A stretch of DNA of 64,000 bases from an uncultured Gemmatimonadaceae bacterium (GCA_963716745.1 OY970320.1:2080001-2144000); one strand, 5' to 3'. Counted from the first letter of the stretch, positions 1-64,000 are shown. The notes: generated by a model not told the origin, from the sequence alone. A program made the numbers and translations.

Positions 1-1350
1 GCCGGGGAATCTCTACAGCACGCCGCACTGGATGCACGTCGATCCGTCGAGCGTGGAACCGTTGCACATCGTGCTCGATAAGAAGATCGGACCGTTGCCC
101 GTCGTGAAGGACACGAAGTACGTGAAGCACGTGCGATTCCTGAGCGAGAAGCTCACGAAGTTCTGGGGAACGCCCACGTATCTCGGTGCGATCGTCGTAT
201 TGCCGGAGGGGTGGGATACGCACCCCAGCGCGCACTATCCGCTGGCGCTCTCGCACGGGCATTTCGAGGATGACGACGGCGCGATCCGCGAGACGCCGCC
301 GGATACGACGCTGCCGATGTACAACTTGGATAGCATCGTCATCGCATTGCCCCAACGGCCACGAGGGCGCGTGGTGCACGAAGTTCGGCTACGAGCGCTT
401 TCAGCAGGTGATGGCGTACAAGTTCTTCCAGCAGTGGACGTCGAAGACCGCGAAGTTCCCGCGCGTGCTCAAGGTGAGCATCCAGCACGCGAACCAGTAC
501 TACGACGATTCGTACGCGGTGAATTCGGAGAACCTTGGGCCGTACGGCGACGCGATCAACTACGAACTGCTGCCGTTCATCGAGAAGACGTATCGTGGAC
601 TGGGTCCGTGGGCGCGCGCGACGTATGGCGGCTCGACCGGCGGATGGGAAGCACTGAGCGCGCAGGTGATGTATCCCGATCTCTACAACGGGACGTACGC
701 GAACTGTCCCGACCCGATCGATTTCCACGCGTACACGACGATCGATATTTACGACGATCCGAACGCGTTCTTCGCGATCGGGCCGTGGCGGACCACGCCG
801 CGGCCGGCGGAACGGGATTTCCTGGGGCGCACGCGCGCGACGGTGGAGCAGGTGAACACGCGCGAACTCGTGCTCGGTACGCACTCACGATCGGGCGGGC
901 AGTGGGACATCTGGGAGGCCGTGTTCTCGCCGGTGGGAACCGATGGCTACCCTCAGCGCATCTATGACAAGCGCACGGGCGCGATCGATCCCAAAGTGGC
1001 CGCCTACTGGAAGGAGCACTACGATCTCGTGAACATCATGCGGCGCGACTGGAAGACGCTCGGCCCGAAGCTCAAGGGGAAGATCAACATCAATGTCGGG
1101 ACTGTCCGACAATTTCTTCCTGAACGACGCGGTGTATTACGCGCAGGATCTGCTCGCGAACGTGAAAGACCCGGCGTCGGGCGCGAAGTTCGATTATGGA
1201 TCGCGGGATGAACATTGCTGGAGCGGGGATCACTCGGTGTCGAACGCGGTGTCACGGTTGACCTACGATTCGCGGTTCATTCCGATGATGGCGAAGCACT
1301 GGACGGCGACGGCGCCTGCCGGAGCAGATGTTACCAGCTGGAGGTACTGA
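1..1350 (+). CDS. Putative esterase (alpha/beta hydrolase, enterochelin-esterase-like C-terminal domain); 5' partial, frameshifted
   Basis: Joined from ORFs 32.., 186..1211 and 1093..1350; nucleophile elbow GGSTGG; motif SYAVNSENLGPYGDAI. Confidence 0.65.
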
Positions 1351-1364
1351 GAGCGGGCCGCTGA

Positions 1365-1400
1365 GTCGACAGTCAACAGCTCACAGTCTACAGTCAACAG
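1365..1400. repeat. ACAGTCA-type heptamer tandem (half element)
   Basis: GTCGACAGTCAACAGCTCACAG is the exact reverse complement of part of the right arm of the 40416-40596 palindrome. Confidence 0.7.
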
Positions 1401-1457
1401 TGATGGCATGACCACTTTGAACTGCAACGGCGTCCCCAGTGAGTGGTGCGTCGTGAA

Positions 1458-1487
1458 CGCTTCCCGCTTCCCGCTTCCCGAGTAGTT
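1458..1487. repeat. (CGCTTCC)n heptamer half element ending GTAGTT
   Basis: CGCTTCCCGCTTCCCGCTTCCCGAGTAGTT; reverse complement of the arm at 5490. Confidence 0.75.
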
Positions 1488-1488
1488 C

Positions 1489-2211
1489 ATGGCCGACGAT
1501 AGCGCGCCACAGCTCGAGACGTTCGCTTCGTTCGAGACGCTGTCGCTCGGCGCGGCGGAGCGCATCGCGCACGCGGCGCGCGCGGCGGTGTACAGCCGCA
1601 AGCGCTTCCGTCTCGTGCTGTCGGGCGGCGAACAGCTGCGGTCGCTCTACCGGCGGCTCGCGGAGGAGTATCACGACCGCATCCAGTGGCCGCAGGCGGC
1701 GGTGTTCTTCGCCGACGAGCGGTGCGTGCCGGCGCACAACGCCGAGAGCAATTACGCGATGGCGGCCGGTGCGCTGCTGTCGCACGTGCCGATCGCGAAG
1801 CGCAACGAGCATCGCCTCACGGGCGAACTCGACGCGGCCGACGCGGCGCGGACCTACGAGAAGGAGCTGCGCCGCGAGTTCCCGATCGCGGACGACGCGA
1901 CCTTCGATCTCCTGCTCCTGAACGTGGGTGAGGATGGGAGCATCGCGTCGCTCTTCCCGGGAAGTACGTCGCTCCAAGAACACGAGCGGTGGGTGCTGCC
2001 CGTTCGCGCGCCGGCGACGGAGAAGACCGCCGAACGGATCACGCTGACGCTGCCGATCCTGAACCGCGCGCGCGAAGTGATCCTGATCGCCGCGGGCGCC
2101 GCGCGCGCCGCGATCGCGCGGGCCGTCCTCGATCGCGACCCCGCCGCGCTCGAGCTCCCCGCCGCGATGGTGCGGGGGCTCGAGAAGACGGTGTGGCTGA
2201 CTACGCCATAG
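1489..2211 (+). CDS. pgl: 6-phosphogluconolactonase
   Basis: LSGG, FFADERCVP, SNY, ERITLTLPILN motifs. Confidence 0.9.
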   Translation: MADDSAPQLETFASFETLSLGAAERIAHAARAAVYSRKRFRLVLSGGEQLRSLYRRLAEEYHDRIQWPQAAVFFADERCVPAHNAESNYAMAAGALLSHVPIAKRNEHRLTGELDAADAARTYEKELRREFPIADDATFDLLLLNVGEDGSIASLFPGSTSLQEHERWVLPVRAPATEKTAERITLTLPILNRAREVILIAAGAARAAIARAVLDRDPAALELPAAMVRGLEKTVWLTTP

Positions 2212-5200
2212 TCACGGCGAGACCGCCGGCACCTTCAGCTCCACCATCATCGCGTTGAACGCCGCGAGATCCTTGTCTGTCAGGGTCTTCAGGATCGCCT
2301 GCTGCGCGCGCGTCTGCTTCACCAGATCGTCGAGGGACGTGGTCATCCCGACGGTGGGCGGGTCGTCGGAGCCCTGAATCATGGCATTGAGCGTGAGCAG
2401 CTGATTGTAGATCCGCACCGGGTACACGAGCGTGATCTCGTCCGCGTGCGAGTTCACTTCGGCGAGGTCGCCGCGCACGGCTTCGAGTTTCGCGCGCAGC
2501 GCCTTCGCGGCGTCGGCCACGCGCGTCGCGTACGGCTGCGACGCGGTCTGCGACGTGCGCTCGTCGAGCTGCCGCTGGATGCTCTGGATCGCCGTCACCG
2601 TGCTGCTCACCGAGTCGATCGCATCATGCACTTTCATCGAGAAGATGAACTGTCCGGCATATCCGGCGGGCGTCGTCTTGAGGCGCGGGTCGCCGATCAC
2701 GGTGAACGTACGCGTCATGCTGTCCTTGCCGGCGACGATCCGCACCGAGTAGCGGCCGGGCACCGCCGGCGGACCATCGACGAATCCTTCATCATCGACG
2801 ATGTCGTCGAGATGCTTCGCGCCGGGATACTTGAGGTCCCAGTTGAACCGGTTCGCGCCCGCGCGCGCGGGCACCACCGAATCACCCGGCTCATAGAAGA
2901 CGCTATCGTTCTGCTCGCGCTGCCGGTAGGAGAGTCGCGCGATCACGGCGCTATCCGTCACGCCGCTGTCGGTCTTGGGCTTGTCGCTCTTGAAGCTGCG
3001 GATGAGCGTGCCCGCGGAATCGAAGAGGCTGAGCGTGACCGTCCCCGTTGGCTGGGACTTCAGCCAGTAGTCGAGGATGAGCCCGGTGGGCGGGTTCGTC
3101 GCGACATTCTCGCCGCGCCCGCGGCCGCCCGCATATCGCTGCGCCGGCGGGGGCGCGAACACGAACAGATTCGATTTGCGCACGGAGTCGGCGATCTGCC
3201 GCAGCGGCGTGATGTCGTCCAGCGACCAGAACGAACGGCCGTGCGTGGCGACGAGCAAGTCGGCGCCGTGGATCGTGAGGTCGCGCATCGAGGTATTCGG
3301 CAAGTTGAGCTGCAGCGACTGCCAGTGCGCGCCGTCGTCGAAGGAGACGTACACGGCGCTCTCGGTGCCGGCGAAGAGCAGGCCGCGGCGCACCGGATCC
3401 TCGCGGATCGTGCGCGTGAAATCGTTGTCCGGGATGCCATTCGTGATCCGGGTCCATGTCTTGCCGTAGTCGGTGGTCTTGAGCAGGTACGGATGGAAAT
3501 CGTCCTGCTGATTGCGGATCACCGCGAGGTACGCGGCGCCCGCATCGAAGTGCGACGGCTCCACGATGTTCATCTTCGCGTACTTGCCGAGGTTCGGCGG
3601 CGTGACGTTCGTCCACGTCGCGCCGGCGTCCTTGGAGACGTTGAGCAGACCGTCGTCCGAGCCCGCCCAGAGCACGCCCGCCTTCACCGGCGATTCGGCG
3701 AAGGTGAACACCGTGGCATACCACTCGGTGCCCGTCATGTCGTACGTGATCGGGCCGCCCGACGGTCCCATGGTGGCGGGATCGTGCAGGGTGAGGTCGG
3801 GGCTGATCGCCTTCCACGTCTGCCCTTCGTCCGTCGTAAGGAACACTCTCTGCGCGCCGACGTAGAGCCGCTTGTTGTCGTGCGGCGAGTACACGATCGG
3901 GAACGTCCACGCGAAGCGGTACGGCACGTCCTTCACGGCGTAGCCATCCCAGTTGTTCACGCCGAGCGAGATGTCCTGCGTCTGTTTCGTGAGGTGGTCG
4001 TAGCGCGTGATGGTGCCCATGTAGCTCGAGCCGATCACGATGTTCGGTTCGCCCGCCTTCACCGCGATGTAGCCGCTCTCGCCGCCGCCCACCGGCCAGA
4101 AGTCGCGGATGCCGATCGCGCCGTTGTCGGACATGCTCGCGATCGAGACCGAAGAATTGTCCTGCTGCGAGCCATACACGCGGTACGGGAATTGATCGTC
4201 GGTGAGCACGTGATAGAACTGCGCGGTGGGCTGCGTGTAGACGCTCGACCACGTGGCGCCCTGATCCATGCTGATCTGCGCGCCGCCGTCGTTGCCGTTG
4301 ATCATGCGGTTGTGATCGTTCGGATCGATCCACATGATGTGCGTGTCGCCGTGCGGCACGCGCACGCGCTGGAACGTCTTGCCGCCGTCGATGGACCGCA
4401 TGACGCTGAGGTTCATGACGTACACGGTGTTCGCGTCGCTCGGATCGGCGGTGAGCAGGGAGTAGTACCACGCGCGCACGCGGAAGCCCTGGTCGCTGTT
4501 CACGCGCTTCCACGTGGCGCCCGCATCCTCGGACCGGAAGATCCCGCCCGAACTGTCCGGTGCTTCGACGCTGGCGTACACACGGTTCGGCTGCGCGGGC
4601 GACACGCTCACGCCGATGCGCCCGAGCGGCGTGGACGGAAGGCCCGGTCGTGAGGAGAGCTCTTTCCAGGTGTCGCCGCCGTCCATGGATTTCCAGAGGC
4701 CGCTCTTGCCGCCGCCGGCGTCGAGGCCCCACGGCGTGCGGCGCGCGCGCCACATCGAGGCGTACAGGATGCGCGGGTTCGACGGGTCCATGTTCAGATC
4801 GATCGCGCCGGTGTTCTCGTCGAGGTAGAGCACCTTCTGCCAGGTGCGGCCGCCGTCCGTCGTACGGAAGACGCCGCGCATCGCGTTCGGCCCGAAGGCG
4901 TGGCCCATCGCCGCCACGTACGCGACGTCCGGATTGCGCGGGTGCACGGCGATCACGCCAATGTGGCGCGTGTCATCGAGGCCGAGGTGTTGCCACGTCT
5001 CGCCGCGGTCGGTGGACCGCCACACTCCGTTCCCGTGCGTGAGGTCCTCACGCCAGTCGGTCTCGCCGGTGCCCACCCAGATCACATTCGGGTCGCTCGG
5101 TGCGATCGCGATCGCGCCGACGGAAGCGATCGTGGACTTCCCATCGGTGATATTGGTCCAGCTTTGGCCGGCGTTCGTCGTGCGCCAGACGCCGCCATCT

Positions 5201-5421
5201 ACGGCGCCGAAGTAGAATTCCTGTCGGCGGGTCGGGTGTCCCACGACGGCCACCGCTCGTCCTCCACGGAAGGGGCCGACGAGCCGCCAGGTGAGTCCGC
5301 GGAGCGCTGGATCGTAAGCGGGGCGTGCCGAATCGGCCTTGGATTGGGTGGCGGCCGGGACGGCGGCGGCGGCGAGGAACGCGAGCGCGGCGAAGGCGCG
5401 GCGCGTAGTGACAGCGGGCAT
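2212..5421 (-). CDS. Secreted VPS10/sortilin-like BNR (Asp-box) repeat glycosyl hydrolase-like protein
   Basis: Signal peptide; WRLVGPFRGGR start; many S/TxDGGxTW Asp-boxes; 1069 aa. Confidence 0.85.
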   Translation of the reverse strand: MPAVTTRRAFAALAFLAAAAVPAATQSKADSARPAYDPALRGLTWRLVGPFRGGRAVAVVGHPTRRQEFYFGAVDGGVWRTTNAGQSWTNITDGKSTIASVGAIAIAPSDPNVIWVGTGETDWREDLTHGNGVWRSTDRGETWQHLGLDDTRHIGVIAVHPRNPDVAYVAAMGHAFGPNAMRGVFRTTDGGRTWQKVLYLDENTGAIDLNMDPSNPRILYASMWRARRTPWGLDAGGGKSGLWKSMDGGDTWKELSSRPGLPSTPLGRIGVSVSPAQPNRVYASVEAPDSSGGIFRSEDAGATWKRVNSDQGFRVRAWYYSLLTADPSDANTVYVMNLSVMRSIDGGKTFQRVRVPHGDTHIMWIDPNDHNRMINGNDGGAQISMDQGATWSSVYTQPTAQFYHVLTDDQFPYRVYGSQQDNSSVSIASMSDNGAIGIRDFWPVGGGESGYIAVKAGEPNIVIGSSYMGTITRYDHLTKQTQDISLGVNNWDGYAVKDVPYRFAWTFPIVYSPHDNKRLYVGAQRVFLTTDEGQTWKAISPDLTLHDPATMGPSGGPITYDMTGTEWYATVFTFAESPVKAGVLWAGSDDGLLNVSKDAGATWTNVTPPNLGKYAKMNIVEPSHFDAGAAYLAVIRNQQDDFHPYLLKTTDYGKTWTRITNGIPDNDFTRTIREDPVRRGLLFAGTESAVYVSFDDGAHWQSLQLNLPNTSMRDLTIHGADLLVATHGRSFWSLDDITPLRQIADSVRKSNLFVFAPPPAQRYAGGRGRGENVATNPPTGLILDYWLKSQPTGTVTLSLFDSAGTLIRSFKSDKPKTDSGVTDSAVIARLSYRQREQNDSVFYEPGDSVVPARAGANRFNWDLKYPGAKHLDDIVDDEGFVDGPPAVPGRYSVRIVAGKDSMTRTFTVIGDPRLKTTPAGYAGQFIFSMKVHDAIDSVSSTVTAIQSIQRQLDERTSQTASQPYATRVADAAKALRAKLEAVRGDLAEVNSHADEITLVYPVRIYNQLLTLNAMIQGSDDPPTVGMTTSLDDLVKQTRAQQAILKTLTDKDLAAFNAMMVELKVPAVSP

Positions 5422-5489
5422 GGTGGGACTCCGTGGCGCGGGTGATGTCGGCGCGAATCTTACGACGGGTGCGGCGAGGGCGCTATCCT

Positions 5490-5531
5490 AACTACTCGGG
5501 AAGCGGGAAGCGGGAATCGGGAATCGGGAAT
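5490..5531. repeat. AACTAC-(CGGGAAG/T)n heptamer half element
   Basis: AACTACTCGGGAAGCGGGAAGCGGGAATCGGGAATCGGGAAT. Confidence 0.75.
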
Positions 5532-5533
5532 GA

Positions 5534-6856
5534 ATGGTGAATAGGAAACTCGTAGTCATCGCGGGGCTCATTTTTCTCGCGGCCTTCATGGCCGGCTCTT
5601 TCGCGCAGCCGAGTACGCGCGCGCGTGTGCGGGCGTTGGAGGCGCGCATGCACGCCATGCGCGGGCCGAAGTTCCCGGACGGGGACACGCTCGCGATCGC
5701 CGACACGCTCTTCGCGCGCTGCGGCACGATCGAGAAGACGAAGAAGGAGCAGTGCTACGGCCCACAGGTCCTGGCGCTGCGAGAGCAGCGCGGCACGCGT
5801 TTCGCGATGGGATCGCTGCACCGCCTCATCGCGCTGGATCGCGACGTGGCATTCACCGGCCACGACTACGCGCACATGATCGGGATCAAGACCTTCCAGG
5901 CGTCCGGTGATTTCTCTTCGTCGTTCAAGAGCTGCACCGAGATCCTGCAGTCCGGCTGCTACCACGGCGTGATCCAGACGTACCTCATGAGCTTCCCGAA
6001 CGTGGGCGCGCCCGAGGTGACGGCCGCGTGCCGCGAATACACCGCGGCGACCGCCGACCGCTGGCTGCGTTTCCAGTGCGTGCACGGGATGGGCCACGGC
6101 CTCACGATGTTCTACGACCACGACCTGCCGCGCGCGCTGAAAGGCTGCGACCTGCTGGCCGAGGAGTGGGACCAGAAATCCTGCTATGGCGGCGCGTTCA
6201 TGGAGAACATCGTGTTCGCGACCGACCCGAGCATGGCGAACATGGTGATGCACAAGGACGATGATGGCATGCACATGAACATGCCGATGGATGCGCACGG
6301 AGCGCCGCCGGCGAAGTTCAAGATGATCGACCGCGCCGATCCCAATTTCCCGTGCTCGGCGTTGGGCGAGCGCTATCAGAACGATTGTTGGCAGATGCAG
6401 CCGGCGGTGATGCTCTACCTGTTCGAGGGCGACTGGCAGAAGACGTTCGACGCGTGCGACAAGGCGCCGGAAGCGTGGCGCCCGGAATGTTACCAAGGGC
6501 TCGGAACGAGCATCAGCGGCGGCACGATCCAGGATCACGGCGATGCGATCCGCCTGTGCTCACGCGGCAGCGCGCGCTACCAGCCGTGGTGCTATGAAGG
6601 CGTCGTCAAGAATTTCATCGACGTGACCGCGAAATCGGAGGATGGGATCTCCTTCTGCAAGGTCGTGCCCGGCCGCGCGAACCGGCTCAAGTGCTACGCG
6701 AGCGTGGGCGAGGAGATCGCGGTGCTGCGGAATTCGCTCGATGACCGCAAACCGATGTGCGACGTCATCACCGGCGATGCCGACGGCCGCGACGCGTGCC
6801 TGTTCGGCGCACAACTCACAACGGAACCGCCGCGCGGGCTGCCGGTTGCCCGCTAG
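5534..6856 (+). CDS. Exported Cys-rich repeat protein with His/Met-rich segment, function unknown
   Basis: N-terminal hydrophobic helix; repeated CYHG/CVHGMGHG/CYGG motifs; MVMHKDDDGMHMNMPM. Confidence 0.7.
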   Translation: MVNRKLVVIAGLIFLAAFMAGSFAQPSTRARVRALEARMHAMRGPKFPDGDTLAIADTLFARCGTIEKTKKEQCYGPQVLALREQRGTRFAMGSLHRLIALDRDVAFTGHDYAHMIGIKTFQASGDFSSSFKSCTEILQSGCYHGVIQTYLMSFPNVGAPEVTAACREYTAATADRWLRFQCVHGMGHGLTMFYDHDLPRALKGCDLLAEEWDQKSCYGGAFMENIVFATDPSMANMVMHKDDDGMHMNMPMDAHGAPPAKFKMIDRADPNFPCSALGERYQNDCWQMQPAVMLYLFEGDWQKTFDACDKAPEAWRPECYQGLGTSISGGTIQDHGDAIRLCSRGSARYQPWCYEGVVKNFIDVTAKSEDGISFCKVVPGRANRLKCYASVGEEIAVLRNSLDDRKPMCDVITGDADGRDACLFGAQLTTEPPRGLPVAR

Positions 6857-6877
6857 TTCGGCGGCCCTGCGCGCGGC

Positions 6878-8188
6878 ATGAAGCTCCAGCGCACGCTCGG
6901 CACGCTCGCGCTCGTCTTCGTCCTCTTCTTCTGCACGTCGGGCGGCGCGTTCACCACGGAAACGCTCGTCGCGAGCGTCGGACCGGGGCTCGCGCTGCTC
7001 GTGCTCGTCGCGGTGCCGCTGTTCTGGTCGCTGCCCGAAGTGCTCATCATCGGCGAGCTGGCGAGCATGCTGCCGGAAGAGGGCGGCTACTACAAATGGG
7101 TGCGCCGCGCATTCGGTCCGTTCTGGGCGTTCCAGAACGGCTGGCTCACGTGGATGTATTCGCTCGTGGACATGGCGCTGTACCCGGTGCTCTTCAATCA
7201 GTACCTCGCGTATTTCGTGCCAGGACTCGGCGTCGAGGCGCGCTGGGCGGTGTCACTGGCGGTGATCTGGCTGCCCACCGCGATGAACCTCGCGGGCGCG
7301 CGGTTCGTGGGGCGCGTGTCCATCGTGGCGGGATCGTTCATCGTGCTCGGCTTCTTCGTGCTCGCCGCCGCCGCGGTGCCGCATATCTCGCACGTGCCGT
7401 GGGCGCCGTTCGCGAAGGGCGAACATGGGACGATGGGTGCGATCGGTGTCGGATTATCGCTCGCACTCTGGAATTACACCGGCTGGGACAATGCGAGCAC
7501 GGTGCAAGGCGAAGTGGTGGACGCGACGCGCAGCTATCCGCGCGCGCTGATGTTCGGGCTGCCGCTAGTGATGCTCGGGTATCTCATCCCGCTCACCGCG
7601 ACGCTCGGCGCGAGCGACTGGACGACGTGGACCGAGGGCGGCTGGCCCGAGATCGCGCGCGCGTCGGCAGGTGCGCTCGGGCCGATGCTCGCGACGTGGA
7701 TCGCGCTTGCGGGATTGGTGAGCGCGCTCGCGCTGTTCAATGCGCTGCTATTGGCGTATTCACGCGTGCCGCTCGCCATGGCGGATGACGGACTATTGCC
7801 GCGATTCCTCGCACGCACCGACGCACGCGGGACTCCGCGGAACGCCGTGCTCGCGAGCGCCGTGTGCTATTCGGTGTTCGCGCTCGCATCGCTCCAGGGA
7901 CTCGTCGTCGCGGATGTGCTGCTCTACGCGCTGGCGCTCTTCCTGGAATTCGGCGCGCTGATCCGCCTGCGCATCCGCGAGCCGGAACTTCGAGGCGCAT
8001 TCCGAATCCGCACCGGCACGGCGGGGGTGACGGTGCTGGCGGTGATCCCGATGGTGATGCTGATCGTCGTCGTCGCGCTGGAGATGCAAGACGGGGAATT
8101 CGGATTCCCGGCGGTGATCGGCGCGCTCGCGGCGGCGGCGTTGGGGCCGATCATGTACAGGATCGTGAAGCGCTATGTGCGCGTGTAG
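6878..8188 (+). CDS. APC family amino acid/polyamine permease
   Basis: About 12 TM helices; ELASMLPEEGGYYKWV; WNYTGWD. Confidence 0.9.
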   Translation: MKLQRTLGTLALVFVLFFCTSGGAFTTETLVASVGPGLALLVLVAVPLFWSLPEVLIIGELASMLPEEGGYYKWVRRAFGPFWAFQNGWLTWMYSLVDMALYPVLFNQYLAYFVPGLGVEARWAVSLAVIWLPTAMNLAGARFVGRVSIVAGSFIVLGFFVLAAAAVPHISHVPWAPFAKGEHGTMGAIGVGLSLALWNYTGWDNASTVQGEVVDATRSYPRALMFGLPLVMLGYLIPLTATLGASDWTTWTEGGWPEIARASAGALGPMLATWIALAGLVSALALFNALLLAYSRVPLAMADDGLLPRFLARTDARGTPRNAVLASAVCYSVFALASLQGLVVADVLLYALALFLEFGALIRLRIREPELRGAFRIRTGTAGVTVLAVIPMVMLIVVVALEMQDGEFGFPAVIGALAAAALGPIMYRIVKRYVRV

Positions 8189-8326
8189 GCCTTAGTACCG
8201 CTGGAACGGCGCGTATAGCAACTGAGCGTATGGTACCACAGGGCGTGAGTTGGAGCCCCACTCGCGCCGAGCAGTACCATACGCTCAGTTGCTATACGCG
8301 CTGTTTCAGTGGTACCAAGGCCTACA
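8179..8326. repeat. ~150-bp palindromic element, copy 1 (GTAGGCC-ended, REPIN-like)
   Basis: 53-bp inverted arms with 4 mismatches; homologous to 18160 and 38820. Confidence 0.85.
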
Positions 8327-8337
8327 AACGCCTCTGA

Positions 8338-9712
8338 TCAGTAGGCAGCCCCGAAGGCCACTACCGCGATCACCGCGGAGCACATCGCCATCTGTCGCGG
8401 ATCGAGCTTGTCCGGAGTATCCGCGTACGTGTGATGGTACCAGAAGTATTTCGAGTCGTCGGTGTCGAGCGAGAGGGCGGGAACGCCGAGTGCGTTGAGC
8501 GGACCTTCGTCGGCCTCCGACTCGCCTTTGCGCACCGTGGTCACGCCAATGCGCTCGAGTGGCGAGATCACGGTCTTGATCGCCGCGATCACCGTGTCGG
8601 AGCCCGACACGAATACGCCGTGCGGCGTGAACGCGCCGTTGTCGCTCTCCATCGCGAGCACGATATCCTTCACTTCAGCCTTGTGCGCGTCGGCATAGGC
8701 GCGGCCGCCGGCAAGTCCGCTCTCTTCATTCGTCCAGAGCACGACGCGCACCGTGCGGCGCGGGTGCAAGCCGAGCTTCTTGATGAGCTTCACGGCCTGC
8801 CACGCCACGACGCTGCCGGCGCCGTCATCCATCGCGCCCTGGCCCACATCCCACGAATCGATGTGCCCGCCCACGACGATCACCTCGTTCGGCCGCTCGG
8901 AGCCGCGCACTTCGCCTACGACGTTCCGCGATGGTGCGAGGGGCAAATTCCGCGCGCCCATCGTGAGCGTGACCAGCAGTTTCTCGCCGCGCTTCTGCAT
9001 GCGGTGCAGCATCATCGCGTCTTCCACCGTGATCGCGGCGGCGGGGATGCGTTTGGTGCTGTCGCCGTAGTGCAGCGCGCCGGTGTGCGGCGTGCGGAGC
9101 GACATTGGCGTCACCGAGCGCACGAGCACCGCGACCGCGCCGAACTGCATGGCGGAATCCGGGCCCGATCCGCGGTATTGCACGGCGGCGCCGTACGCCT
9201 CGAACGCGGGCTCGCCGGTGGGGAATGGGAAATCGAAGAGCACGATCTTGCCGGCCACATCGTGCGCGTGCGCGCGCAGGTCCTCGAAATCGTTCACCAC
9301 GATCACCGGCGCGGTGATGCCGCCGGCCGGCGTGCCGATGCTGCGCCCCAGTCCCAGCATGTGCAGCGTATCGCGACGCGGCGAGATCAGCACCGCGCTC
9401 TCGGCGCCGCGGTCCCACACCGGCACCATCACGGCTTCCGTGTGCACGTTCTCGAGACCGTCGGCCTTCATCTGTTCCACCATCCAGTCGATGGCGTGTT
9501 CCAGGCGCGCCGAACCGCTCGGCCGATTGCCGAATGTGTCGGCGAGCAATGCGAGCCGTTCCCACGCCGAACTGTCGGCGAGAGCGGCATCGATGAGTTT
9601 GTTCTGCGACGCGCGCGCCGCGGCGTCGGGGACGGGGATGCGCTGCGCGCTGAGCGGACGCGGCGGCGAGCAATGCGGCGAGCGCGATGGCGCATGGTGC
9701 GAATGTCTTCAT
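8338..9712 (-). CDS. M28 family peptidase (carboxypeptidase Q-like) with PA domain; 5' frameshift
   Basis: GGHIDSWDVGQGAMDDG, WTNEE, YHHTYADT; signal peptide MKTFAP... in adjacent frame. Confidence 0.85.
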
Positions 9713-9723
9713 GGCGGCGGAAG

Positions 9724-10371
9724 CTATCCGGCGGTCGCCACGCCGGCCAGCCACTCGCGTGCCGCGTCGATGTCCCCGCGCGTGAGCGTGTGGCCGGCGT
9801 GATCCCATCGCAGTGTGACATTGGCGCCCGCCTCGCGCAGCGCGGTCGCGAGCTTGTCCGTCTCTTCGGGCGGCACGAGCTGATCGCTCAGCCCTGCCGC
9901 GAGGAACACGGGAGTTCCCGGGAGCGCCGACGCACGATGCCCGATGCCCGATGTCCGCGTGACGATCTGCGCGCGGAACATCGCCGCGCCGGCGAATACC
10001 GGGCCCTCGAGCAACAACATCGCGCCGATCATGTTCGCGCCGTTCGAGAATCCGGCGGCGATCACGGACTTCGCGTCGAACCCGTAGTGCGTCGCGGCCG
10101 CCTGCAGGAACGCCGAGACCTCGCGTGCGCGGCGTTCGACGTCGTCGTGATCGAACACGCCTTCAGCCAGCCGGCGGAAGAATCGTGCGGCACCCCCTTC
10201 GCTCACGTTGCCGCGTGGACTCAGCAGTGCGGCGCCGGGCGCCAGCAGGCGGCCCAGCGGGATCAGATCATTCTCGTCGGCGCCCGTGCCGTGGAGCAGG
10301 AGCAATGTCGGCGCGCCCGTCGCGGCCGCCGGCTCATAACGATGGATGTAGCCGAGATCCGCCGTGCTCAC
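9724..10371 (-). CDS. Phospholipase/carboxylesterase (MhqD-like alpha/beta hydrolase)
   Basis: LLHGTG, GFSNGA; GTG start overlaps upstream TGA. Confidence 0.85.
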   Translation of the reverse strand: MSTADLGYIHRYEPAAATGAPTLLLLHGTGADENDLIPLGRLLAPGAALLSPRGNVSEGGAARFFRRLAEGVFDHDDVERRAREVSAFLQAAATHYGFDAKSVIAAGFSNGANMIGAMLLLEGPVFAGAAMFRAQIVTRTSGIGHRASALPGTPVFLAAGLSDQLVPPEETDKLATALREAGANVTLRWDHAGHTLTRGDIDAAREWLAGVATAG

Positions 10372-11315
10372 GGCGCGTGCAGCGGAGGCAGCGACGGTTC
10401 GATGGTCGCGCGCGCCGATTCGAGCCACGGGGGGAGCTTGAGCGCGCTTCCGAGCGTCGCGCGTGGCTCATCGATCAGGAAGCCCGGGATATCGGTCGCG
10501 ATCTCGAAGAGCACGCCACCCGGTTCGTGGAAATAGATCGAATGGAAATACTGGCGGTCGCGCACCGGCGTCACGTGTGCGCCGGCGTCCATGAGCTCGG
10601 CGCGCGACGCCAACTCTGCGTCGTCACCGGGCACGCGCCACGCGACGTGATGCACGGTTCCGATGCCCATCACGCCCTTGGGGAATCCGTGCGTTTCGCG
10701 CACGTCGACGATCGCGCCGGGCCCGCCGCTGCCCGTCACGAATCGCTGCGTGGCGCCCTCGCTGCCACCGGCACGGAACCCCATCGTCGCCGTGAGGAGC
10801 GCGGCGCTGGGAGCGATCGCGTCCACCCACAGCGTGACCGCGTGCATCCCACGGATCGCGTGCTCCGCGGGCACGGTGCTCCCGTCGAACGACCAGGCCG
10901 CGCGCTCCGCGGCGCGCGGATGCGCGACGAGCTCGAGCGCGATGCCATCCCGATCGCGGAACGTGACCACCTGCTCGCCGAAGCGCTTCAGCGGCCCCTC
11001 GTGCGGGACACCGCGCGCGACGAGCCGTTCGAGCCACCACCCGAGGGATCCCTGCGGAATGGAGAGGGAGATGACGTTCACTTGCCCGGTGCCGCCGCGG
11101 CCGCGGCTCGCATCGCCCCATGGGAAGAACGTCACGAGCGTGCTCGGCGCGCCGGTCTCGTCGCCGAAATACAGGTGATACGTACCGGGGTCGTCGAAAT
11201 TCACGGTGCGCTTCACGAGCCGCATGCCGAGCGTACCGGCATAGAAATCCACGGTCCCCTGCGGCGACCCGGAGATCGCCGTGACGTGGTGCAAGCCGCT
11301 GATCGCGATGGGCAT
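10368..11315 (-). CDS. Ring-cleaving dioxygenase (VOC family, MhqO/MhqA-like)
   Basis: GLHHVTAI, KRTVNFDDPGTYHLYFG, DRQYFHSIYFHEPGGVLFEIATD. Confidence 0.92.
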   Translation of the reverse strand: MPIAISGLHHVTAISGSPQGTVDFYAGTLGMRLVKRTVNFDDPGTYHLYFGDETGAPSTLVTFFPWGDASRGRGGTGQVNVISLSIPQGSLGWWLERLVARGVPHEGPLKRFGEQVVTFRDRDGIALELVAHPRAAERAAWSFDGSTVPAEHAIRGMHAVTLWVDAIAPSAALLTATMGFRAGGSEGATQRFVTGSGGPGAIVDVRETHGFPKGVMGIGTVHHVAWRVPGDDAELASRAELMDAGAHVTPVRDRQYFHSIYFHEPGGVLFEIATDIPGFLIDEPRATLGSALKLPPWLESARATIEPSLPPLHAP

Positions 11316-11336
11316 ACGGATAACGTACTCTTAGCG

Positions 11337-11439
11337 TCTGGGTAGAAACAGCTTTGACAGGATGAACGTGATGGAGATGATGAACGACTCGTTCATCATC
11401 TCCATCATGTTCATCCTGTCAAAGCTGTTTGTTACCAGA
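11337..11439. repeat. ~100-bp near-perfect palindrome with internal GATGAAC-like units
   Basis: AAACAGCTTTGACAGGATGAAC...GAACGA-C-TCGTTC...GTTCATCCTGTCAAAGCTGTTT. Confidence 0.85.
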
Positions 11440-11455
11440 GACCCGCGACTAACCC

Positions 11456-11935
11456 TCAGGCGCTGCGGCGATGGCGTGTACTGGGTCCCACGACACGGGC
11501 GCGGCCGAGGCGTTCGAGATTGTTCGCGAAAGCGAGCGCGAGCGGACTCGTCTCGGAACTCACGAGCACGTCCAGCGGCGCGGTGATCACGCGCGCGACC
11601 GTCGATGCGTCCATATCGGGGAGCGGCGACGCGGTGAACCGTTCCTTCGCCATCGGCTCCGTTGCGAAGAAGAAGCTGGTCAGGAAGCTCGCCATGGATT
11701 CGTCACCGCCGCGATGGCGGCGGAGGTCGATGATCATGGCGCGGACGCCGGCGAGCCGGCGGATCACGGCGGCCATCGCGAGGCGCGCGGCGGACGTATT
11801 CTCGAAGGCGGTGAACTCGACATAGCCGGCGCGGCTGCCCAGGCGCGCGGTACGCGCGATGCCATGGGCGGAGGCCGCGGTGCGGCGCGCCGCGGCATGG
11901 CGGCGCAGGAGGGTGGATCGCATACGGATCTCCAT
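11456..11935 (-). CDS. Short degenerate S41 peptidase-like protein
   Basis: AGYVEF, MIIDLRRHRGG, ARVVG resemble the S41 core; catalytic TxSAAE motif absent. Confidence 0.5.
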   Translation of the reverse strand: MEIRMRSTLLRRHAAARRTAASAHGIARTARLGSRAGYVEFTAFENTSAARLAMAAVIRRLAGVRAMIIDLRRHRGGDESMASFLTSFFFATEPMAKERFTASPLPDMDASTVARVITAPLDVLVSSETSPLALAFANNLERLGRARVVGPSTRHRRSA

Positions 11936-12087
11936 TCGGGTGACGCACGGCGATCCGTGCGCTCAGCCGGTTGGACACCACGCTCTCCCGAGATGGTTTA
12001 CGCGCGCGCGGCGCCTACGATAGAATGAGAGTGCGCGCGCCGCGCGCACATCCGAACCCACCCGACCGGATCCCGAGGAGCCGCGCC

Positions 12088-12666
12088 ATGCATGACATCG
12101 TGCAACTGTTCACGTCCCACGACATCTCGTTCCTCGAGAAACTCCTCCGCACGCTCATCGTGTACGCGTTCCTGCTCATCGGACTGCGACTCGGAGGCAA
12201 ACGCGAACTCGGCATGCTCAACCCGTTCGATCTCGTGGTGCTCCTGGTGCTCTCGAACACGCTCCAGAACGCGATCATCGGCCCCGACAACTCGCTCGTG
12301 GGCGGCCTCACCGGCGCGGCGATCCTGCTGGCCGTGAACTATCTCGTGGTGCGATTCCTGTTCTCCCACCCGAAGCTCGATCGCTACGTCGAGGGCGAGT
12401 CACTCGTGCTCGTGCGCGAGGGGAGAGTGCTCCAGGAGAACATGAACAGGGAATTGATCACGCAGAACGAACTGGAATCGCGCGCGCGGCTCCAGGGCAT
12501 CGACGACCTGGCGCACGTGTCATGCGCTCGCATCGAGGTGGGAGGCGCGCTCACGTTCGTGCTCAAGCATCCCACCACCGCCGAGGACCACCAGAAGGCG
12601 GTGCGTGACAGGCTCGCGCGGATCGAATCGACGCTGGACGCGCTCTCGGCGCGCCTGGGCGCGTAG
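12088..12666 (+). CDS. DUF421 / YetF-like membrane protein
   Basis: LRLGGKRELG..NPFDLVVL..SN..QNA; EGESLVLVREG. Confidence 0.85.
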   Translation: MHDIVQLFTSHDISFLEKLLRTLIVYAFLLIGLRLGGKRELGMLNPFDLVVLLVLSNTLQNAIIGPDNSLVGGLTGAAILLAVNYLVVRFLFSHPKLDRYVEGESLVLVREGRVLQENMNRELITQNELESRARLQGIDDLAHVSCARIEVGGALTFVLKHPTTAEDHQKAVRDRLARIESTLDALSARLGA

Positions 12667-12678
12667 CGCGAGCGGCGC

Positions 12679-13740
12679 TCAGCCCTCGCAGTGCCGCTTC
12701 ACTTCCTTCGCGAGTTTCCCCGGATCGTTGATGATCTGGTAGAACTCATCGAAGTAGGCGAGCGTGCTCTGCGCCGCGGCCGGCTCGAGCAGCGGATTGC
12801 CCGTGTACAGCGCCGTGATCGCCGGCCGGCGGTCGTTGAAGATCTTGATCGCACCGGCGAGCTCCGCGGGCGTGAAGCAGTAACTGGTCCAGAGGCGATT
12901 GCGCACCGAGTGGATCGGGAGCGACTTGTCGGGCGTTGCATAGCGCGCATTCACCGCGCCACTCCAGTCGAAATCGTAGGCCACCGGATAGTAGACCACC
13001 GGGAACGTTCCGGCGGTGCCGACGAAGCGCGTGTTGTGCATCGCCGCCAGGCTCCAATCGGTGTTCGCGATCATGTACTGGAAGAGTGACATGAGCCCGA
13101 GCACCGCCGGATCGAAATCATCGCGCCCGGCGTTCTTGGCCGAGACCGAGGAGGCGGCGTTGCGCGCCGCCATATCGCCGTGGTCCTCGAGGAAGAAGCC
13201 TCGCGTGACGATCGGCGCGCGATCGGGATGCGCGGTGTCGGCGTACGTGATGTTCACGAATCGCGCGCGGAAGCTGAGCGGCGTCAGGAGATCGTACACG
13301 CGATAGAGCAGATACTCCTGCGGGATGTATCCCTCGTAGTCCGCGCGCCCCGGCCAGCAGGTGGTGACGAGCTTCAGCTTCTTCTGCTTGGCGAACACGG
13401 TGCCCTTCACGTCCTTCTCGAACTTGACGGACACCGGCGGGAACTCGCACGTGCTGGCCTTGCGGCGGTAATGCCCGCGCGGGCGGAGGCCGATGCGCAG
13501 CGTATCGGCGCCGGTGATGAGCCGGCCCGGGATCCACGGCGCGGTGCTGTCGCGCGTGGCCATGTATTTCTTGATGTCGCTCGCGATCGTGATCGAGAAT
13601 ACCGAGTCGCTCGAGAATAACTTCGTGGGCTTGGCCGGCTCCACGGGGGCCGCCGCATCCTGGGCGCCGACGGACGAAACGCCCGCGCACGCCGCCGCGA
13701 AGAGCGCGGCTGCAATGGCCCGCCTAGACGAGTTCAACGC
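12679..13740 (-). CDS. Secreted CotH-like kinase-fold hypothetical protein (start uncertain)
   Basis: RGHYRR, KLKLVTTC, EYLLYRVY, FQYMIANTDWS..HN, PVAYDFD. Confidence 0.6.
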   Translation of the reverse strand, partial: ALNSSRRAIAAALFAAACAGVSSVGAQDAAAPVEPAKPTKLFSSDSVFSITIASDIKKYMATRDSTAPWIPGRLITGADTLRIGLRPRGHYRRKASTCEFPPVSVKFEKDVKGTVFAKQKKLKLVTTCWPGRADYEGYIPQEYLLYRVYDLLTPLSFRARFVNITYADTAHPDRAPIVTRGFFLEDHGDMAARNAASSVSAKNAGRDDFDPAVLGLMSLFQYMIANTDWSLAAMHNTRFVGTAGTFPVVYYPVAYDFDWSGAVNARYATPDKSLPIHSVRNRLWTSYCFTPAELAGAIKIFNDRRPAITALYTGNPLLEPAAAQSTLAYFDEFYQIINDPGKLAKEVKRHCEG

Positions 13741-14797
13741 GCTCCACGATGTCGCCCGCCGCGCGCTGGATCTCGCCGAGGAGCTCCGCGGCGTTCCCCT
13801 GCTCTCCGAGGTGGAACGGATACTCAACCACATGTTCGGTCGGCGATTCATGCACAACGTCGCCGAAGCGCCAATGGGAGAGCCGGCTGCGCAGGATCGG
13901 CTCGACGATCAAGCGGACTCCCTCCGGGTCGCGGGTGTGCACCCGCAGCAGATGATCGAACATGGGCTCGGCTTCTTTCTTCCCGAAGCCGAGGTCCTTG
14001 GTGAGCTTCTTCGCGCGGCGCCACGCGCGGTCGGCGAGCGCGTCGAGCTGCGACGGCGACATCGCCTTCAGGATCTCGTCGTCCACCACCGCGACGAAGC
14101 TCTGCGTGTGACTCACCTGTTCGCGCGTGCGCGAGAGCCGGTCCTCGGCGAGCGAGCCTCCGAGCGCCGCGGGCTCGCGGCCGAAGTCCGTGGACCAGAG
14201 GAGCACCGTGACGAGATTGAACGCGATAGAGAGCACCATCGCCACCGGCACTTGCACGCCGCACGCGAGGCCAATCGCGGCGCCCACGAGGATATACACG
14301 GCGTCCTTGCTGTCCTCGAGCGTGTTGCGGAAGCGCACGGCGGCGACGATGCCGGCGAGGCTGAACGCAAGAGCGAGCGAGTTCTTCACCAGCACCACGA
14401 TCCCGGCGTCCACCACCGGCAATACGATGATCACCTGCGCGAGCGCCTGTTGATAGCCCTTCTTATGCCGCGTGAGGATGTAGCACCACGCGACGGGTAG
14501 GGAGAGCAGGAACGCCGCGACGATCGCGAGCGACGCCGAGATCGCGAGCCCCGACTCATCCGACTGTCCAGCCGCGCTCCCGGTGGTGAGGTCCACGCTC
14601 TTCGACACGCCGGCGCGCCCCTGGCCGCCTCCTCCGGTCAATTCCGTGATCGACTTCGCGAAGTAACCGTGCCACGAATCCGGCATCGTACGCCAGGTGA
14701 CGTACACGGTGAGCGCAACGAAGATGTAGTAGAGGAATGTGCGCAGCAGGATGTTGTCCCACGTGCGCCGGAGCAGAGAATCTCTCGATGAAGCCAT
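13724..14797 (-). CDS. DUF4956 domain membrane protein
   Basis: SLALAFSLAGIVAAVRFRNTLEDSKDAVYI. Confidence 0.8.
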   Translation of the reverse strand: MASSRDSLLRRTWDNILLRTFLYYIFVALTVYVTWRTMPDSWHGYFAKSITELTGGGGQGRAGVSKSVDLTTGSAAGQSDESGLAISASLAIVAAFLLSLPVAWCYILTRHKKGYQQALAQVIIVLPVVDAGIVVLVKNSLALAFSLAGIVAAVRFRNTLEDSKDAVYILVGAAIGLACGVQVPVAMVLSIAFNLVTVLLWSTDFGREPAALGGSLAEDRLSRTREQVSHTQSFVAVVDDEILKAMSPSQLDALADRAWRRAKKLTKDLGFGKKEAEPMFDHLLRVHTRDPEGVRLIVEPILRSRLSHWRFGDVVHESPTEHVVEYPFHLGEQGNAAELLGEIQRAAGDIVERVELV

Positions 14798-14829
14798 GCG
14801 CAATTCTGCGGCTTGTGCACGGGTGATGC

Positions 14830-14943
14830 AACTACGCGGGAAGCGGGAAGCGGGAAGCGCCGCGAGAACTGAACGGGAAGCGATGGCTTCCCGGTTGTTC
14901 TCGCACCCCGCGGCGCTTCCCGCTTCCCGCTTCCCGCGTAGTT
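14830..14943. repeat. AACTAC...GTAGTT heptamer hairpin (empty element)
   Basis: AACTACG(CGGGAAG)3CGCCGCG ... CGCGGCG(CTTCCCG)3CGTAGTT. Confidence 0.88.
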
Positions 14944-15379
14944 AAGCCCGCAACGTATCCGCCTGCCAGTTCTGGACGGCCTGCTTGATGGTCTTTCGGT
15001 CCGGCAATTCGCCGCCGAGCGTGCGGTCCACCAGCGCTGGGAGTTCGGCATCCGAGGCGAAGCGGAGACCGATCAGCTGCGCGTGCGTGAGCTTCATGAT
15101 CTTCTCGCGCGCGCCGGCGCCGAGGACGCGCTCGAGGCGCGTCCGCATCTCGTGACGGATCACGCGGTCCTGTACCGTCACGACCTGACCCCGGACGTCG
15201 AACGCCAACATGAAGAGCGCGATGAACACCACGGCCATCCAGAGGTTCATCCCGGTTGGATCCTTGATCGCGATCACGATGAACACGATCGCGTTGATGA
15301 ACAGAATGGGCAGCGATGTGAAGTGATACATCCAGCGGAAGCGGGTGTGATTCGAGAAATTCTGGGTGGATTCAGCCAT
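14942..15379 (-). CDS. DUF6526-like small membrane protein
   Basis: QNFSNH, QDRVIRHEMR.RL, LIGLRFASDAELP, IKQAVQNWQAD. Confidence 0.7.
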   Translation of the reverse strand: MAESTQNFSNHTRFRWMYHFTSLPILFINAIVFIVIAIKDPTGMNLWMAVVFIALFMLAFDVRGQVVTVQDRVIRHEMRTRLERVLGAGAREKIMKLTHAQLIGLRFASDAELPALVDRTLGGELPDRKTIKQAVQNWQADTLRA

Positions 15380-15388
15380 GGTCGTGCC

Positions 15389-15859
15389 TCACGGAGTGGA
15401 AGGGGCGGTGCGGGGCGCGGCGCCGGCCTGCCGCGCGAACTGCTGCAGTCGCGCGAGGATGGCCGATAGGCCGACCTCGCGCGAGCCGAGTCCGATGTTG
15501 TCCATCATAGTACGAACGAAGTCGGCCGGGATCGACAGCGTCGCGGCCGGCGGCTGGTCGTTCACCGCCGAGAAGACGATCGCCAGGAACGCGGCGATCG
15601 TGGGCGACTGCCGCACGTTCACGTCGGCGTAGAAGTGGAGCAGGCCATCGTGCAGCTCCGGAAATATGTCAACGCGTGTCTGGCACTCGGGCACGGTGAA
15701 GTTCGTGCGGTCGAGCGCCACGAACCGTTCCGGGAGTGGCTCGAGCCGCTTCGACCACGAGACGAGCGCCGCCATCTTGTCCTCGCGGCCGAGCGCACGA
15801 AACGTCCGCAACACGCGGTCGATCGACGAGGGTTCGGGGGCGGAGGGGTCGCTCGGCAT
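15389..15859 (-). CDS. SufE family protein
   Basis: VPECQTRV with conserved Cys; 156 aa. Confidence 0.75.
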   Translation of the reverse strand: MPSDPSAPEPSSIDRVLRTFRALGREDKMAALVSWSKRLEPLPERFVALDRTNFTVPECQTRVDIFPELHDGLLHFYADVNVRQSPTIAAFLAIVFSAVNDQPPAATLSIPADFVRTMMDNIGLGSREVGLSAILARLQQFARQAGAAPRTAPSTP

Positions 15860-15977
15860 CTGCAAGTGGGATCGGGACAGTCTTCGAAGCCTATGACGGG
15901 CGAAAAGGTTCCGCGCGGCTTGCGCTCGCGGCGCTGGCGGGCACATTCAGGCGACCCGCAGCCGCCCGAGGGCTCCC

Positions 15978-16757
15978 GTGACACAGGTCGTGCTCCGCCC
16001 ACGTTCCGCGAGCGAGATCATCGATGTGTCGCTGCAGATCTTGCGCCGGAATTATCCGGCGCTCGTCACGCTTTCGGTCGCTGCGATGCTCCCGCTCGCG
16101 GCGGTCGCGGCGTTCACGAGTGCGCGCTCCCTCCCGGGCGGTGCCATGGCGCCGAATGCTCTCGACGGCCTGACGGTCCTCATCAGTCTCGCGTCCGCCG
16201 TGTTCTACATCGTGGCGCAGAACGCGGTGATGGTCGGCGCCTCACAGGCGTATCTGGGCGAACCGGTGCGCGCGGGCATCGCGCTGCGACGGGCCGCAAT
16301 GCGGACGCTGCCACTCATTCTTCTGGGCTTCGTGCTCTATATCGGCGTCATCCTGGGAATGATCCTGCTCATCATCCCCGGCATCTACCTCGCGATCCGC
16401 TGGCTGCCGCTGCCAATGGTGACGGTGCTTGAGGATGGCGATCCCGGACAGACGCTGCGGCGAGTGTGGGCGCTGAGCCGCGACAACGCGTGGCACATAT
16501 TCGTTCTCGCGATCATCATCATGTGCATCTATATCGGCGTCGCCTTCATCGCGATCTTCCTCATGTCTGGATCGCTGGCGTTCGGGGCGCGTGCGACGGC
16601 CGCCGGTTCGATCCTGTACTACGCGGTGCTCGCACTCTTCTTCCCGTTCTTCGAGATGGTCTTCGTGGCGCTCTACTACGATCTGCGCGTCCGCCACGAA
16701 GGACTCGATGTCGAGATGATGGCGCAGGGACTCGGCGACGTCGCGCCCGAGGTCTGA
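15978..16757 (+). CDS. Membrane protein (GDPD membrane-domain-like)
   Basis: LRPRS..EIID N-terminus; LLIIPGIY; YYDLRVRHEGLD C-terminus. Confidence 0.7.
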   Translation: MTQVVLRPRSASEIIDVSLQILRRNYPALVTLSVAAMLPLAAVAAFTSARSLPGGAMAPNALDGLTVLISLASAVFYIVAQNAVMVGASQAYLGEPVRAGIALRRAAMRTLPLILLGFVLYIGVILGMILLIIPGIYLAIRWLPLPMVTVLEDGDPGQTLRRVWALSRDNAWHIFVLAIIIMCIYIGVAFIAIFLMSGSLAFGARATAAGSILYYAVLALFFPFFEMVFVALYYDLRVRHEGLDVEMMAQGLGDVAPEV

Positions 16758-16764
16758 GCGAGTC

Positions 16765-17547
16765 ATGACCGACACCACACTCCGCCCGCGCACGCCCACC
16801 GAGGCCGTCGACGCCGCGATCCGCCTGGCGTCCGGACACCTCGGCAGTTGGGTCGCGCTCAACGCGTTGATCACGCTGCCCGCCGTCGCGTACTGGGCGC
16901 TCAATTTCGACGCGGTCGGCACGCCGCAGGGGATGGCGGCGGATCATTACCGGACGTTCAGCATCCTCGCCGTGGTCAACCTCCTGATCGGCGGACTCGC
17001 GACCGCGGCGGTGGTCGCGGCGATGTCCGAGGTGTATCTCGGCCGCGCGCTGCGACTCGGGTCCGCGTTCCAGCGGATGCTCGCGCGCTCGCCCGTGCTG
17101 ATCGTCGCGATCCTGCTGCGGTGGTTCCTCCTGATCCTCGGCACCGTGCTGTTCATCGCGCCCGGCATTTACGTCGGATTCCGCACCGTGTGCCTCGAAG
17201 CCGTAGCGATGCTTGAGCCCGAGCGACGCTCACCCTTTGGCGTGTTCGGCCGCACCTGGTCGCTGGCGGAGAGCGAAGTGGCGCATCTCTTCGTCACGAT
17301 GCTGCTCGCGATGGTGATCTACCTCGCGGGCTACGCGGTGTCCGAGGTGATCGTGCGCGTGCTCGGCGCGACGGCTCCGGTGCTGAACTCGCTGCGCTCG
17401 CGCCGGCTGATCCAGACTGCGCTGCTGCTCTTCGTGCAGCCGATCATTCCGGCGACCGTCACGGTGCTCTACTACGATCTCCGCGTGCGGAAAGAGGCGC
17501 TCGACCTGGAGTTGATGGCCAGCTCACTCGAGGCGCCGGCGCCCTAG
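16765..17547 (+). CDS. Paralogous membrane protein (GDPD membrane-domain-like)
   Basis: LRPRT..EAVD; FIAPGIY; YYDLRVRKEALD. Confidence 0.7.
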   Translation: MTDTTLRPRTPTEAVDAAIRLASGHLGSWVALNALITLPAVAYWALNFDAVGTPQGMAADHYRTFSILAVVNLLIGGLATAAVVAAMSEVYLGRALRLGSAFQRMLARSPVLIVAILLRWFLLILGTVLFIAPGIYVGFRTVCLEAVAMLEPERRSPFGVFGRTWSLAESEVAHLFVTMLLAMVIYLAGYAVSEVIVRVLGATAPVLNSLRSRRLIQTALLLFVQPIIPATVTVLYYDLRVRKEALDLELMASSLEAPAP

Positions 17548-18128
17548 GTTCGGTCCGGCGGCGCGGACGGAGCGGGTGGAAGTTCGTGCTTCTGCGTCAC
17601 GCCACCGGAGACGATGAAGGCCATGACATCCGCGCTCTCGAGCTCGATGCGGCGCACGCGTGACCGCGGCACCACGAACAGATTGCCGGCGAAGTTGTAG
17701 CTCTCGGGGAGATACACCGCGACATGGTCGGCGAGGCCGAAGTCGGTCATCGACTCGCTCGTCACGAAGCCGATCGCCATTACCACACCATCGGGCTGCA
17801 ACTGCACGAGCACGGGCTTATCGAATCGCCGCTTCTCGCCCACGAACGCGCTGAGCAGGTCTTTGCTGCTCGAATAGAGCAGCCGCACGAACGGCAGCTT
17901 GCGCATCAGCTCTTCGAACATCGCGAGCGCCTGCCGTGCGAAGATGTTCGACGCGATGAATCCGATGAGCGTGATCGCCGCGATCGTGATCGCGAATCCC
18001 ACGCCCGGCAGCGGGATGCGCAGCCAGCCGTCGATGAAATGGAACGCGGTCCAGCCGATGTAGAGCGTGAGCGCCACGGGTGCCGTGACGATCAGGCCCC
18101 GCAGGAAATACGCGACGAGTTTGCGCAT
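17544..18128 (-). CDS. DUF502 family protein
   Basis: FLRGL..P..T; LPFVRLLYSS.K; VYLP.SYN..G; FIVSGG. Confidence 0.85.
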   Translation of the reverse strand: MRKLVAYFLRGLIVTAPVALTLYIGWTAFHFIDGWLRIPLPGVGFAITIAAITLIGFIASNIFARQALAMFEELMRKLPFVRLLYSSSKDLLSAFVGEKRRFDKPVLVQLQPDGVVMAIGFVTSESMTDFGLADHVAVYLPESYNFAGNLFVVPRSRVRRIELESADVMAFIVSGGVTQKHELPPAPSAPPDRT

Positions 18129-18159
18129 GCCTACTAATGTGAGAGTCTACGACCGATTC

Positions 18160-18324
18160 AACTGCGCGTGTGGCGACAAGTACCACTGAAACAGCGCGTC
18201 TAGCAACTGAGCGTATAGTACTGCAGGGCGGGAGTGGGCGTCGTACCTACTTCCGCCCTGCCGTACTATACGCTCAGTTGCTAGACGCGCTGTTTCAGCG
18301 GTACTAAGGCCTACACGCGCAGTT
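18160..18324. repeat. ~150-bp palindromic element, copy 2
   Basis: Same arms as 8179 with two compensatory base-pair changes. Confidence 0.85.
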
Positions 18325-19480
18325 AATGGATCGGGACAGACACCGCGGTCTTATCCCATGAGAGTGTCAGCCCCGCGGGCGTGAAGCTGTATTTGAGCAT
18401 CTCCACCGCGGCGGGCAGCGTGGCCACGGTCATGTCCACGCGCGCGAGATCCATGGTGGGATCGTACTCGGTGCCCCACTCCTTGGTCTTCTTACTGATC
18501 ACGAGCTTCCACGACGTCGAGTTCGGCACCATGAACAGCGTGTACTCGCCGGCCGGCACCGCAGCGCCGCCCATCGAGATGTCCTTGCTCGTGGTGAACG
18601 TCGTCGCGGCGTTCGCGCCGGCACGCCACACCACGTTCCACGGTACGACATCGCCGAAGATCACGCGCCCGCGCACGCTCGGCTGGCTGTATGCGACGCT
18701 GAGATTCGCGCCGCCGATGGTGCCGCGAACGGTGTCGGCCGGCGAGAGCTGCCCGAGCGGACGGCTCGCGTAGCGCGCGGCGAACCCGGCAACATCGTAG
18801 TCGGCGAGGCGCTTCACGACCACCTGCTGCGTCGAACCGGGCGCGAAGTAGCCGAGAATGTGCCCCTCGGCATCGATTTTGGCGCGCGCCAGACCGAATA
18901 CGCTGAAGATCGTGACAGAGTCCTTTCCAACACGCTTGATCACCGTGGTGTAGTGAGCAGTGTCCGACACGAAGAGCTGGGGGATCTCGGTGGAGTCCTT
19001 ACCGCCCTTCACCGCACGCATCACCGCCACCTCCCACATGCCGAAGCCGAGATTCATGTAGGGAAGCGTCGTGGGTGGCGTCACGATGTGCATCGTGCGC
19101 GTGCTGTCGCTCTGCGCGACTTCATGGATCGCGTTGCCCATCGGCGTCATCGTCGCGTGCACTAATACCTTCCGATCGGGACCGGAGCCGGGTCCGAAGG
19201 CTGATATTTCGTACGCCGCGAGATTGCCGGCCTTATCGAGCGTGAGTGCGTACTCGCGTGTGGCGGTCATCGTCGAACGGACGACGCTCGTGCCTTTCCG
19301 CACACCGTCCACGACGGTGTACTGCTCGACGGCGATCGTGTCGGTGCCGATGGTAACTACGAATGCGCCGGATTCCTTTGCCACGCTGCGTGCCGCGGCG
19401 AGCGTACCCACCACCAGGAGTGCCGCGCCGAGCGCGGCCGCATGGCGGGACTTCCCCTTCACGAATGTGCGAACTGACAT
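18323..19480 (-). CDS. DUF2911 domain secreted protein
   Basis: SPADT..YSQPSVRGRVIFG.VVPWN.VWRAGAN; GGGAG RBS. Confidence 0.85.
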   Translation of the reverse strand: MSVRTFVKGKSRHAAALGAALLVVGTLAAARSVAKESGAFVVTIGTDTIAVEQYTVVDGVRKGTSVVRSTMTATREYALTLDKAGNLAAYEISAFGPGSGPDRKVLVHATMTPMGNAIHEVAQSDSTRTMHIVTPPTTLPYMNLGFGMWEVAVMRAVKGGKDSTEIPQLFVSDTAHYTTVIKRVGKDSVTIFSVFGLARAKIDAEGHILGYFAPGSTQQVVVKRLADYDVAGFAARYASRPLGQLSPADTVRGTIGGANLSVAYSQPSVRGRVIFGDVVPWNVVWRAGANAATTFTTSKDISMGGAAVPAGEYTLFMVPNSTSWKLVISKKTKEWGTEYDPTMDLARVDMTVATLPAAVEMLKYSFTPAGLTLSWDKTAVSVPIH

Positions 19481-19641
19481 GTTGACTCCCGTTCGAATGT
19501 TGCCCTGGGGGTGGACCAAGAAAGTAGCCGGTCCCGGCGCCAGGCGCTCGGCATTCGCGCCGAGAACCGCAGTTTGCGTCCGGAATCGGATAGATTGAAT
19601 ACACGGCACGGCCCAAATTGGCCCCTAACCTGGAGGCCACT

Positions 19642-20755
19642 ATGACATCCGCCGTGCTCGCGATCTTCCCCCCTCGCATCATACCCGACGTGGAATCAGA
19701 CCTGCGCTGGACCGCCGTGATCGCGCGCGATGTCGCCGCCGATGGCGCATTCGTATACGCGGTGCGTTCGACGCACATCTATTGCCGTCCCTCATGCCCG
19801 AGCCGGAAGCCGCGGCGCGAGAACGTCGCGTTCTTCCCGCGCGCCGAAGCCGCCGAGGCGGCCGGCTATCGCGCGTGCCGCCGCTGCCGTCCGGACGAAG
19901 GCGTGCTCAACGAGCTGGAGATCGTCGAGTCGATCTGCCGTGAGATGGAGCGCGACGCGGAGAATACGCCGGAGCTCGCGGAGCTCGCCGCGCGCTCGGG
20001 TCTCGCGCCGCATCGGCTGCAGCGCGCATTCAAGCGCGCCACCGGCATCACGCCGCGCCAATACGCGGAGGCCTGCCGGATGCGCACGCTGCGCGCGAAG
20101 CTCCGTGTCGGCGACGGGATCACGCGCGCGATGTTCGACGCGGGGTTGAGCTCCACCAGCCGGTTGTACGAGCGCGCGCCGCAACAACTCGGGATGACGC
20201 CGGGCAAGTATCGCGCGGGCGCGCCCGGCATGCGGGTCGCCTTCGCGGTGGTGGCGTCGCCACTCGGCCGCCTGCTCGTGGCCGCAACGCCGCGCGGGAT
20301 CTGCGCCGTGAGCCTCGGCTCCGACGACAGCGATCTCGAGCGCGCGCTCGCGCACGAATTCCCCGAGCGCGGAGCGCGTGCGCGATGACAAGGCGCTCGC
20401 GCCTTGGGTGGCCGTGATCCTCAAGCATCTGCGCGGCGAAGAGCCGCACCTCGATCTGCCGCTCGACGTGCGCGCAACGGCATTCCAGCGCCGCGTGTGG
20501 CAGGCGCTGCAGCAGATCCCGTACGGCACCACCCGCACCTACAGCGCGATCGCGAAGGCGATCGGCAAGCCGACGGCCGTTCGCGCCGTGGCTCGGGCGT
20601 GCGCGACGAATCCGGCGTCGCTCGTCATCCCGTGCCACCGCGTGATCCGCGAGGACGGTGCGCTCGGCGGATACCGATGGGGGATCGAGCGGAAGAAACG
20701 GCTGCTGGAGCAAGAGAGCATCGTGCAGCGTGCATCGGGCATCGAACGGACATGA
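19642..20755 (+). CDS. ada: Bifunctional Ada regulator / O6-methylguanine methyltransferase; frameshift near 20370
   Basis: YCRPSC, RACRRC Zn motifs; AraC HTH; IPCHRV. Confidence 0.92.
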
Positions 20756-20794
20756 ACATCCAGTGCAGTCACGATGGCCGAGGCACGATGAACG

Positions 20795-21489
20795 ATGCAC
20801 GCTGACGCCGAGACCCACCTCAAGGAGAGCGATCCGGTACTGCGACGGATCATCGAGCAGGTGGGCCCGTGCACGCTCGAGCCGCACCGGGAATCGACGT
20901 ACTTCCAGTATCTGCTGCGCAGCATCGTCTTCCAGCAGCTCGCGGGCGCGGCGGCGCGCACGATCCACGATCGCGTGATCGCGATCTATGACGGCCGGGC
21001 GCCTGAACCCGAGGACGTGCTCAAGACGCCGCGTGCGAAAGCTGCGCGCCGCTGGGCTCTCGACGCAGAAGGCGAGCTACATTGTGGACCTCGCGCGCCG
21101 CGCCGCGAGCGGCGAGCTGCCGCTGCACACGATGGATTCGCTGACGGATGACGAGGCGATGGCGGCGCTGGTGCAGGTGAAGGGGATCGGGCCGTGGACG
21201 GCGCAAATGTTCCTGATGTTCCGGCTCGGCCGGCCCGACATCCTGCCCGATCTCGATTACGGCGTGAAGCTCGCGATGCGGGTCGCGTACCGCATGCGCA
21301 AGATGCCGAACGCGCGACGCATGCACGCGATCGGTGCCGCCTGGGCACCGCACCGCACCGTGGCCACCTGGTATCTCTGGCGCAGTCTGGATCTGCCCGG
21401 CACGCGCCCGAAGCGGAAGACGGCGAAGAAGCGGCCGAAGGCGAAGAGCGGTCCGCTCGGCGCTCGGCTCCAAGAGGCGGCGAAAGTAG
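20795..21489 (+). CDS. alkA: DNA-3-methyladenine glycosylase II (HhH-GPD); frameshifted
   Basis: SIVFQQL; VKGIGPWTAQM; D-containing HhH-GPD; probable TAG at 21487. Confidence 0.8.
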
Positions 21490-22657
21490 TGTCCGTCCCC
21501 GAGTCCCGAGTCCCGAGTCCCGCATACTTCGTCATCACCGCCCCCGGTTTAGAGGCGATCACCGCCGCCGAGATGACCGCACTGGGTCTGGAGCCCGGGG
21601 CCATCGAGCCCGGCGGCATCAGCTTCGACGGACCGGCGGGCGCGCTCTACCGCGCGAACCTCCATTCTGCGCACCGCGACGCGCGTGATCGCGCGCGTCG
21701 GTGAGTTCGAGGCGCGCCACTTCGCCGATCTCGAGCGCCATGCCAAGGCGCAGCCGTGGTCACGGTGGCTGAGCGCCGCACGCCCCGTGCGGCTGCGCGT
21801 CACGTGCAAGAAGTCGAAGCTCTACCACAGCGGCGCCGTCGCGGAGCGCATCACGACCGCGATCGCGCATGCGCTGGGCCGCGCGCCCGAGACGGCGGGC
21901 GCGAGCGCCGGCGATGATGACGACAGCGGCGATGCGCAGCTCGTGATCGTGCGGCTCCTGCACGATCATTGCACGGTGAGCATGGACAGTTCGGGCGCAC
22001 TGCTGCATCGGCGCGGGTACCGGCTCGCCACGGCGAAGGCGCCGATGCGCGAGACGCTGGCCGCGGCGCTGTTGGCGGCGAGCGGGTGGCCAGGCGACGC
22101 GCCGTTGGTTGATCCGATGTGCGGCTCAGGGACGATCGCGATCGAGGCGGCCATGCTCGCCCGGCGGATGGCGCCGGGCGCCCGCCGTGATTTCGCGTTC
22201 ATGCATTGGCCGGCGTTCGACGCGGCGCTGTGGAAGCGCATGCTCGACAAGGCGCGCGACCGCGAACTCCCGCGCGCGTCCGCTCCCATTCTCGCGTCCG
22301 ATCGCGATGCCGGAGCCATCGCGGCGGCAGAGGCCAACGCCGAGCGTGCGGGCGTTGCCAGCGACGTGCAGATCACGCGCACGGCGCTTTCGGGGATCGT
22401 GCCGCCGGCCTCGGCGCGAGGGTGGCTGATCACCAATCCGCCCTATGGCGTGCGCGTGGGCGACCGCAAGGCGCTGCGCGACCTGTACGCGCAACTCGGG
22501 AATGTCGCGCGGCGATCGTGCGCCGGTTGGACGCATCGCCCTGCTCTCGGCCAGCGTGGAGCTCGAGCGTCAGTTGCAGCTGCCGATGACCGTCGCCGTG
22601 AAGACGCGGAACGGCGGCGTACCAGTGCGGATCGTGACAGGGCAGATACCGGCCTGA
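21489..22657 (+). CDS. THUMP-domain class I SAM RNA methyltransferase (RlmL-like); frameshifted
   Basis: ITAPGLE; DSSG..LHRRGYR; DPMCGSGT; TNPPYG. Confidence 0.85.
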
Positions 22658-22690
22658 TCCCTTCCCACAACAGCCGGTCGATTTGTCCTA

Positions 22691-22719
22691 TAGACGTGCG
22701 CGACCGGTCGTTGTATGCT
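22691..22719 (+). promoter_or_regulatory. Putative sigma70-type promoter for the peptide operon
   Basis: TAGACG-N17-TATGCT with palindrome CGACCGGTCG in the spacer. Confidence 0.45.
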
Positions 22720-22765
22720 CCCTATCCCAACCGGTCAAAAGAACCCGTCCTGCCGGTCAAAAAGC

Positions 22766-22948
22766 ATGCCCTTCGTAGAAGGCACTCCTCCGAGCGAGCA
22801 GTCTCCCGCCGCATCACCGGCGTCGCCGAAGCGCGCATGGACTCCGCCGCGCTGCGAGGAATTGCCGCCGCTCACTGACCTCACCATGCAGCAGGGTTCC
22901 GGCATTCACGGCGGTGGGGGCGGAGGCGGCACGGTCTTTCCGTTCTAG
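22766..22948 (+). CDS. Putative RiPP precursor peptide (60 aa)
   Basis: KRAWTPPRCEELPPLTDLTM leader-like segment followed by QQGSGIHG7TVFPF; heads the rSAM/PqqD operon. Confidence 0.65.
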   Translation: MPFVEGTPPSEQSPAASPASPKRAWTPPRCEELPPLTDLTMQQGSGIHGGGGGGGTVFPF

Positions 22949-22978
22949 CGGGCTTCGTTCACGATCACGGCAGGCACT

Positions 22979-25814
22979 ATGACGCACGCGATCCGCCCGG
23001 CACGTCCTGCCCTGAGATTCCTGGTGCCGCTCGCCGGCGTCGCGGCGCTCTTGTACGGTTGCCAGAGATTCGTTGCCCACCGCAGCGAGCAAGCCGCCGG
23101 TGTATCTGGCGCAGGCGGTGCAGTGCACGGTGAGCGTGGCGCAGCAGAGCATGAGCTGCAGTTCGGGCGAGGCGGCGATCGCTTCGTCGCCGGCGCCGGG
23201 CGCTCGAGGCGGCGCGACGCGAGCATGGCGCGCAGCCAGGGGCGTCCGGTCAGCGAGCGCCGCGCTCGTCGGCCAGTCCGCATAAGTTCGTCACGGTCAC
23301 GTCGCAGAATTTCTTTCACGATGTGGCGGGCGACCGGGTCCTCGCCGACGTGAAGGTGCAGAACCTCACCACCGTCGCGATGGGCTCGAAGGACGGCAGC
23401 ACGTACGATGGCACCGGCGTGAACGTGTTCTTCGATCCGCCGCCCACGGCGCCGGTGACGATCGATAATCCCACCGGCACCAACGGCACGTTCCTCGTCT
23501 CGGGCACGACGTACTTCCAGTATCCGCAGCTCGTGCCCGCCAACGGAACCACCGCGCTTCAGTCGTGGGTATTCGGACTCCACGGCCAGGCGTCGTTCGA
23601 TTTCTTCGTGTATCGTGAGCGCGGCGATGCCGACGGATCCGGACACGGTCGTCATCCCGCCGCACGCATTCCCGGGCATCAGTTCCGGATTCGATCAGAT
23701 CTGCGCGATCCGCGCCGGCAGTCAGGCCTATTGCTGGGGAAACGATTCGCTCGGCCAGTTGGGCGACGGGCGCAGTTCGGACCAGTCCGGTGCCGGTCGC
23801 TGCGCTCGGCGGCCACATTTACAGCTCACTCTCCGCGGGTCCGACGCACGGCTGCGGCATTGAGCAGAGCACCCTCGCAGGATTCTGCTGGGGCTACGAC
23901 TCGCTCGGCGCGCTGGGCGATGGCGGCGCGACGACGCAGAGCGCGCCCACCGCCGTGGCCGGGCAGCTCAGTGGCTCTGCGATCGGCGCCGGCGCGAATC
24001 ACAGCTGCGCGATCGAGTCGGGAACGAACAAGGCATACTGCTGGGGCGACAACGCGCATGGTCAGGTGGGCAAGGGATCGTTGGGCGGGAACGTGACGTC
24101 GCCGACCGTCGTTGTCGGCGGGCACCTGTTCGTCACGGTCGTCTCGGGGCACGATCATTCGTGCGCGCTCACCGCCGCCGGCGCCGCATGGTGCTGGGGC
24201 GCGAACGCCAACATGCAGCTTGGCAACAACGGATTCGCCGATGCGTCGACACCGGTGGCCGTCGGCGGCGGCCATACATGGAAGCAGCTCACCGCGGGCG
24301 GAAACCATGCATGCGGCATTGACAACAGCGACGTCGCATGGTGTTGGGGTTCGGATGCGAGCGGCGAGCTCGGCGATGGGAACTTCGCCGACGAGGGACT
24401 CCCGGTCGCGGTCGACCCGACGGACCTCGGCACGGCGAAGATGATCAGCGCCGGCTCGGACTTCACGTGCGCCGTGGACAAGACGGCGAACGCGAATGGG
24501 TGGTGCTGGGGCGACGGCACTAGCGGGCAACTTGGCGACAACAGCCTTTTCGCGGTACCCAATCCGCAGCTCGTGGACGGCGGTCTCAAGTGGAACTCGA
24601 TCTCCGGCGGTGAGCGGCATACGTGCGGCATTGATAACACGTCGCATGGCTATTGCTGGGGCGCGGGCGACGCTGGTCAGATCGGCGACGGAGTGCCCGG
24701 ATCGACGCAAGCGCCGGGTACGCCCGTGAGCGGCGATACGTACACTGCGCTCGCGGCGGGCGGCGACTTCGCGTGTGGCATGAGCGTCGCGAAGCCGGGA
24801 ACCGGCTGGTGCTGGGGCAGCGCGCAGAAGAGCGCGCTTGGCAACGGGTTCCTCATGACGCAGAGCGCGCCGCTTGGCGTGCTGGGCTTCCATCAATTCA
24901 CTCAGCTCGCGACCGGTCAGAATCACAGCTGCGGGATCGATGTCACGGGCGCCGCATGGTGCTGGGGAGAGAATGACGTGCGACGAACTCGGCACCGGCG
25001 ACGAGACATCGCACAGCATCCCGGCGAAGGTCAGCGGCGGGCATCCTCTATTCGCAGATCAGCGCGATGTTCGTGAGACACCTGTGCGCGGGCCGACCGG
25101 AGCGGGCGACCAACCGACATACTGCTGGGGCAGCAACGGTTTCGGCGAGATCGGCGACGGCACGACGACGAACGCTCCATCGCCGACCGCGCCGGCTGGT
25201 CCGGTAACGACGTTCGCTGCGATCTCGGCCGGGCTGCAGCATACCTGCGCCGTCCAGACCGCCGGTGCCGTCTACTGCTGGGGCGACAATTCGAGCGGCC
25301 AGCTTGGCGACGGTACCAATACTCCGCAACTCCAACCGCAATCTCGTCCCGGGCTTCAGCGGCATCCGCGATCGGCGCCGGATTCTTGTTCACATGCGCG
25401 ACCGAGAGCGGCGGCAGGCCACCATCTCTGGTGCTGGGGCAGCAACAGCAACGGACAACTCGGGATCAACAGCTTCGGCGGTACCAGGACCTCGCCGACG
25501 GTGAGTCGGAGCGCGCGTTCATTCTCGCAGGTCACACTGGGCGCATTCCACGCGTGCGCGTTGGAGCAAGGCACCGGCGAATGCCTATTGCTGGGGATCC
25601 AACAACAAGGGACAGTTGGGCAGTCCGGAAGCTTCAATCAGCAAGACCGTACCCACGCTCGTTGCCGGTGCGGTCACGAGCTTCGTGAGGATCTCGGCGG
25701 GTCGGCAGGATCCCGACCGGATCGCCCATCACCTGCGCCTCGACCGCCGCCGGCGCCTCCTATTGCTGGGGTTCGACGTACGGGAATTCGCCCACGCTGG
25801 TCACGCCGCCATGA
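22979..25814 (+). CDS. Large RCC1/BLIP-II repeat lipoprotein; multiply frameshifted
   Basis: Lipobox LLYGC; 14 (Y/W/F)CWG repeats with GQLGDG and G..H.C motifs. Confidence 0.8.
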
Positions 25815-25846
25815 GCGCCGCCACGATCCTCGCGCGCTAGCTGCAT

Positions 25847-26844
25847 ATGCTCCTTGGCTTCGCGGTCACGCGTCACTGTAATCTTCGTTGTCCCCATTGT
25901 ATTCGGGACGACGTCGTGACGGTCGGCGAACTCAGCGCCGCGCTCATCGGCCGCATCACCGGCGAGGCGAAGGCGCTCTTCGGCGAAGTGAGAGTCAGTC
26001 TCACCGGCGGCGAACCCCTCATCCATCGCGACTTCGCCGGCATCGTCGACGGCACTGCGCGAACGCGCGGTGCCCTGGACGATCGTGACGAACGGCTGGC
26101 ACATTGCGCGCGCGCTTCCGGTGCTCGAGATCGCACCCGCCCGCCGCGGTGCGGCTCTCGCTCTCCGGCGCGAACGAAGCTGTGCATGACGCCGAGCGTG
26201 GCGACGGCTCGTTCCGCCGCGTGCTCTTGGCCGCCGCGATCCTCACGAGCCGCCGGATCCCCTTCTCGCTCGGGATCCTCATCGATCGCCGCGACCGCAG
26301 CGATCTGCGCGAGGCCGCGGATCTCGCGGAGTCGCTCGGCGCGATGAGCCTCCAGGTGCTGTTCGCGCAACCGGTGCCCGCGAGCGCCGCACGCGGCTCC
26401 GATCTCGCACCGCGCGACTGGCAGCAGGTGGTGCGCGAGGTGCGCGCATTGAGCACGGAGTCGCACCGGTGCACTGCCGTCTCGCTCGATTTCGGTGCGC
26501 CGCCCTTTCCGGGTGAAGCGCCGCTCACCTGCGACACGTTCACGCACCGCCGGATCTATGTGAATCACAACGGCGAGCTCTGTCTGTGCTGCCAGCTCTC
26601 GGAGTACGGCGAGATCCCGACCGACGTCGTCGCCGATCTGAACGCCGTGCCGCTCGCGGTCGCGTATGGCGCGTACACGCGTCAACTCGCGGAATTGCGC
26701 CGCGCCGCCGAGCCCGAAGCAGGCGATGCGCTCGCCAAGTTCCCGTGCCTTCGGTGCGCGCGGACGTCGGGCAAACTCGATTGGCTCGCGCGGTTCCCGG
26801 AGAGCCCGTGGCACGATGCCCCCGGCGTGCCCGCCCATGCGTAA
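25847..26844 (+). CDS. Radical SAM enzyme with C-terminal SPASM/twitch-like Cys region; frameshifted near 26050-26100
   Basis: CNLRCPHC, LTGGEP, D..RGDGSF, C...IYVNHNGELCLCC...CLRC. Confidence 0.88.
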
Positions 26845-27959
26845 ACTCGCGTTCGCTCTGTTGCTCCCGTTCCTGCTCGCCTCGTCGTGCGACATTCCGG
26901 GGGTCACCGACACGTCGCCGATGATCGATGTCACCGGGCGCACTGAGCGCGGGACCATAGTGGTGCTGCGCCTGCTCGTCGCCGGCTCGCCCGTCGCCGG
27001 CGCTGCATTCTCGGTCCCTCCGGACGGACACGCGTTCGTCCTGAACGAAGACAGCCTCTTCTTGATACAGCCGGGACCCCTCACGATCGATGCGCGCGGG
27101 CTTCTGGGTGGGGACAGCGTGCACGCCACACGCACGATCACGATCTCCGCGGCACCCACGATCGTGTTCGACGGTCTGGTCGCCGGGAATCGCGACATCT
27201 ACTCGGTAGGGCCTCAATGGCAGTGCGCTCGTGCGCCTCACCACCGATCCGGGCGATGATCGCATGCCCACCGCGCTCGGCGCCACGGTGTACTTCATCA
27301 GTTCGCGCAGCGGTACCGCCGAGCTGTTCACCGTTCCACTCGCAGGCGGCGCGGACGCGCCATTGGCCGCGAGCACGCTCGCGGAGAGTCAGCCGGCCGT
27401 CGCGCCGAGTGGTTCGCATCTCGCGTACGTGGGCACGGATTCGTTCCCGCACATCTATGTCGCCGGCCTCAATGGCGGTGCCGTTACTCGATTCGCGGCG
27501 GCCGACGCAGGATTCTCCGGAGCGCTGGAAGCCAGTCCCACCTGGTCGCCCGCAGGCGATCACATCGCCTACACGACCACGCGTGATGGCGCCGCCGGGA
27601 TCTATACCGGCGCGCTCAACGGCGCCGCGGGAAGCGCGACGCAGCTCGTGAGCGGCGCGCACGGGTACGCGAATGTCGACCCGGCGTGGAATCCGAACGG
27701 ACTCAGCGTCGCCTTCGCATCGAATCGTGACGGTCCAACGGATCTCTACTTGATCACCATCGCGTCGGGTACGGTGACGCGCCTGACGACGCGCGGAAAC
27801 GTGGGACAGCCCGCATGGCTCGCCGACGGCCGGCTGATGTTCACCGAATTCATCTCCGGCGCGAACGGGCTGCGCTGGCTCGACCCCGCGGACACGAGCG
27901 TGATCCACGTCATTCCCACCGGCCCGGGATCGGCCGAGCACGCGTCGGCGGTACCATGA
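26837..27959 (+). CDS. TolB-like PD40 beta-propeller lipoprotein; frameshift near 27215
   Basis: Lipobox LASSC; PTWSPAG, PAWNPNG..VAFASNRDG repeats. Confidence 0.8.
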
Positions 27960-28243
27960 GCGCGAGCCCGATACGGCCGCTCCGGCCCGCCGAGAGTGTG
28001 CTCGTCGCGCATCTCGACGGTGAATCGGTGCTGCTCGATCTCGAGAGCAAGCACTACTATCGCTTGAACGAGAGCGGCTCGGCGATCTGGCGCGCGGTTG
28101 AGTCCGGCGCGGAGCCGCACGCGATCGCCGACGCGCTGGTGTCCGCGTTCAATGTCTCGGAACCCGAGGCGCGCGCGGCCGTCGATGGGCTGCTCGCGGA
28201 TCTGAGCGAGAAAGGATTGCTCGTGCCCAAGGCCGCCGTATGA
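27956..28243 (+). CDS. Stand-alone PqqD family / RiPP recognition element
   Basis: LDGESVLLDL....YYRLNESG..IW...L...F.V....A...V..LL..L...GL; 95 aa. Confidence 0.9.
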   Translation: MSASPIRPLRPAESVLVAHLDGESVLLDLESKHYYRLNESGSAIWRAVESGAEPHAIADALVSAFNVSEPEARAAVDGLLADLSEKGLLVPKAAV

Positions 28244-29190
28244 GCCGCCTGCTCTCGGCGACACCGATCGCACTGGAGGCGGACCGCTTCACGGCATCGC
28301 TGATGCGCGAGATGCTCCCCGCTGTGCGCGAAACCGGTGGTCCAGCGATCGCGGGCCGAGTGCGCGCGCTGCGTTCGGCGGCGGACGCTCCCTCCTCGCC
28401 TGAGCGGGCGCCGACGCTGCGCGTGAGCGGCGTCGCGTTCTGGATCGATGCGCCGCCATCGAGCCGCGTCGCATTTCGAAATGTCAGCGGCTCGGTGCAT
28501 GGATCGATCGACCGCAACTCATCGCGCGCGGAGCTGCGCGTATCGCCGCGCATTGCGGATGACGAGCGCATGGATCCGGGAATCGCGTTCGGAGTGGTGG
28601 TGTCACTCCTGGCGGCGCGCTTGGGCCACGCGCTCGTGCACGCCGCCGGCGTGATCGCACCAAGCGGACGCGCCTGGTTGCTGGTTGGCGACTCCCACTC
28701 AGGAAAGTCGACGACCACTGCGACGCTCATCGCTGGCGGATGGGACTATCTCGGCGATGACTCGGTGGTCCTCTCGCTGGCGCGCGGCGACGCGCCCGGT
28801 GCGCGCGTGCATGTCGAAGGCTGGCGCGTGCCGATCCGCCTCGACCACGGCTCGACGGCCGGTGCGGCGCGCGCCGATCGCGTCGAGGTCGACCCGCACG
28901 CGCTCGGCGGCGGACGGTGGCGCGCATCGGCGCCGCTGGGCGGATTGCTCTTCCCGCGCGTGGATCGCGCGGCGCGCACCACGCTCGCGCCGATCGCGCG
29001 CGCCGATGCCTACGCCGCGCTCGTGCGTCAGAGTCCGTGGCTGCTCGCCGATCCTGTGAGTGCGCCGCGCGTGAGCGACCTGCTCTCGGCGGCGAGCGGC
29101 CATTCCGCCGCGCGCCTCACGCTGGGCGCCGATTGCTATGCGGACGCCGCGCGGATGACCGAGGTGCTCGGCGCGCTGACGGGCCTCTAG
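28240..29190 (+). CDS. HPr kinase-related P-loop protein
   Basis: VHAAGV, Walker A GDSHSGKST, YLGDD. Confidence 0.8.
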   Translation: MSRLLSATPIALEADRFTASLMREMLPAVRETGGPAIAGRVRALRSAADAPSSPERAPTLRVSGVAFWIDAPPSSRVAFRNVSGSVHGSIDRNSSRAELRVSPRIADDERMDPGIAFGVVVSLLAARLGHALVHAAGVIAPSGRAWLLVGDSHSGKSTTTATLIAGGWDYLGDDSVVLSLARGDAPGARVHVEGWRVPIRLDHGSTAGAARADRVEVDPHALGGGRWRASAPLGGLLFPRVDRAARTTLAPIARADAYAALVRQSPWLLADPVSAPRVSDLLSAASGHSAARLTLGADCYADAARMTEVLGALTGL

Positions 29191-29540
29191 TCCGGCAGAA
29201 GCATCGAGAGCACCGTGCTCACGATGCTGATCACGATCGAGCCGATCAGCGCCGGCCCGAATCCGGCGACGTGGAAGCCGAGGCCCAGCGAGCTTGAAAG
29301 CGCACTGGTGAGCATCAGCATCAGAGCGTTGATGACGAGCAGGAAGAGGCCGAGCGAGAGCACGACCACGGGCAGGCTGAGAAGGGTGAGGATGGGGCGG
29401 ACGAAGCCGTTCACGATGCCGAACACGAGCGCCACGCCGGCGAGCGCCAGCACGCTGCCGTCCGTCGAGATGCCGGTCACCCAGCGCGACGCGACCCAGA
29501 GCGCCGCCATGGTGATGAGGATACGAATGACGAGCTTCAT
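29187..29540 (-). CDS. YvlD-like 4-TM membrane protein (phage holin family 4)
   Basis: GIVNGFVRPIL..LSLP..V.SLGLF..VINA. Confidence 0.85.
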   Translation of the reverse strand: MKLVIRILITMAALWVASRWVTGISTDGSVLALAGVALVFGIVNGFVRPILTLLSLPVVVLSLGLFLLVINALMLMLTSALSSSLGLGFHVAGFGPALIGSIVISIVSTVLSMLLPD

Positions 29541-29616
29541 GTCGTGCCTCCGAGTGGTGGGCGAACGGCCGCTCTGCTAATCTGCGCGCGGCGCGGCGAT
29601 CCGGCCACTCGCGCGA

Positions 29617-31344
29617 CTACCAGAGCGTGAAGTGCTGATCGAGCGCGGCCGTGGAATTCGCGCCCGCGACGAGAATGAACCGATCGCCATGATCCACGAC
29701 CAGATCGGGCCGCGGCGCGAGCATGTGGTCGCCGCGCAACACGGTGAGGATCGACGTATCGCTGAGCGCGAGGTGCGCGGACGCGTCGCTGAATGTTTGA
29801 CCCACCAGGGCGCTCGCGGGGCGCAGACTGGCCACGACCAGGCGGCGTCCGCCCGGCAGATCCACCGGGATGCCGGCGCGCAGCTGCGACATCAACTTTC
29901 GCTGCTCCTCGGCTGAGTCGTCGCGGAATCCGCGATCCCGCAGGATCTGCAGCGCGATCTCGAGGTGATGTTCATGGTGCGCCGGAGAGTCGGCGCTGCT
30001 CTCCACCTGAGCTTCGTACATGCTGCGGAACTTCACGTGGCGCGAGAGCCTCCGCTGCACGAGATAGCTGAGGATCACGGCAAGCGTGGCCGGCACGAGC
30101 AGCGTGTATCCGCCCGTCATCTCGGTCACCATCATCATCGTCGCGATAGGCACGTGCGCGGCGCCGGCGAAGACGGCGGCCATCCCGACGACGACGAAGG
30201 GCGCCGCCGGAAGATGCGTGATCGCGGCGAATGCCCCGCCGAGCATGGCGCCCGCGAACAGCGTGGGCGCGAACACGCCGCCGGATCCGCCGGAGCCGAC
30301 GCTCAGGCTCATCGCGATCACCTTGGCGAGCACGAGCAGGGCGAGCACACCGAGCGTCAGCTGGCCGTCGATCGCCTGCTGCATCCATCCGTAGCCGCCG
30401 CCGATCACCTTCGGCACGGCCACTGCCAAGAGTCCCATGAGCAGTCCGCCGATCGCCGGCTTGAGGAAGGGCTTCACCGGCAGGCGCTGGAACCACTGAT
30501 GCGTTCCGTAGAAGATCGCGGGCGTGATGGTGGCGAGGACGCCCGCGGCGACGCCGAGCAGGATGTACCAGCCGTGCTCGAGCGTCCCGGGCACCTGGTC
30601 GGCGAGGTCGGAGAACCGGAAGAGCGGCTGCCAGCCGACGACCATCCCATTCACCGCGTACGCGACGATGGCGCCGAGCGCGGTATAGAGCAGGGCGCCG
30701 GGTTCGAACTCCATGTCGGCGTACAGGATCTCGACGGCGAGCAGCGCCGCGCCGATCGGCGAGCGGAAGATCGCGGAGAGCCCCGCCGCCATGCCGACGA
30801 GCAGCAGGATGCGCCGCTCCTCGCCGGTGCGGCCCGTGAGCGTCGCGTATACGGAGCCGACGCCGCCGGTGATGAGCGCCATCGGTCCCTCGCGTCCCGC
30901 CGACCCGCCCGAGCCGATCGTGATGGCCGACGCGATGAGCTTCACGAACGGGATCCGTGCACGCATCTCGCCGTCGGTGCGGTGGAAGGCGCGTATCACC
31001 GCGTCGGTCCCGTGGCCTTCCGCCTCGGGCGCCAGCCGCGCGGCGAGCACGCCGACGATGAGGCCGCCAAGGGCCGTCGAGACCGGAACCAGCCAGAGTC
31101 CGTGCGGGCCGATGATCTCGACCGGCGACCCGCCTTCGTTCGGCAGGCCCGGCGGGTGGTAGCCGGCGATCCCCCAGAGCATCAGCCGGTCCATCAGGCG
31201 GAGGAACGCCGTGAACATCTGCGCAAAAACCGCGCCGGCGACGCCCAGCGCGATCGTGTCGATCAGCAGGCGCCGCGCGCGCGCATCCACGGAGCGGCCG
31301 GGTGCCACGAAGAGCGCGTCGCGCGAGAGGGCGGGGAGGCGCAC
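29617..31344 (-). CDS. ClC chloride channel/antiporter with C-terminal TrkA-C-like domain
   Basis: GHGTD, GSAGREGP, GGVFAP. Confidence 0.9.
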   Translation of the reverse strand: MRLPALSRDALFVAPGRSVDARARRLLIDTIALGVAGAVFAQMFTAFLRLMDRLMLWGIAGYHPPGLPNEGGSPVEIIGPHGLWLVPVSTALGGLIVGVLAARLAPEAEGHGTDAVIRAFHRTDGEMRARIPFVKLIASAITIGSGGSAGREGPMALITGGVGSVYATLTGRTGEERRILLLVGMAAGLSAIFRSPIGAALLAVEILYADMEFEPGALLYTALGAIVAYAVNGMVVGWQPLFRFSDLADQVPGTLEHGWYILLGVAAGVLATITPAIFYGTHQWFQRLPVKPFLKPAIGGLLMGLLAVAVPKVIGGGYGWMQQAIDGQLTLGVLALLVLAKVIAMSLSVGSGGSGGVFAPTLFAGAMLGGAFAAITHLPAAPFVVVGMAAVFAGAAHVPIATMMMVTEMTGGYTLLVPATLAVILSYLVQRRLSRHVKFRSMYEAQVESSADSPAHHEHHLEIALQILRDRGFRDDSAEEQRKLMSQLRAGIPVDLPGGRRLVVASLRPASALVGQTFSDASAHLALSDTSILTVLRGDHMLAPRPDLVVDHGDRFILVAGANSTAALDQHFTLW

Positions 31345-31347
31345 GGG

Positions 31348-31839
31348 TCAGCGCCGTTTCCGCGCGGGCGGGTCTTCGAACAGCAGCGACGCGGCGCCCG
31401 GCGCGAGCTTGAGCGTGCGCGCGAGCGACCGCAGCCCGCGTTCGAGCGCCCGCGTATCGACGTCGGAGAGCTCCTCGAGGGCGCGGATCACGCGCGCGGT
31501 GGTGGGCGCGGGCGCGTGGCGCAGCACGCGCCGGCCGGCCGCCGTGAGCGACACCGTGACGCTGCGGGCATCGGCGGCGGAACGGTGCTTGCGGGCGAGC
31601 CCGGCACGCGCCAGCCGCTGCACGACGATCGACGCGGTGCTCGCGCTCGTCCGCGCACTCTTGGCGAGCTCGTTCACGGAGAGCGGTCCGCGCGACCGGA
31701 GTTCCTGCAGCAGGAACAGCTGTGCGTTGGTGATGCCCGTGCGCGATTCCACCGTTCGCGCCGACCGTCGCAATTCTTCCACGATGGCGCGCAGCAGAGC
31801 GAGCGCCTGGGAGCGGGCGCGGGAAGGCGGGCGCTTCAC
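31348..31839 (-). CDS. MarR family transcriptional regulator
   Basis: GIT.AQL..L, ELA....S.ST.S..V.RL, D.R...V.LT..G. Confidence 0.85.
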   Translation of the reverse strand: MKRPPSRARSQALALLRAIVEELRRSARTVESRTGITNAQLFLLQELRSRGPLSVNELAKSARTSASTASIVVQRLARAGLARKHRSAADARSVTVSLTAAGRRVLRHAPAPTTARVIRALEELSDVDTRALERGLRSLARTLKLAPGAASLLFEDPPARKRR

Positions 31840-31862
31840 GCCGGGCGGACTGGGAACATTTG

Positions 31863-31876
31863 TGTTGACGTCAACA
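31863..31876. promoter_or_regulatory. Candidate MarR operator
   Basis: Perfect palindrome TGTTGACGTCAACA in an AT-rich divergent intergenic region. Confidence 0.55.
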
Positions 31877-31925
31877 TAATATACATTGGATTCGCCCGCC
31901 ACTCTCACGTCTTGGAGGTACGGCC

Positions 31926-32525
31926 ATGTTCCGCACGACGCTTCACCCGTTCTGGCGCATCACCGCGACGGCGGTGATCGCCGCCGCCGCGTCCGCCTGC
32001 GCGCATCACACTCCGCCCGAAGTCGCGGCCGCACCCGCGCCCGCCGCGAAGCACAGCACCGCCTGGGAGGATTCCGTGACGCTCGCGCGAATGCACGCCG
32101 ACGCCGCGGCCGCCGCGGACCGCCGCGCCGCCCTCGAGCGCCAGGCCGCCGCCGACCGCGCATCACTCGAACAGCTCACGTTCTTCCCCTTCAATGTCGC
32201 CGCGCTCAACGACTCCGATCGCGCCGTGCTCGACGCCAAGATCCCCGTGCTCCAGGCGAACCCCGGACTCGTCATCCGCATCGCCGGCAATTGTGACGAT
32301 CGTGGCTCCGAGGAATACAACGTTGCGCTCGGTGAGCGCCGCGCGGCCGCCGCGAAGCGCTATCTGGTGGACCGCGGCATCGACGCGGCGCGCATCCAGA
32401 TCATCAGCTACGGAATGGAGAAGCCCCTCGAACAAGGCGACAACGACAAAGCCTGGGCGATGAACCGCAACGACCAGTTCGTCGTCGTCGCCGGACAGAT
32501 CCAGGCGAACACCGCACACAACTAG
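31926..32525 (+). CDS. OmpA-C / Pal-like peptidoglycan-associated lipoprotein
   Basis: Lipobox ASAC; GNCDDRGSEEYN.ALGERRA; SYG.EKP. Confidence 0.85.
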   Translation: MFRTTLHPFWRITATAVIAAAASACAHHTPPEVAAAPAPAAKHSTAWEDSVTLARMHADAAAAADRRAALERQAAADRASLEQLTFFPFNVAALNDSDRAVLDAKIPVLQANPGLVIRIAGNCDDRGSEEYNVALGERRAAAAKRYLVDRGIDAARIQIISYGMEKPLEQGDNDKAWAMNRNDQFVVVAGQIQANTAHN

Positions 32526-32558
32526 CACGAGCGCGGACGGGCGCCGGCGCCACCCGCG

Positions 32559-33822
32559 CTACGGCGCCCCGTCCGCGGGAGGCTGCAGTTCCCGCAGTTC
32601 GCGCAGCTCGGGCCACCACCGCGCGACTCCCGCTACCACGAGCAGCGTAGCGATGCCTCCGCCCACTACGCTGATCACCGGCCCGAACAGCGCGGCGGCC
32701 GCGCCCGATTCGAAACCGCCCAGTTGGTTCGACGTGTCGATGAACAGACTGTTCACCGCGCTCACGCGGCCGCGCATCACATCGGGCGTGCGCACCTGCA
32801 CCAGTGTCTGGCGGATCACGACGCTCACCATGTCGAACGCGCCGGCGACGATCATCATCACGAGCGACAACGGATACCAGGTCGAGAACCCGAAGATGAT
32901 CGTCGTCACGCCGAAGCCCGCCACGGCCCAGAGCACGCTGCGCCCCGCGCGTCGCATCGGCCTCCCATGCGCCAGCACGAACGCGATCGCCACGGCGCCG
33001 AGCGCGGGCGCGGCGCGCAGCCATCCGAATCCCGTCGGGCCGACGTGCAGGATGTCCTTCGCGTAAATGGGCAGCAGCGTCATCGCGCCGCCGAAGAGCA
33101 CGGCCAGAAGATCGAGCGTGATCGCGCCGAAGATCACCGGGTCGTGGCGCACGAAGCGGAATCCGGCGAGCAGGGTCTTGGCCGACATCGCCGCGGCGGC
33201 GCGCGGCGCCGCGCGCCCCCGCAGCACCGCCAAACACACCATGAAGCACAGCATGAGCACGGCATCGCACAGGTACACGGGCCCCGCGCGGTGCGCGAGC
33301 GCGATCACCGCGCCGCCGAGCGCCGGACCGATCACGCTCGCCGCCTGCCACCCCGTGCTTCCCCACGTGACCGCGTTCGCGAAGTGCTCGCTCGGCACGA
33401 GCTGCGGCAGCATCGCGGCCGACGCCGGGCGATGGAACGCGAGCGCCACGCCCACCGCGAAGAGGCACACGAACATCAGCCACACCGGCGCCTGCGTGTA
33501 CGAGATCCATGCGAGCGCCAGCGAAGTGAGGATCAGCATCGCGAGCGACAGCATCACGACCTGGCGCCGGTCGAACCGGTCGGCAGCATGTCCCGCGGGC
33601 AGCACCAACAGGAAGATCGGCACCACCTGCACGAGTCCGACCATGCCGAGCGCGAACGCCGAGCCTGTGCGCTCGTACAGTTCCCAGCCGATCGCGACAT
33701 TGAGCATTCTGCGCGCCGATCACGCTCAGGAACCGCCCGCCCAGGAAGAACCGGTAGTCGCGCGATGCGAGCGCGGCGTACGGCCGCGACGCCGCCTCCC
33801 GCTCTTCAGTGGCTCGCGGCAC
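32559..33822 (-). CDS. MFS transporter (EntS/MFS_3-like); 5' frameshift
   Basis: GHAADRFDRR; LDLLAVLFGG; MRGRVSAV. Confidence 0.85.
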
Positions 33823-35495
33823 GATACACTGGGCGACCGTCGAAGAGCGTGAGGATGACGCGCGCCTTATGCACTTCGGTGGCCGCGATCGTGTCGAGAT
33901 CGTGGTCGAGCACGATCAGGTCCGCGGCCTTGCCCACGGTGATGGAGCCCGTGGTCCGTTCCTGGAAATTCGCGCGCGCGCCCTGAATGGTGTACGCCTC
34001 GAGCATGACGTCGAGCGTCACGGTCTCATTCGGCAGCCACGGATCTCCTGGCGGCCCGTCGGGGTCGCGCCGGGTCACGCCCACCTGGATCGCTTGCAAC
34101 GGATCCATGGAGCTGACGTTCCAATCGCTGCCGCCCACGATCGTGCCGCCCGCGCGCCGCACCTCTCCCATCGGATACAGTCGCGCCGAACGCTCGGGAC
34201 CGAGCACCGGCTCAGTGAGATCGCGGATGTAACTGTCGCGATAGGCCCACAACGCCTGGAAATTCGCGAGCACACCGAGCTGTGCGAATCGCGGAATGTC
34301 CTTCGCATCGATCATCTCGAGAATGCGCGATCTGATGCCGCGAGTCGCGGGGGCCGTTCGCGGCGCGCGCCGCGGCGAACGCGTCCAGCGCTTCACGCAC
34401 CGCACGATCGCCGATCGCGTGCACGTGCACATGGAAGCCCGCGCGGTCGAGCGCGATCACGATGGAGTCCATCGTGGCCGGCGCGATCTCGGTGGGCCCG
34501 AGGCTCTTGGTACCCACGTACGGCTCCAGCAGGGCCGCGGTGCCCGATTCGATCACGCCATCGGCGAAGATCTTGGCGCTGATCGGCCGCACGTGCGCCG
34601 ATAGATATCGCGCGCGCCATTTCTCCATGTGCTTCACCTGCGCCACGCCGCCCGCGGGGTCCACGAGGATCGCGGCCACCACGCGCACGGTGAGCGCGTG
34701 CTCGCGCTCGAGCGCCGCGTACGTCATGAGGTCCGACGAGTCGACGCTCGCGTCCTGCATGGACGTAATGCCCAGCGAATTCGCGAGCGTCATCGCGGCG
34801 AGCAGCCCGCGCCGGTACTCCGCCGGCGTGCGCGCCGGCAGATGCGCGCTCACGAGCGACACGGCCGCCTCGCGCAACGTGCCGCTCGGCGCGCCCGCCG
34901 CATCACGCTCAATGCGGCCGCGTGGCGGATCGAGCGTCGCGGTCGTGATGCCGGCGATCGCCAGCGCGCGCGAATTGACCCACGCGGAATGCCCGTCGGC
35001 CGCGCGCAGGAACACAGGCCGGCCCGGTACGAGGGAATCGAGCAGCTGACGCGAAGGATTCGCCGCGGTGAAGATCGGCAGCGCCCAGCCACGCCCCCGA
35101 AGCCACCCGTTGCCGGGATGCTCCTTCGCGCACTTCCGGATGCGGGCCTCCAGCATTGCGCGCGTGCTGTCGTCATCGAGCACGCAATCCGCGAGCGCCA
35201 TCCCGCCGCTGATCGGGTGCAGATGGCTGTCCTGGAAGCCAGGCAACAGCGTCTTGCCTGTGAGTTCTACGACGGTCGTGCGCGGCCCGATGAAAGGTGC
35301 GGTGCCGGAATCGTCGCCCACGTAGACGATCTTCGTGCCGGCCACTGCCGCGGCGGTGGCATGTGGGTGCGAGGAATCCGCGGTGTACACCGTGCCACCG
35401 CGGAACACGAAGTCGGCTTCGACCTGCTGCGCGCGCACACACACGGGCGCCGCCGCGAGGCACGCCAACAGGACACGCCGCCATGCGAACGTCAT
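33806..35495 (-). CDS. YtcJ-like amidohydrolase 3; frameshift near 34330
   Basis: PGFQDSHLH, DGHSAWVNS, KIFADG, HAIGDRA, GSDW, GK.AD. Confidence 0.88.
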
Positions 35496-36019
35496 GGCTC
35501 CCACTCCTTGAGCAATTGATCCACTTGGCTGTCGTAGGAGTACGCGGCCGCCGTGAGCAGCGCGCCTCCGATGAGCATGGCGAAATCCACCGCCGTGAAG
35601 GTGCCGTTCCGCGGCGCGTGCGGCGCGACTTTCTCGTTCACTCGCGCCATCGTGATCTGCACCGGCAGCACCGGCAGCAACAGCGCGACGCCGGTGAACC
35701 ACGCGGGAAGGCCCACGAACAGCGCGATGTGCGCGATGAGGTACACGGCGGCCACGCCGACCGCGCTCCACCCGCGCCAAACGCCGCACTCCGCCGCGCT
35801 CTCCCGCGCGCGCTCGAACAAACGATACGACGCCAACGGCGCGAACAGCACGCGCCACGTGGGACTCACGGCTTCGCCGCGCAGATCGTGCAGCCGGCGC
35901 CAATTCGCCCAGAGCCAGTAGTACTGATACATGCCCAGCGTGCCGACGTTCATCACCACGAACTTCGTGGTCGTCACGGGCCACCAGGGTGCCGGCGCGT
36001 CGGGCGCCTCGCCCGTCAC
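35492..36019 (-). CDS. Hypothetical membrane protein
   Basis: TLGMY..YW motif; 3-4 TM; coupled to neighbours. Confidence 0.6.
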   Translation of the reverse strand: MTGEAPDAPAPWWPVTTTKFVVMNVGTLGMYQYYWLWANWRRLHDLRGEAVSPTWRVLFAPLASYRLFERARESAAECGVWRGWSAVGVAAVYLIAHIALFVGLPAWFTGVALLLPVLPVQITMARVNEKVAPHAPRNGTFTAVDFAMLIGGALLTAAAYSYDSQVDQLLKEWEP

Positions 36020-36020
36020 G

Positions 36021-38036
36021 CTAGCCGAGCTTCTCGAGTTCGTCGCCGAGCTCGGCGGCGGTGGCCGGGCGTTCGTTGCGGTCGCGCGCGATGGTGCGCA
36101 CGATCAGCGCCGAGAGTGCGGCCGGCACTTCCGGGTTCACCTCGATCGGCGGGCGCGGCGGCTCGGAAAGCATCTTGCCGATGAGCACCGTGGCCGAGTC
36201 CGCGACCCATGGGCGTGCGCCGGTGAGACACTCGTAGAGCACGATGCCCGCCGAGTAGATGTCGGCGCGCGCATCGATCTCGTCGCCGAGCAGCTGCTCG
36301 GGCGCCATGTACTCCGGCGTGCCCACCACCATGCCGGTGCGAGTCATTCCCTGTTTGCGTTCGGTGAGACGCGCGATGCCGAAGTCCATCACCTTCAGCA
36401 CGCCGTCGGGCTGCACCACGAGGTTCTGCGGCTTGATATCGCGATGGATCACGCCTTCTTCGTGGGCGACCTGCAGCGCGCGCGCGAGCTGCTTGCCGAT
36501 GGTGATCGTCGCGGCTGGTGGGATCCGCCCTTTCTTCTGAAGGAGATCGGAGAGTGACGTGCCGGCGACGTACTCCATGGTGATATAGTGCGTGCCGTCC
36601 GCCTCGCCGATGTCGTGCGTGCGCACGACGTTCCGGTGCGAGATCTTGCGCGCGAGGCGGATCTCGCTGCGGAAGCGCTCGAGTGCCGTGGCATCGTTGC
36701 TCAGGAAATCCGCTCGCAGCGTCTTGATCGCGATCGGCTCTCCTAGCTGCGTGTCGGTGGCCTTGTACACGGTGCCCATGCCGCCCTGTCCGAGCGTGCT
36801 GACGATCTGATAGCGCCCGGCGAACAGCGCGCCCTGCGTAATGGCCTTGCTCGTCGCGACCGTCGCCGCGTTCGCGAGCGCCTCGGCCTTCTCGCGCGAG
36901 ACCGCGGTTCGCTCGCCGCTCGTCTTGAGGGTCTGCACCAGCGCCTGCTGGTCGCGCAACTCGGAGAGCAGGGCGGTGAACGCGCCGGCGAGCTCGCCGA
37001 TCTCGTCCCGCGATTTGATCGCGGGCGGCGCACTGTAGTCCCCCTGCGCCGCGCGCCGCGCCGCGGCCACGAGCGTGCCGAGCGGACGCGTGATTCCGCG
37101 CGCGAGCAGGATCGAGCAGATGATCGCGAGCAGGATGCCGATGCCCGCCGCCAGCAACAGTCCATTCCGCACTCCCGTGAGCGCCGCTGACTGTTTCGCA
37201 CGGACCCGCAGCGCGGTGAACCCACCGAGCGCGCGTCCGCTCGCCGACAGGAGCGAGTCGTCGCGCGCTAGATACTGCGTGCCGCTGATGGACACGATCC
37301 GTTGATCGTAGGCCGTGTCCGTCGGGAGCCGCGTTTTGATGTGCAGCGCGATGGGCGCGCTGAGTTCGTTGCCGCGTTCCATCGTCGTCGCGGCGACACG
37401 CGCGTTCTTCGCGGAATCGAAGGTGAAGAACACGATCTCGCTGGTGGTGACCGATTTCACCGCGTAGGCGAGCGAGTCGGTCACGTTCTTCGCGGCCATG
37501 AGCGCGCCGATGATCTTGCCGGGTGGCACGATGATCGGCACGGCGACCGCCTGGAACAGGATCGTATCCTGCGAGATGCCGTAGGCGGTCATGTTCTGCC
37601 CTTCCAGCGCGCCCGCGATGAGGGGCGACTGCGCGAGCGATACCATCGGCGCGGCTGGCATGTCGCTGCGCGCCAGGCGCACGCCCGCGCTGTCGGTGAT
37701 CTGCACCCACGTCGCACCCGAGCGGTCCGCGGCCTCACGCGCCTGGTCCGTGAGCGTGCCGGGTTTGGCGTGCAGAACGAGATCGCGGAACACCGGGCTC
37801 TGCACGAAGGTCGTCGCGCCGCGCAGCAGCGTTTGCTGCTGGCCGCTGAGCAGCGTACTCGCCGTGCGCGCGCCCTGCGCCACCGACTGGTCGACCGCCG
37901 CCCGCGCCGCGTTCTCGGCCGAACGATAGCTCAATCGCGTGGACACGCCCATCGCCACGATCACGGCCGCGGCGGTGCCGAGGAATATCTTCCACGCGAT
38001 CGGGAAACTCGCGCGCTGCGTATTCTTGTCGGCCAT
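36021..38036 (-). CDS. Membrane Ser/Thr protein kinase with extracytoplasmic Cache-like and HAMP domains
   Basis: GQGGMG, AIK, HRDIKPQN, DFG, YMAPE; DEIGELA HAMP. Confidence 0.9.
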   Translation of the reverse strand: MADKNTQRASFPIAWKIFLGTAAAVIVAMGVSTRLSYRSAENAARAAVDQSVAQGARTASTLLSGQQQTLLRGATTFVQSPVFRDLVLHAKPGTLTDQAREAADRSGATWVQITDSAGVRLARSDMPAAPMVSLAQSPLIAGALEGQNMTAYGISQDTILFQAVAVPIIVPPGKIIGALMAAKNVTDSLAYAVKSVTTSEIVFFTFDSAKNARVAATTMERGNELSAPIALHIKTRLPTDTAYDQRIVSISGTQYLARDDSLLSASGRALGGFTALRVRAKQSAALTGVRNGLLLAAGIGILLAIICSILLARGITRPLGTLVAAARRAAQGDYSAPPAIKSRDEIGELAGAFTALLSELRDQQALVQTLKTSGERTAVSREKAEALANAATVATSKAITQGALFAGRYQIVSTLGQGGMGTVYKATDTQLGEPIAIKTLRADFLSNDATALERFRSEIRLARKISHRNVVRTHDIGEADGTHYITMEYVAGTSLSDLLQKKGRIPPAATITIGKQLARALQVAHEEGVIHRDIKPQNLVVQPDGVLKVMDFGIARLTERKQGMTRTGMVVGTPEYMAPEQLLGDEIDARADIYSAGIVLYECLTGARPWVADSATVLIGKMLSEPPRPPIEVNPEVPAALSALIVRTIARDRNERPATAAELGDELEKLG

Positions 38037-38038
38037 CG

Positions 38039-38722
38039 TTAGTACTTATCCCCTTGGGCTTCGTAGTCCAGCCCCTGCTTGTTCTTGTGCGCCTCGAGCC
38101 GGAAGCCGCGCGCATCGAGTTGGACGTTCTCTCCCGAAAGCCCGGCCGCCGGCACGGTCACCTGCCGGAGCAGCTCGCCGCCGCGCTCGTGCCAGATATG
38201 CAGCGTATACGCACCCGCGGGTACCCCCGCGATCGTGAACGAGCCATCCGATCCAGCCTGCGTATACCATGGCGTCGCCAACACGACGATGACGGCCGAC
38301 ATCTGCTCATGGATGTTGCAATACACGGGATAGACGCCGGGCTTCTTGAGCACCTGCTGGATGGTGCTGCCGCGGTCCGAGAGCCCATAGTCGAACGTGC
38401 CGGCTGCCGTATTGGAGAACGCGTTGTGCTGGAAGGGATCCTGGTTCTGGAACTGGACGGTGCTGCCCTCGGTCACGATGGTGATATGCGGCACGAACTC
38501 GCGCGCGTGCATCGTAATCAGTGCATGCGACGGATGACTCGGTGCGGGCTTGCCGGGCGCGAGCTCCAGATAGACCACAGTGTTCGCGAGGTCGGTCGTG
38601 TTCTTCCCCTTCTTCTCGAGGATCGCGACCTGCCCGCTCACCGCGCCCTGCGCCGGAAGTGCGCCGCGCGCGAACGCGATCGCGCACACCACCGATACCG
38701 CTCGAATTGGGAGGACTGTCAT
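38039..38722 (-). CDS. Secreted cupredoxin-like protein with carboxypeptidase-regulatory-like domain
   Basis: HNAFS...YCNIHEQM; signal peptide. Confidence 0.75.
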   Translation of the reverse strand: MTVLPIRAVSVVCAIAFARGALPAQGAVSGQVAILEKKGKNTTDLANTVVYLELAPGKPAPSHPSHALITMHAREFVPHITIVTEGSTVQFQNQDPFQHNAFSNTAAGTFDYGLSDRGSTIQQVLKKPGVYPVYCNIHEQMSAVIVVLATPWYTQAGSDGSFTIAGVPAGAYTLHIWHERGGELLRQVTVPAAGLSGENVQLDARGFRLEAHKNKQGLDYEAQGDKY

Positions 38723-38819
38723 GACTCTAAGACTCCGCGCTGCCGGAGGATGTCACCACCGACATTCCGAGTGACGAATGTGCCGTCCGGCGCGCGACGC
38801 CGTCAAGCGGACTTCGCGG

Positions 38820-38978
38820 GGCGCGCGTGGCCACTCGTACCGCTGAAACGGCGCGTATAGCAACCGAGCGTATGGTACTGCAGGGCGAACGTGGGCGCCG
38901 CCCCCGCTCACGCCGAGCCGTACCATACGCTCAGTTGCCAAACGCGCTGTTTCAGCGGTACGAAGGCCTACACGCGCC
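38820..38978. repeat. ~150-bp palindromic element, copy 3
   Basis: Homologous to 8179 and 18160. Confidence 0.85.
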
Positions 38979-39176
38979 GTTGGCGCACTGTTGAACTAAT
39001 CGCGCCTGCAATTACATTGATTCACAACTGAACCCCGCGGCGATTTGTTGCGATTGCGGCCGCGTTAGAAATCCTGCTAAACCGCTCGCGTGCAGAATGC
39101 ATCTCAGCCCGGGGGCGGTGGTCGCCTGCCGGGCTTCATCACATCCGGCGGGCACTACACTGGAGCCCGTTCCGCC

Positions 39177-40367
39177 ATGACGCATTCCGCCGGCGACTCG
39201 TACGTCTTCTCGAGCGAGTCCGTATCCGAAGGGCACCCCGACAAACTCGCCGACCGCATCAGCGACCGGGTGCTCGATCACTTCCTCTCGCTCGATCCGA
39301 AATCGCGCGTGGCATGCGAGACGCTCGTCACGAAGAACTACGTCTGCATCGCCGGCGAATGGCGCTCCAAAGTGAGCGTGCCCAACGCCGACATCGAACG
39401 CCTCGCGCGCGAGGTGATCCTCGAGACGGGATACGACGGATTCGACGAGCGGTTCGGCCATAAGACCGCGGTGATCGACATCCGCCTCCAGCCGCAAGCG
39501 TTCGAGATCGCGCACGCCGTGGATGAGAAGGCGAGCGCCGAGTTGCAGGGCGCGGGCGATCAGGGTCTCATGTTCGGCTTCGCCTGCGACGACACGCCGT
39601 CGCTCATGCCGGCGCCCATCATGTACGCGCACGCGATCGTCCACGAACTCGCGCGCGCGCGCAAGGCGAAAGAGATCGCGTGGCTGCGCCCCGACGCGAA
39701 ATCGCAGGTGTCGATCCGCTACGAGGGCACGCGCCCGGCCGAAGTCACGCGCGCGGTGGTCTCCACGCAGCACGATCCGTCGGCGACGCAGAAGATGATC
39801 CGCGAGTACGTGATCGAGCAACTGCTGCCGAAAGTGATCCCAGCGGCGCTGCTCACGAAGGGATGGAAGGATCGCGTGCTCGCGAATCCGTCGGACGCGT
39901 TCACCGAAGGCGGCCCAGCCACCGACACCGGGCTCACGGGCCGCAAGATCATCGTCGACAGCTACGGCGGCTTCGCGCGTCATGGCGGCGGCGCGTTCAG
40001 CGGCAAGGATCCCTCCAAAGTGGACCGCTCGGCGGCGTACGCCGCGCGCTGGGTCGCGAAGAACATCGTGGCGGCCGGACTCGCCACCAAATGCGAAGTG
40101 CAGGTTGCGTACGCGATCGGCGTGCGCGAGCCTGTCTCGATCATGGTGGACAGCTTCGGCACCTCAAAGCTGTCGCGCGCGGAACTCGATGCGCGCGTCG
40201 CGGCGGCATTCGACCTCACGCCGTTCGGGATCATCCGCGATCTGCAGCTCGAGCGGCCCATTTATTACTCCACCGCGGCGTATGGGCACTTCGGTCGCGA
40301 GCCGGGGGAAGTGAAGGGTGGGTTCTCGTGGGAGAGTCCGTCGCGGGTGAAGGCGCTGAAGGGCTGA
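39177..40367 (+). CDS. metK: S-adenosylmethionine synthetase
   Basis: SESVSEGHPDK, GAGDQG, GGGAFSGKD. Confidence 0.97.
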   Translation: MTHSAGDSYVFSSESVSEGHPDKLADRISDRVLDHFLSLDPKSRVACETLVTKNYVCIAGEWRSKVSVPNADIERLAREVILETGYDGFDERFGHKTAVIDIRLQPQAFEIAHAVDEKASAELQGAGDQGLMFGFACDDTPSLMPAPIMYAHAIVHELARARKAKEIAWLRPDAKSQVSIRYEGTRPAEVTRAVVSTQHDPSATQKMIREYVIEQLLPKVIPAALLTKGWKDRVLANPSDAFTEGGPATDTGLTGRKIIVDSYGGFARHGGGAFSGKDPSKVDRSAAYAARWVAKNIVAAGLATKCEVQVAYAIGVREPVSIMVDSFGTSKLSRAELDARVAAAFDLTPFGIIRDLQLERPIYYSTAAYGHFGREPGEVKGGFSWESPSRVKALKG

Positions 40368-40415
40368 ACGGCGGGCGTGTACTGCGACTACGCGAGCCAC
40401 CAGTGTGCTTTCCGT

Positions 40416-40596
40416 TGCAGAAAACAGGAAACAGTCACGAGTGACTGCCAGTCGACAGTCACCAGTCAACAGTTCACAGAAAACGGATCACGAATGGGCG
40501 GGCGATCTCTCGCTCGCGCACGATCCGTTCTCTGTGACCTGTGAGCTGTTGACTGTCGACTGGCAGTCACTCGTGACTGTTTGCTGTTGACTGCAG
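40416..40596. repeat. ~180-bp palindrome built of ACAGTCA-type heptamers
   Basis: AAACAGTCACGAGTGACTGCCAGTCGACAGTCA ... TGACTGTCGACTGGCAGTCACTCGTGACTGTTT. Confidence 0.85.
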
Positions 40597-40694
40597 CCTT
40601 ACGCGACCTGGTGCTGTCTCCGCGGTCCCGGTCTGCCCCCGCGACGCCAGCCCCTTCTTGTCAGCGGGAGTCGTGCGCGCTAGCGTAGGTCCCA

Positions 40695-41802
40695 ATGGTG
40701 ACCATCGCAGTGCCGTCGGAGACGACGGCCGACGAGGCGCGCGTTGCGCTCGTGCCCGAGAGCGTGGCCAAGCTCGTGAAGGCCGGCGCGCGGGTCATCG
40801 TGCAGCGCGGCGCCGGCGACCGCGCGGGGTTCCCCGATGATGCCTATGTGAAGGCGGGCGCCACGCTCGCCGCCGATGCGGCGGCCGCGTTCGCCGATGC
40901 CGCCGTCGTCGTGCACGTGCGCCGCCCCACAGCACAGGAGGCGGCGCTTCTGCGTGAGGGCACGGTGCTCATCGCGCTGCTGCAGCCATCCGCGAGCGCC
41001 GACCTCTTCGCCGCGCTCGCCGCGCGCAAAGTGAGCGCGCTCGCCCTCGAGCGCGTGCCGCGCATCACGCGCGCGCAGTCGATGGACGTCCTCTCGTCGC
41101 AGAGCACGGCGAGCGGATACAAGGCGGTGCTCATCGGCGCCGCCGCGCTCGGGAAATTCCTGCCGATGCTCACTACCGCCGCCGGCTCGATCCGCCCCGC
41201 CCAAGTATTCATCATCGGCGCCGGCGTCGCCGGACTCCAGGCGATCGCCACCGCGCGACGCCTCGGCGGCGTCGTCTCCGCGTTCGACGTGCGCGCCGCC
41301 GCCGCCGAGCAAGTGAAAAGCCTCGGCGCCACATTCGTCGCGACCGATCTCGTCTCCGCGAGCGCGGAGGACAAGGGCGGCTACGCGAAGGCGCAGGCCG
41401 AGGACGAGCGCGCACGCACGCTCGACGCGATCGGCAAGCACATCGTGTCGCAGGATCTCGTGGTGACGACCGCGCTCATTCCCGGCAAGCCGGCACCGGT
41501 GCTGATCACCGCCGCCATGGTGAAGGGCGATGCGGCCCGGCGCGGTGATCGTGGACCTCGCCGCGGAAGCCGGCGGCAATTGCGAGCTCACCAAGCCCGG
41601 CGAGACCGTCGTCGTGAACGGCGTCACGATCATCGGCGCGATGAACCTCGCGGCCACGGTGCCGCTGCACGCCAGCGAGATGCTGAGCCGCAATGTGCTC
41701 ACGCTGCTTCAGCACTTGATGAAGGAAGGCGCGATCGCGATCGATCCCGCCGAGGAGATCACGAAGGCGATGCTCGTCACGCACGACGGAGCGATCCTGT
41801 GA
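40695..41802 (+). CDS. pntA: NAD(P) transhydrogenase alpha subunit part 1; frameshift near 41525
   Basis: RITRAQSMDVLSSQ, GAGVAGLQA, GGYAK. Confidence 0.92.
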
Positions 41803-42131
41803 GCCTCACACTTTTGCAGCTCTACGTATTCGTCCTCGCCGCCTTCGTCGGCTTCCTGGTGATCACGCGCGTGCCGCCGCTGCTGCATACGCCGCTCATG
41901 AGCGCGACGAACGCCATCAGCGCGATCAGTCTCGTCGGCTCCCTTGTCGCGGCGGGATCCAACAAGGGCACCGTGTCCACCGTGCTCGGCTTCATTGCGG
42001 TCGCGGCCGCGATGACCAACGTCGTCGGCGGATTCATCATCACCGACCGCATGCTGAAGATGTTCAAGCGCGAGCCAGCGCCCGGGAAATCGACCGCGAG
42101 TCCCGAGTCCCAAGTCCCGAGTAGTAAGTAG
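41799..42131 (+). CDS. pntA: NAD(P) transhydrogenase alpha subunit part 2
   Basis: VPPLLHTPLMSATNAIS; TDRMLKMF. Confidence 0.9.
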   Translation: MSLTLLQLYVFVLAAFVGFLVITRVPPLLHTPLMSATNAISAISLVGSLVAAGSNKGTVSTVLGFIAVAAAMTNVVGGFIITDRMLKMFKREPAPGKSTASPESQVPSSK

Positions 42132-42132
42132 C

Positions 42133-43511
42133 ATGAGAGAACTCTTCACCCAGGGGAGTTATCTAGCCGCGTCGGTCCTGTTCATCCTGGGACTGAAGAG
42201 CCTCACGCACCCCGACACGGCCCGCCGCGGCATGCAGTTCGCCGCCGTCGGCATGCTGCTCGCGATCGTCGGCACGCTCGTGCAATACGAGATCGTACGC
42301 TACGACTGGATCCTCGCGGGCCTCGCGATCGGCACGGCGATCGGCGATCCCGCTCGGCGTGTACGTCCCGATGACCGCGATGCCGCAGCGGATCGCGATC
42401 TCGCACATGTTCGGCGCGCTCGCCGCGACGCTCGTCGGCATCGCCGAGTATCTGGGTGCACGGTCCGGAGATCGGCCACGCGAAGATGGCCGCGCTCGGG
42501 TTCGAAGTGCTGTTCGGCGCGCTCACGGTGACCGGCAGCTTCATGGCGTTCGGCAAGCTGCAGGAGATCATCACCGGCCGCGCCGTGACCTATCGCGGAC
42601 AGAACGCGGTGAATCTCGCGCTCTTCGGCACCACGCTCGTGATGTTCGGCTATCTCATCGCGAATCCGTACAGTCCGACGATCTTCTTCACGATGATCGG
42701 GCTGAGCCTGTTCATCGGCATCTTCATGGTGCTCCCGATCGGCGGCGCCGACATGCCGGTGGTCATCTCGCTGCTCAACTCCTACGCGGGCCTCGCGAGC
42801 TCGGCCACGGGCTTCGCGATCGGGAACAACGTGCTGATCATCGCCGGCGCGCTCGACGGCGCGAGCGGGTTCATCCTTTCGATCATCATGAGCAAGGCGA
42901 TGAACCGCTCGTTCGGCAACATCATCTTCGGCGCGTTCGGCGCGGCCGCGCCGAAGAGCGAGAAGACGGCTACGGGATTGAGCGTGAGCCCCATCACCGC
43001 CGAGGACGCGGCCGTCCAGCTCGCGTACGCGAAGCTCGTGATCGTGGTGCCCGGCTACGGACTGGCGGTGGCGCAGGCGCAGCACCAGGTGCGCGAGCTC
43101 GCGGAGCTGATCGAGAAGAAGGGCGGCGAAGTGAAGTACGCGATCCACCCCGTGGCCGGCCGCATGCCGGGCCACATGAACGTGCTGCTCGCCGAGGCGA
43201 ACGTGCCGTACGACCGGCTGTACGACATGGACGAGATCAACTCGGAATTCGAGCGCGCCGATGTGTGTCTCGTGATCGGCGCGAACGACGTCGTGAATCC
43301 CGCCGCGCGCAACGACAAGAGCAGCCCGATCTACGGCATGCCGATCCTGAACGCCGACAAGGCGCAGCGCATCATCGTGATGAAGCGCAGCATGAACCCG
43401 GGCTTCGCCGGGATCGAGAACGAGCTGTTCTATAATGAGAAGACTTCAATGTTGTTCGGAGACGCCAAAGCCTCCTTGTCCAAGCTCGTCGCTGAGGTGA
43501 AGCAAGCTTGA
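42133..43511 (+). CDS. pntB: NAD(P) transhydrogenase beta subunit; frameshifted
   Basis: PIGGADMPVVISLLNSY, VPGYG, HPVAGRMPGHMNV. Confidence 0.95.
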
Positions 43512-43588
43512 ACTGCAGACTGAGACGTTAGACTGAGACGATAGACCGCTCGCGGGAACTGAGTTCCCTGGTCGCGGGTACGCTAGCC

Positions 43589-44476
43589 ATGCGAAATCTG
43601 ATCGGTGCCGCGCTGCTCGCCGGCATGGCCGCACCAGCGGCGGCTCAATACGGGTCACCGTCCGCCACCCGCACGATCGAGACGCACCCGATCAGCGACC
43701 CCGAAGGGTCACTCATGGGGTATTACTCCGCTCTCACGATCTTCGCGCCCGACGGGGCGCCGTCGCCGTCCAGAGCGTGGACGGTGGATATCACCGCGAA
43801 CCTCGGCTATGTGCCGCCGCTCAGCTACGATCAGCGCACCGCGGGGCGCGACAAGCCAGAAGCCACGAACCTCACCACGGTCTTCGGATATCCCAAGGTC
43901 ACGCTCTGGCTGCCGTACGGCCTCGGCGTCGAAGCCGCGTACACGCCGCAGGTGGACGTGAACGGCGCGGTGCCGCACATCTACTCGTTCGCCGCCGACT
44001 GGCACGTGGCCACATGGAAGTCGATCGTCCTCGTGCCGCGACTCACGTACACCGGCGGCTACATCGAGGGACCGATCACCTGCAACGCGAGTCTCGCGAC
44101 GAGCGGCAACGAGAGCTGGGAGTTCTACTGGGAAAAGATCTGCAATAGTCTCGAGAGCCACGACCGCTTCGAGCCGGATCAATGGACGCTCGAGCTGAAC
44201 GGCACCGGTTCCATCATGGGCGGCAAGGTGCTGCCCTTCGCCGGACTCGGCGTGGTGCAGTACAACTCGACGTTCGACATCCAGGTGCAGAACGGCACGG
44301 GCGGCATCGACACAGATCATCCGATCCTCAAGATGAGCGCGACCCGAGGCTACGGAACGATCGGCGCGACGTGGGTCGCGTCGAGTCTGTTCCGCTTCGG
44401 CGGCGCGCTCTTCTGGGCGCCCGGGTCCGTCTTCACGGGCCGGCTCTCTGCAACGCTGAGGCTGAACGACAAATGA
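43589..44476 (+). CDS. Secreted hypothetical protein, possibly outer-membrane beta-barrel
   Basis: Signal peptide; alternating amphipathic strands. Confidence 0.55.
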   Translation: MRNLIGAALLAGMAAPAAAQYGSPSATRTIETHPISDPEGSLMGYYSALTIFAPDGAPSPSRAWTVDITANLGYVPPLSYDQRTAGRDKPEATNLTTVFGYPKVTLWLPYGLGVEAAYTPQVDVNGAVPHIYSFAADWHVATWKSIVLVPRLTYTGGYIEGPITCNASLATSGNESWEFYWEKICNSLESHDRFEPDQWTLELNGTGSIMGGKVLPFAGLGVVQYNSTFDIQVQNGTGGIDTDHPILKMSATRGYGTIGATWVASSLFRFGGALFWAPGSVFTGRLSATLRLNDK

Positions 44477-44925
44477 GCGCCAGACGATATCTCATCACCG
44501 GCGCGGCGATCGCCGTGATCGCCGCGGCGTTCGCATGCGCGGATTTCAGTTCGCCCGAAGATCCCACCGGCGGCCTGCCCGACGTGCTGATCGCGAACCC
44601 GTCGCTCAACACCGACATCCAGCCGATCTTCACGAAGCGATGCGCGATCGGCGGCTGTCACACCGTCGCCGAGGCGCGCGTGGGCTTGATCCTCACGGCG
44701 GGCCACTCGCGCGACAGCCTGGTGAACATCCCCTCGGTGAACGGCGCGCCACTCAAGCGCGTGGTGCCCGGCGACCATTTCAACAGCTATCTCTGGCGCG
44801 TGCTGCAACCCGATAGCACCCTGCACCCGGGCCTTCCCCGCATGCCCCTGGCCTCCACTCCGCTCACCACGAACCAGATCCAGAACATCGCGAACTGGAT
44901 CGACGAGGGAGCGCCTAACAACTAA
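44473..44925 (+). CDS. Lipoprotein with planctomycete-cytochrome-c-like domain (CX4CH)
   Basis: Lipobox AFAC; IQPIF..RCAIGGCH; VVPG..S.L; RMP; WIDEGA. Confidence 0.65.
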   Translation: MSARRYLITGAAIAVIAAAFACADFSSPEDPTGGLPDVLIANPSLNTDIQPIFTKRCAIGGCHTVAEARVGLILTAGHSRDSLVNIPSVNGAPLKRVVPGDHFNSYLWRVLQPDSTLHPGLPRMPLASTPLTTNQIQNIANWIDEGAPNN

Positions 44926-44937
44926 CTGCTAATGGCA

Positions 44938-44995
44938 GGCTGTCGACTGTCGGCTGTCGCCTACTCCCGCCGGCGACAGCCGACAGCCGACAGTC
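44938..44995. repeat. (CTGTCGG)n heptamer hairpin
   Basis: GGCTGTCGACTGTCGGCTGTCGCC ... GGCGACAGCCGACAGCCGACAGTC. Confidence 0.7.
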
Positions 44996-45011
44996 CGCAG
45001 TTGATGAACGC

Positions 45012-45044
45012 AAAACGGGCCCGGCAGAATCTGCCGGGCCCGTT
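45012..45044 (-). terminator. Intrinsic terminator of the pilin gene
   Basis: GC stem AACGGGCCCGGCAG/CTGCCGGGCCCGTT followed by a T run on the minus strand. Confidence 0.75.
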
Positions 45045-45066
45045 AAGCGTTCTTAGAGCGTGGAAA

Positions 45067-45444
45067 CTACTGGCACTTGATCACGCCATCGCCGACGCCG
45101 GCGATCGAGTCCGAACCGAAACCGACTTCACACGTGATCGCGGTCGCCGGGTGCGACGTGTTCGCCGCCCAACCCGTGCCCTTCGCATCCGTCACGGTCG
45201 CGATCACCGCCTGCGACGCCGTGAAGTTCATGTTCGCGAGCACCGTGGTGTACGTCTGGTTGTCCGCGAAATACGATTCCTGCGCGGTCGCCATGTTACG
45301 AAGGTCGGACTTCATCGACGCGACGTAGGCCTTCTCCTTCGTGTTGGCGAACTTCGGAATCGCGATCGCGGCCAGAATGCCGATGATGACCACGACGATC
45401 AGAAGCTCGATCAGCGTAAAGCCCTTCTTGGCAGTGGAGCGCAT
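45067..45444 (-). CDS. Type IV pilin (major-pilin-like)
   Basis: KKG|FTLIELLIVVVIIGILAAIAIP; C-terminal Cys pair; AGGAGG RBS. Confidence 0.92.
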   Translation of the reverse strand: MRSTAKKGFTLIELLIVVVIIGILAAIAIPKFANTKEKAYVASMKSDLRNMATAQESYFADNQTYTTVLANMNFTASQAVIATVTDAKGTGWAANTSHPATAITCEVGFGSDSIAGVGDGVIKCQ

Positions 45445-45522
45445 AGCGTGATCCTCCTGGATCATGAGTATGACCGCGGCGGACACGCTCGCGGGTGATG
45501 CGACTGTTCTCGGCCTTTGTTA

Positions 45523-45539
45523 AAGCACGACTGGTGCCG
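45523..45539 (-). promoter_or_regulatory. Sigma54 -24/-12 promoter of the pilin gene
   Basis: Minus strand CGGCACCAGTCGTGCTT (GG-N10-GC); AT-rich tract 45541-45610 upstream. Confidence 0.65.
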
Positions 45540-45705
45540 CGCTTTTTAATGTTCGTAACTCATTATATATCATATAGTTAGCTGCCATCACAACATTAAA
45601 ATGCACTAGTCTCATGCCGCAGTCTGCGAATCCGCGGGGGTAATGCGGCACTTTTCCGGAACCGAAAGCCTCCCGTCCCACCCGCCCCCTGCCACAGATT
45701 GTACC

Positions 45706-47325
45706 ATGGCTCGCACCCGCGCCCGCCCCGCCGCCGCACGCCCGAAATCGGATACTGCACCGGCGGTGGCGCTCGCAGCCCTCGATGCGCTGGACGACGC
45801 CTACATCGTCGTGGATGCGCAATGGCGGATTCTCGCGGCCAACCGCGCGTTCGCACGATTCCGCGGCGACGAGCCCGCCGCGTTCACTGGCCGCGAACTA
45901 TGGGACGTTCTGCCGCCCCTCGCGCGCGAGTATGAATCCGCGCTTGTGCGCTCCACCGCCGCCGACGGACTGCGCCGCTCCTTCCGCGCCGCCGGCTTCA
46001 CCGCGGGAGCGCAGACTGCCTTCGAGATCACGGTCACCGCCATGACGGGCGGTGGCATCTGCGTTCGCATTGCGCCGATCTCGGTCGCGAGCTGGGCGGA
46101 GCGCGAACTCGCCGAACGCAGCGAAGAGAACGCGTCGCTGAGCGAGGTCGCGCGGATCCTCGCGCAGGAGGACGACGTCGGCACTTTGCTCCAGGTACTC
46201 TGCGCGCGCGCGATGCTCATTTGCGACGCGGCCGGCGCGAACGTCGTTGAGATCGACGGCGGCCAAGTGCAGGTCGTGGCCGGCGCCGGATTCGGCGACG
46301 GCATGCGCGGCGCCCGTTTTCCCCTCATCGGTTCGCTCACCGGCCGCGTGGCCGAGGAGCGCTCGCTCGTGCGCACCGACGACTACCACGCCGACTATGG
46401 GCTCGTCTTCCCCGGACGGCCCGGCTTCGAGCCCGCCGTCGCGCTCGGCGCGCCGCTGATCGCGCACGGCGAAGTGCTCGGCGTGCTGCTCGTCCAGCGG
46501 CTCTCGCGCGGCGCCACGTTCACCGAGCGCGAAGAGCGCCGACTGCGCGCGATCGCCGATCACGCCGCGATCGCGCTCTGGAAGACGAAGCTCCTGGAAC
46601 AGGTGCGCGAGGCGAACCGCTCCAAGAGCGAGTTCATGGCCGTGATCTCGCACGAGCTGCGCACGCCGCTCACCGCGCTCACCGGCTACGAGGAACTGCT
46701 GGCCGACGAGGTGTTCGGACCGCTCACCGAGCAGCAGCAGAGCGCGATCGAGCGTATGCGCACCAGCACCGAACTGCTCACGCTGCTCATCGACGAGGTG
46801 CTCACCGTGGCGCGCCTCGAGGCCGGCCGCGAAGTGATGCGCCCGGTGGACACATCGATCCGCGACGTCGTGAGCGCCGCCGTCGCCGTGCTCGAGCCGC
46901 TCGCGCTCGACAAGGGTCTCGCGCTCCGGCTCACCGAGCCCGACGCGCCCATGCCGCTGCACACCGACGGCGAGATGATCCGGCGCATCCTCGTGAACCT
47001 CGGCGCCAACGCCATCAAGTTCACCGATGCGGGGTACGTCGAGATCTCCGCGATCCCGGAGGGCGACCACGTGAACTTCGCCGTGCGCGACACCGGGATC
47101 GGCATCGCCGCGTCCGACGTGCCGCGGCTCTTCCGCCCGTTCACGCAGCTCGATTCGGGCGTCACCCGGCGCTTCGGCGGCACCGGGCTCGGTCTGTACA
47201 TCTCACAACGGCTCGCGCTGCTGCTCGGCGGAGCGCTCTCCGTGGATTCGGTGGTGGGCGAGGGGAGCGTATTCACCCTGCGCATCCCGGCGCGGCCGGC
47301 GGCGCCCGAAGCCCTCCCGTCATAG
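45706..47325 (+). CDS. PAS-GAF sensor histidine kinase
   Basis: SHELRTPL, N box, DTGIGI, GTGLGL. Confidence 0.92.
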   Translation: MARTRARPAAARPKSDTAPAVALAALDALDDAYIVVDAQWRILAANRAFARFRGDEPAAFTGRELWDVLPPLAREYESALVRSTAADGLRRSFRAAGFTAGAQTAFEITVTAMTGGGICVRIAPISVASWAERELAERSEENASLSEVARILAQEDDVGTLLQVLCARAMLICDAAGANVVEIDGGQVQVVAGAGFGDGMRGARFPLIGSLTGRVAEERSLVRTDDYHADYGLVFPGRPGFEPAVALGAPLIAHGEVLGVLLVQRLSRGATFTEREERRLRAIADHAAIALWKTKLLEQVREANRSKSEFMAVISHELRTPLTALTGYEELLADEVFGPLTEQQQSAIERMRTSTELLTLLIDEVLTVARLEAGREVMRPVDTSIRDVVSAAVAVLEPLALDKGLALRLTEPDAPMPLHTDGEMIRRILVNLGANAIKFTDAGYVEISAIPEGDHVNFAVRDTGIGIAASDVPRLFRPFTQLDSGVTRRFGGTGLGLYISQRLALLLGGALSVDSVVGEGSVFTLRIPARPAAPEALPS

Positions 47326-47371
47326 CGGGATCGCCTTCATTCGCCATTCCCACTCGCGTTAGATTACAGCC

Positions 47372-50129
47372 ATGAGCCCGAGCCCCATCACGAGCGCGTT
47401 CAACGACGGCTACGTCGCCGAGATGTACGAGCGGTATCCGCCGCGATCCCGCATCGGTCGACGATTCCTGGCGGCAGTATTTCGAAATGGCGCTCTCGCT
47501 CACCGGCGGTGCGGCCCCCGCGGCGGGTGCGGCCGCGCCGCTCGATGCGGCGTACCTCCGCAAAGTTGCCGGCGCATCGTCGTTCGTGCATGCGATACGC
47601 CAGTACGGGCACCTCGAGGTCGCGCTCGATCCGCTCGGCAGTTCGGCGCCCGGCGCTGCCGAGCTGACGCCGGCGTTCCACGGACTCACCGCCGCCGACC
47701 TCGCCACGATCCCCGGCGCCGCGCTCGGATTCGACGAGCTGCGCACCGCGGCCGATGTCGTCGAGCATCTGCGCGCGCTCTACGCGACGCGTATCGGATT
47801 CGAGTTCGAGCACATCGAGGAAGAGAACGAGCGCCTCTGGTTCCGCGAAGAGATCGAGAGCGGCGCGATGCGCCGCACGCTCGGGCCGGACGAGAAGCTC
47901 GCGTTGCTGCGCCGCCTCACGCAGGTCGACGGCCTCGAACGCTTCCTCGGCCGCGCGTATCAGGGGTACAAGCGCTTCTCGATCGAAGGGAGCGACGCGC
48001 TCGTGCCGATGCTCGACGCGGCGATCGATGGCGCGGCGGCGCGCGGTGCGCGCGAGGTAGTGATCGGCATGGCGCACCGCGGACGCATCAACGTGCTCAC
48101 GCATGTTCTGGAAAAGCCGGCGGGCAATGTATTCGCCGAATTCGACGGCAAGCACGGCGCGAACGCGGCGAGCGACACCGGTGACGTGAAATACCATCTC
48201 GGCGCGAGCACGACGCGCGCGCTCGCCGGCGGTGGCACGGTGGAAGTGAAGCTCGTGCCCAATCCGAGTCATCTCGAGTTCGTGAATCCGGTGGTGGAGG
48301 GCACGGCGCGCGCGCTGCAGCGCTCGGCATCCGGCATGGATGACGCGAGCGTGCTGCCCGTGGTGGTGCACGGCGACGCGGCGTTCGCGGGCGAGGGCGT
48401 GGTGGCCGAGACACTGAATCTCTCGAACCTGCGCGCATATCGCACGGGCGGCACGCTGCACATCATTGCGAACAACCAGGTGGGATTCACCACCGATCCG
48501 CGCGACGGACGGTCCACGTACTACGCGAGCGACCTGGCGAAGGGCTTCGAGATGCCGATCGTGCACGTGAACGGCGACGATGCTGAATCGTGCGTCGCGG
48601 CGATCGCGCTCGCACTCGAGTATCGCGCGCGGTACAAGAAGGATTTCTTGATCGATGTGGTGGGCTACCGCCGCTGGGGGCACAACGAGGCGGACGAGCC
48701 CACGTACACGCAGCCGCTGCAGACGGCGCTCATCAAGGCGCACCCCACGCCGCGCCAGGTGTTCGGCGCGAAGCTGGTGAGCGAAGGAGCTGCTCACCGA
48801 ATGCGGCGGTCGCCGCGCTCGATCAGGAGATCCAGCAGAGCTTCGAGAAAGTGCACGAGCAGAGCCGGAAGACGGGCGAGTTCGCGAGCATCGACGCCGA
48901 CGAGAAGGCGACGCCGGCCGCGGCGCCGATCGACACGAGCGTGAAGGGTGAACAGCTCGTGCTGCTGAACGAGCGCATGCTCACGTGGCCGTCGGATTTC
49001 AAGCCGCTGCCCAAGCTCGCGAAGCAGCTCGAACGCCGCCGCGCGGCGCTGGCCGAGAACGGCGAGATCGATTGGGGGCACGCGGAAGCGCTCGCGATCG
49101 CATCGCTCCTGATGGACGGCGTGAACGTGCGGCTCACCGGGCAGGACGCGGAGCGCGGGACGTTCTCGCACCGTCAGGCGGTGCTGCACGATCACGAGAA
49201 CGGGAACACGTACGCGCCGCTCGCGCACATTCCCGGCGCGCCGGGCCGCTTCGATATCCATAACTCGCCGCTCAGCGAAGTAGCGGTGCTCGGCTTCGAG
49301 TACGGCTACAGCGTGGCCGCGCCCGACTCGCTCGTGATGTGGGAAGCGCAGTTCGGCGATTTCGCGAACGTCGCGCAGCCGGTGATCGATCAGTTCATCG
49401 TGAGCGATCACGCGAAGTGGGGGCAAGACTCCGGGATCGCGCTGCTGCTGCCGCACGGGTACGAGGGGCAGGGCCCCGAGCACTCGAGCGCACGGCTCGA
49501 GCGCTTCCTGCAAATGGCGGCGGAGAACAACATGCGCGTGGCGTATCCGAGCACGCCGGCGCAGTACTTCCACGTACTCCGGCGTCAGGCGCGGTTGGCG
49601 CCGCGGCGGCCGCTCGTGCTCATGCAGCCCAAGAGTCTCCTGCGTTTGCCCGCGGCGGCGAGCCGGCTGGCCGATCTCACCGGCGGATCGTTCAAGCCGG
49701 TGATCGACGCGCCGGCGCCGGCGGGCGGCCGCGCCGATGTGAAGCGTCTGGTGTTCTGCAGCGGAAAGGTCTATTACGATCTCGCGGCCGGCGCGAATGG
49801 CGGCGAGGTCGCGATCGTACGCGTGGAAGAGCTGTACCCCTGGCCGCACGAGGCGATCGCCCAAGTGCTCGACCAGTACCCGAACATCGAGGATGTCGTG
49901 TGGGCACAGGAAGAGCCGAAGAACATGGGCGCATGGACCTTCGTGTCGCCGCGCCTGCGCGCGGCCGTCGGCAACGCGACGCCGATCCGCTACGTGGGAC
50001 GCCCCGAGCGGGCGAGTCCGGCCGAAGGATTCCTCTCGGCGCACACGGAGCAGCAGGCAGCGATCGTCGCCGAGGCGTTGAAGGTGCCGGCATCGGGCAT
50101 CGCGCATTCGACCATCGGCAAAGCGCTAA
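47372..50129 (+). CDS. sucA: 2-oxoglutarate dehydrogenase E1; frameshifted, 3' end approximate
   Basis: KRFSIEG, GMAHRGR, HGDAAF, LWEAQFGDF-like MWEAQFGDF, HSSARLERFL. Confidence 0.93.
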
Positions 50130-52777
50130 TGCACCACTCGCGCATGTCGATGTCGCCGCACGATGCTCGATGGTCCTTGCGGCCTGCGCATTACTGCCTT
50201 GCTCCCGCGAGCGTCGCGGCTCAGGAGCGCGGCGCGAATGCGCTCGGCGACGCGATCGCCGGACTCGGCGTCAACGTGCGCGTGCTCGTGATCGCCGCGC
50301 ATCCCGATGACGAGGACACGCGGCTCATCACGTGGCTGCACGAAGGGACATCGCGCCGAAGTCGCGTACCTGTCCCTCACGCGCGGCGACGGCGGGCAGA
50401 ATCTCATCGGCAACGAACTCGGCGACGCGCTCGGCGTGATCCGCACGCAGGAGCTGCTCGCGGCGCGGCGCGCTGGACGGCGCGCACCAGTATTTCACGC
50501 GCGCGTACGATTTCGGATTCTCGAAGAGCGCGGCGGAAACGTACAAGCACTGGCCGCACGACTCGCTGCTCAAGGACGTGATCACGGTCGTGCGCGCGTT
50601 CCGGCCGCAGGTGATCGTCACCGTGTTCACGGGCACGCCGCGGACGGTCACGGGCACCATCAGGTGTCGGCGATCCTCGGACGCGAGGCGTACGATCTTG
50701 CGGGCGACAGCGTGCGGTTCCCGGCGAAGAGCACGCAGGGTCTTGCGCCGTGGACCGTGAGCAAGTTCTACCGCGGGCGGTCGTACTTCGGGCCGCCGTA
50801 TCTCGTATTCGTACAATGCGGGCGAGTACGATCCGCTGTTGGGGATGAGCTACGCCGAGCTCGCGGCGATCAGCCGGTCGCAGCACAGGAGCCAGGGCAC
50901 CGGCGCGCTGCCGCGGAAGGGCGCGTCAGCCTGGGTATCTCATGCGCGAAGCGACGCGCGTGAACGCGGGAACGGACTCGGCAGAGAGGAGAATGGGATC
51001 TTCGATGGGATCGATACGACGCTCCTGGGCCGGCATAGGGGAGCGATGGAGTGCTGAGCGTCGCCCGCAGGCTTGGTGGATTCCATGTCCGGCGCAGCTA
51101 CGATCCGTGGCGCGCCAGCCGTAGATCCGTGGCGGCCGCTGGAGACAGCGTGGCGCAGGCGGTGCTGAGATGCTTCGGCCCGCTCAACGCCGCGCCGAGG
51201 ACGCGCGCGTTCCGCGCCGCGAACTGCGAGTGGCGCCAATGCATGCTGCGCGCGAAGGCGCTGCTGTTGTCGCACGGTATTGTCGTCGAGGCGACTGTGG
51301 ATCGCGAGGGATCGTCGCGGTCGGCGACACCATCCCTGTCACCGTGAGCGATCTACAATCGCGGACCGGCGACTGTGAGCCTGAGCGTCAGCCTCCCTTG
51401 GATAGTGCGGAGGATCGTCGCGGCGCGACGGGCGTGACTCGCTCAGTCGCGACGGAATCCCGGTCGCGCCCGACAGCGCGTTTCGCGATACTCTTCTCGT
51501 GACCGGCGTCGAGCACCGTCGCGCCGTGGTGGCTATCGCGACGCCCGAAATGGCGACATGTTCTCCGTCCGGTCTCGACTACGGTCGCTGAGGATCGAGC
51601 GAGAGCCAGCGGTAGCGTGCGGCATTGACCTGCTGCATCGTCGGCGGTCACGTGGATCTAGGTCGAACTTGCTCCCGATCGTTCACCGGTACGCCGACCA
51701 GTGAAGGGCGGGATCGAGCACCCACTCGCCGTCGCGCCCGCGGTGACGCTCACGCTGGACACGCAGGACGAGTACGTCCCCGCGAACGCCGCGATCGATC
51801 GCGCGATCCACGTATGGCTCCGCTCGGCGTCCACGGCCGCGCGCACCGTGAAGGTCACGATCAAGATCGCCGAAGGGGACTCACGCTCGACTCGCATGGC
51901 GCGCACGGTCACAGCTCCCTGCGCTCGGCGCCGCCACGGTGGAGTTTCCGCATGCGCGGCTCGCTTCCCGTAGGCGCGTACACGCTCGACGCGGTCGCCG
52001 AGAGCAACGGGCAGAAGTTCACGACCGGATACCAGCGCATCGAGTACGATCACATTCGTCCGCAGACGCTGTACCGCGACGCGACGGTCACGCTCGAGGC
52101 GGTGGACGTCGCGATCCCGCCGGGCGCGAACATCGCGTACATCCAGGGCGTCGGCGACAATTCCGCGCCGGCGCTGCAGCAGCTCGGCGTGCCGGTCACG
52201 ATCATCGATCCCGGCGAATCTCGCGAGCGCCGATCTCTCGCCGTACACCGCGGTGGTCATCGGCACGCGCGCCTACGACGCGCATCCCGGAGCTGGTCGC
52301 GAACAATGCGAAGCTGCTCGACTGGGTGAAGCGCGGCGGCACGATGGTCGTGCAGTACGGTCAGTACGAGATGACTGCAGCCGGGGATCATGCCGTACCC
52401 GATCACCCTCGCGACGTCCCGCGGCGCGCGTCACCGAGGAGAACGCGCCGGTCACGGTGCTGCTGCCGAACAATCCGGTGCTCAAGTACCCGAACGCGAT
52501 CAGCGCCGAACGATTGGAACGGCTGGGTGCAGGACTGCGCGCTGTACATGCCGACGACGTTCGACTCGGCGTACGTAGCGCCGCTCTCAGATGCACGACA
52601 CGGGCGAATCGCCGAACCAGGGCGGGTTGCTCGTCGCGCCGCTACGGCCGAGGCACCTACGTGTATGTGACGCTCGCGATGTTCCGTCAGCTGCCGGCGG
52701 GCGTGCCCGGCGCGGCGCGCATCATGGTGAACCTGCTCGGCGCGCGTCAGGCCGACGCGCCGAAGGTCTCGCCGTAG
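50130..52777 (+). CDS. PIG-L/LmbE family deacetylase, large multidomain; heavily frameshifted, start approximate
   Basis: AAHPDDED, TRGDGGQN, HGHHQ, SQHRSQG, FRQLPAGVPGA. Confidence 0.75.
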
Positions 52778-53803
52778 TGCGTTCGGCTTTCGCGGCGCTG
52801 GCGGCCGCGACGCTGCTCGCCGCGTGCGGCGGCGGCGACAAGCGCACCGTGCTCACCGTGTACTCGTCCGCACGCGAAGGATCTGCTCTCGTACTACGAG
52901 CAGGAATTCGAGCGCGCGCATCCCGAGATCGATGTCCAGTGGGTGGACATGGGCTCGCAGGACGTGATCGACCGGTTGCGCAGCGAGAAGGAGAATCCGC
53001 AGGCCGACGTTTGGTTCGGCGCGCCGGCCGACATCTTCGCACGCGCGGCGGCGGAGAGTCTGCTCACCGCGTACAAGCCGACGTGGGCCGCGGCCGTGGA
53101 CACGAGCGCGCGCGACGCGAACGACTACTGGTACGGCACGTACCGGACGCCGGAAGTGATCGCGTACAATTCCGACGTCGTGACCGCGGCGGACGCGCCG
53201 ACACGATTGGGACGAGGTGCTCGCGCCCAAGTGGAAAGGGAAAGGTGCTGATCCGCGATCCGCTGGGCAGCGGCAGCATGCGCGCGATCTTCGCGGCGCA
53301 GATCGTGCGAGGATGGAAGTCTTCGAACGGACCGGATTCCGGATACGCGTGGCTTGCGGAAGCTGGACGCGAGCACGAAGGAATACGTCGCGAATCCGGC
53401 GCTGCTGTACCAGAAGCTCGGGCGGCGAGAGGGACTCATCTCGTTGTACAACATGCCGGATATCGCGGCGCTGAAGGCGAAAGGCATCCCGGTCGCGTAC
53501 TCGATCCCGAAGTCGGGGACGCCGTTGCTCGTGGACGCGATCGCGGTGGTGCGCGGCGCGAAACATCCGGACGCGGCGAGACTTTACTATGAATTCGTCA
53601 CGTCGCCGGCGGCTTTGACGGCGGCGGCGAATAAGTTTTGGAGAATACCGGCTCGCAACGACTTGAAGACAGATTCCTTGCCGGCTTGGGTGAGAGAGGC
53701 GCTCACGGAGATCAAGGTGATTCCGCTGGATCGATCGCTCATGGAAGCGCACTTGGATGAATGGATGAAATATTGGGATGCGAATATACGGCGGAGGAAC
53801 TGA
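52777..53803 (+). CDS. ABC transporter substrate-binding lipoprotein (Fe3+/thiamine/polyamine class); frameshifted
   Basis: Lipobox LAAC; DMGSQD...RLRSEKENPQADVWFG. Confidence 0.85.
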
Positions 53804-54361
53804 ACTACCGGGAACCGATTACCGGGAACCGGTGTGGCATAACAACTCATTCCGTAACTGCTCCCCGCGAGAGGCTCGCGATGAGCCGGGTGAGCATCTG
53901 GCGGACGCGAATAGCGAGGGTCGACGCGCTCGAGAGCTCGGAGCCGCTGAGAAAGCCCAGGCGTTTCGTGCTCTCGAGGTGAGTGACCACCTCCGCAAGT
54001 GATCCGCGCGCGATCGCGAGAAAGTGGAGGTACTCGCGCCGGTGTGACCTCGCATTTCCTTCGGCAATGTTGGCGGGAATCGAGGATGCCGCGCGCCGCA
54101 GCTGATCAGCGAGGCGAGTGCGCTCGTAGTCGGGTAGGCGTGCCGCCAATCGGTATACCTCGACCATGAGGTCCATCGCGCGTTGCCAGACCTCCAATTC
54201 CTCGCAAGGCGCCGCCATAGCCCCTCCGTCGGCATCCACGATGATCGAAAGAAACGCCGCCGGCGTAACTCTTTCATTCCGCAGAGCACCATCCTGCCGC
54301 GCGCAGTAACACCATGCTTTGTCATGCCTCACCGGTTCCCGGTAACCGGTTCCCGGTAGTT
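53803..54361. mobile_element. Candidate cassette: four-helix-bundle gene bounded by 43-bp inverted repeats
   Basis: 53803-53845 and 54319-54361 are reverse complements at 40/43 positions. Confidence 0.55.
53847..54218 (-). CDS. Four helix bundle protein (23S rRNA IVP / TIGR02436-like)
   Basis: LEVWQRA, QLRRAASSIPANIAEG, FL.IARGS..E; 123 aa; GGAGG RBS. Confidence 0.92.
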   Translation of the reverse strand: MAAPCEELEVWQRAMDLMVEVYRLAARLPDYERTRLADQLRRAASSIPANIAEGNARSHRREYLHFLAIARGSLAEVVTHLESTKRLGFLSGSELSSASTLAIRVRQMLTRLIASLSRGAVTE

Positions 54362-54410
54362 CCTCCGTGCCGCGGTCGCGCAGACAGCTTCCTCGTGTCA
54401 CCTTTCCCCA

Positions 54411-55451
54411 ATGCCGAGCTCTCTCACTCTCGACTCCCTGACCCGCCGTTTCGGCGATAAGGCTGTCGTCGATTCGCTGAGCCTCGCGGTCGAAGCCGGC
54501 ACTCTGCTCGCTCTCGTCGGCGCCAGCGGTAGTGGGAAAACAACAACGCTAAGGATGGTCGCCGGCTACGACACGCCCGACGCCGGCAAAGTCCTCATCG
54601 ACGGCAAGGACATCACGAACGAGCCCGTCGCCAGTCGTGAGTTCGGCATGGTCTTCCAGCACTACGCCCTATTCCCGCACTTAAGAGTCGGCGAGAACGT
54701 CGCCTTCGGTCTCGAAGCGCGCGGCGTGAACAAGTCCGATCGCGAGAAACGCGCGACGGCCACGCTGACTACCGTCGGACTCGGCGGGGCAGGGAACCGC
54801 ACCGTTCAGTCCCTCAGCGGCGGCGAACAGCAGCGCGTCGCACTCGCGCGCGCCCTCGTGATCGAGCCCCGCGTATTGCTCCTCGATGAGCCCCTGTCGA
54901 ACCTCGATCCCACTCTGCGCCGCTCCATGCGCGATGAGCTCCGCTCGATGCTTCGTCGATTGAGCGTCACCGCTCTCTTCGTCACGCACGATCAAGAGGA
55001 CGCCTTCGCCGTCGCCGATCGCGTCGCGCTCCTCGCACACGGCAAACTCCTCCAGGTGGGTGCGCCCGAGGAGCTCTACGATGCCCCCGCGAATCGCGCG
55101 GTCGCCGAATTCATCGGCCGCGCCGCCCTCGTGCCCGCTACTTTCGATGGCGCGCGCGCCACGATCTCCATCGCCGGCGTGTCGTACAACTTCGCGGCGC
55201 GCGGTTCCGTTCGCGGCGACGCGCTCGCTGTCCTTCGTCCCGACGCCCTCATGCTCGCGCCCGAAGGCACCGCCCGCGCCTGGTTCGGTACGGTCACGTC
55301 GCGCCGTTTCGCCGGCGGTCATGTCGCCTACCATGTGAAGCTCAGCGACACCGTGGAAGTCGAAGTCATGAGCGCCGATCGCGACGTGCGCGAAGGATCC
55401 CGCATCGGCGTCACGATCGGCCACAAACCGATCGCGGTGGTCGCGCCGTGA
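54411..55451 (+). CDS. ABC transporter ATPase (FbpC/PotA-like)
   Basis: GASGSGKT, LSGGEQQR, LLLDEP, TOBE-like tail. Confidence 0.92.
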   Translation: MPSSLTLDSLTRRFGDKAVVDSLSLAVEAGTLLALVGASGSGKTTTLRMVAGYDTPDAGKVLIDGKDITNEPVASREFGMVFQHYALFPHLRVGENVAFGLEARGVNKSDREKRATATLTTVGLGGAGNRTVQSLSGGEQQRVALARALVIEPRVLLLDEPLSNLDPTLRRSMRDELRSMLRRLSVTALFVTHDQEDAFAVADRVALLAHGKLLQVGAPEELYDAPANRAVAEFIGRAALVPATFDGARATISIAGVSYNFAARGSVRGDALAVLRPDALMLAPEGTARAWFGTVTSRRFAGGHVAYHVKLSDTVEVEVMSADRDVREGSRIGVTIGHKPIAVVAP

Positions 55452-57124
55452 GCACCCCGCGCAGCCGCGGCACTTGGCTGCTCGCCGCGCCCGTGCTGGC
55501 GATCCTCGCCTGGGCGGTCGTCTACCCGAACGCCAACGTCATCGCCGGATCCTTCGCGCACGGGCTCGGCTACTGGCGCGAATTCGCCGGCAATCCGGGC
55601 GACCTCGAGGCGCTGCGCACCACGCTGCTCATCTCGATCGGTTCGGTGATCCTCGCCACGCTCATCGGCGTGCCGCTCGCCTTCCTCCTCACGCGCGTCG
55701 AATTCCCCGGCCGGCGCACGCTCGGCGCGGTCGCCACGATCCCCGCGGCGCTGCCGCCGCTCGTCGGCGTGATCGCCTTCCTCTTCCTGTACGGCGAGAG
55801 CGGCGTGGTCACGCGCGTCGTGCAGCGCATGCTCGGCCTCGAGAACCCGCCGTGGACGTTCACCGGTGTGTGGCCCATTCTCGTGGTGCACGCGTACGCG
55901 ATGTACGTGTATGTCTATCTCTTCGTCGCCGCGGGTCTCGAGCGCTACGACACGTCGCTCGACGAAGCGGCCTCCGGACTCGGCGCGAGCCGCGCGCTCC
56001 GCCTGCGCCGCATCACGCTGCCGCTGCTCACGCCGAGTTTGGCGGGCGCGATGCTGCTGGTGTTCATGAGCGCGCTCGGGAGTTTCTCCGCGCCGTACGT
56101 GTTCGGCGGCGGCCTTCGCGTGATGAGCACGCAGATCCTCGCGAGCAAGCTCAATGGCGCGATGGGGCTCGCCTACGTCGAGACCACGGTGCTCGCGCTG
56201 ACCGCGATCGCGGCGCTGGTGCTGCTGCGCTGGTTCGAGCGGCGGCGCACGTACGCGATGACGGGGAAGGGACGCGTCACGCGCACGGCGATCCCATCGC
56301 GCGCGGGGCGCGCGGTCGCGTTGGCCGGTGCGGCGGTGCTCGTGTTCATTCTCATTCTGCCGCATGCGATGCTCGTGCTCATCGCCTTCGCGCGCGATGG
56401 CGCGTGGACCACGCAGCTCCTGCCTCCCGAGTACACGCTGGAGAATTTCTCGCGGCTGTTGCACGACGCGGACCTCTGGACGCCGATCCGGAATTCGCTG
56501 CTCATGGGCGCGATCGCCGTCGCGGCGAATGCCGTCTTCTGTTTCGTCGCGGCCTATCTCATCGTGCTGCGCAAGTTCCGCGGACGCCGGGCGCTCGAGC
56601 TGCTGTCGGCGCTCCCTTGGGCGATCCCGGCGACGGCGATCGCGATCGGGCTCGCATCCACGTTCAACCGCAACGATCTCCTTTCTGCGCGCGTGCTCCT
56701 CGTGGGGACGTTCTGGATCTTGCCGCTCGCGTATTTCATCCGTGGCATCCCGCTCGTCTCGAACGCGGTGCAGGGCTCACTCGCGCAAATGGACCCGTCG
56801 CTCGAAGACGCCGCGCGCGGACTCGGCGCTTCGTGGTGGCTCACGATCAAGCGCGTGGTGCTGCCCGCGGCGCGGCCCGGTCTCGTGGCGGGCACGATGC
56901 TCGCCGCGGTGATGGCCGTCGGCGAATTCGTCGCGAGCATCGTGCTCTACACGCACTCCAACCGCCCGATCGCCGTCGAGATCCTCGCGCAGATCCGCGA
57001 TCTCGCGTTCGGCACCGGCGCCGCGTACAGCGTGCTGCTCATCATTCTCGTGCTCGCGATCACGCTCGGCGCGCGTTGGAGTGAATCGCGGCTGATCGCC
57101 GCGGAGACCGCGGCGCTGTCATGA
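55448..57124 (+). CDS. ABC permease with two modules (FbpB-like)
   Basis: Two EAA/DAA loops. Confidence 0.9.
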   Translation: MSTPRSRGTWLLAAPVLAILAWAVVYPNANVIAGSFAHGLGYWREFAGNPGDLEALRTTLLISIGSVILATLIGVPLAFLLTRVEFPGRRTLGAVATIPAALPPLVGVIAFLFLYGESGVVTRVVQRMLGLENPPWTFTGVWPILVVHAYAMYVYVYLFVAAGLERYDTSLDEAASGLGASRALRLRRITLPLLTPSLAGAMLLVFMSALGSFSAPYVFGGGLRVMSTQILASKLNGAMGLAYVETTVLALTAIAALVLLRWFERRRTYAMTGKGRVTRTAIPSRAGRAVALAGAAVLVFILILPHAMLVLIAFARDGAWTTQLLPPEYTLENFSRLLHDADLWTPIRNSLLMGAIAVAANAVFCFVAAYLIVLRKFRGRRALELLSALPWAIPATAIAIGLASTFNRNDLLSARVLLVGTFWILPLAYFIRGIPLVSNAVQGSLAQMDPSLEDAARGLGASWWLTIKRVVLPAARPGLVAGTMLAAVMAVGEFVASIVLYTHSNRPIAVEILAQIRDLAFGTGAAYSVLLIILVLAITLGARWSESRLIAAETAALS

Positions 57125-58411
57125 CCGGCGAGAAGCTCCCGCGTGTGGTGATCGTCGGCGGCGGCTTCGCCGGGATCTACGCCGCGAAGGCGCTCGCGCG
57201 TGAGAAGATCGAACTCACCGTGCTCGACCGGAACAACCACAACACCTTCGCACCGCTGCTCTATCAGGTGGCGATGGCGGTGCTGGCGCCAAGCGAGATC
57301 GCGTCGCCCATCAGGTGGCTGCTGAAGAAGCAGAAGAACACCAGCGTGCTGCTCGCGGACGTGGAGCGCATCGATGTCGCGCGGCGCGTGGTGATCGCGG
57401 ATGGCGGGAAGACCGAAGTGCCGTACGACTACTTGATCGTCGCCACCGGCAGCCGGCACTCATACTTCGGCCACCCTGAGTGGGAGTCGCTCGCACCCGG
57501 GCTCAAGACCGTGGACGACGCGCGCGAGATCCGCCGGCGTTTCCTGCTCGCTTACGAGTTGGCCGAGAAGGCGCCGACCGAGCGCGAACGCGACGAGCTG
57601 ATGACGTTCGTCATCGTAGGCGGCGGCCCCACCGGCGTGGAATTGGCGGGGATCCTGCCGGAAGTGGGGAAGCGCGGGATCATGGGTGAATTTCGCCGAG
57701 CGGACACGACGCGCACGCGCACCATACTGCTCGAAGGCGGGCCGCGCATTCTGCCCGCATTCAATGAGGAGATCTCAGCGGAAGCCCGGCGCGAGCTCAC
57801 CGGGCTCGGCGTGGAGGTACGCACCGGCGCGCTCGTGACGCGCATTGAAAGAGATGCCGTATACGTTGGCGACGAGCGGATCCCGTGCCGCACAGTCTTC
57901 TGGGCGGCGGGGAACCAGGCGTCACCGCTCGCGAAGACGCTCGGCGTGCCGCTCGATAAAGTGGGACGCGTGAAAGTATCGCCCGATCTCAGCGTGCCCG
58001 GTCATCCGGAGATCTTCGTGACGGGCGATCTCGCGGCGGTGGAGCAGGACGGCGCGCTGGTGCCCGGCGTGGCGCAGGGGGCGATCCAGGGCGGCCGGCG
58101 CGCCGCGAAGAACATCCGCCTCTTGCTGCGCGGCGAACCGACGCAGCCGTTCCGCTATTTCGACAAGGGCAATCTTGCGACCATCGGAAGGCACAAGGCG
58201 GTCGCGCAATTCGGCGACTTCGGCGTCACCGGCGCGCCGGCGTGGTTCCTGTGGCTGTTCATTCACATCCTCTATCTCGCCGGCTTCCGAAATCGCATCA
58301 TCGTCGCGATCGAGTGGGGCTACTGCCTACTTCACGTATCAGCGGGGTGCGAGGGTGCTGTCGGAGGAACAAACAGCTGCGGGAAGCGGGAAGCGGGAAG
58401 CGCCGCGATGA
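57121..58411 (+). CDS. ndh: Type II NADH dehydrogenase; 3' frameshift near 58325
   Basis: GGGFAG, PLLYQVA, GGGPTGVE, KGNLATIGR. Confidence 0.88.
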
Positions 58412-58481
58412 GCGACAACTGCGCGTTCACACAACGCGCAGTTCGCGTCCATCGCGGCGCTTCCCGCTTCCCGCTTCCCGC
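58379..58481. repeat. (CGGGAAG)3 heptamer hairpin
   Basis: Inverted arms plus inner AACTGCGCGTT/AACGCGCAGTT stem. Confidence 0.85.
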
Positions 58482-58486
58482 GCCGT

Positions 58487-59587
58487 CTATTGCACCACGA
58501 ACGTCGTGAACATCCCGCGCTTGATGTCGGACCGGCGGTCGGTGCCGTTGGTCACGAAGCTCGCGAGCACGTAAGTGCCGGGGGAGAGCGTTGCCGGGAA
58601 CTGCACCGTGCTTCCCGTCTCGATGCCGCCGGAGCCGCCCACGACGATCCCGGGCATCCTCGTACCGAGGTCCGCGGCCCAGGCCTTGAAGTCCTTTTCC
58701 GTCTTGTCGGGACTCAGCTTGAAGAGCACGACCTCGTGCGGGAACTTGCCCGTCAGGTTCGCCTGGAACACGCGCGGACCCGCCGCAACCGGGCCGGACA
58801 TCTTGATCGTGTACTCGTTCACCGTGGCCGTCACGTCGGGCGTCGGCATGGTGGCCTGCGGCGCGCTGTTCGCCGTCACCGTGAACGGCACGATCGTGCC
58901 CTGCTCGATGTACGGGGCATGCTCCGGGAAATCCCTGAGACCGATGATCGCGTAATTTCCAGCGGACAGGTCGATGGTCGCCATGGACGTCGCGCCCGCC
59001 ATCGACGCATTCGGTCCGCCGGCGAGCAGCACCCACTGCGGAAGCTTCGAGTTCTCCTTCATCGCCTGCTCGAGCTCGGCTTCGGTCTTCCCGTTCACGA
59101 GCTTCACGATCTGGATGTGCTGCAGCTTCGGACCATTGTTGACCAAGCTGACCGTCGTGAGGCCGGCCGGCACCGTCGCGGGCGCCGTGAGCATGTGAGC
59201 GTTCGAATGGATGACGAGCGCGTTGGGCTGCGGGCCATGATTCGCTGGCGCAGGCGCGGCAGGTGGCGCAGCCGCCATCGCTGGCGCGGCCGCGGGTGCA
59301 GGAGCGGGAGCGGCCATGGGAGCCGGCGCCGGCGGATTGGTCGCGGCGGCAGTGGCGGCGGTGGCGGCAGCGGCCTTGGCGGCGGGCTTCGTGTCAGACT
59401 TCTTCGCCATTGGCGCAGCGGCCGGCGTCGAGTCCGCGGCGGGCGCAGGAGTCGCGGCGACCGCAGCGGCGGGCGCGTTCTGCGGGATCGTGTCGAACGA
59501 TGGCTTGGAGTCGCCCTTACACGCCGCGAGCGACGCGAACGCGAGCAGTGCGGCGGAGCCAATGCGCGAATGAATGGAGCTGGTCAT
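58487..59587 (-). CDS. Lipoprotein with Ala/Pro linker and duplicated cupredoxin-like modules
   Basis: Lipobox LAAC; two N.G..H....GxY modules. Confidence 0.6.
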   Translation of the reverse strand: MTSSIHSRIGSAALLAFASLAACKGDSKPSFDTIPQNAPAAAVAATPAPAADSTPAAAPMAKKSDTKPAAKAAAATAATAAATNPPAPAPMAAPAPAPAAAPAMAAAPPAAPAPANHGPQPNALVIHSNAHMLTAPATVPAGLTTVSLVNNGPKLQHIQIVKLVNGKTEAELEQAMKENSKLPQWVLLAGGPNASMAGATSMATIDLSAGNYAIIGLRDFPEHAPYIEQGTIVPFTVTANSAPQATMPTPDVTATVNEYTIKMSGPVAAGPRVFQANLTGKFPHEVVLFKLSPDKTEKDFKAWAADLGTRMPGIVVGGSGGIETGSTVQFPATLSPGTYVLASFVTNGTDRRSDIKRGMFTTFVVQ

Positions 59588-59674
59588 GCATCCCCCGGGG
59601 TGTACGGTGACGCGGTCCGCCGTCTCGGTGGCCGCTTGAGACCGTAGACCATACCGCGCCTGGGGGCGGGGTGC

Positions 59675-59789
59675 AACTACGCGGGATTCGGGACTCGGGA
59701 CTCGCCGCGGGACTCGCGAACTGCGCGTTGGCTCATCGCGCAGTATTCGATTCCCGCGGCGAGTCCCGAGTCCCGAATCCCGCGTAGTT
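59675..59789. repeat. AACTAC...GTAGTT hairpin with (CGGGACT)n units (empty element)
   Basis: AACTACGCGGGATTCGGGACTCGGGACTCGCCGCGGG / CCCGCGGCGAGTCCCGAGTCCCGAATCCCGCGTAGTT. Confidence 0.88.
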
Positions 59790-61087
59790 CAGCGTCTCTC
59801 CTCCGCCAGCGCCACCGGTTCCTCCGCGGTGTCCTGCCGCGCGATCTCTTCGGATTGCCCCGAGTATCGGTTCAATCCGAAGCCGAGCCAAATGGTGCTC
59901 GCGACGAGAATGGCTGACGTCCCGAAGGGGACGATCGGCTTGAACGAATCCCACGCGAATCCGGCGTACAACGGATACAGGAAGCGCGCGATGCCGGCGT
60001 ACGTCTGCTGAACGCCCATATACAATCCGCGTTCGTGCTCTCCCACGACGCGTGACAACAGCCCCGTGGTCGCGGGGAAATTGAACGCAGTGCCCAATGG
60101 AATGAGCGCGGTCGCCAGCGCGAGCGGCACGTACGCCGCGAGACCCGGCAGCATCGATTTGTGCACCAGCGCCACACTGAGGATGCCAAGTGCCAACAAC
60201 GCGGTCCCGAAGCGCGCGGTGCGCACTTCGCCGAACTTGTCCACGACCGGCCCCACGAGGAACACGCGCACGAGCACGCTGATCGCGCCAATGTACGCGA
60301 AGAAGTAGCCGATGGTCAGCGCGGTGACGCCCCAGTAATCCTTGAGATAGAGCGACAGCACCGGATTGATCCCGTAGAACGCGCCCATGCAGATGGCATA
60401 CATCCAAATGAGCCGCGACGCCGGCTCGCCCGGATGCTCGAATACGCGAAGCACCACGGTCCAAGGCGACCGCGCGGTCCTGCTCTTCTCTCGCGCCTTG
60501 GCGGTCTGCCGCTCGGTGAGGTACCTGATCGCGAACCAGATGTTGATCATGCAGAGCAGTGCGGCGACCAGCCCGGGTCCATGCTCGCCGATGCGGAACA
60601 CCGCCTGCCCGCCGAGCACGGGGCCGAGCACCACGCCGAGATTGGTCGCGCTCGAGAGCCATCCGAGCCCGCGCGCCCGATTCTTGGGTTCCACCGCATC
60701 CGCGACATACGCCTGGATGACGCCGGTGGTCCCGCCGCCCGCGCCCTGGATCAGCCGGCACACGAAGAGCAATGCGTACGAGTTCGCGTACGCGAATACC
60801 ACGTAGGAGATTGCGGAACCGGTGAGCCCCGCGATGAGCGCCGGCTTTCGTCCGTAGCGGTCGGAGACGCGCCCCCAGAACGGCGCGCTGAGCAACTGCA
60901 TCGCCGCGAACGCCGAGATCAGCATGCTCACCTGGAACCCGTTCGCGCCGAACTTCGAGGCGTAGAACGGGAAGAGCGGGAATACCATCAGCCCGCCCAC
61001 CATATCGATGAAGGCGGTGGTCATCAGGATGCCGAGCTTCCCGACGTCACCGCCCCCCAGGGACTTCAATTGGTCTTCGAATGGCAT
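59789..61087 (-). CDS. MFS transporter, DHA1/TetA-like
   Basis: GRVSDRYGRKP motif A; GVVLGPVLGG motif C. Confidence 0.88.
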   Translation of the reverse strand: MPFEDQLKSLGGGDVGKLGILMTTAFIDMVGGLMVFPLFPFYASKFGANGFQVSMLISAFAAMQLLSAPFWGRVSDRYGRKPALIAGLTGSAISYVVFAYANSYALLFVCRLIQGAGGGTTGVIQAYVADAVEPKNRARGLGWLSSATNLGVVLGPVLGGQAVFRIGEHGPGLVAALLCMINIWFAIRYLTERQTAKAREKSRTARSPWTVVLRVFEHPGEPASRLIWMYAICMGAFYGINPVLSLYLKDYWGVTALTIGYFFAYIGAISVLVRVFLVGPVVDKFGEVRTARFGTALLALGILSVALVHKSMLPGLAAYVPLALATALIPLGTAFNFPATTGLLSRVVGEHERGLYMGVQQTYAGIARFLYPLYAGFAWDSFKPIVPFGTSAILVASTIWLGFGLNRYSGQSEEIARQDTAEEPVALAEERR

Positions 61088-61102
61088 CTTCACGCGCGCA
61101 AT

Positions 61103-61949
61103 CTACTCCGCTTTACCGAGTGACGCGGGTGGGACCGCTTTCTTCACCACCCCCGCGAGCGCGACGATGGTCAGCACATACGGGATCATCTGGATGAACT
61201 GCGACGGGATGAATTGCGTTCCCTGCAGCTGGATCTGCAACGTTTCCGCCGCCGCGAAGAAGAGACACGCCACGGCCGCGCGCATCGGGTCCCATCGCCC
61301 GAAGATCACCGCCGCGAGCGCGATGAAGCCGCGCCCCGCGGTCATCTCGCTCGGTGAACTGGTGCTGGTCGAGCGCGAGATATACCCCGCCCAGCGACGC
61401 GAGTGCCCCCGAGAGCGCCACGGCGATGAGACGCACGCGCGGCACCCGCACACCCAACGTCTCCGCCGCCTGCGGATGCTCGCCCGCCGCGCGCACGCGC
61501 AGCCCCCACGGCGTGCGGTACAGGAGCCACGCCAGCGCCATCGGCGCCGACGAGTCCGATCGCGATCAACGGGTCGACGCTCGAAGCCCGGCACGCGCGG
61601 CGAGTTCGATGAACTGTCGAACATCAACTTGAGCAGGAACCGCGTGAGCCCGATCACCAGCAAATTGATCGCGATGCCGCTCACCACCTGGTCCGCGCGG
61701 AACCGGAGCGACACGAGCGCGTGCACGAGCGCGAACAGCACGCCGCCGCCGATCCCGCAAAGAACCCCAATGGCCGGGCTCCCGCTGTAGTAGCTCCCCA
61801 CCGCGCCCGCGAACGCGCCGCTGAGCATGTAGCCCTCGAGCCCGAGGCTGATCACGCCCGCAGCGCTCGGCGATCACGCCCCCCGCCGCCGCGAAGAGGT
61901 ACGGGATCGCGATGCGCACGGTCTGCGCGAGGAACGCGAGCGCGCTCAT
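61103..61949 (-). CDS. Nucleoside/sugar ABC permease (NupC-like); frameshifted
   Basis: SLGLEG, DQVVSG, GRGFIALAA.IFG.W. Confidence 0.85.
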
Positions 61950-63019
61950 GGCTCGGTGCTCCGCCGTGCCGACATGCATCGCGCGCCGCACCTCGGGCAC
62001 GCGACGCCGCGACCGCGAGGATGACGATGCCCTGCAGCACCTCCACGAGCTGCTTGGGCACCATCGCGTTCACCGCGAGCCCGCCCTGCGACAGCGTCGC
62101 GAAGAAGAGCGCGGCCAGCACGACGCCGACCGGATGATTGCGTCCCACCAGCGCGACGGCGATGCCGAGGAAACCCGCGCCGCCGGCGAAGCCTTCCTCG
62201 TAGTAGTGCTTGTAGCCGAGCACGAAGTTGATGCCGCCGAGCCCCGCGAGCATGCCCGAGAGCATCATCGCGCGCATCCACGTGCGGCCGCGCGCACGCC
62301 GCCGTATTCGGCGGCGTCCGGCTGCAGCCCCACCGCGCGCAGCTCGTAGCCGCTGCGCGTGCGGAAGAGGAACCACCATGCCGCCACCGCGGTCGCGAGC
62401 ACGATCAGGATCGCCCACGTTCGCCGCCGAGCCGTGGAACACGTCCCGAATGTCGGAGAAACGCGTGAGCGCGCCGGCGTGGATCTCGGGCGTGTGCAGC
62501 GTCTCCGGGACGTGCAGGTGCGCGACGATGATCCAGTTGAGCAGCGCGAGCACGATGAAGTTGAGCATGATCGTCGTGATCACTTCGTGCGCGCCGAACT
62601 TCGCGCGGAGCGCACCGGGCACCCACCCGACGGCGCGCGCCGCCGGCCATGGCCGCCATCACGCAGAGCGTCCACGCGGCGAACACGCCGGCGTGCCAGC
62701 GGGGAGGATGATCCCCATGAGCGCCGCGGCGAATCCGCCCGCGGCCAGCTGGCCCTCGGCGCCGATGTTGAACAGTCCGGCGCGCAGGCCCGATCGACAC
62801 GGCGAGGCCGGTGGCGATGAGCGTGGTGGTCTTGTAGAGCACCTGGCCGAAGCCGTACCAATTACCCCACGTGCCCTCGAGCAGCAGCCGGTACACCGCC
62901 GCGGGCGATTGGCCCACGGCGAGGATGAGCAGATCGCCGGCCACGAGCGCGACGAGCAGCGCCACCAGTGGCGGCAGCAGCGCCGCTTCAGCGCGCTCCC
63001 TCAATTCGGCGCGCGTCAT
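61946..63019 (-). CDS. Nucleoside/sugar ABC permease (NupB-like); frameshifted
   Basis: HEVITTIMLN, GF.GIAVALVGRNHP. Confidence 0.85.
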
Positions 63020-64000
63020 GCGGCGCTCGCTCCCGCGCCCGTCATGAGCGGCCCGAGCGATGCCTCGCTCGCGTGCGCGCGGGGCATGACGCCCACGATG
63101 CGCCCGCCGTACATCACGGCCACGCGATCCGCGAGCGCGAGGATCTCCTGCAGCTCCGCGCACACGAGCAGCACCGCCTTCCCGTCGGCACGCGCGCGGC
63201 GCAGCTGCGCGTGGATGAACTCGATCGCGCCGACGTCCACGCCGCGCGTCGGCTGCGCGGCCAGCAGCACGCGGTACTCGCCGCCCATCTCGCGCGCGAT
63301 CACGATCTTCTGCTGGTTCCCGCCGGAGAGCGCGCGAGCGGGCAGGGAAGCATCCGGCGGCCGGATGTCGAAGCGCTCGACCGCCGCGCGCGCGTTGCGC
63401 TCGATGTGCCCGCGGTCGAGTCCCGCGAAGCTCGCGAACCGGTCCTGCCGGCCGAGGATGAGATTGTCGGCCACCGAGTAGTCGAGGATCAGCCCGCGGC
63501 GGTGGCGGTCCTCGGGGATGTGCGCGAGGCCGATCAGTCCGCGCTCGCGCACGGAGAGCGCGGTGATGTCGGCGTCGCCGAGCAGCACCGCGCCGGAGGC
63601 GACGGGACGGAGTCCGGCGATCGCATCGAGCAGCGCGCTCTGGCCGTTGCCCTCGACGCCCGCGATGCCGAGGATCTCGCCGGGCGCTACGGTGAAGGAG
63701 ACGCCATCCACTTCGCGCGGGCGCCGCGCGCCGGCGACGACGAGATCACGCACCGTGAGCGCCGCGCTCGCGCCCGCGGGCACCGCGCTCGCGACGAACG
63801 ATGCCGCGCCGGCGAGCGCCACTTCGCGCCCCACCATCGCGACCGCGATCGACGCGGGCGTCGTCTGCGCGGTCACCATGCGCGCCACGGTCTCGCCGCG
63901 GCGCATCACCGTGATGCGATCCGACACCTGCATGACCTCATCCAGCTTGTGCGTGATGAGCACGATCGTGCCGCCGCCCGCCTTCAGCGCGCGCAGCACT
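63016..64000 (-). CDS. Nucleoside/sugar ABC ATPase (NupA-like); 5' partial
   Basis: ITHKL, GVEGNGQ, IPEDR, LSGGNQQK, QPTRGVD. Confidence 0.9.
   Translation of the reverse strand, partial: VLRALKAGGGTIVLITHKLDEVMQVSDRITVMRRGETVARMVTAQTTPASIAVAMVGREVALAGAASFVASAVPAGASAALTVRDLVVAGARRPREVDGVSFTVAPGEILGIAGVEGNGQSALLDAIAGLRPVASGAVLLGDADITALSVRERGLIGLAHIPEDRHRRGLILDYSVADNLILGRQDRFASFAGLDRGHIERNARAAVERFDIRPPDASLPARALSGGNQQKIVIAREMGGEYRVLLAAQPTRGVDVGAIEFIHAQLRRARADGKAVLLVCAELQEILALADRVAVMYGGRIVGVMPRAHASEASLGPLMTGAGASAA

Follow-up and report, generated by a model that had tools for sequence, protein, structure and literature searches.

The operon studied here is best explained, with a probability that we put at roughly 70%, as a lasso-derived RiPP operon specific to the Gemmatimonadota, in which a radical SAM enzyme stands where the lasso cyclase would be, a kinase would tailor the peptide, and the product would be linked to the cell envelope. 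It lies in a 64,000-nucleotide stretch of DNA from an uncultured Gemmatimonadaceae bacterium (GCA_963716745.1 OY970320.1:2080001-2144000), the whole of which is called the window below. A sequence-only reading of this DNA had proposed a single peptide-maturation pathway with a lasso-type leader, a PqqD protein, a radical SAM enzyme and an HPrK-like kinase but no cyclase, and this proposal is supported by the conservation of synteny and peptide described below. The six genes are as follows.

22766..22948, + strand: precursor peptide gene, 60 aa (ORF from ATG 22766 to TAG 22948)
22979..25814, + strand: RCC1-repeat beta-propeller lipoprotein gene (PF00415, PF25390; lipobox)
25847..26844, + strand: radical SAM enzyme gene (PF04055; CNLRCPHC)
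26837..27959, + strand: PD40 (TolB-like) beta-propeller lipoprotein gene (PF07676; lipobox)
27956..28243, + strand: gene for a stand-alone PqqD-type RiPP recognition element, RRE (lasso B1-like; PF05402)
28240..29190, + strand: gene for an HPr-kinase-like P-loop kinase (lasso/LPP "K" type; partial TIGR04352)

The six genes had been described as co-oriented, and all do lie on the plus strand, but three of them are not open in the window. The identities given to them held, with five of the six backed by Pfam or NCBIfam profiles (the kinase by a weak partial match); the 60-aa precursor matched no Pfam or NCBIfam model. The overlaps noted earlier were found between the radical SAM and TolB-like genes at 26837-44 (ATGCGTAA), between the TolB-like and PqqD genes (ATGA at 27956-59) and between the PqqD and kinase genes (ATGA at 28240-43). 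A further ATGA at 25811-14 also exists, and its TGA (25812-14) is the true stop of the RCC1 gene by comparison with G004, a 91%-identical relative, but its ATG is not the radical SAM start. A start at 25811 was rejected because that ATG reads into TAG 25838-40; the gene begins at ATG 25847 (MLLGFAVTRHCNLRCPHC), the same start as in its homologues.

The RCC1, radical SAM and TolB-like genes are each broken by single extra bases in the window, which the sequence-only reading had not reported. Pieces of the RCC1 gene are spread over at least four frames (22979-25814). The radical SAM reading frame is shifted at two places, near 26049 and near 26131, by bases that are extra relative to G004 and G002, and the TolB-like reading frame is shifted at one, by a surplus base near 27212; in the relative G001 the TolB-like gene is unbroken in a single frame. 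With three of six genes out of frame as read, the pathway in this strain could be dead, the frameshifts being genuine and the operon a relic, and the locus also has neither a B2 peptidase gene nor a PF14907 nucleotidyltransferase gene. We consider such decay very improbable. Soil contigs from three runs have one base fewer at 26129/26131 in the radical SAM gene, and a soil contig has one fewer at 27208 in the TolB-like gene. In the RCC1 gene, soil contigs lack one base at each of 23614, 23778, 23979, 25339, 25363, 25410 and 25578 and carry an additional A behind 23967. An unrelated upstream methyltransferase gene is hit as well, at 22533; the surplus bases in the RCC1 and methyltransferase genes show up only against the independent soil contigs, which leave out the bases at eight such sites. 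Moreover, over the 3.6 kb compared, from the radical SAM gene to the kinase gene, genomes G000, G004 and G002 each carry private single-base insertions (3, 2 and 9, respectively). The precursor gene differs from that of G004 at 6 of 183 bases, all of them third codon positions and all six synonymous, so that the peptide sequence is identical, which again speaks against decay. Since close relatives and independent soil contigs do not have them, the extra bases are probably assembly errors, and indel errors would fit a source genome that is a single contig with a completeness score of only 89.8%.

The operon is real, and its gene set and small ORF are more than chance because they recur across dozens of genomes. 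Of 401 genomes sampled from the phylum Gemmatimonadota, 28 carry the radical SAM gene (E<=1e-20), and relatives of this gene occupy 194 loci in species-representative genomes; the best 80 of these 194 are titled Gemmatimonadota or are unclassified ("uncultured bacterium," "bacterium isolate," "bacterium HR33"). Restriction of the operon family to the Gemmatimonadota forms part of the overall reading and shares its probability. The canonical order is precursor, radical SAM enzyme, lipoprotein, TolB-like protein, PqqD, B2 and HPrK-like kinase, with PF14907 alongside. Twenty loci had at least 6 kb of flank on each side (6 to 8 kb in all cases), and among them the precursor was found in 19 and the TolB-like gene in 17, bearing out the expectation of conserved synteny and a conserved upstream peptide. 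Only the precursor and radical SAM genes (with lipoproteins) were near-universal in this set. The PqqD, kinase, B2 and PF14907 genes were near the locus in only 13, 10, 8 and 7 of the 20, respectively, which counts against the preferred reading.

The precursor has a leader of the form W-T-P-P...E-L-P-P-L-T-D-L-T followed by a Gly-rich core (QQGSGIHGGGGGGGTVFPF). Sixty-four unique peptides of this family were found beside the radical SAM gene, at least one being present in 84 of 121 scanned loci, and no recognizable precursor was found in the stretch fetched for 14 of 79 distinct radical SAM loci. Public data hold 138 clusters of such peptides, and every named one is called hypothetical. In a 33-row alignment, W25, P28, L33, P34, L36 to T40, G44, G49, G54, V57 and F58 are invariant, giving a family leader of WxxPx[LV]xxLPxLTDLT and a Gly-rich core whose commonest end is S-T-V-F. 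The core is conserved at both its start (x-[TS]-G-x-P-I-x-G) and its end ([ST]-V-F), while its length ranges from 14 to 24 residues, a count that includes the residue just ahead of the putative cleavage site; the C terminus is not fixed across the family (TVF, TCF, VIP, VCP and TVFPF, among others). Cysteine occurs in 16 of 66 unique cores, always as exactly two residues, and the paired-Cys state requires at least five changes on the enzyme tree. Taken together, the conserved ends, variable length and paired cysteines of these sequences hint at a ring or hairpin in the core, and the paired cysteines could instead mark a disulfide or a metal site that has nothing to do with the radical SAM enzyme.

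The leader has the lasso-type pattern [Y/W]xxPx[L/V/I]...Thr(-2), with W25, P28 and T40 invariant in the 33 precursors, and one might consider an ordinary lasso peptide cluster with a cyclase that was overlooked or is encoded at another site. Such a cluster would also account for the B1-like PqqD, for a B2 scoring above the cutoff of the lasso B2 model, and for the kinase and nucleotidyltransferase, both of which paeninodin-type clusters have. We nevertheless find it scarcely credible. No lasso cyclase was present in the one-contig genome, among 175 ORFs of 15 loci, or by tblastn in 122 related loci totaling 1.39 Mb, which bore out the earlier statement that the cyclase is absent from the window. 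The genome's PF00733 matches are of AsnB type (asn_synth_AEB, 418 bits; lasso cyclase model, 212 versus a cutoff of 525) or an MnmA-like PP-loop protein. Lasso cores usually begin with G, A, S or C and carry Asp or Glu at about position 7 to 9. In this family, the first core residue is Q, A, I, L, D, V or F, and many cores, such as QTGSPIGGGGAGGSTVF, contain neither Asp nor Glu.

B2 and the nucleotidyltransferase had likewise been called absent from the window. That holds, but they are not missing from the system: both occur in the locus of many relatives, and each has a single copy at another place in this genome. The orphan B2 scored 70.3 bits against lasso_biosyn_B2 (NF033537; cutoff of 33), a B2 from a relative's locus scored 60.4 bits, and a single copy above the cutoff was found in all five genus relatives. 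One copy of the PF14907 nucleotidyltransferase is encoded outside the window. A second locus, 40 kb upstream, has the same leader type, a kinase, a PqqD protein and a TolB-like lipoprotein but no radical SAM gene, and the B2 and nucleotidyltransferase of this genome probably serve it also.

The PqqD protein matched PF05402 (4.6e-18) and, below the cutoffs, two lasso_PqqD models (NF033530, 3.9e-14, 52.6 bits versus 70; a further model, 49 bits versus 80). Prediction of its complex with the precursor gave a score of 0.45, compared with 0.04 for the best of three controls, with contacts agreeing to at least 95% between runs and a partner pLDDT of at least 53. Of 157 solved complexes, 116 reach the mark used, as do 2 of 215 mismatched pairs, but scores from the mark up to 0.60 comprise only 18 of the 157 solved complexes and both passing mismatches, and a pass may only mirror likeness to complexes already solved, so the prediction lends weak support. 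The kinase matched TIGR04352 (HprK-related kinase A) partially (1.1e-9, 37.9 bits versus a cutoff of 200), and the stretch that supports this family assignment is only some 70 residues long and surrounds the P-loop. The best solved match of its profile, again over the P-loop, was the HPr kinase/phosphatase 1ko7 (1.3e-4), and its model (pLDDT, 90.8) matched PEPCK and HPrK/P in Foldseek. H134, G150, G155, K156, D173 and D174 are invariant, and the P-loop and DD motif are kept. There are 274 homologues of this kinase, and every named match is called hypothetical.

The radical SAM enzyme carries CNLRCPHC (CxxxCxxC) at residues 11 to 18 and has no N-terminal RRE domain. A full SPASM domain has a seven-Cys set; here C228, C247, C248, C301 and C304 are invariant and one further Cys is variable, which may correspond to a partial SPASM/twitch domain. 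By sequence its nearest solved relatives are PqqE (6.4e-15) and SkfB, and the top Foldseek matches of its model were BlsE, SkfB, SuiB, MoaA, CteB, anSME and PqqE. Its nearest solved relatives are the peptide maturases PqqE, SkfB, SuiB and CteB. It fell below every NCBIfam cutoff (ScmF, 73.9 bits versus 400; MftC, 54 to 65 versus 265; PqqE, 42 to 47 versus 381) and matched no named equivalog (PqqE, MftC, ScmE/F, StsB or GeoRSP); therefore, its chemistry cannot be read from homology. That it forms an intramolecular cross-link between the x-[TS]-G-x-P-I-x-G start and the [ST]-V-F end of the core is our leading candidate, to which we give somewhat less than an even chance.

The relationship to PqqE, the presence of MftC among the best NCBIfam matches and the discrete RRE, as in PqqD/PqqE, might instead suggest that the radical SAM and PqqD proteins make a small cofactor like PQQ or mycofactocin from a few conserved peptide residues, such as the terminal T-V-F, and that the periplasmic beta-propeller lipoproteins use it. 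Quinoprotein propellers use PQQ, the propeller neighbors are constant here (17 of 20 loci), and the V-F core end in most members resembles the V-Y with which the mycofactocin precursor ends. We think this improbable. A terminus that varies among TVFPF, STVIP, STVCP and STCF argues against chemistry on the C-terminal residue, the companion proteins vary and have no enzyme domains, no conserved trimming peptidase or oxidoreductase of cofactor pathways was found, and a kinase, a B2 peptidase and a PF14907 protein are what characterizes pathways for tailored peptides.

The RCC1 protein (PF00415, 2.4e-33; PF25390, 1e-58) has the lipobox LLYGC after ATG 22979 and an N-terminal beta-rich domain common to other lipoproteins of related loci. 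The TolB-like protein (PF07676 [PD40], 4.3e-19; lipobox LLASSC) begins with a lipoprotein signal followed by a beta-rich, Ig-like domain. It was rejected as an orthologue of TolB of the Tol-Pal system, since TIGR02800 gave 93 bits versus a cutoff of 343 and only the PD40 propeller matches. The companion lipoproteins differ among loci and include RCC1, Ig-like and YadA-head/S74 fiber proteins. From the TolB-like lipoprotein in 17 of 20 loci, in agreement with the earlier suggestion based on the two lipoproteins, we infer an envelope role for the peptide product. The 175 ORFs of 15 loci included no conserved exporter, which is awkward for such a role. More speculatively, and in our view unlikely as a whole, the radical SAM enzyme might close a ring or hairpin from x-T-G-x-P-I-x-G to S-T-V-F, and the phosphorylated or glycosylated, nonantibiotic product might be a ligand or anchor captured by the periplasmic TolB-like propeller, much as TolB binds the Gly-rich "TolB boxes" of colicins; it might thereby hold in place or control a shifting repertoire of surface proteins (RCC1, Ig-like and YadA-head fibers) on the Gemmatimonadota envelope.

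Under the lasso-derived reading that we prefer, every chemical step is a proposal. Judging from homology, the stand-alone PqqD would bind the W-x-x-P-x-[LV]...L-P-x-L-T-x-L-T leader and, as PqqD does for PqqE, would hand the Gly-rich core to the RRE-less radical SAM enzyme. The HPrK-like kinase would then phosphorylate a conserved core Ser or Thr, as do PadeK, PsmK and LppK, and the PF14907 nucleotidyltransferase may decorate the phosphate, as does PsmN. The lasso-type B2 cysteine peptidase would cut off the leader after Thr(-2), and the product would function in the cell envelope alongside the operon's TolB-like lipoprotein and its variable beta-rich ones. In such a pathway, RiPP modules would have been rebuilt, with the lasso leader, RRE, B2, kinase and nucleotidyltransferase kept and the cyclase replaced by a radical SAM enzyme. 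The 64 natural variants with sharply conserved ends constitute a defined, testable substrate family and a good route to a possibly new radical SAM reaction on Gly-rich peptides. TolB-like and other envelope lipoproteins are constant companions of the system, and this points to a role at the cell surface, in place of antibiosis or in addition to it.

Several known systems resemble parts of this operon. PQQ (PqqA/D/E) and mycofactocin (MftA/B/C) likewise combine an RRE-less radical SAM/SPASM-type enzyme, a discrete PqqD-family protein and a short precursor, but their equivalog cutoffs are far off, their precursors are unrelated, and their other genes are absent here. The HPr-rel-A system (TIGR04352/TIGR04353; PqqD-like and HprK-like proteins) and the SynChlorMet cassette (ScmD/E/F; PqqD-like and radical SAM/SPASM proteins) are genome-context families whose models gave the best, though weak, NCBIfam matches; to our knowledge, neither has been characterized biochemically. 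The window proteins fall short of HPr-rel-A (HprK_rel_A, 37.9 bits versus 200; PqqD_rel_X, 16.9 versus 35), although the PqqD of one relative reaches 35.1. The phosphorylated and glycosylated lasso peptides share the Thr(-2) leader, the split B1 (PqqD)/B2, the HPrK-like kinase and the PF14907-type nucleotidyltransferase; PadeK (paeninodin) and PsmK (pseudomycoidin) are reported to phosphorylate Ser and PsmN to add hexose (PMC9266682). As described there, these lasso pathways require an Asn-synthetase-like cyclase and yield a threaded lactam ring, with the kinase acting on the C-terminal Ser (PMC9266682), whereas in the Gemmatimonadota family no cyclase was found and cores are without the ring-forming residues.

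The closest described system is the linear polyphosphorylated peptides (LPPs) of Bacillota (LppA/K/B/S/D/N), which are reported to be linear, cyclase-less and restricted to Bacillota, with LppK polyphosphorylating core Ser3 (Popov et al., Nat Commun 2026, PMC13381572). The shared feature set is an HprK-like kinase, a discrete RRE and an NTP-transferase (outside the window here) with no cyclase. The operon might accordingly encode a linear LPP-like phosphopeptide, defined by its kinase, with the radical SAM enzyme an accessory such as a Val/Ile epimerase and no ring formed. The second locus, with no radical SAM gene, implies that the kinase module works without that enzyme, LPPs themselves are reported to be linear (PMC13381572), and epimerization would fit the conserved I, V and T residues. 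We still judge this unlikely, since no two genes occur together more constantly than those for the precursor and the radical SAM enzyme (19 of 20 loci), the kinase gene being adjacent in 10 of 20, and since the best enzyme matches are SPASM-type cross-linkers or maturases (ScmF, StsB, MftC, PqqE and SkfB) and include no known epimerases. Under the lasso-derived reading, the cyclase-less "LPP" concept would reach beyond Bacillota into a soil phylum that is diderm and mostly uncultured. LPP clusters are reported to be located near polysaccharide or envelope genes, and a cell-surface role has been proposed for these Bacillota systems; the LPP pathway as reported has no radical SAM enzyme but has an SpI/SipW-like leader peptidase, an MsbA-like exporter and a YxxPxVLxHQxIxFETxxS leader (PMC13381572). 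No LPP-type signal peptidase or ABC exporter domain was conserved among 175 ORFs of 15 loci, B2 being found instead, and the family leader, WxxPx[LV]xxLPxLTDLT, does not fit the LPP consensus. The description of the operon as undescribed stands for this radical SAM family in the searches made but not for the cyclase-less combination of kinase, RRE and nucleotidyltransferase, published for LPPs in 2026 (PMC13381572). Unlike LPPs, the Gemmatimonadota family unites a radical SAM enzyme, a B2 peptidase, a WxxP...LPxLTDLT leader, a Gly-rich core, and TolB-like and other lipoproteins, and it appears to be a peptide family not previously described.

The operon comprised six co-oriented genes on the plus strand, present where the sequence-only reading had placed them.

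Genes of the operon (window coordinates)
22766-22948, plus strand, precursor ORF of 60 codons
22979-25814, plus strand, RCC1-repeat lipoprotein (lipobox LLYGC)
25847-26844, plus strand, radical-SAM enzyme
26837-27959, plus strand, PD40/TolB-like lipoprotein
27956-28243, plus strand, stand-alone PqqD
28240-29190, plus strand, HPr-kinase-like (HPrK-like) protein

Overlaps of 8, 4, and 4 bases translationally link the last four genes, as had been described. The ATGA at 25811-14, cited as a further overlap, exists and carries the true stop codon of the RCC1 gene, but its ATG is not the start of the radical-SAM gene, because a frame opened at 25811 runs into a TAG at 25838-40; radical-SAM homologues start at the equivalent of the ATG at 25847. 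Because of this one wrong start and of frameshifts that had gone unreported, the original observation was confirmed only in part, its genes and overlaps being correct. The flanking genes were unrelated, both upstream (Ada, Ogt, an AlkA-like gene, and an RlmL-like methyltransferase) and downstream on the opposite strand (a holin-like protein, ClC channel, MarR, OmpA, and an MFS transporter), and the unit was therefore delimited at 22766-29190. A scan of 22300-29700 returned 0 promoter-like sites and 3 terminator-like sites versus 2.7 expected. The genes directly upstream form an adaptive-response DNA-repair cluster (window 19618-21700; Ada Zn-binding/AraC, Ogt, and an HhH-GPD glycosylase) that was not conserved beside related loci. 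ORF 20988-21704 fuses an HhH-GPD (AlkA-like) part with an RlmL N-terminal domain, and gene borders at 20988-22657 are unreliable for that reason. Elsewhere in the window, a SAM-II (SAM_alpha, RF00521) riboswitch match was present at 39027-39101 on the plus strand (42.5 bits versus a gathering score of 36), and no tRNA gene was detected anywhere in the 64 kb.

As assembled, the RCC1 gene is spread over at least four reading frames, the radical-SAM gene over three, and the TolB-like gene over two. Such breaks could be taken for gene decay; we consider it very probable that they are assembly indels instead. In a three-way DNA alignment of the 3.6-kb radical-SAM to kinase stretch from the source genome and the relatives G004 (89% DNA identity) and G002, each genome had its own private single-base insertions, 3 in the source genome (near 26049, 26131, and 27212), 2 in G004, and 9 in G002. 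Contigs from four soil-metagenome runs (X1-X4), 90-99% alike, omit one base at each of 22533, 23614, 23778, 23979, 25339, 25363, 25410, 25578, 26129/26131, and 27208; the extra base near 26049 was identified from G004 and G002 only, the listed soil contig pieces lying elsewhere. In the relative G001 (450 contigs), the radical-SAM and TolB-like genes are each open in one frame, and the one-contig source genome scored only 89.8% complete, which fits the assembly-indel picture. The private insertions (window 22400-29300; relatives L013 and L014) lie outside homopolymers, and two of the three in the source genome generate or fall within GTCGAC- or GATC-like contexts. They look like systematic long-read error, and further genes of this genome are probably affected. 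The frame of the RlmL/Trm14-like methyltransferase gene (window 21685-22657) is likewise broken, near 22533.

Synteny analysis, which had been proposed as a check, showed that the gene set and its usual order recur among relatives. The order begins with the precursor, the radical-SAM gene, at least one large secreted protein or lipoprotein, and the TolB-like lipoprotein and continues with PqqD, the lasso-type leader peptidase B2, and the HPrK-like kinase, with a PF14907 nucleotidyltransferase alongside. The B2 of a relative passed the NCBIfam lasso B2 model (60.4 bits versus a cut-off of 33). Among 20 loci with full flanks, the TolB-like gene was present in 17, PqqD in 13, the kinase in 10, B2 in 8, and PF14907 in 7; therefore, the tailoring module is frequent yet can lie elsewhere. 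One locus of the relative G210 holds the peptide, the radical-SAM gene, and lipoproteins, and another of its loci holds a radical-SAM gene, PqqD, B2, the kinase, and PF14907. PF27840, the Pfam label precomputed for most kinase homologues, is combined with PF13471 (B2) in the 446-aa homologue P0232, a natural fusion that supports B2 and the kinase working together. One class-level relative (G306) encodes a second radical-SAM protein of 512 aa after the kinase (L070:4611-6149, minus strand).

The secreted proteins within the operons vary and include RCC1 propellers, a Gemmatimonadota-specific beta-rich N-terminal domain, Big_2, DUF11/CARDB, YadA-head/Peptidase_S74 fibres, and tail-collar proteins. 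A strict heuristic found a lipobox in 23 of 46 TolB-like genes, and several others were recognized by eye. The only ESM Atlas match of the 484-aa lipoprotein of locus L067 was a Gemmatimonadota "hypothetical protein" cluster (0.97). In the Longimicrobium-type loci, the place of the RCC1-type lipoproteins, downstream of the radical-SAM gene, is taken by phage tail-collar proteins, Big_2/Big_9 giants, or YadA-head/Peptidase_S74 fibre-like proteins.

Longimicrobium-type loci
L076:8811-13363
L142:9738-15446
L138:10448-13720
L111:9122-13842

In or beside some loci (L086:7051-8058, minus strand; L079:487-2232 and 9135-10778), polysaccharide-export or capsule-type genes were seen, namely, those for a BexC/KpsE-like chain-length protein, a Wzi-like protein, and a group-1 glycosyltransferase; these neighbours echo the capsule-locus setting that has been reported for the linear polyphosphorylated peptide (LPP) clusters of Bacillota. 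A divergent branch (L089:7179-10235, L090, and L092), whose radical-SAM enzyme shares 38-44% identity with the main family, is arranged as radical-SAM gene, 213-aa HPrK-like gene, 81-aa precursor, and then TolB-like gene; the precursor has a long non-Gly core (…DPSTGELLDPNNPADRV…GSTGFFP).

The search for a conserved upstream peptide was also positive, in that a small ORF of like design adjoins the radical-SAM gene in most loci. At least one precursor was present in 84 of 121 scanned loci, a set that includes duplicates and kinase-only loci, giving 64 unique peptides. With a looser pattern, two more canonical-type peptides (L150 and L153) brought the unique cores to 66, and divergent-branch precursors (L089, L090, and L092) were recovered as well. 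Where at least 6 kb was available on each side, 19 of 20 loci had a precursor; none was found in the available stretch of 14 of 79 distinct radical-SAM loci. The leader consensus, ...[KR]-R-P-W-V-x-P-x-[LV]-T-E-L-P-[RK]-L-T-D-L-T-L, is followed by the core Q-T-G-S-P-I-G-G-G-G-x-x-G-G-G-S-T-V-F and a stop codon, and W25, P28, L33, P34, L36-T40, G44, G49, G54, V57, and F58 are invariant in a 33-row alignment. When the conserved Thr is set as -2, Trp occupies position -17 and Pro position -14, which is the spacing of the lasso/PQQ RRE-binding motif [Y/W]xxPx[L/V/I] as given in PMC13381572. The 64 peptides end in TVF (30), TCF (7), SVF (6), VIP (6), VCP (3), and other tails, with GGTVFPF or GGTVFPH in the genus of the window. 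Compared with that of G004, the peptide gene has 6 differences in 183 bases, all synonymous, and the 150 bases upstream of it have 41 mismatches in an ungapped comparison. Public protein sets contain 138 clusters of such peptides; every named one is labelled hypothetical, and none of the 138 has a Pfam family.

Cys occurs in 16 of the 66 unique cores, always as exactly two residues, and in 14 of these 16, one Cys sits immediately after the conserved I/V-x and its partner is among the last three residues. This partner usually stands in place of Val or Phe in the S-T-V-F tail. The paired-Cys label arose several times, requiring at least 5 changes on the enzyme tree, which was built by a quick method with incompletely matching rows omitted.

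Loci with two-Cys cores
L114, L138, L142, L145, L154, L161, L165, L135, L141, L147, L151, L169, L129, L132, L150, L153

The radical-SAM enzyme has no N-terminal RRE, since its sequence opens directly with CNLRCPHC. Besides the variable C245, it has the invariant cysteines C228, C247, C248, C301, and C304. It passed no NCBIfam cut-off; its best solved relatives by sequence were PqqE (6.4e-15) and SkfB, and its structure model (pLDDT 84.3) matched BlsE, SkfB, SuiB, DesII, MoaA, CteB, anSME, and PqqE. PADLOC returned only a weak viperin-type similarity for this enzyme (1e-10) and nothing for the other 8 proteins, and a known defence system was rejected. The HPrK-like protein retains H134, G150, G155, K156, D173, and D174 and aligns with HPr kinase/phosphatase over the P-loop (1ko7, 1.3e-4); its model (pLDDT 90.8) retrieved PEPCK and HPrK/P, which have a common fold. 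ScmC was not among its NCBIfam matches at E<=0.01. A model of the PqqD-precursor complex gave weak support, scoring 0.45 versus 0.04 for the best control. Of 157 solved complexes, 116 reached the mark, as did 2 of 215 mismatches; only 18 of the 157, together with both passing mismatches, did so at 0.60 or under. Contact agreement between runs was at least 95%, with a partner pLDDT of at least 53; this pass may be explained by the solved RRE-leader complexes.

Matches to the HPrK-like protein were found in 24 of 61 relatives, a tally that counts one unpublished genome (G012) by a weak match; no other result depends on that genome. With the G001 protein as the query, the radical-SAM enzyme was detected at E<=1e-20 in 28 of the 401 genomes sampled across the phylum and in 27 of the 395 of good quality (family f1, 6/93; f2, 18/166; f7, 1/70; f8, 2/4). 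Relatives are encoded in 194 stretches of the species-representative collection; the 80 best, which were MAGs or isolate-named bins, carry titles such as Gemmatimonadaceae, Gemmatimonadales, and Longimicrobium, and a few are unclassified ("uncultured bacterium," "bacterium isolate," "bacterium HR33"). When 1.84 billion cluster representatives were searched with a profile, 222 radical-SAM clusters were obtained at E<=1e-30. Seven of these, at >280 bits, constitute the core family, and a second tier at about 145-250 bits includes Myxococcales and Sericytochromatia proteins annotated only as generic radical-SAM.

In 15 loci, 175 ORFs were examined, as selected by a GC3-based picker that overlooks some genes; none encodes an Asn-synthetase-like cyclase or a signal-peptidase-like protease, and no exporter is conserved among them. 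Likewise, tblastn with the AsnB of the source genome gave no match in 122 loci totalling 1.39 Mb. The MFS_3 transporter at 32559-33707 (minus strand), considered as the missing exporter, was rejected because it is not conserved beside related loci. A scan of the source genome for lasso B2 and cyclase genes, also proposed earlier, recovered the former but not the latter. The single B2 (2,965,629-2,966,096; L025:1363-1830) lies about 860 kb away, scores 70.3 bits versus a cut-off of 33, and is likewise a single copy over the cut-off, away from the locus, in 5 of 5 genus relatives; in the source genome it adjoins a gene for a GGDEF protein. The Asn-synthase matches were AsnB-type (asn_synth_AEB, 418 bits) or MnmA-like, and the AsnB-type match reached 212 bits versus 525 with the lasso cyclase model. 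The single PF14907 gene (2,052,580-2,053,651; L180) is split over two frames.

A whole-chromosome census revealed two HPrK-like genes and two matching PqqDs, and a second locus was recognized.

Second locus in the source genome
2,059,521-2,063,104 (L180:9521-13104), minus strand

The 74-aa peptide encoded here is identical in G004; its W-x-x-P leader (R-W-E-T-P-Q-L...S-L-T-V-L-T) is related to that of the operon, and its core is different and ends in two Cys. A single ORF of 391 aa contains an HPrK-like as well as a PqqD domain, and the locus further encodes two lipoproteins, one TolB-like and one of 463 aa. A radical-SAM gene is absent from 2,059,521-2,063,104; the leader type recurs in the divergent branch (L089, L090, and L092), which has one. 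A third PqqD hit (~147,367-147,650; L181; PF05402, 7.7e-12), small and stand-alone, adjoins a PQQ-type beta-propeller dehydrogenase and cytochrome c; with no kinase, leader peptide, or pqqE-like gene nearby, it was judged unrelated.

The proposal that these genes form one peptide-maturation pathway was supported. By homology, PqqD would bind the leader and bring in the kinase, B2, and the radical-SAM enzyme. Phosphorylation by the kinase would fall on a conserved Ser/Thr of the core; candidates are Thr/Ser2, reminiscent of Ser3 in LppA, and the [ST] of S-T-V-F, with a parallel in the C-terminal Ser of paeninodin. PF14907 may then decorate the phosphate, and B2 would be expected to cut after Thr(-2)-x. 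For the radical-SAM step, we favour, from the peptide sequences, a putative head-to-tail cross-link of the core. Both ends of the core are conserved and its Gly-rich middle is variable, and the stretch after the conserved Thr spans 14 to 24 residues, including the residue before the proposed cleavage site. The paired-Cys pattern may hint at spatial coupling of the core ends; it is a hint and not proof because kin share labels. An envelope role is inferred from the constant company of lipoproteins only.

Surveys of Gemmatimonadota lasso peptides go no further than counting antiSMASH lasso calls (PMC11316326), and for radical-SAM RiPPs of this phylum only Antarctic soil BGC surveys turned up. 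Among the openly accessible papers searched, no paper united HPr kinase, radical SAM, PqqD, and lasso, and none of those listed joined HprK with radical SAM. Paeninodin- and pseudomycoidin-type lasso peptides have B1, B2, K, and N in common with the Gemmatimonadota family but, unlike it, require a cyclase (PMC9266682). The family is not a lasso peptide, because the cyclase and the ring residues were not found. The nearest published system is LPP, which according to PMC13381572 is restricted to Bacillota, has neither a cyclase nor a radical-SAM enzyme, and comprises a YxxP-leader precursor, the HprK-like LppK, which polyphosphorylates core Ser3, the RRE protein LppB, the SpI-like peptidase LppS, the MsbA-like LppD, and the NTP-transferase LppN; that text mentions radical SAM and Gemmatimon- 0 times each. 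The family is not LPP as defined, because the peptidase, the exporter, and the leader of that system were not found. Together, the operon is a real, conserved variant of the kinase-tailored RiPP pathways and, by the literature and database searches made, an undescribed one.

Follow-up and report, generated by a model that had tools for sequence, protein, structure and literature searches.

Positions 22766 to 22948 of the 64,000-nucleotide stretch of DNA analysed in this work (the window; 67% G+C, corresponding to 2080001-2144000 of a single 3.29-Mb contig of a genome rated 89.8% complete) contain on the plus strand a small open reading frame, which had been noticed for a leader resembling that of lasso peptide precursors and for a glycine-rich core unsuited to formation of the canonical lasso ring. 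The locus raises the question whether this frame is a gene, and if so, what kind of pathway uses its product.

The peptide gene and the assembly around it

Translation of 22766-22948 yields MPFVEGTPPSEQSPAASPASPKRAWTPPRCEELPPLTDLTMQQGSGIHGGGGGGGTVFPF, followed by a TAG stop codon, exactly as given in the preliminary description. In the 60-residue product the leader is formed by residues 1-41, with the landmarks W25xxP28xC30...T40-M41, and the predicted core by residues 42-60 (QQGSGIHGGGGGGGTVFPF). There is a second in-frame ATG upstream, at 22715. The start at 22766 fits better, because it leaves 24 residues before the tryptophan, which is the median value of the peptide family (see below).

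The gene is real, it is under purifying selection, and it is tied to the enzymes discussed below by position and by co-occurrence. The protein was found by tblastn to be 100% identical in two related MAG loci, L009 and L010, and all 7 DNA sites that vary within the frame between the window and these two loci are third codon positions with synonymous changes. Compared to L009, 6 of the 183 bases of the frame differ, while the surrounding 6.7-kb cluster is 83.6% identical. Three short-read contigs (X1, 22500-22976; X2, 22721-22988 and X4, 22856-23006) cover the frame without any indel; as these contigs come from other soil runs, the GGN run is not an assembly artefact.

Aligning a 6.7-kb part of the window to L009 and L010 revealed many private one-base indels in each of the three assemblies, including a one-base insertion in the L010 copy of the peptide gene. 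The region 22500-29300 of the window was also compared with Logan contigs from four soil runs. The extra bases of the window at 22533, 23066, 23614, 23778, 25339, 25363, 25410, 26129/26131 and 27208 were absent from the short-read contigs, and it is at these sites that the reading frame shifts in the RlmL-like, lipoprotein, RCC1, radical-SAM and PD40 genes (a further site near 26049 is outside the short-read contig coverage). Because the one-base insertions of the window are absent from the short-read contigs, the frameshifts are probably consensus (assembly) errors, and the cluster is probably intact.

A 397-aa ORF (21685-22878) that overlaps the peptide gene is an artefact of the one-base insertion at 22533, a base missing from the short-read contig of another soil run. 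The Pfam match of this ORF to an RlmL-like methyltransferase stops at residue 283; the RlmL-like gene really ends near 22657 and is intact in L009 (1460-2431), approximately 105 nt before the peptide gene.

A peptide family with a lasso-type leader

When 401 genomes drawn from the phylum Gemmatimonadota, the genome of the window included, were searched in all six frames, the peptide family was detected in 25 genomes with best E values of 1.9e-5 or lower, the next best E value being 1.7e-3. Amino-acid conservation in related genomes, by which the preliminary description proposed to judge the peptide, was found in the identical proteins of L009 and L010 and in homologues from 24 further genomes of 400, and is beyond chance. 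The homologues are small open frames of about 60 residues, with a stop codon directly after ..TVF, and their consensus is ..(R/K)(R/K)PWxxPx[LIV]xELP(K/R)LTDLTL-QTGxPIGGGGxGGG(S/T)TVF. A profile search of 5.8 billion proteins gave 1030 metagenome clusters of 18-105 aa at E≤1e-3, and no Pfam domain was found in them. For the best 120 of the 1030 clusters all source names shown are 'hypothetical protein' and all organisms named are Gemmatimonadota or Gemmatimonadetes; 119 of these 120 contain the motif W..P....LP.LT.LT, and the part ahead of its Trp has a median length of 24 residues. When 185,579 species, each represented by one genome, were scanned for the pattern, 58 loci were confirmed, whose named records are Gemmatimonadota or Longimicrobia, except one 'uncultured bacterium' and one 'bacterium HR33'. 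No published description of the peptide family was found by full-text search in a limited paper collection; the matching literature on Gemmatimonad precursor peptides and radical-SAM enzymes concerns a DUF692 system.

According to passages of PMC10368454, lasso leaders carry YxxPxL at positions -17 to -12 and a conserved Thr at -2. If the core starts at Q42, residues W25, P28, C30 and T40 of the window peptide are at -17, -14, -12 and -2, respectively. The earlier proposal that the leader obeys the lasso rule (Trp, Pro and a Thr two residues before the core) thus fits exactly, and these three residues, as part of the W, P, LP, LT and LT elements, were invariant in 24 of 24 aligned family members. 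Position -12 is Cys in the window peptide and Leu, Ile or Val in the family.

The cores of the best 119 members have a median length of 19 residues and contain about 36% Gly. They begin with Gln in 109 and end with STVF in 107 of the 119 cases, and the conserved core positions are Gly3, Ile6, Gly8 and the (S/T)(T/S)VF tail. Asp or Glu occurs at core positions 7-9 in 14 of these 119 members, and Cys in none. The window peptide is a divergent member: besides the Cys at -12 it has Pro35, Met at -1, Gln instead of Thr at core position 2, His48, and a TVFPF end instead of STVF. There is no Asp, Glu or Cys in its core. The preliminary claim that such a core cannot form a canonical lasso ring agrees with the core sequence and with the absence of a cyclase from the cluster and its relatives (see below). 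The suggestion that the radical-SAM enzyme may act on histidine fared worse, since His48 is peculiar to the lineage of the window and is a poor candidate for the target.

Enzymes of the cluster and comparison with known systems

The genes of the cluster follow each other on the same strand in the order peptide, lipoprotein, RCC1, radical SAM, PD40 lipoprotein, PqqD, HprK-like. The peptide gene is 2.9 kb from the radical-SAM gene, with the lipoprotein and RCC1 genes between them. The gene of the RCC1-repeat beta-propeller protein (23790..25881, plus strand) is split by one-base insertions and its true start is uncertain; in L009 it is a single ORF of 666 aa (3567-5567). The PD40 (TolB-like) beta-propeller lipoprotein (MRKLAFALLLPFLLASSC..) is encoded at 26837..27959 on the plus strand, with a one-base insertion near 27208.

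For comparison, up to 20 kb around 20 family loci (L049-L068) was scanned against Pfam (186 ORFs and the B2 fragment of the window's own genome); ORF calling at these loci was crude, and a gene unlisted for a locus may simply have been missed. The recurrent set consists of the peptide, a radical-SAM enzyme (326-347 aa), a PD40 lipoprotein, a PqqD protein (86-116 aa) and an HprK-like protein (304-388 aa), to which are added sometimes a protein of about 480 aa and an NTP_transf_5 gene, the latter usually on the opposite strand. Transglut_core3 was found in L052, L053, L055, L056, L057 and L065. Neither a conserved exporter nor a conserved partner oxidoreductase was seen in the related loci scanned, and there was no PF00733 match, indicative of a lasso cyclase, among the ORFs of the window cluster or the 186 ORFs of L049-L068; the nearest PF00733 match in the genome of the window ends 66 kb from the peptide. 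In the 26 distinct peptide loci outside the lineage of the window, the gene after the peptide encodes a radical-SAM enzyme in 14 (9-42 nt after the stop codon) and a lipoprotein in 10, is fused to the peptide in one (G293, four tandem copies) and is unidentified in one. The peptide gene is most commonly found immediately 5' of the radical-SAM gene; the order seen in the window (peptide, lipoprotein, radical SAM, PD40, PqqD) is shared by G039.

The radical-SAM enzyme (25847..26844, plus strand, about 332 aa) is spread over three frames in the window, with extra bases near 26049 and 26131. It has the CX3CX2C motif in the form CNLRCPHC and a C-terminal cysteine set C..CC..CxxC; outside CNLRCPHC, invariant cysteines are at alignment positions 228, 247/248, 300 and 303. 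The PF04055 score is 35.9 for the window fragment and 67.3 for L009, both above the gathering score of 29.5, so the presence of a radical-SAM enzyme in the cluster, as reported earlier, was correct. The nearest solved relatives by sequence are PqqE (6c8v, E 1.2e-13) and SkfB (E 2.1e-10), and the alignment with PqqE extends into the start of the auxiliary-cluster domain. The enzyme is represented by at least 599 protein clusters, those with a source name being called simply 'radical SAM protein' or 'MoaA/NifB/PqqE/SkfB family radical SAM enzyme'.

In the same genome sample the radical-SAM family (profile A2, E≤1e-30) was present in 28 of 401 genomes: 24 of the 25 peptide genomes (the exception was G109) and 4 of the 376 others. 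The latter (G098, G171, G271 and G259), in which there is no clear peptide, have divergent copies with the weakest scores. Because related genomes are not independent, co-occurrence is given here as raw counts, without a statistical test.

The PqqD-family protein (27956..28243, plus strand, 95 aa) is a RiPP recognition element (RRE) of the lasso B1 type: its profile matched TbiB1 (5v1u) over the full length with E 7e-23 and TfuB1 with E 2e-12, whereas the value for PqqD of the PQQ pathway was about 9e-3. Its scores are below the cut-offs of the NCBIfam exception models (52.6 vs 70 and 49 vs 80). When the window PqqD and the peptide were modelled together with alignments by ESMFold2, the score was 0.46 compared with 0.01 for the best of three controls; at least 89% of the contacts were shared between the runs, and the partner had a pLDDT of 54 or more. 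The mark applied lets 116 of 157 solved complexes pass, together with 2 of 215 mismatched pairs; with scores of 0.60 or lower, only 18 of the 157 solved complexes pass, plus both of the passing mismatches. The predicted complex is a weak pass, and since leader-bound lasso B1 structures exist in the PDB, it may reflect likeness only.

The adjoining gene (28240..29190, plus strand) encodes an HprK-related kinase-like protein of 316 aa with the P-loop VGDSHSGKSTT. The preliminary description had placed the PqqD and kinase-like genes correctly; the P-loop is intact, and the kinase-like proteins of the family keep the pattern VGD(S/T/A)x(S/A)GK(S/T), with weak matches to HprK-related models. In lasso pathways, HPr-kinase homologues phosphorylate Ser of the precursor and a nucleotidyltransferase adds hexose to the precursor phosphate (passages of PMC8498205), and in the Bsf system B1 is required for the kinase as well as for B2 (passages of PMC10368454).

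Neither a B2 nor an NTP_transf_5 gene was found among the scanned ORFs of the window cluster. The six B2-like Transglut_core3 proteins scored, including the orphan copy of the window's genome, reached 43.8-68.2 bits against the cut-off of 33 bits of the NCBIfam lasso B2 model (NF033537). The orphan B2 (G000:C1:2965725-2966072; 68.2 vs 33 bits) is 860 kb away from the cluster and keeps ..NTCL.. and ..AHAW.., and the single NTP_transf_5 gene of this genome (2052904-2053645) is 50 kb upstream of the cluster. A second cluster around either gene was considered and rejected: the neighbours encode GGDEF, sulfocyanin-like, pyruvate kinase, Ser/Thr kinase and trypsin-like proteins. B2-like genes occur in 139 of the 401 phylum genomes (a tally that includes three flagged as unpublished) and in 27 of the 28 radical-SAM genomes. 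They are within 3 kb of a radical-SAM gene in G089, G184, G293, G025, G059 (two clusters), G078 and G102, and far from it in G000 (the genome of the window), G127 and G134. It is possible that in the genome of the window the B2 peptidase acts in trans.

The intergenic region 5' of the peptide gene (22658..22765, plus strand) is strongly conserved in the alignment with L009 and L010, and it contains four CCGGTC repeats (22674, 22704, 22731 and 22753), that is, four of the five matches of the whole window. Taken with the location of the peptide gene directly upstream of the lipoprotein gene, 28 nt before its start, this would suit a small protein that is not modified, or a leader ORF with only a regulatory role for the lipoprotein operon downstream, in either case close to the enzymes by coincidence. 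Such a role is very improbable, because the amino-acid conservation is phylum-wide and in two parts (invariant leader motif and conserved tail), the radical-SAM family accompanies the peptide in all but one of the peptide genomes and adjoins it in 14 of 26 loci, and the leader has the motif recognised by just the type of RRE encoded in the cluster. Moreover, the repeats are missing upstream of the peptide elsewhere (3 matches across 22 other loci), and were rejected as a family-wide operator. A promoter scan found no sigma-70-like site 5' of the peptide, two terminator-like matches are on the minus strand inside the start of the peptide ORF, and an Rfam scan of 22300-23300 gave no match at E≤1.

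The peptide gene has the features of a RiPP precursor in the generic sense, being a small ORF with a conserved leader and core in a family whose members are encoded next to a predicted RRE-dependent modifying enzyme. The peptide is probably the precursor of an uncharacterised, leader-guided radical-SAM maturation pathway with lasso-type leader handling, seen in this analysis only in records named Gemmatimonadota. As to binding, step order, cut site and all chemistry, we infer the following scheme. The lasso-B1-type PqqD would bind the leader through W(-17)xxP(-14)x[LIV](-12) and present the Gly-rich core to the 333-aa radical-SAM enzyme, which would alter it, most likely at the conserved G-x-x-I-x-G or at the (S/T)(T/S)VF tail. 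A Ser or Thr may be decorated by the HprK-like kinase, joined in relatives by the NTP_transf_5 enzyme, in the way known for homologues of the two in phosphorylated lasso peptides. Finally, the lasso-B2-type cysteine peptidase, whose gene is in the cluster of many relatives and at a distant site here, would cut after Thr(-2)-x.

The system shares much with lasso pathways that have split B1/B2 and kinase and nucleotidyltransferase tailoring, such as those of paeninodin, pseudomycoidin and Bsf of Bradymonas: the aromatic-xxPx(L) motif at -17 to -12 with Thr at -2, a discrete PqqD-type B1 closest to TbiB1/TfuB1, a B2 above the NCBIfam cut-off, an HPr-kinase homologue and NTP_transf_5. It differs from them in lacking both an Asn-synthetase-like cyclase and an ABC exporter, in having a radical-SAM enzyme beside the precursor, and in including PD40 and other lipoproteins; the core starts with Gln, is very rich in Gly, and seldom has an acidic residue at positions 7-9 (never in the window peptide). 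Judged by sequence, it is lasso-like up to leader recognition and removal, then lacks both the cyclase and the acidic residue of the ring, the features that define a lasso pathway, and for this reason the predicted product is not a canonical lasso peptide.

The pairs PqqE/PqqD and MftC/MftB resemble the system in combining a short precursor, a small PqqD-family chaperone and a radical-SAM enzyme with a C-terminal auxiliary-cluster domain. With 333 aa the Gemmatimonadota enzyme is shorter than PqqE and MftC, and its SPASM-like cysteine set is incomplete; the system also differs from PQQ and mycofactocin in its lasso-type RRE, its precursor, its leader and its accessory genes. These similarities raise the alternative that the peptide is a cofactor precursor, like PqqA for PQQ or MftA for mycofactocin, and that its C-terminal Val-Phe is worked by the radical-SAM enzyme, cut off and decorated. 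The Val-Phe end recalls MftA, which ends in Val-Tyr, and the (S/T)(T/S)VF tail is the most conserved part of the core. PqqE is the closest solved relative of the enzyme, a PqqD-family partner is encoded in the cluster, and the mycofactocin maturase is the second-best NCBIfam match. However, the equivalog cut-offs are far off (TIGR03962, MftC, 68.2 vs 265; TIGR02109, PqqE, 44 vs 381), the PqqD is of the lasso B1 and not of the PQQ type, and the scanned loci have no conserved partner oxidoreductase. In addition, the Phe is not always C-terminal (TVFPF in the window, TVIP, TVFG and TVFT elsewhere) and is internal in fused forms (see below), and the occurrence of several precursor copies per genome beside lipoprotein genes does not fit. 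A cofactor precursor is therefore rather improbable.

The SynChlorMet cassette (ScmC/D/E/F) and the HPr-rel-A system also combine an HprK-like protein with a PqqD-like chaperone, the former with a radical-SAM/SPASM enzyme as well, and their models gave the best or near-best weak matches to the kinase, the PqqD and the radical-SAM enzyme. ScmF is the best NCBIfam match of the radical-SAM enzyme, for which no NCBIfam model came near its cut-off. The scores were well below the cut-offs for ScmF (80.3 vs 400), ScmD (33.7 vs 100) and ScmC (21.4 vs 125), and the same applied to TIGR04352/TIGR04353 of HPr-rel-A (HprK_rel_A at most 37.9 vs 200, PqqD_rel_X 22.7 vs 35). Both systems are computational NCBIfam definitions, themselves uncharacterised, and a full-text search found no paper on 'SynChlorMet'. 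Judged by the family cut-offs, the predicted pathway falls outside the PQQ, mycofactocin, SynChlorMet and HPr-rel-A systems.

Known radical-SAM RiPP enzymes use Cys or aromatic-rich core motifs, which the Gemmatimonadota core does not have. The authors of RRE-Finder reported roughly 300 discrete RREs of the lasso type with a radical-SAM enzyme next to them, which they regarded as false positives; the Gemmatimonadota system is of that general kind, but neither the family, its precursor, the B2/kinase/nucleotidyltransferase set nor any case from Gemmatimonadota is described in the passages concerned (PMC7470986).

Association of the peptide with lipoproteins

The gene following the peptide in the window (22979..24096, plus strand; broken by insertions at about 23066, 23614 and 23778) encodes a lipoprotein with the signal ..LLYGC and an N-terminal domain matched at 23284-23613 with E 1.4e-28. 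This domain of about 190 residues is located directly after the lipobox Cys, is shared by the lipoproteins that follow 'extra' peptide copies, and has the pattern ..CxAxVxxGxxxC..GGQG..V.L.S.NVSYD..F.ADVTVQNL..Q.LG..DG...GVRVFF..GP... The C-terminal parts of these lipoproteins vary (Big_2, beta-propellers, M8 peptidase, Endonuclease_NS, LTD, PKD). A look-up of the N-domain in the ESM Atlas returned scores of 0.79 or lower only, and no named family.

G293 and G102 contain tandem arrays (four and three genes, respectively) in which peptide and lipoprotein signal are fused in one frame (..STVF-GLLLAVGLLFGVGAC..). Fused peptide-lipoprotein forms make up 30 clusters, mostly of about 800 aa and from several public sources, as against the 1030 clusters of separate peptides. 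Fused and unfused lipoproteins are homologous (281 aa aligned, 35% identical; E 3e-30). Of the 19 genes with a strong N-domain in five genomes, 13 are fused to the peptide, are directly downstream of it or stand in the order peptide-radical SAM-lipoprotein (G176 3/3, G078 2/2, G293 4/4, G149 3/6, G000 1/4); the other 6 have no peptide nearby, and three of these are in the genome of the window. In G078 both peptides are linked to a lipoprotein, and none is next to the radical-SAM gene. The 71-aa ORF that separates the two lipoprotein genes in L067 does not belong to the peptide family.

In the window, peptide and lipoprotein are in frame across a single TAG. Joining of the two by read-through or frameshift was rejected, because at other loci the next gene, which has its own start and signal, is in any of the three frames relative to the peptide.

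A free natural product does not explain why 10 of 26 peptide loci lie upstream of lipoproteins, nor the fusion in one genus. The alternative suggested by these observations is a lipoprotein maturation or sorting system, in which the peptide is a modified partner or an N-terminal extension of the N-domain lipoproteins and the enzymes, acting on it in the cytoplasm, control or complete lipoprotein export, anchoring or activity. It overlaps with the explanation given above in that the peptide is still the substrate of the enzymes; what differs is the purpose of the pathway. The in-frame fusions, the homology of fused and unfused lipoproteins, the N-domain in the gene downstream of the peptide in the window, the peptide-linked majority of N-domain genes, the arrangement in G078 and the regular presence of a PD40 lipoprotein in the cluster all speak for it. 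On the other hand, most genomes encode the peptide in an ORF by itself, which ends in a stop codon and whose frame relative to the next gene varies, separate clusters greatly outnumber fused ones, and about a third of the N-domain lipoproteins have no peptide in their vicinity. Furthermore, a peptide N-terminal to the signal peptide would be expected to remain in the cytoplasm and to be removed by signal peptidase II, and to our knowledge no mechanism of this kind has been described. Taking both sides into account, we regard a system dedicated to lipoproteins as doubtful.

If the leader-guided radical-SAM maturation pathway exists as proposed, it would show that the module for lasso leader recognition and removal (B1, B2, kinase and nucleotidyltransferase) has been combined with another kind of core chemistry, that of a radical-SAM enzyme working on a Gly-rich core free of Cys. 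This would amount to a new class of RiPP, from a soil phylum that has been little studied, and it would bring with it over 1000 natural variants of the precursor and a small set of enzymes ready to be used in heterologous hosts. It would, moreover, help to make sense of the approximately 300 cases of a lasso-type RRE next to a radical-SAM enzyme that were set aside in the RRE-Finder work (passages of PMC7470986). A tentative extension is that the lasso-type leader guides the radical-SAM enzyme, together with the kinase and the nucleotidyltransferase, to a Gly-rich peptide that serves an exported lipoprotein family; the peptide may then be a modified partner, a tag or a signal-peptide extension that governs lipoprotein maturation, sorting or activity. 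That the peptide is repeatedly paired with, and in places fused to, members of one lipoprotein family suggests that it may do more than serve as a secreted natural product.

Single-base insertions in and upstream of the cluster

The RlmL-like, lipoprotein, RCC1, radical-SAM and PD40 genes are broken by one-base insertions that occur in this assembly only, at window positions 22533, 23066, 23614, 23778, 25339, 25363, 25410, 26049, 26131 and 27208. Short-read contigs from other soil runs lacked the extra base at nine of the ten sites, their coverage excluding 26049. L010, a related MAG locus with an identical peptide, carries a separate set of private one-base insertions, one of them within the peptide ORF. 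Farther upstream (19618-21704), a gene of the Ada-type Zn-binding/AraC/methyltransferase type and a HhH-GPD glycosylase gene continue into the RlmL-like gene with shifting frames, and these frame shifts are probably further assembly indels.

Sequences flanking the cluster

The 90 nt 5' of the peptide start contain, at 22674-22762, four copies of the repeat CCGGTC(R)(W)(W) at intervals of 30, 27 and 22 nt; the pattern has five matches in the whole window, these four among them. The repeats are mostly kept in L010 and in L009, the other related MAG locus with an identical peptide, and were not found ahead of the peptide gene at 22 further loci. On the opposite side, genes for a superfamily-IV holin-like 4-TMS protein and for a ClC chloride channel with a TrkA_C domain (29187-31344, minus strand) are convergent to the cluster; they sit in the position occupied by NTP_transf_5 in relatives.

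Fused, repeated and dispersed components

Tandem lipoprotein arrays, with genes of ~800-850 aa each, are present in two sampled genomes: four genes in G293 (contig C77; locus L056, 3376-13538), directly followed by a radical-SAM gene, and three in G102 (contig C95; locus L066). Every N-terminus in both arrays is a leader-plus-core peptide fused to the lipoprotein signal. A third genome, G059, has two copies of a peptide, radical-SAM and B2 cluster on separate contigs (C8:2399-5203 and C10:837997-842006), the radical-SAM gene of the second copy being split in two. The window's own genome (G000) encodes the lipoprotein N-domain in three further genes (C1:1598235-1598864, 944753-945421 and 2060160-2060549), with no family peptide near any of them.

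B2-like peptidases in the phylum

An orphan gene for a lasso-B2-like cysteine peptidase, scoring above the NCBIfam cut-off, lies in G000 860 kb from the cluster (C1:2965725-2966072; L069 1363-1830), flanked by genes for a GGDEF membrane protein and a lipoprotein. Lasso-B2-like genes in general occur in 139 of the 401 sampled Gemmatimonadota genomes, often several per genome, and the radical-SAM system is far rarer (28/401); true lasso clusters, or other clusters that use B2, may thus be numerous in this phylum.
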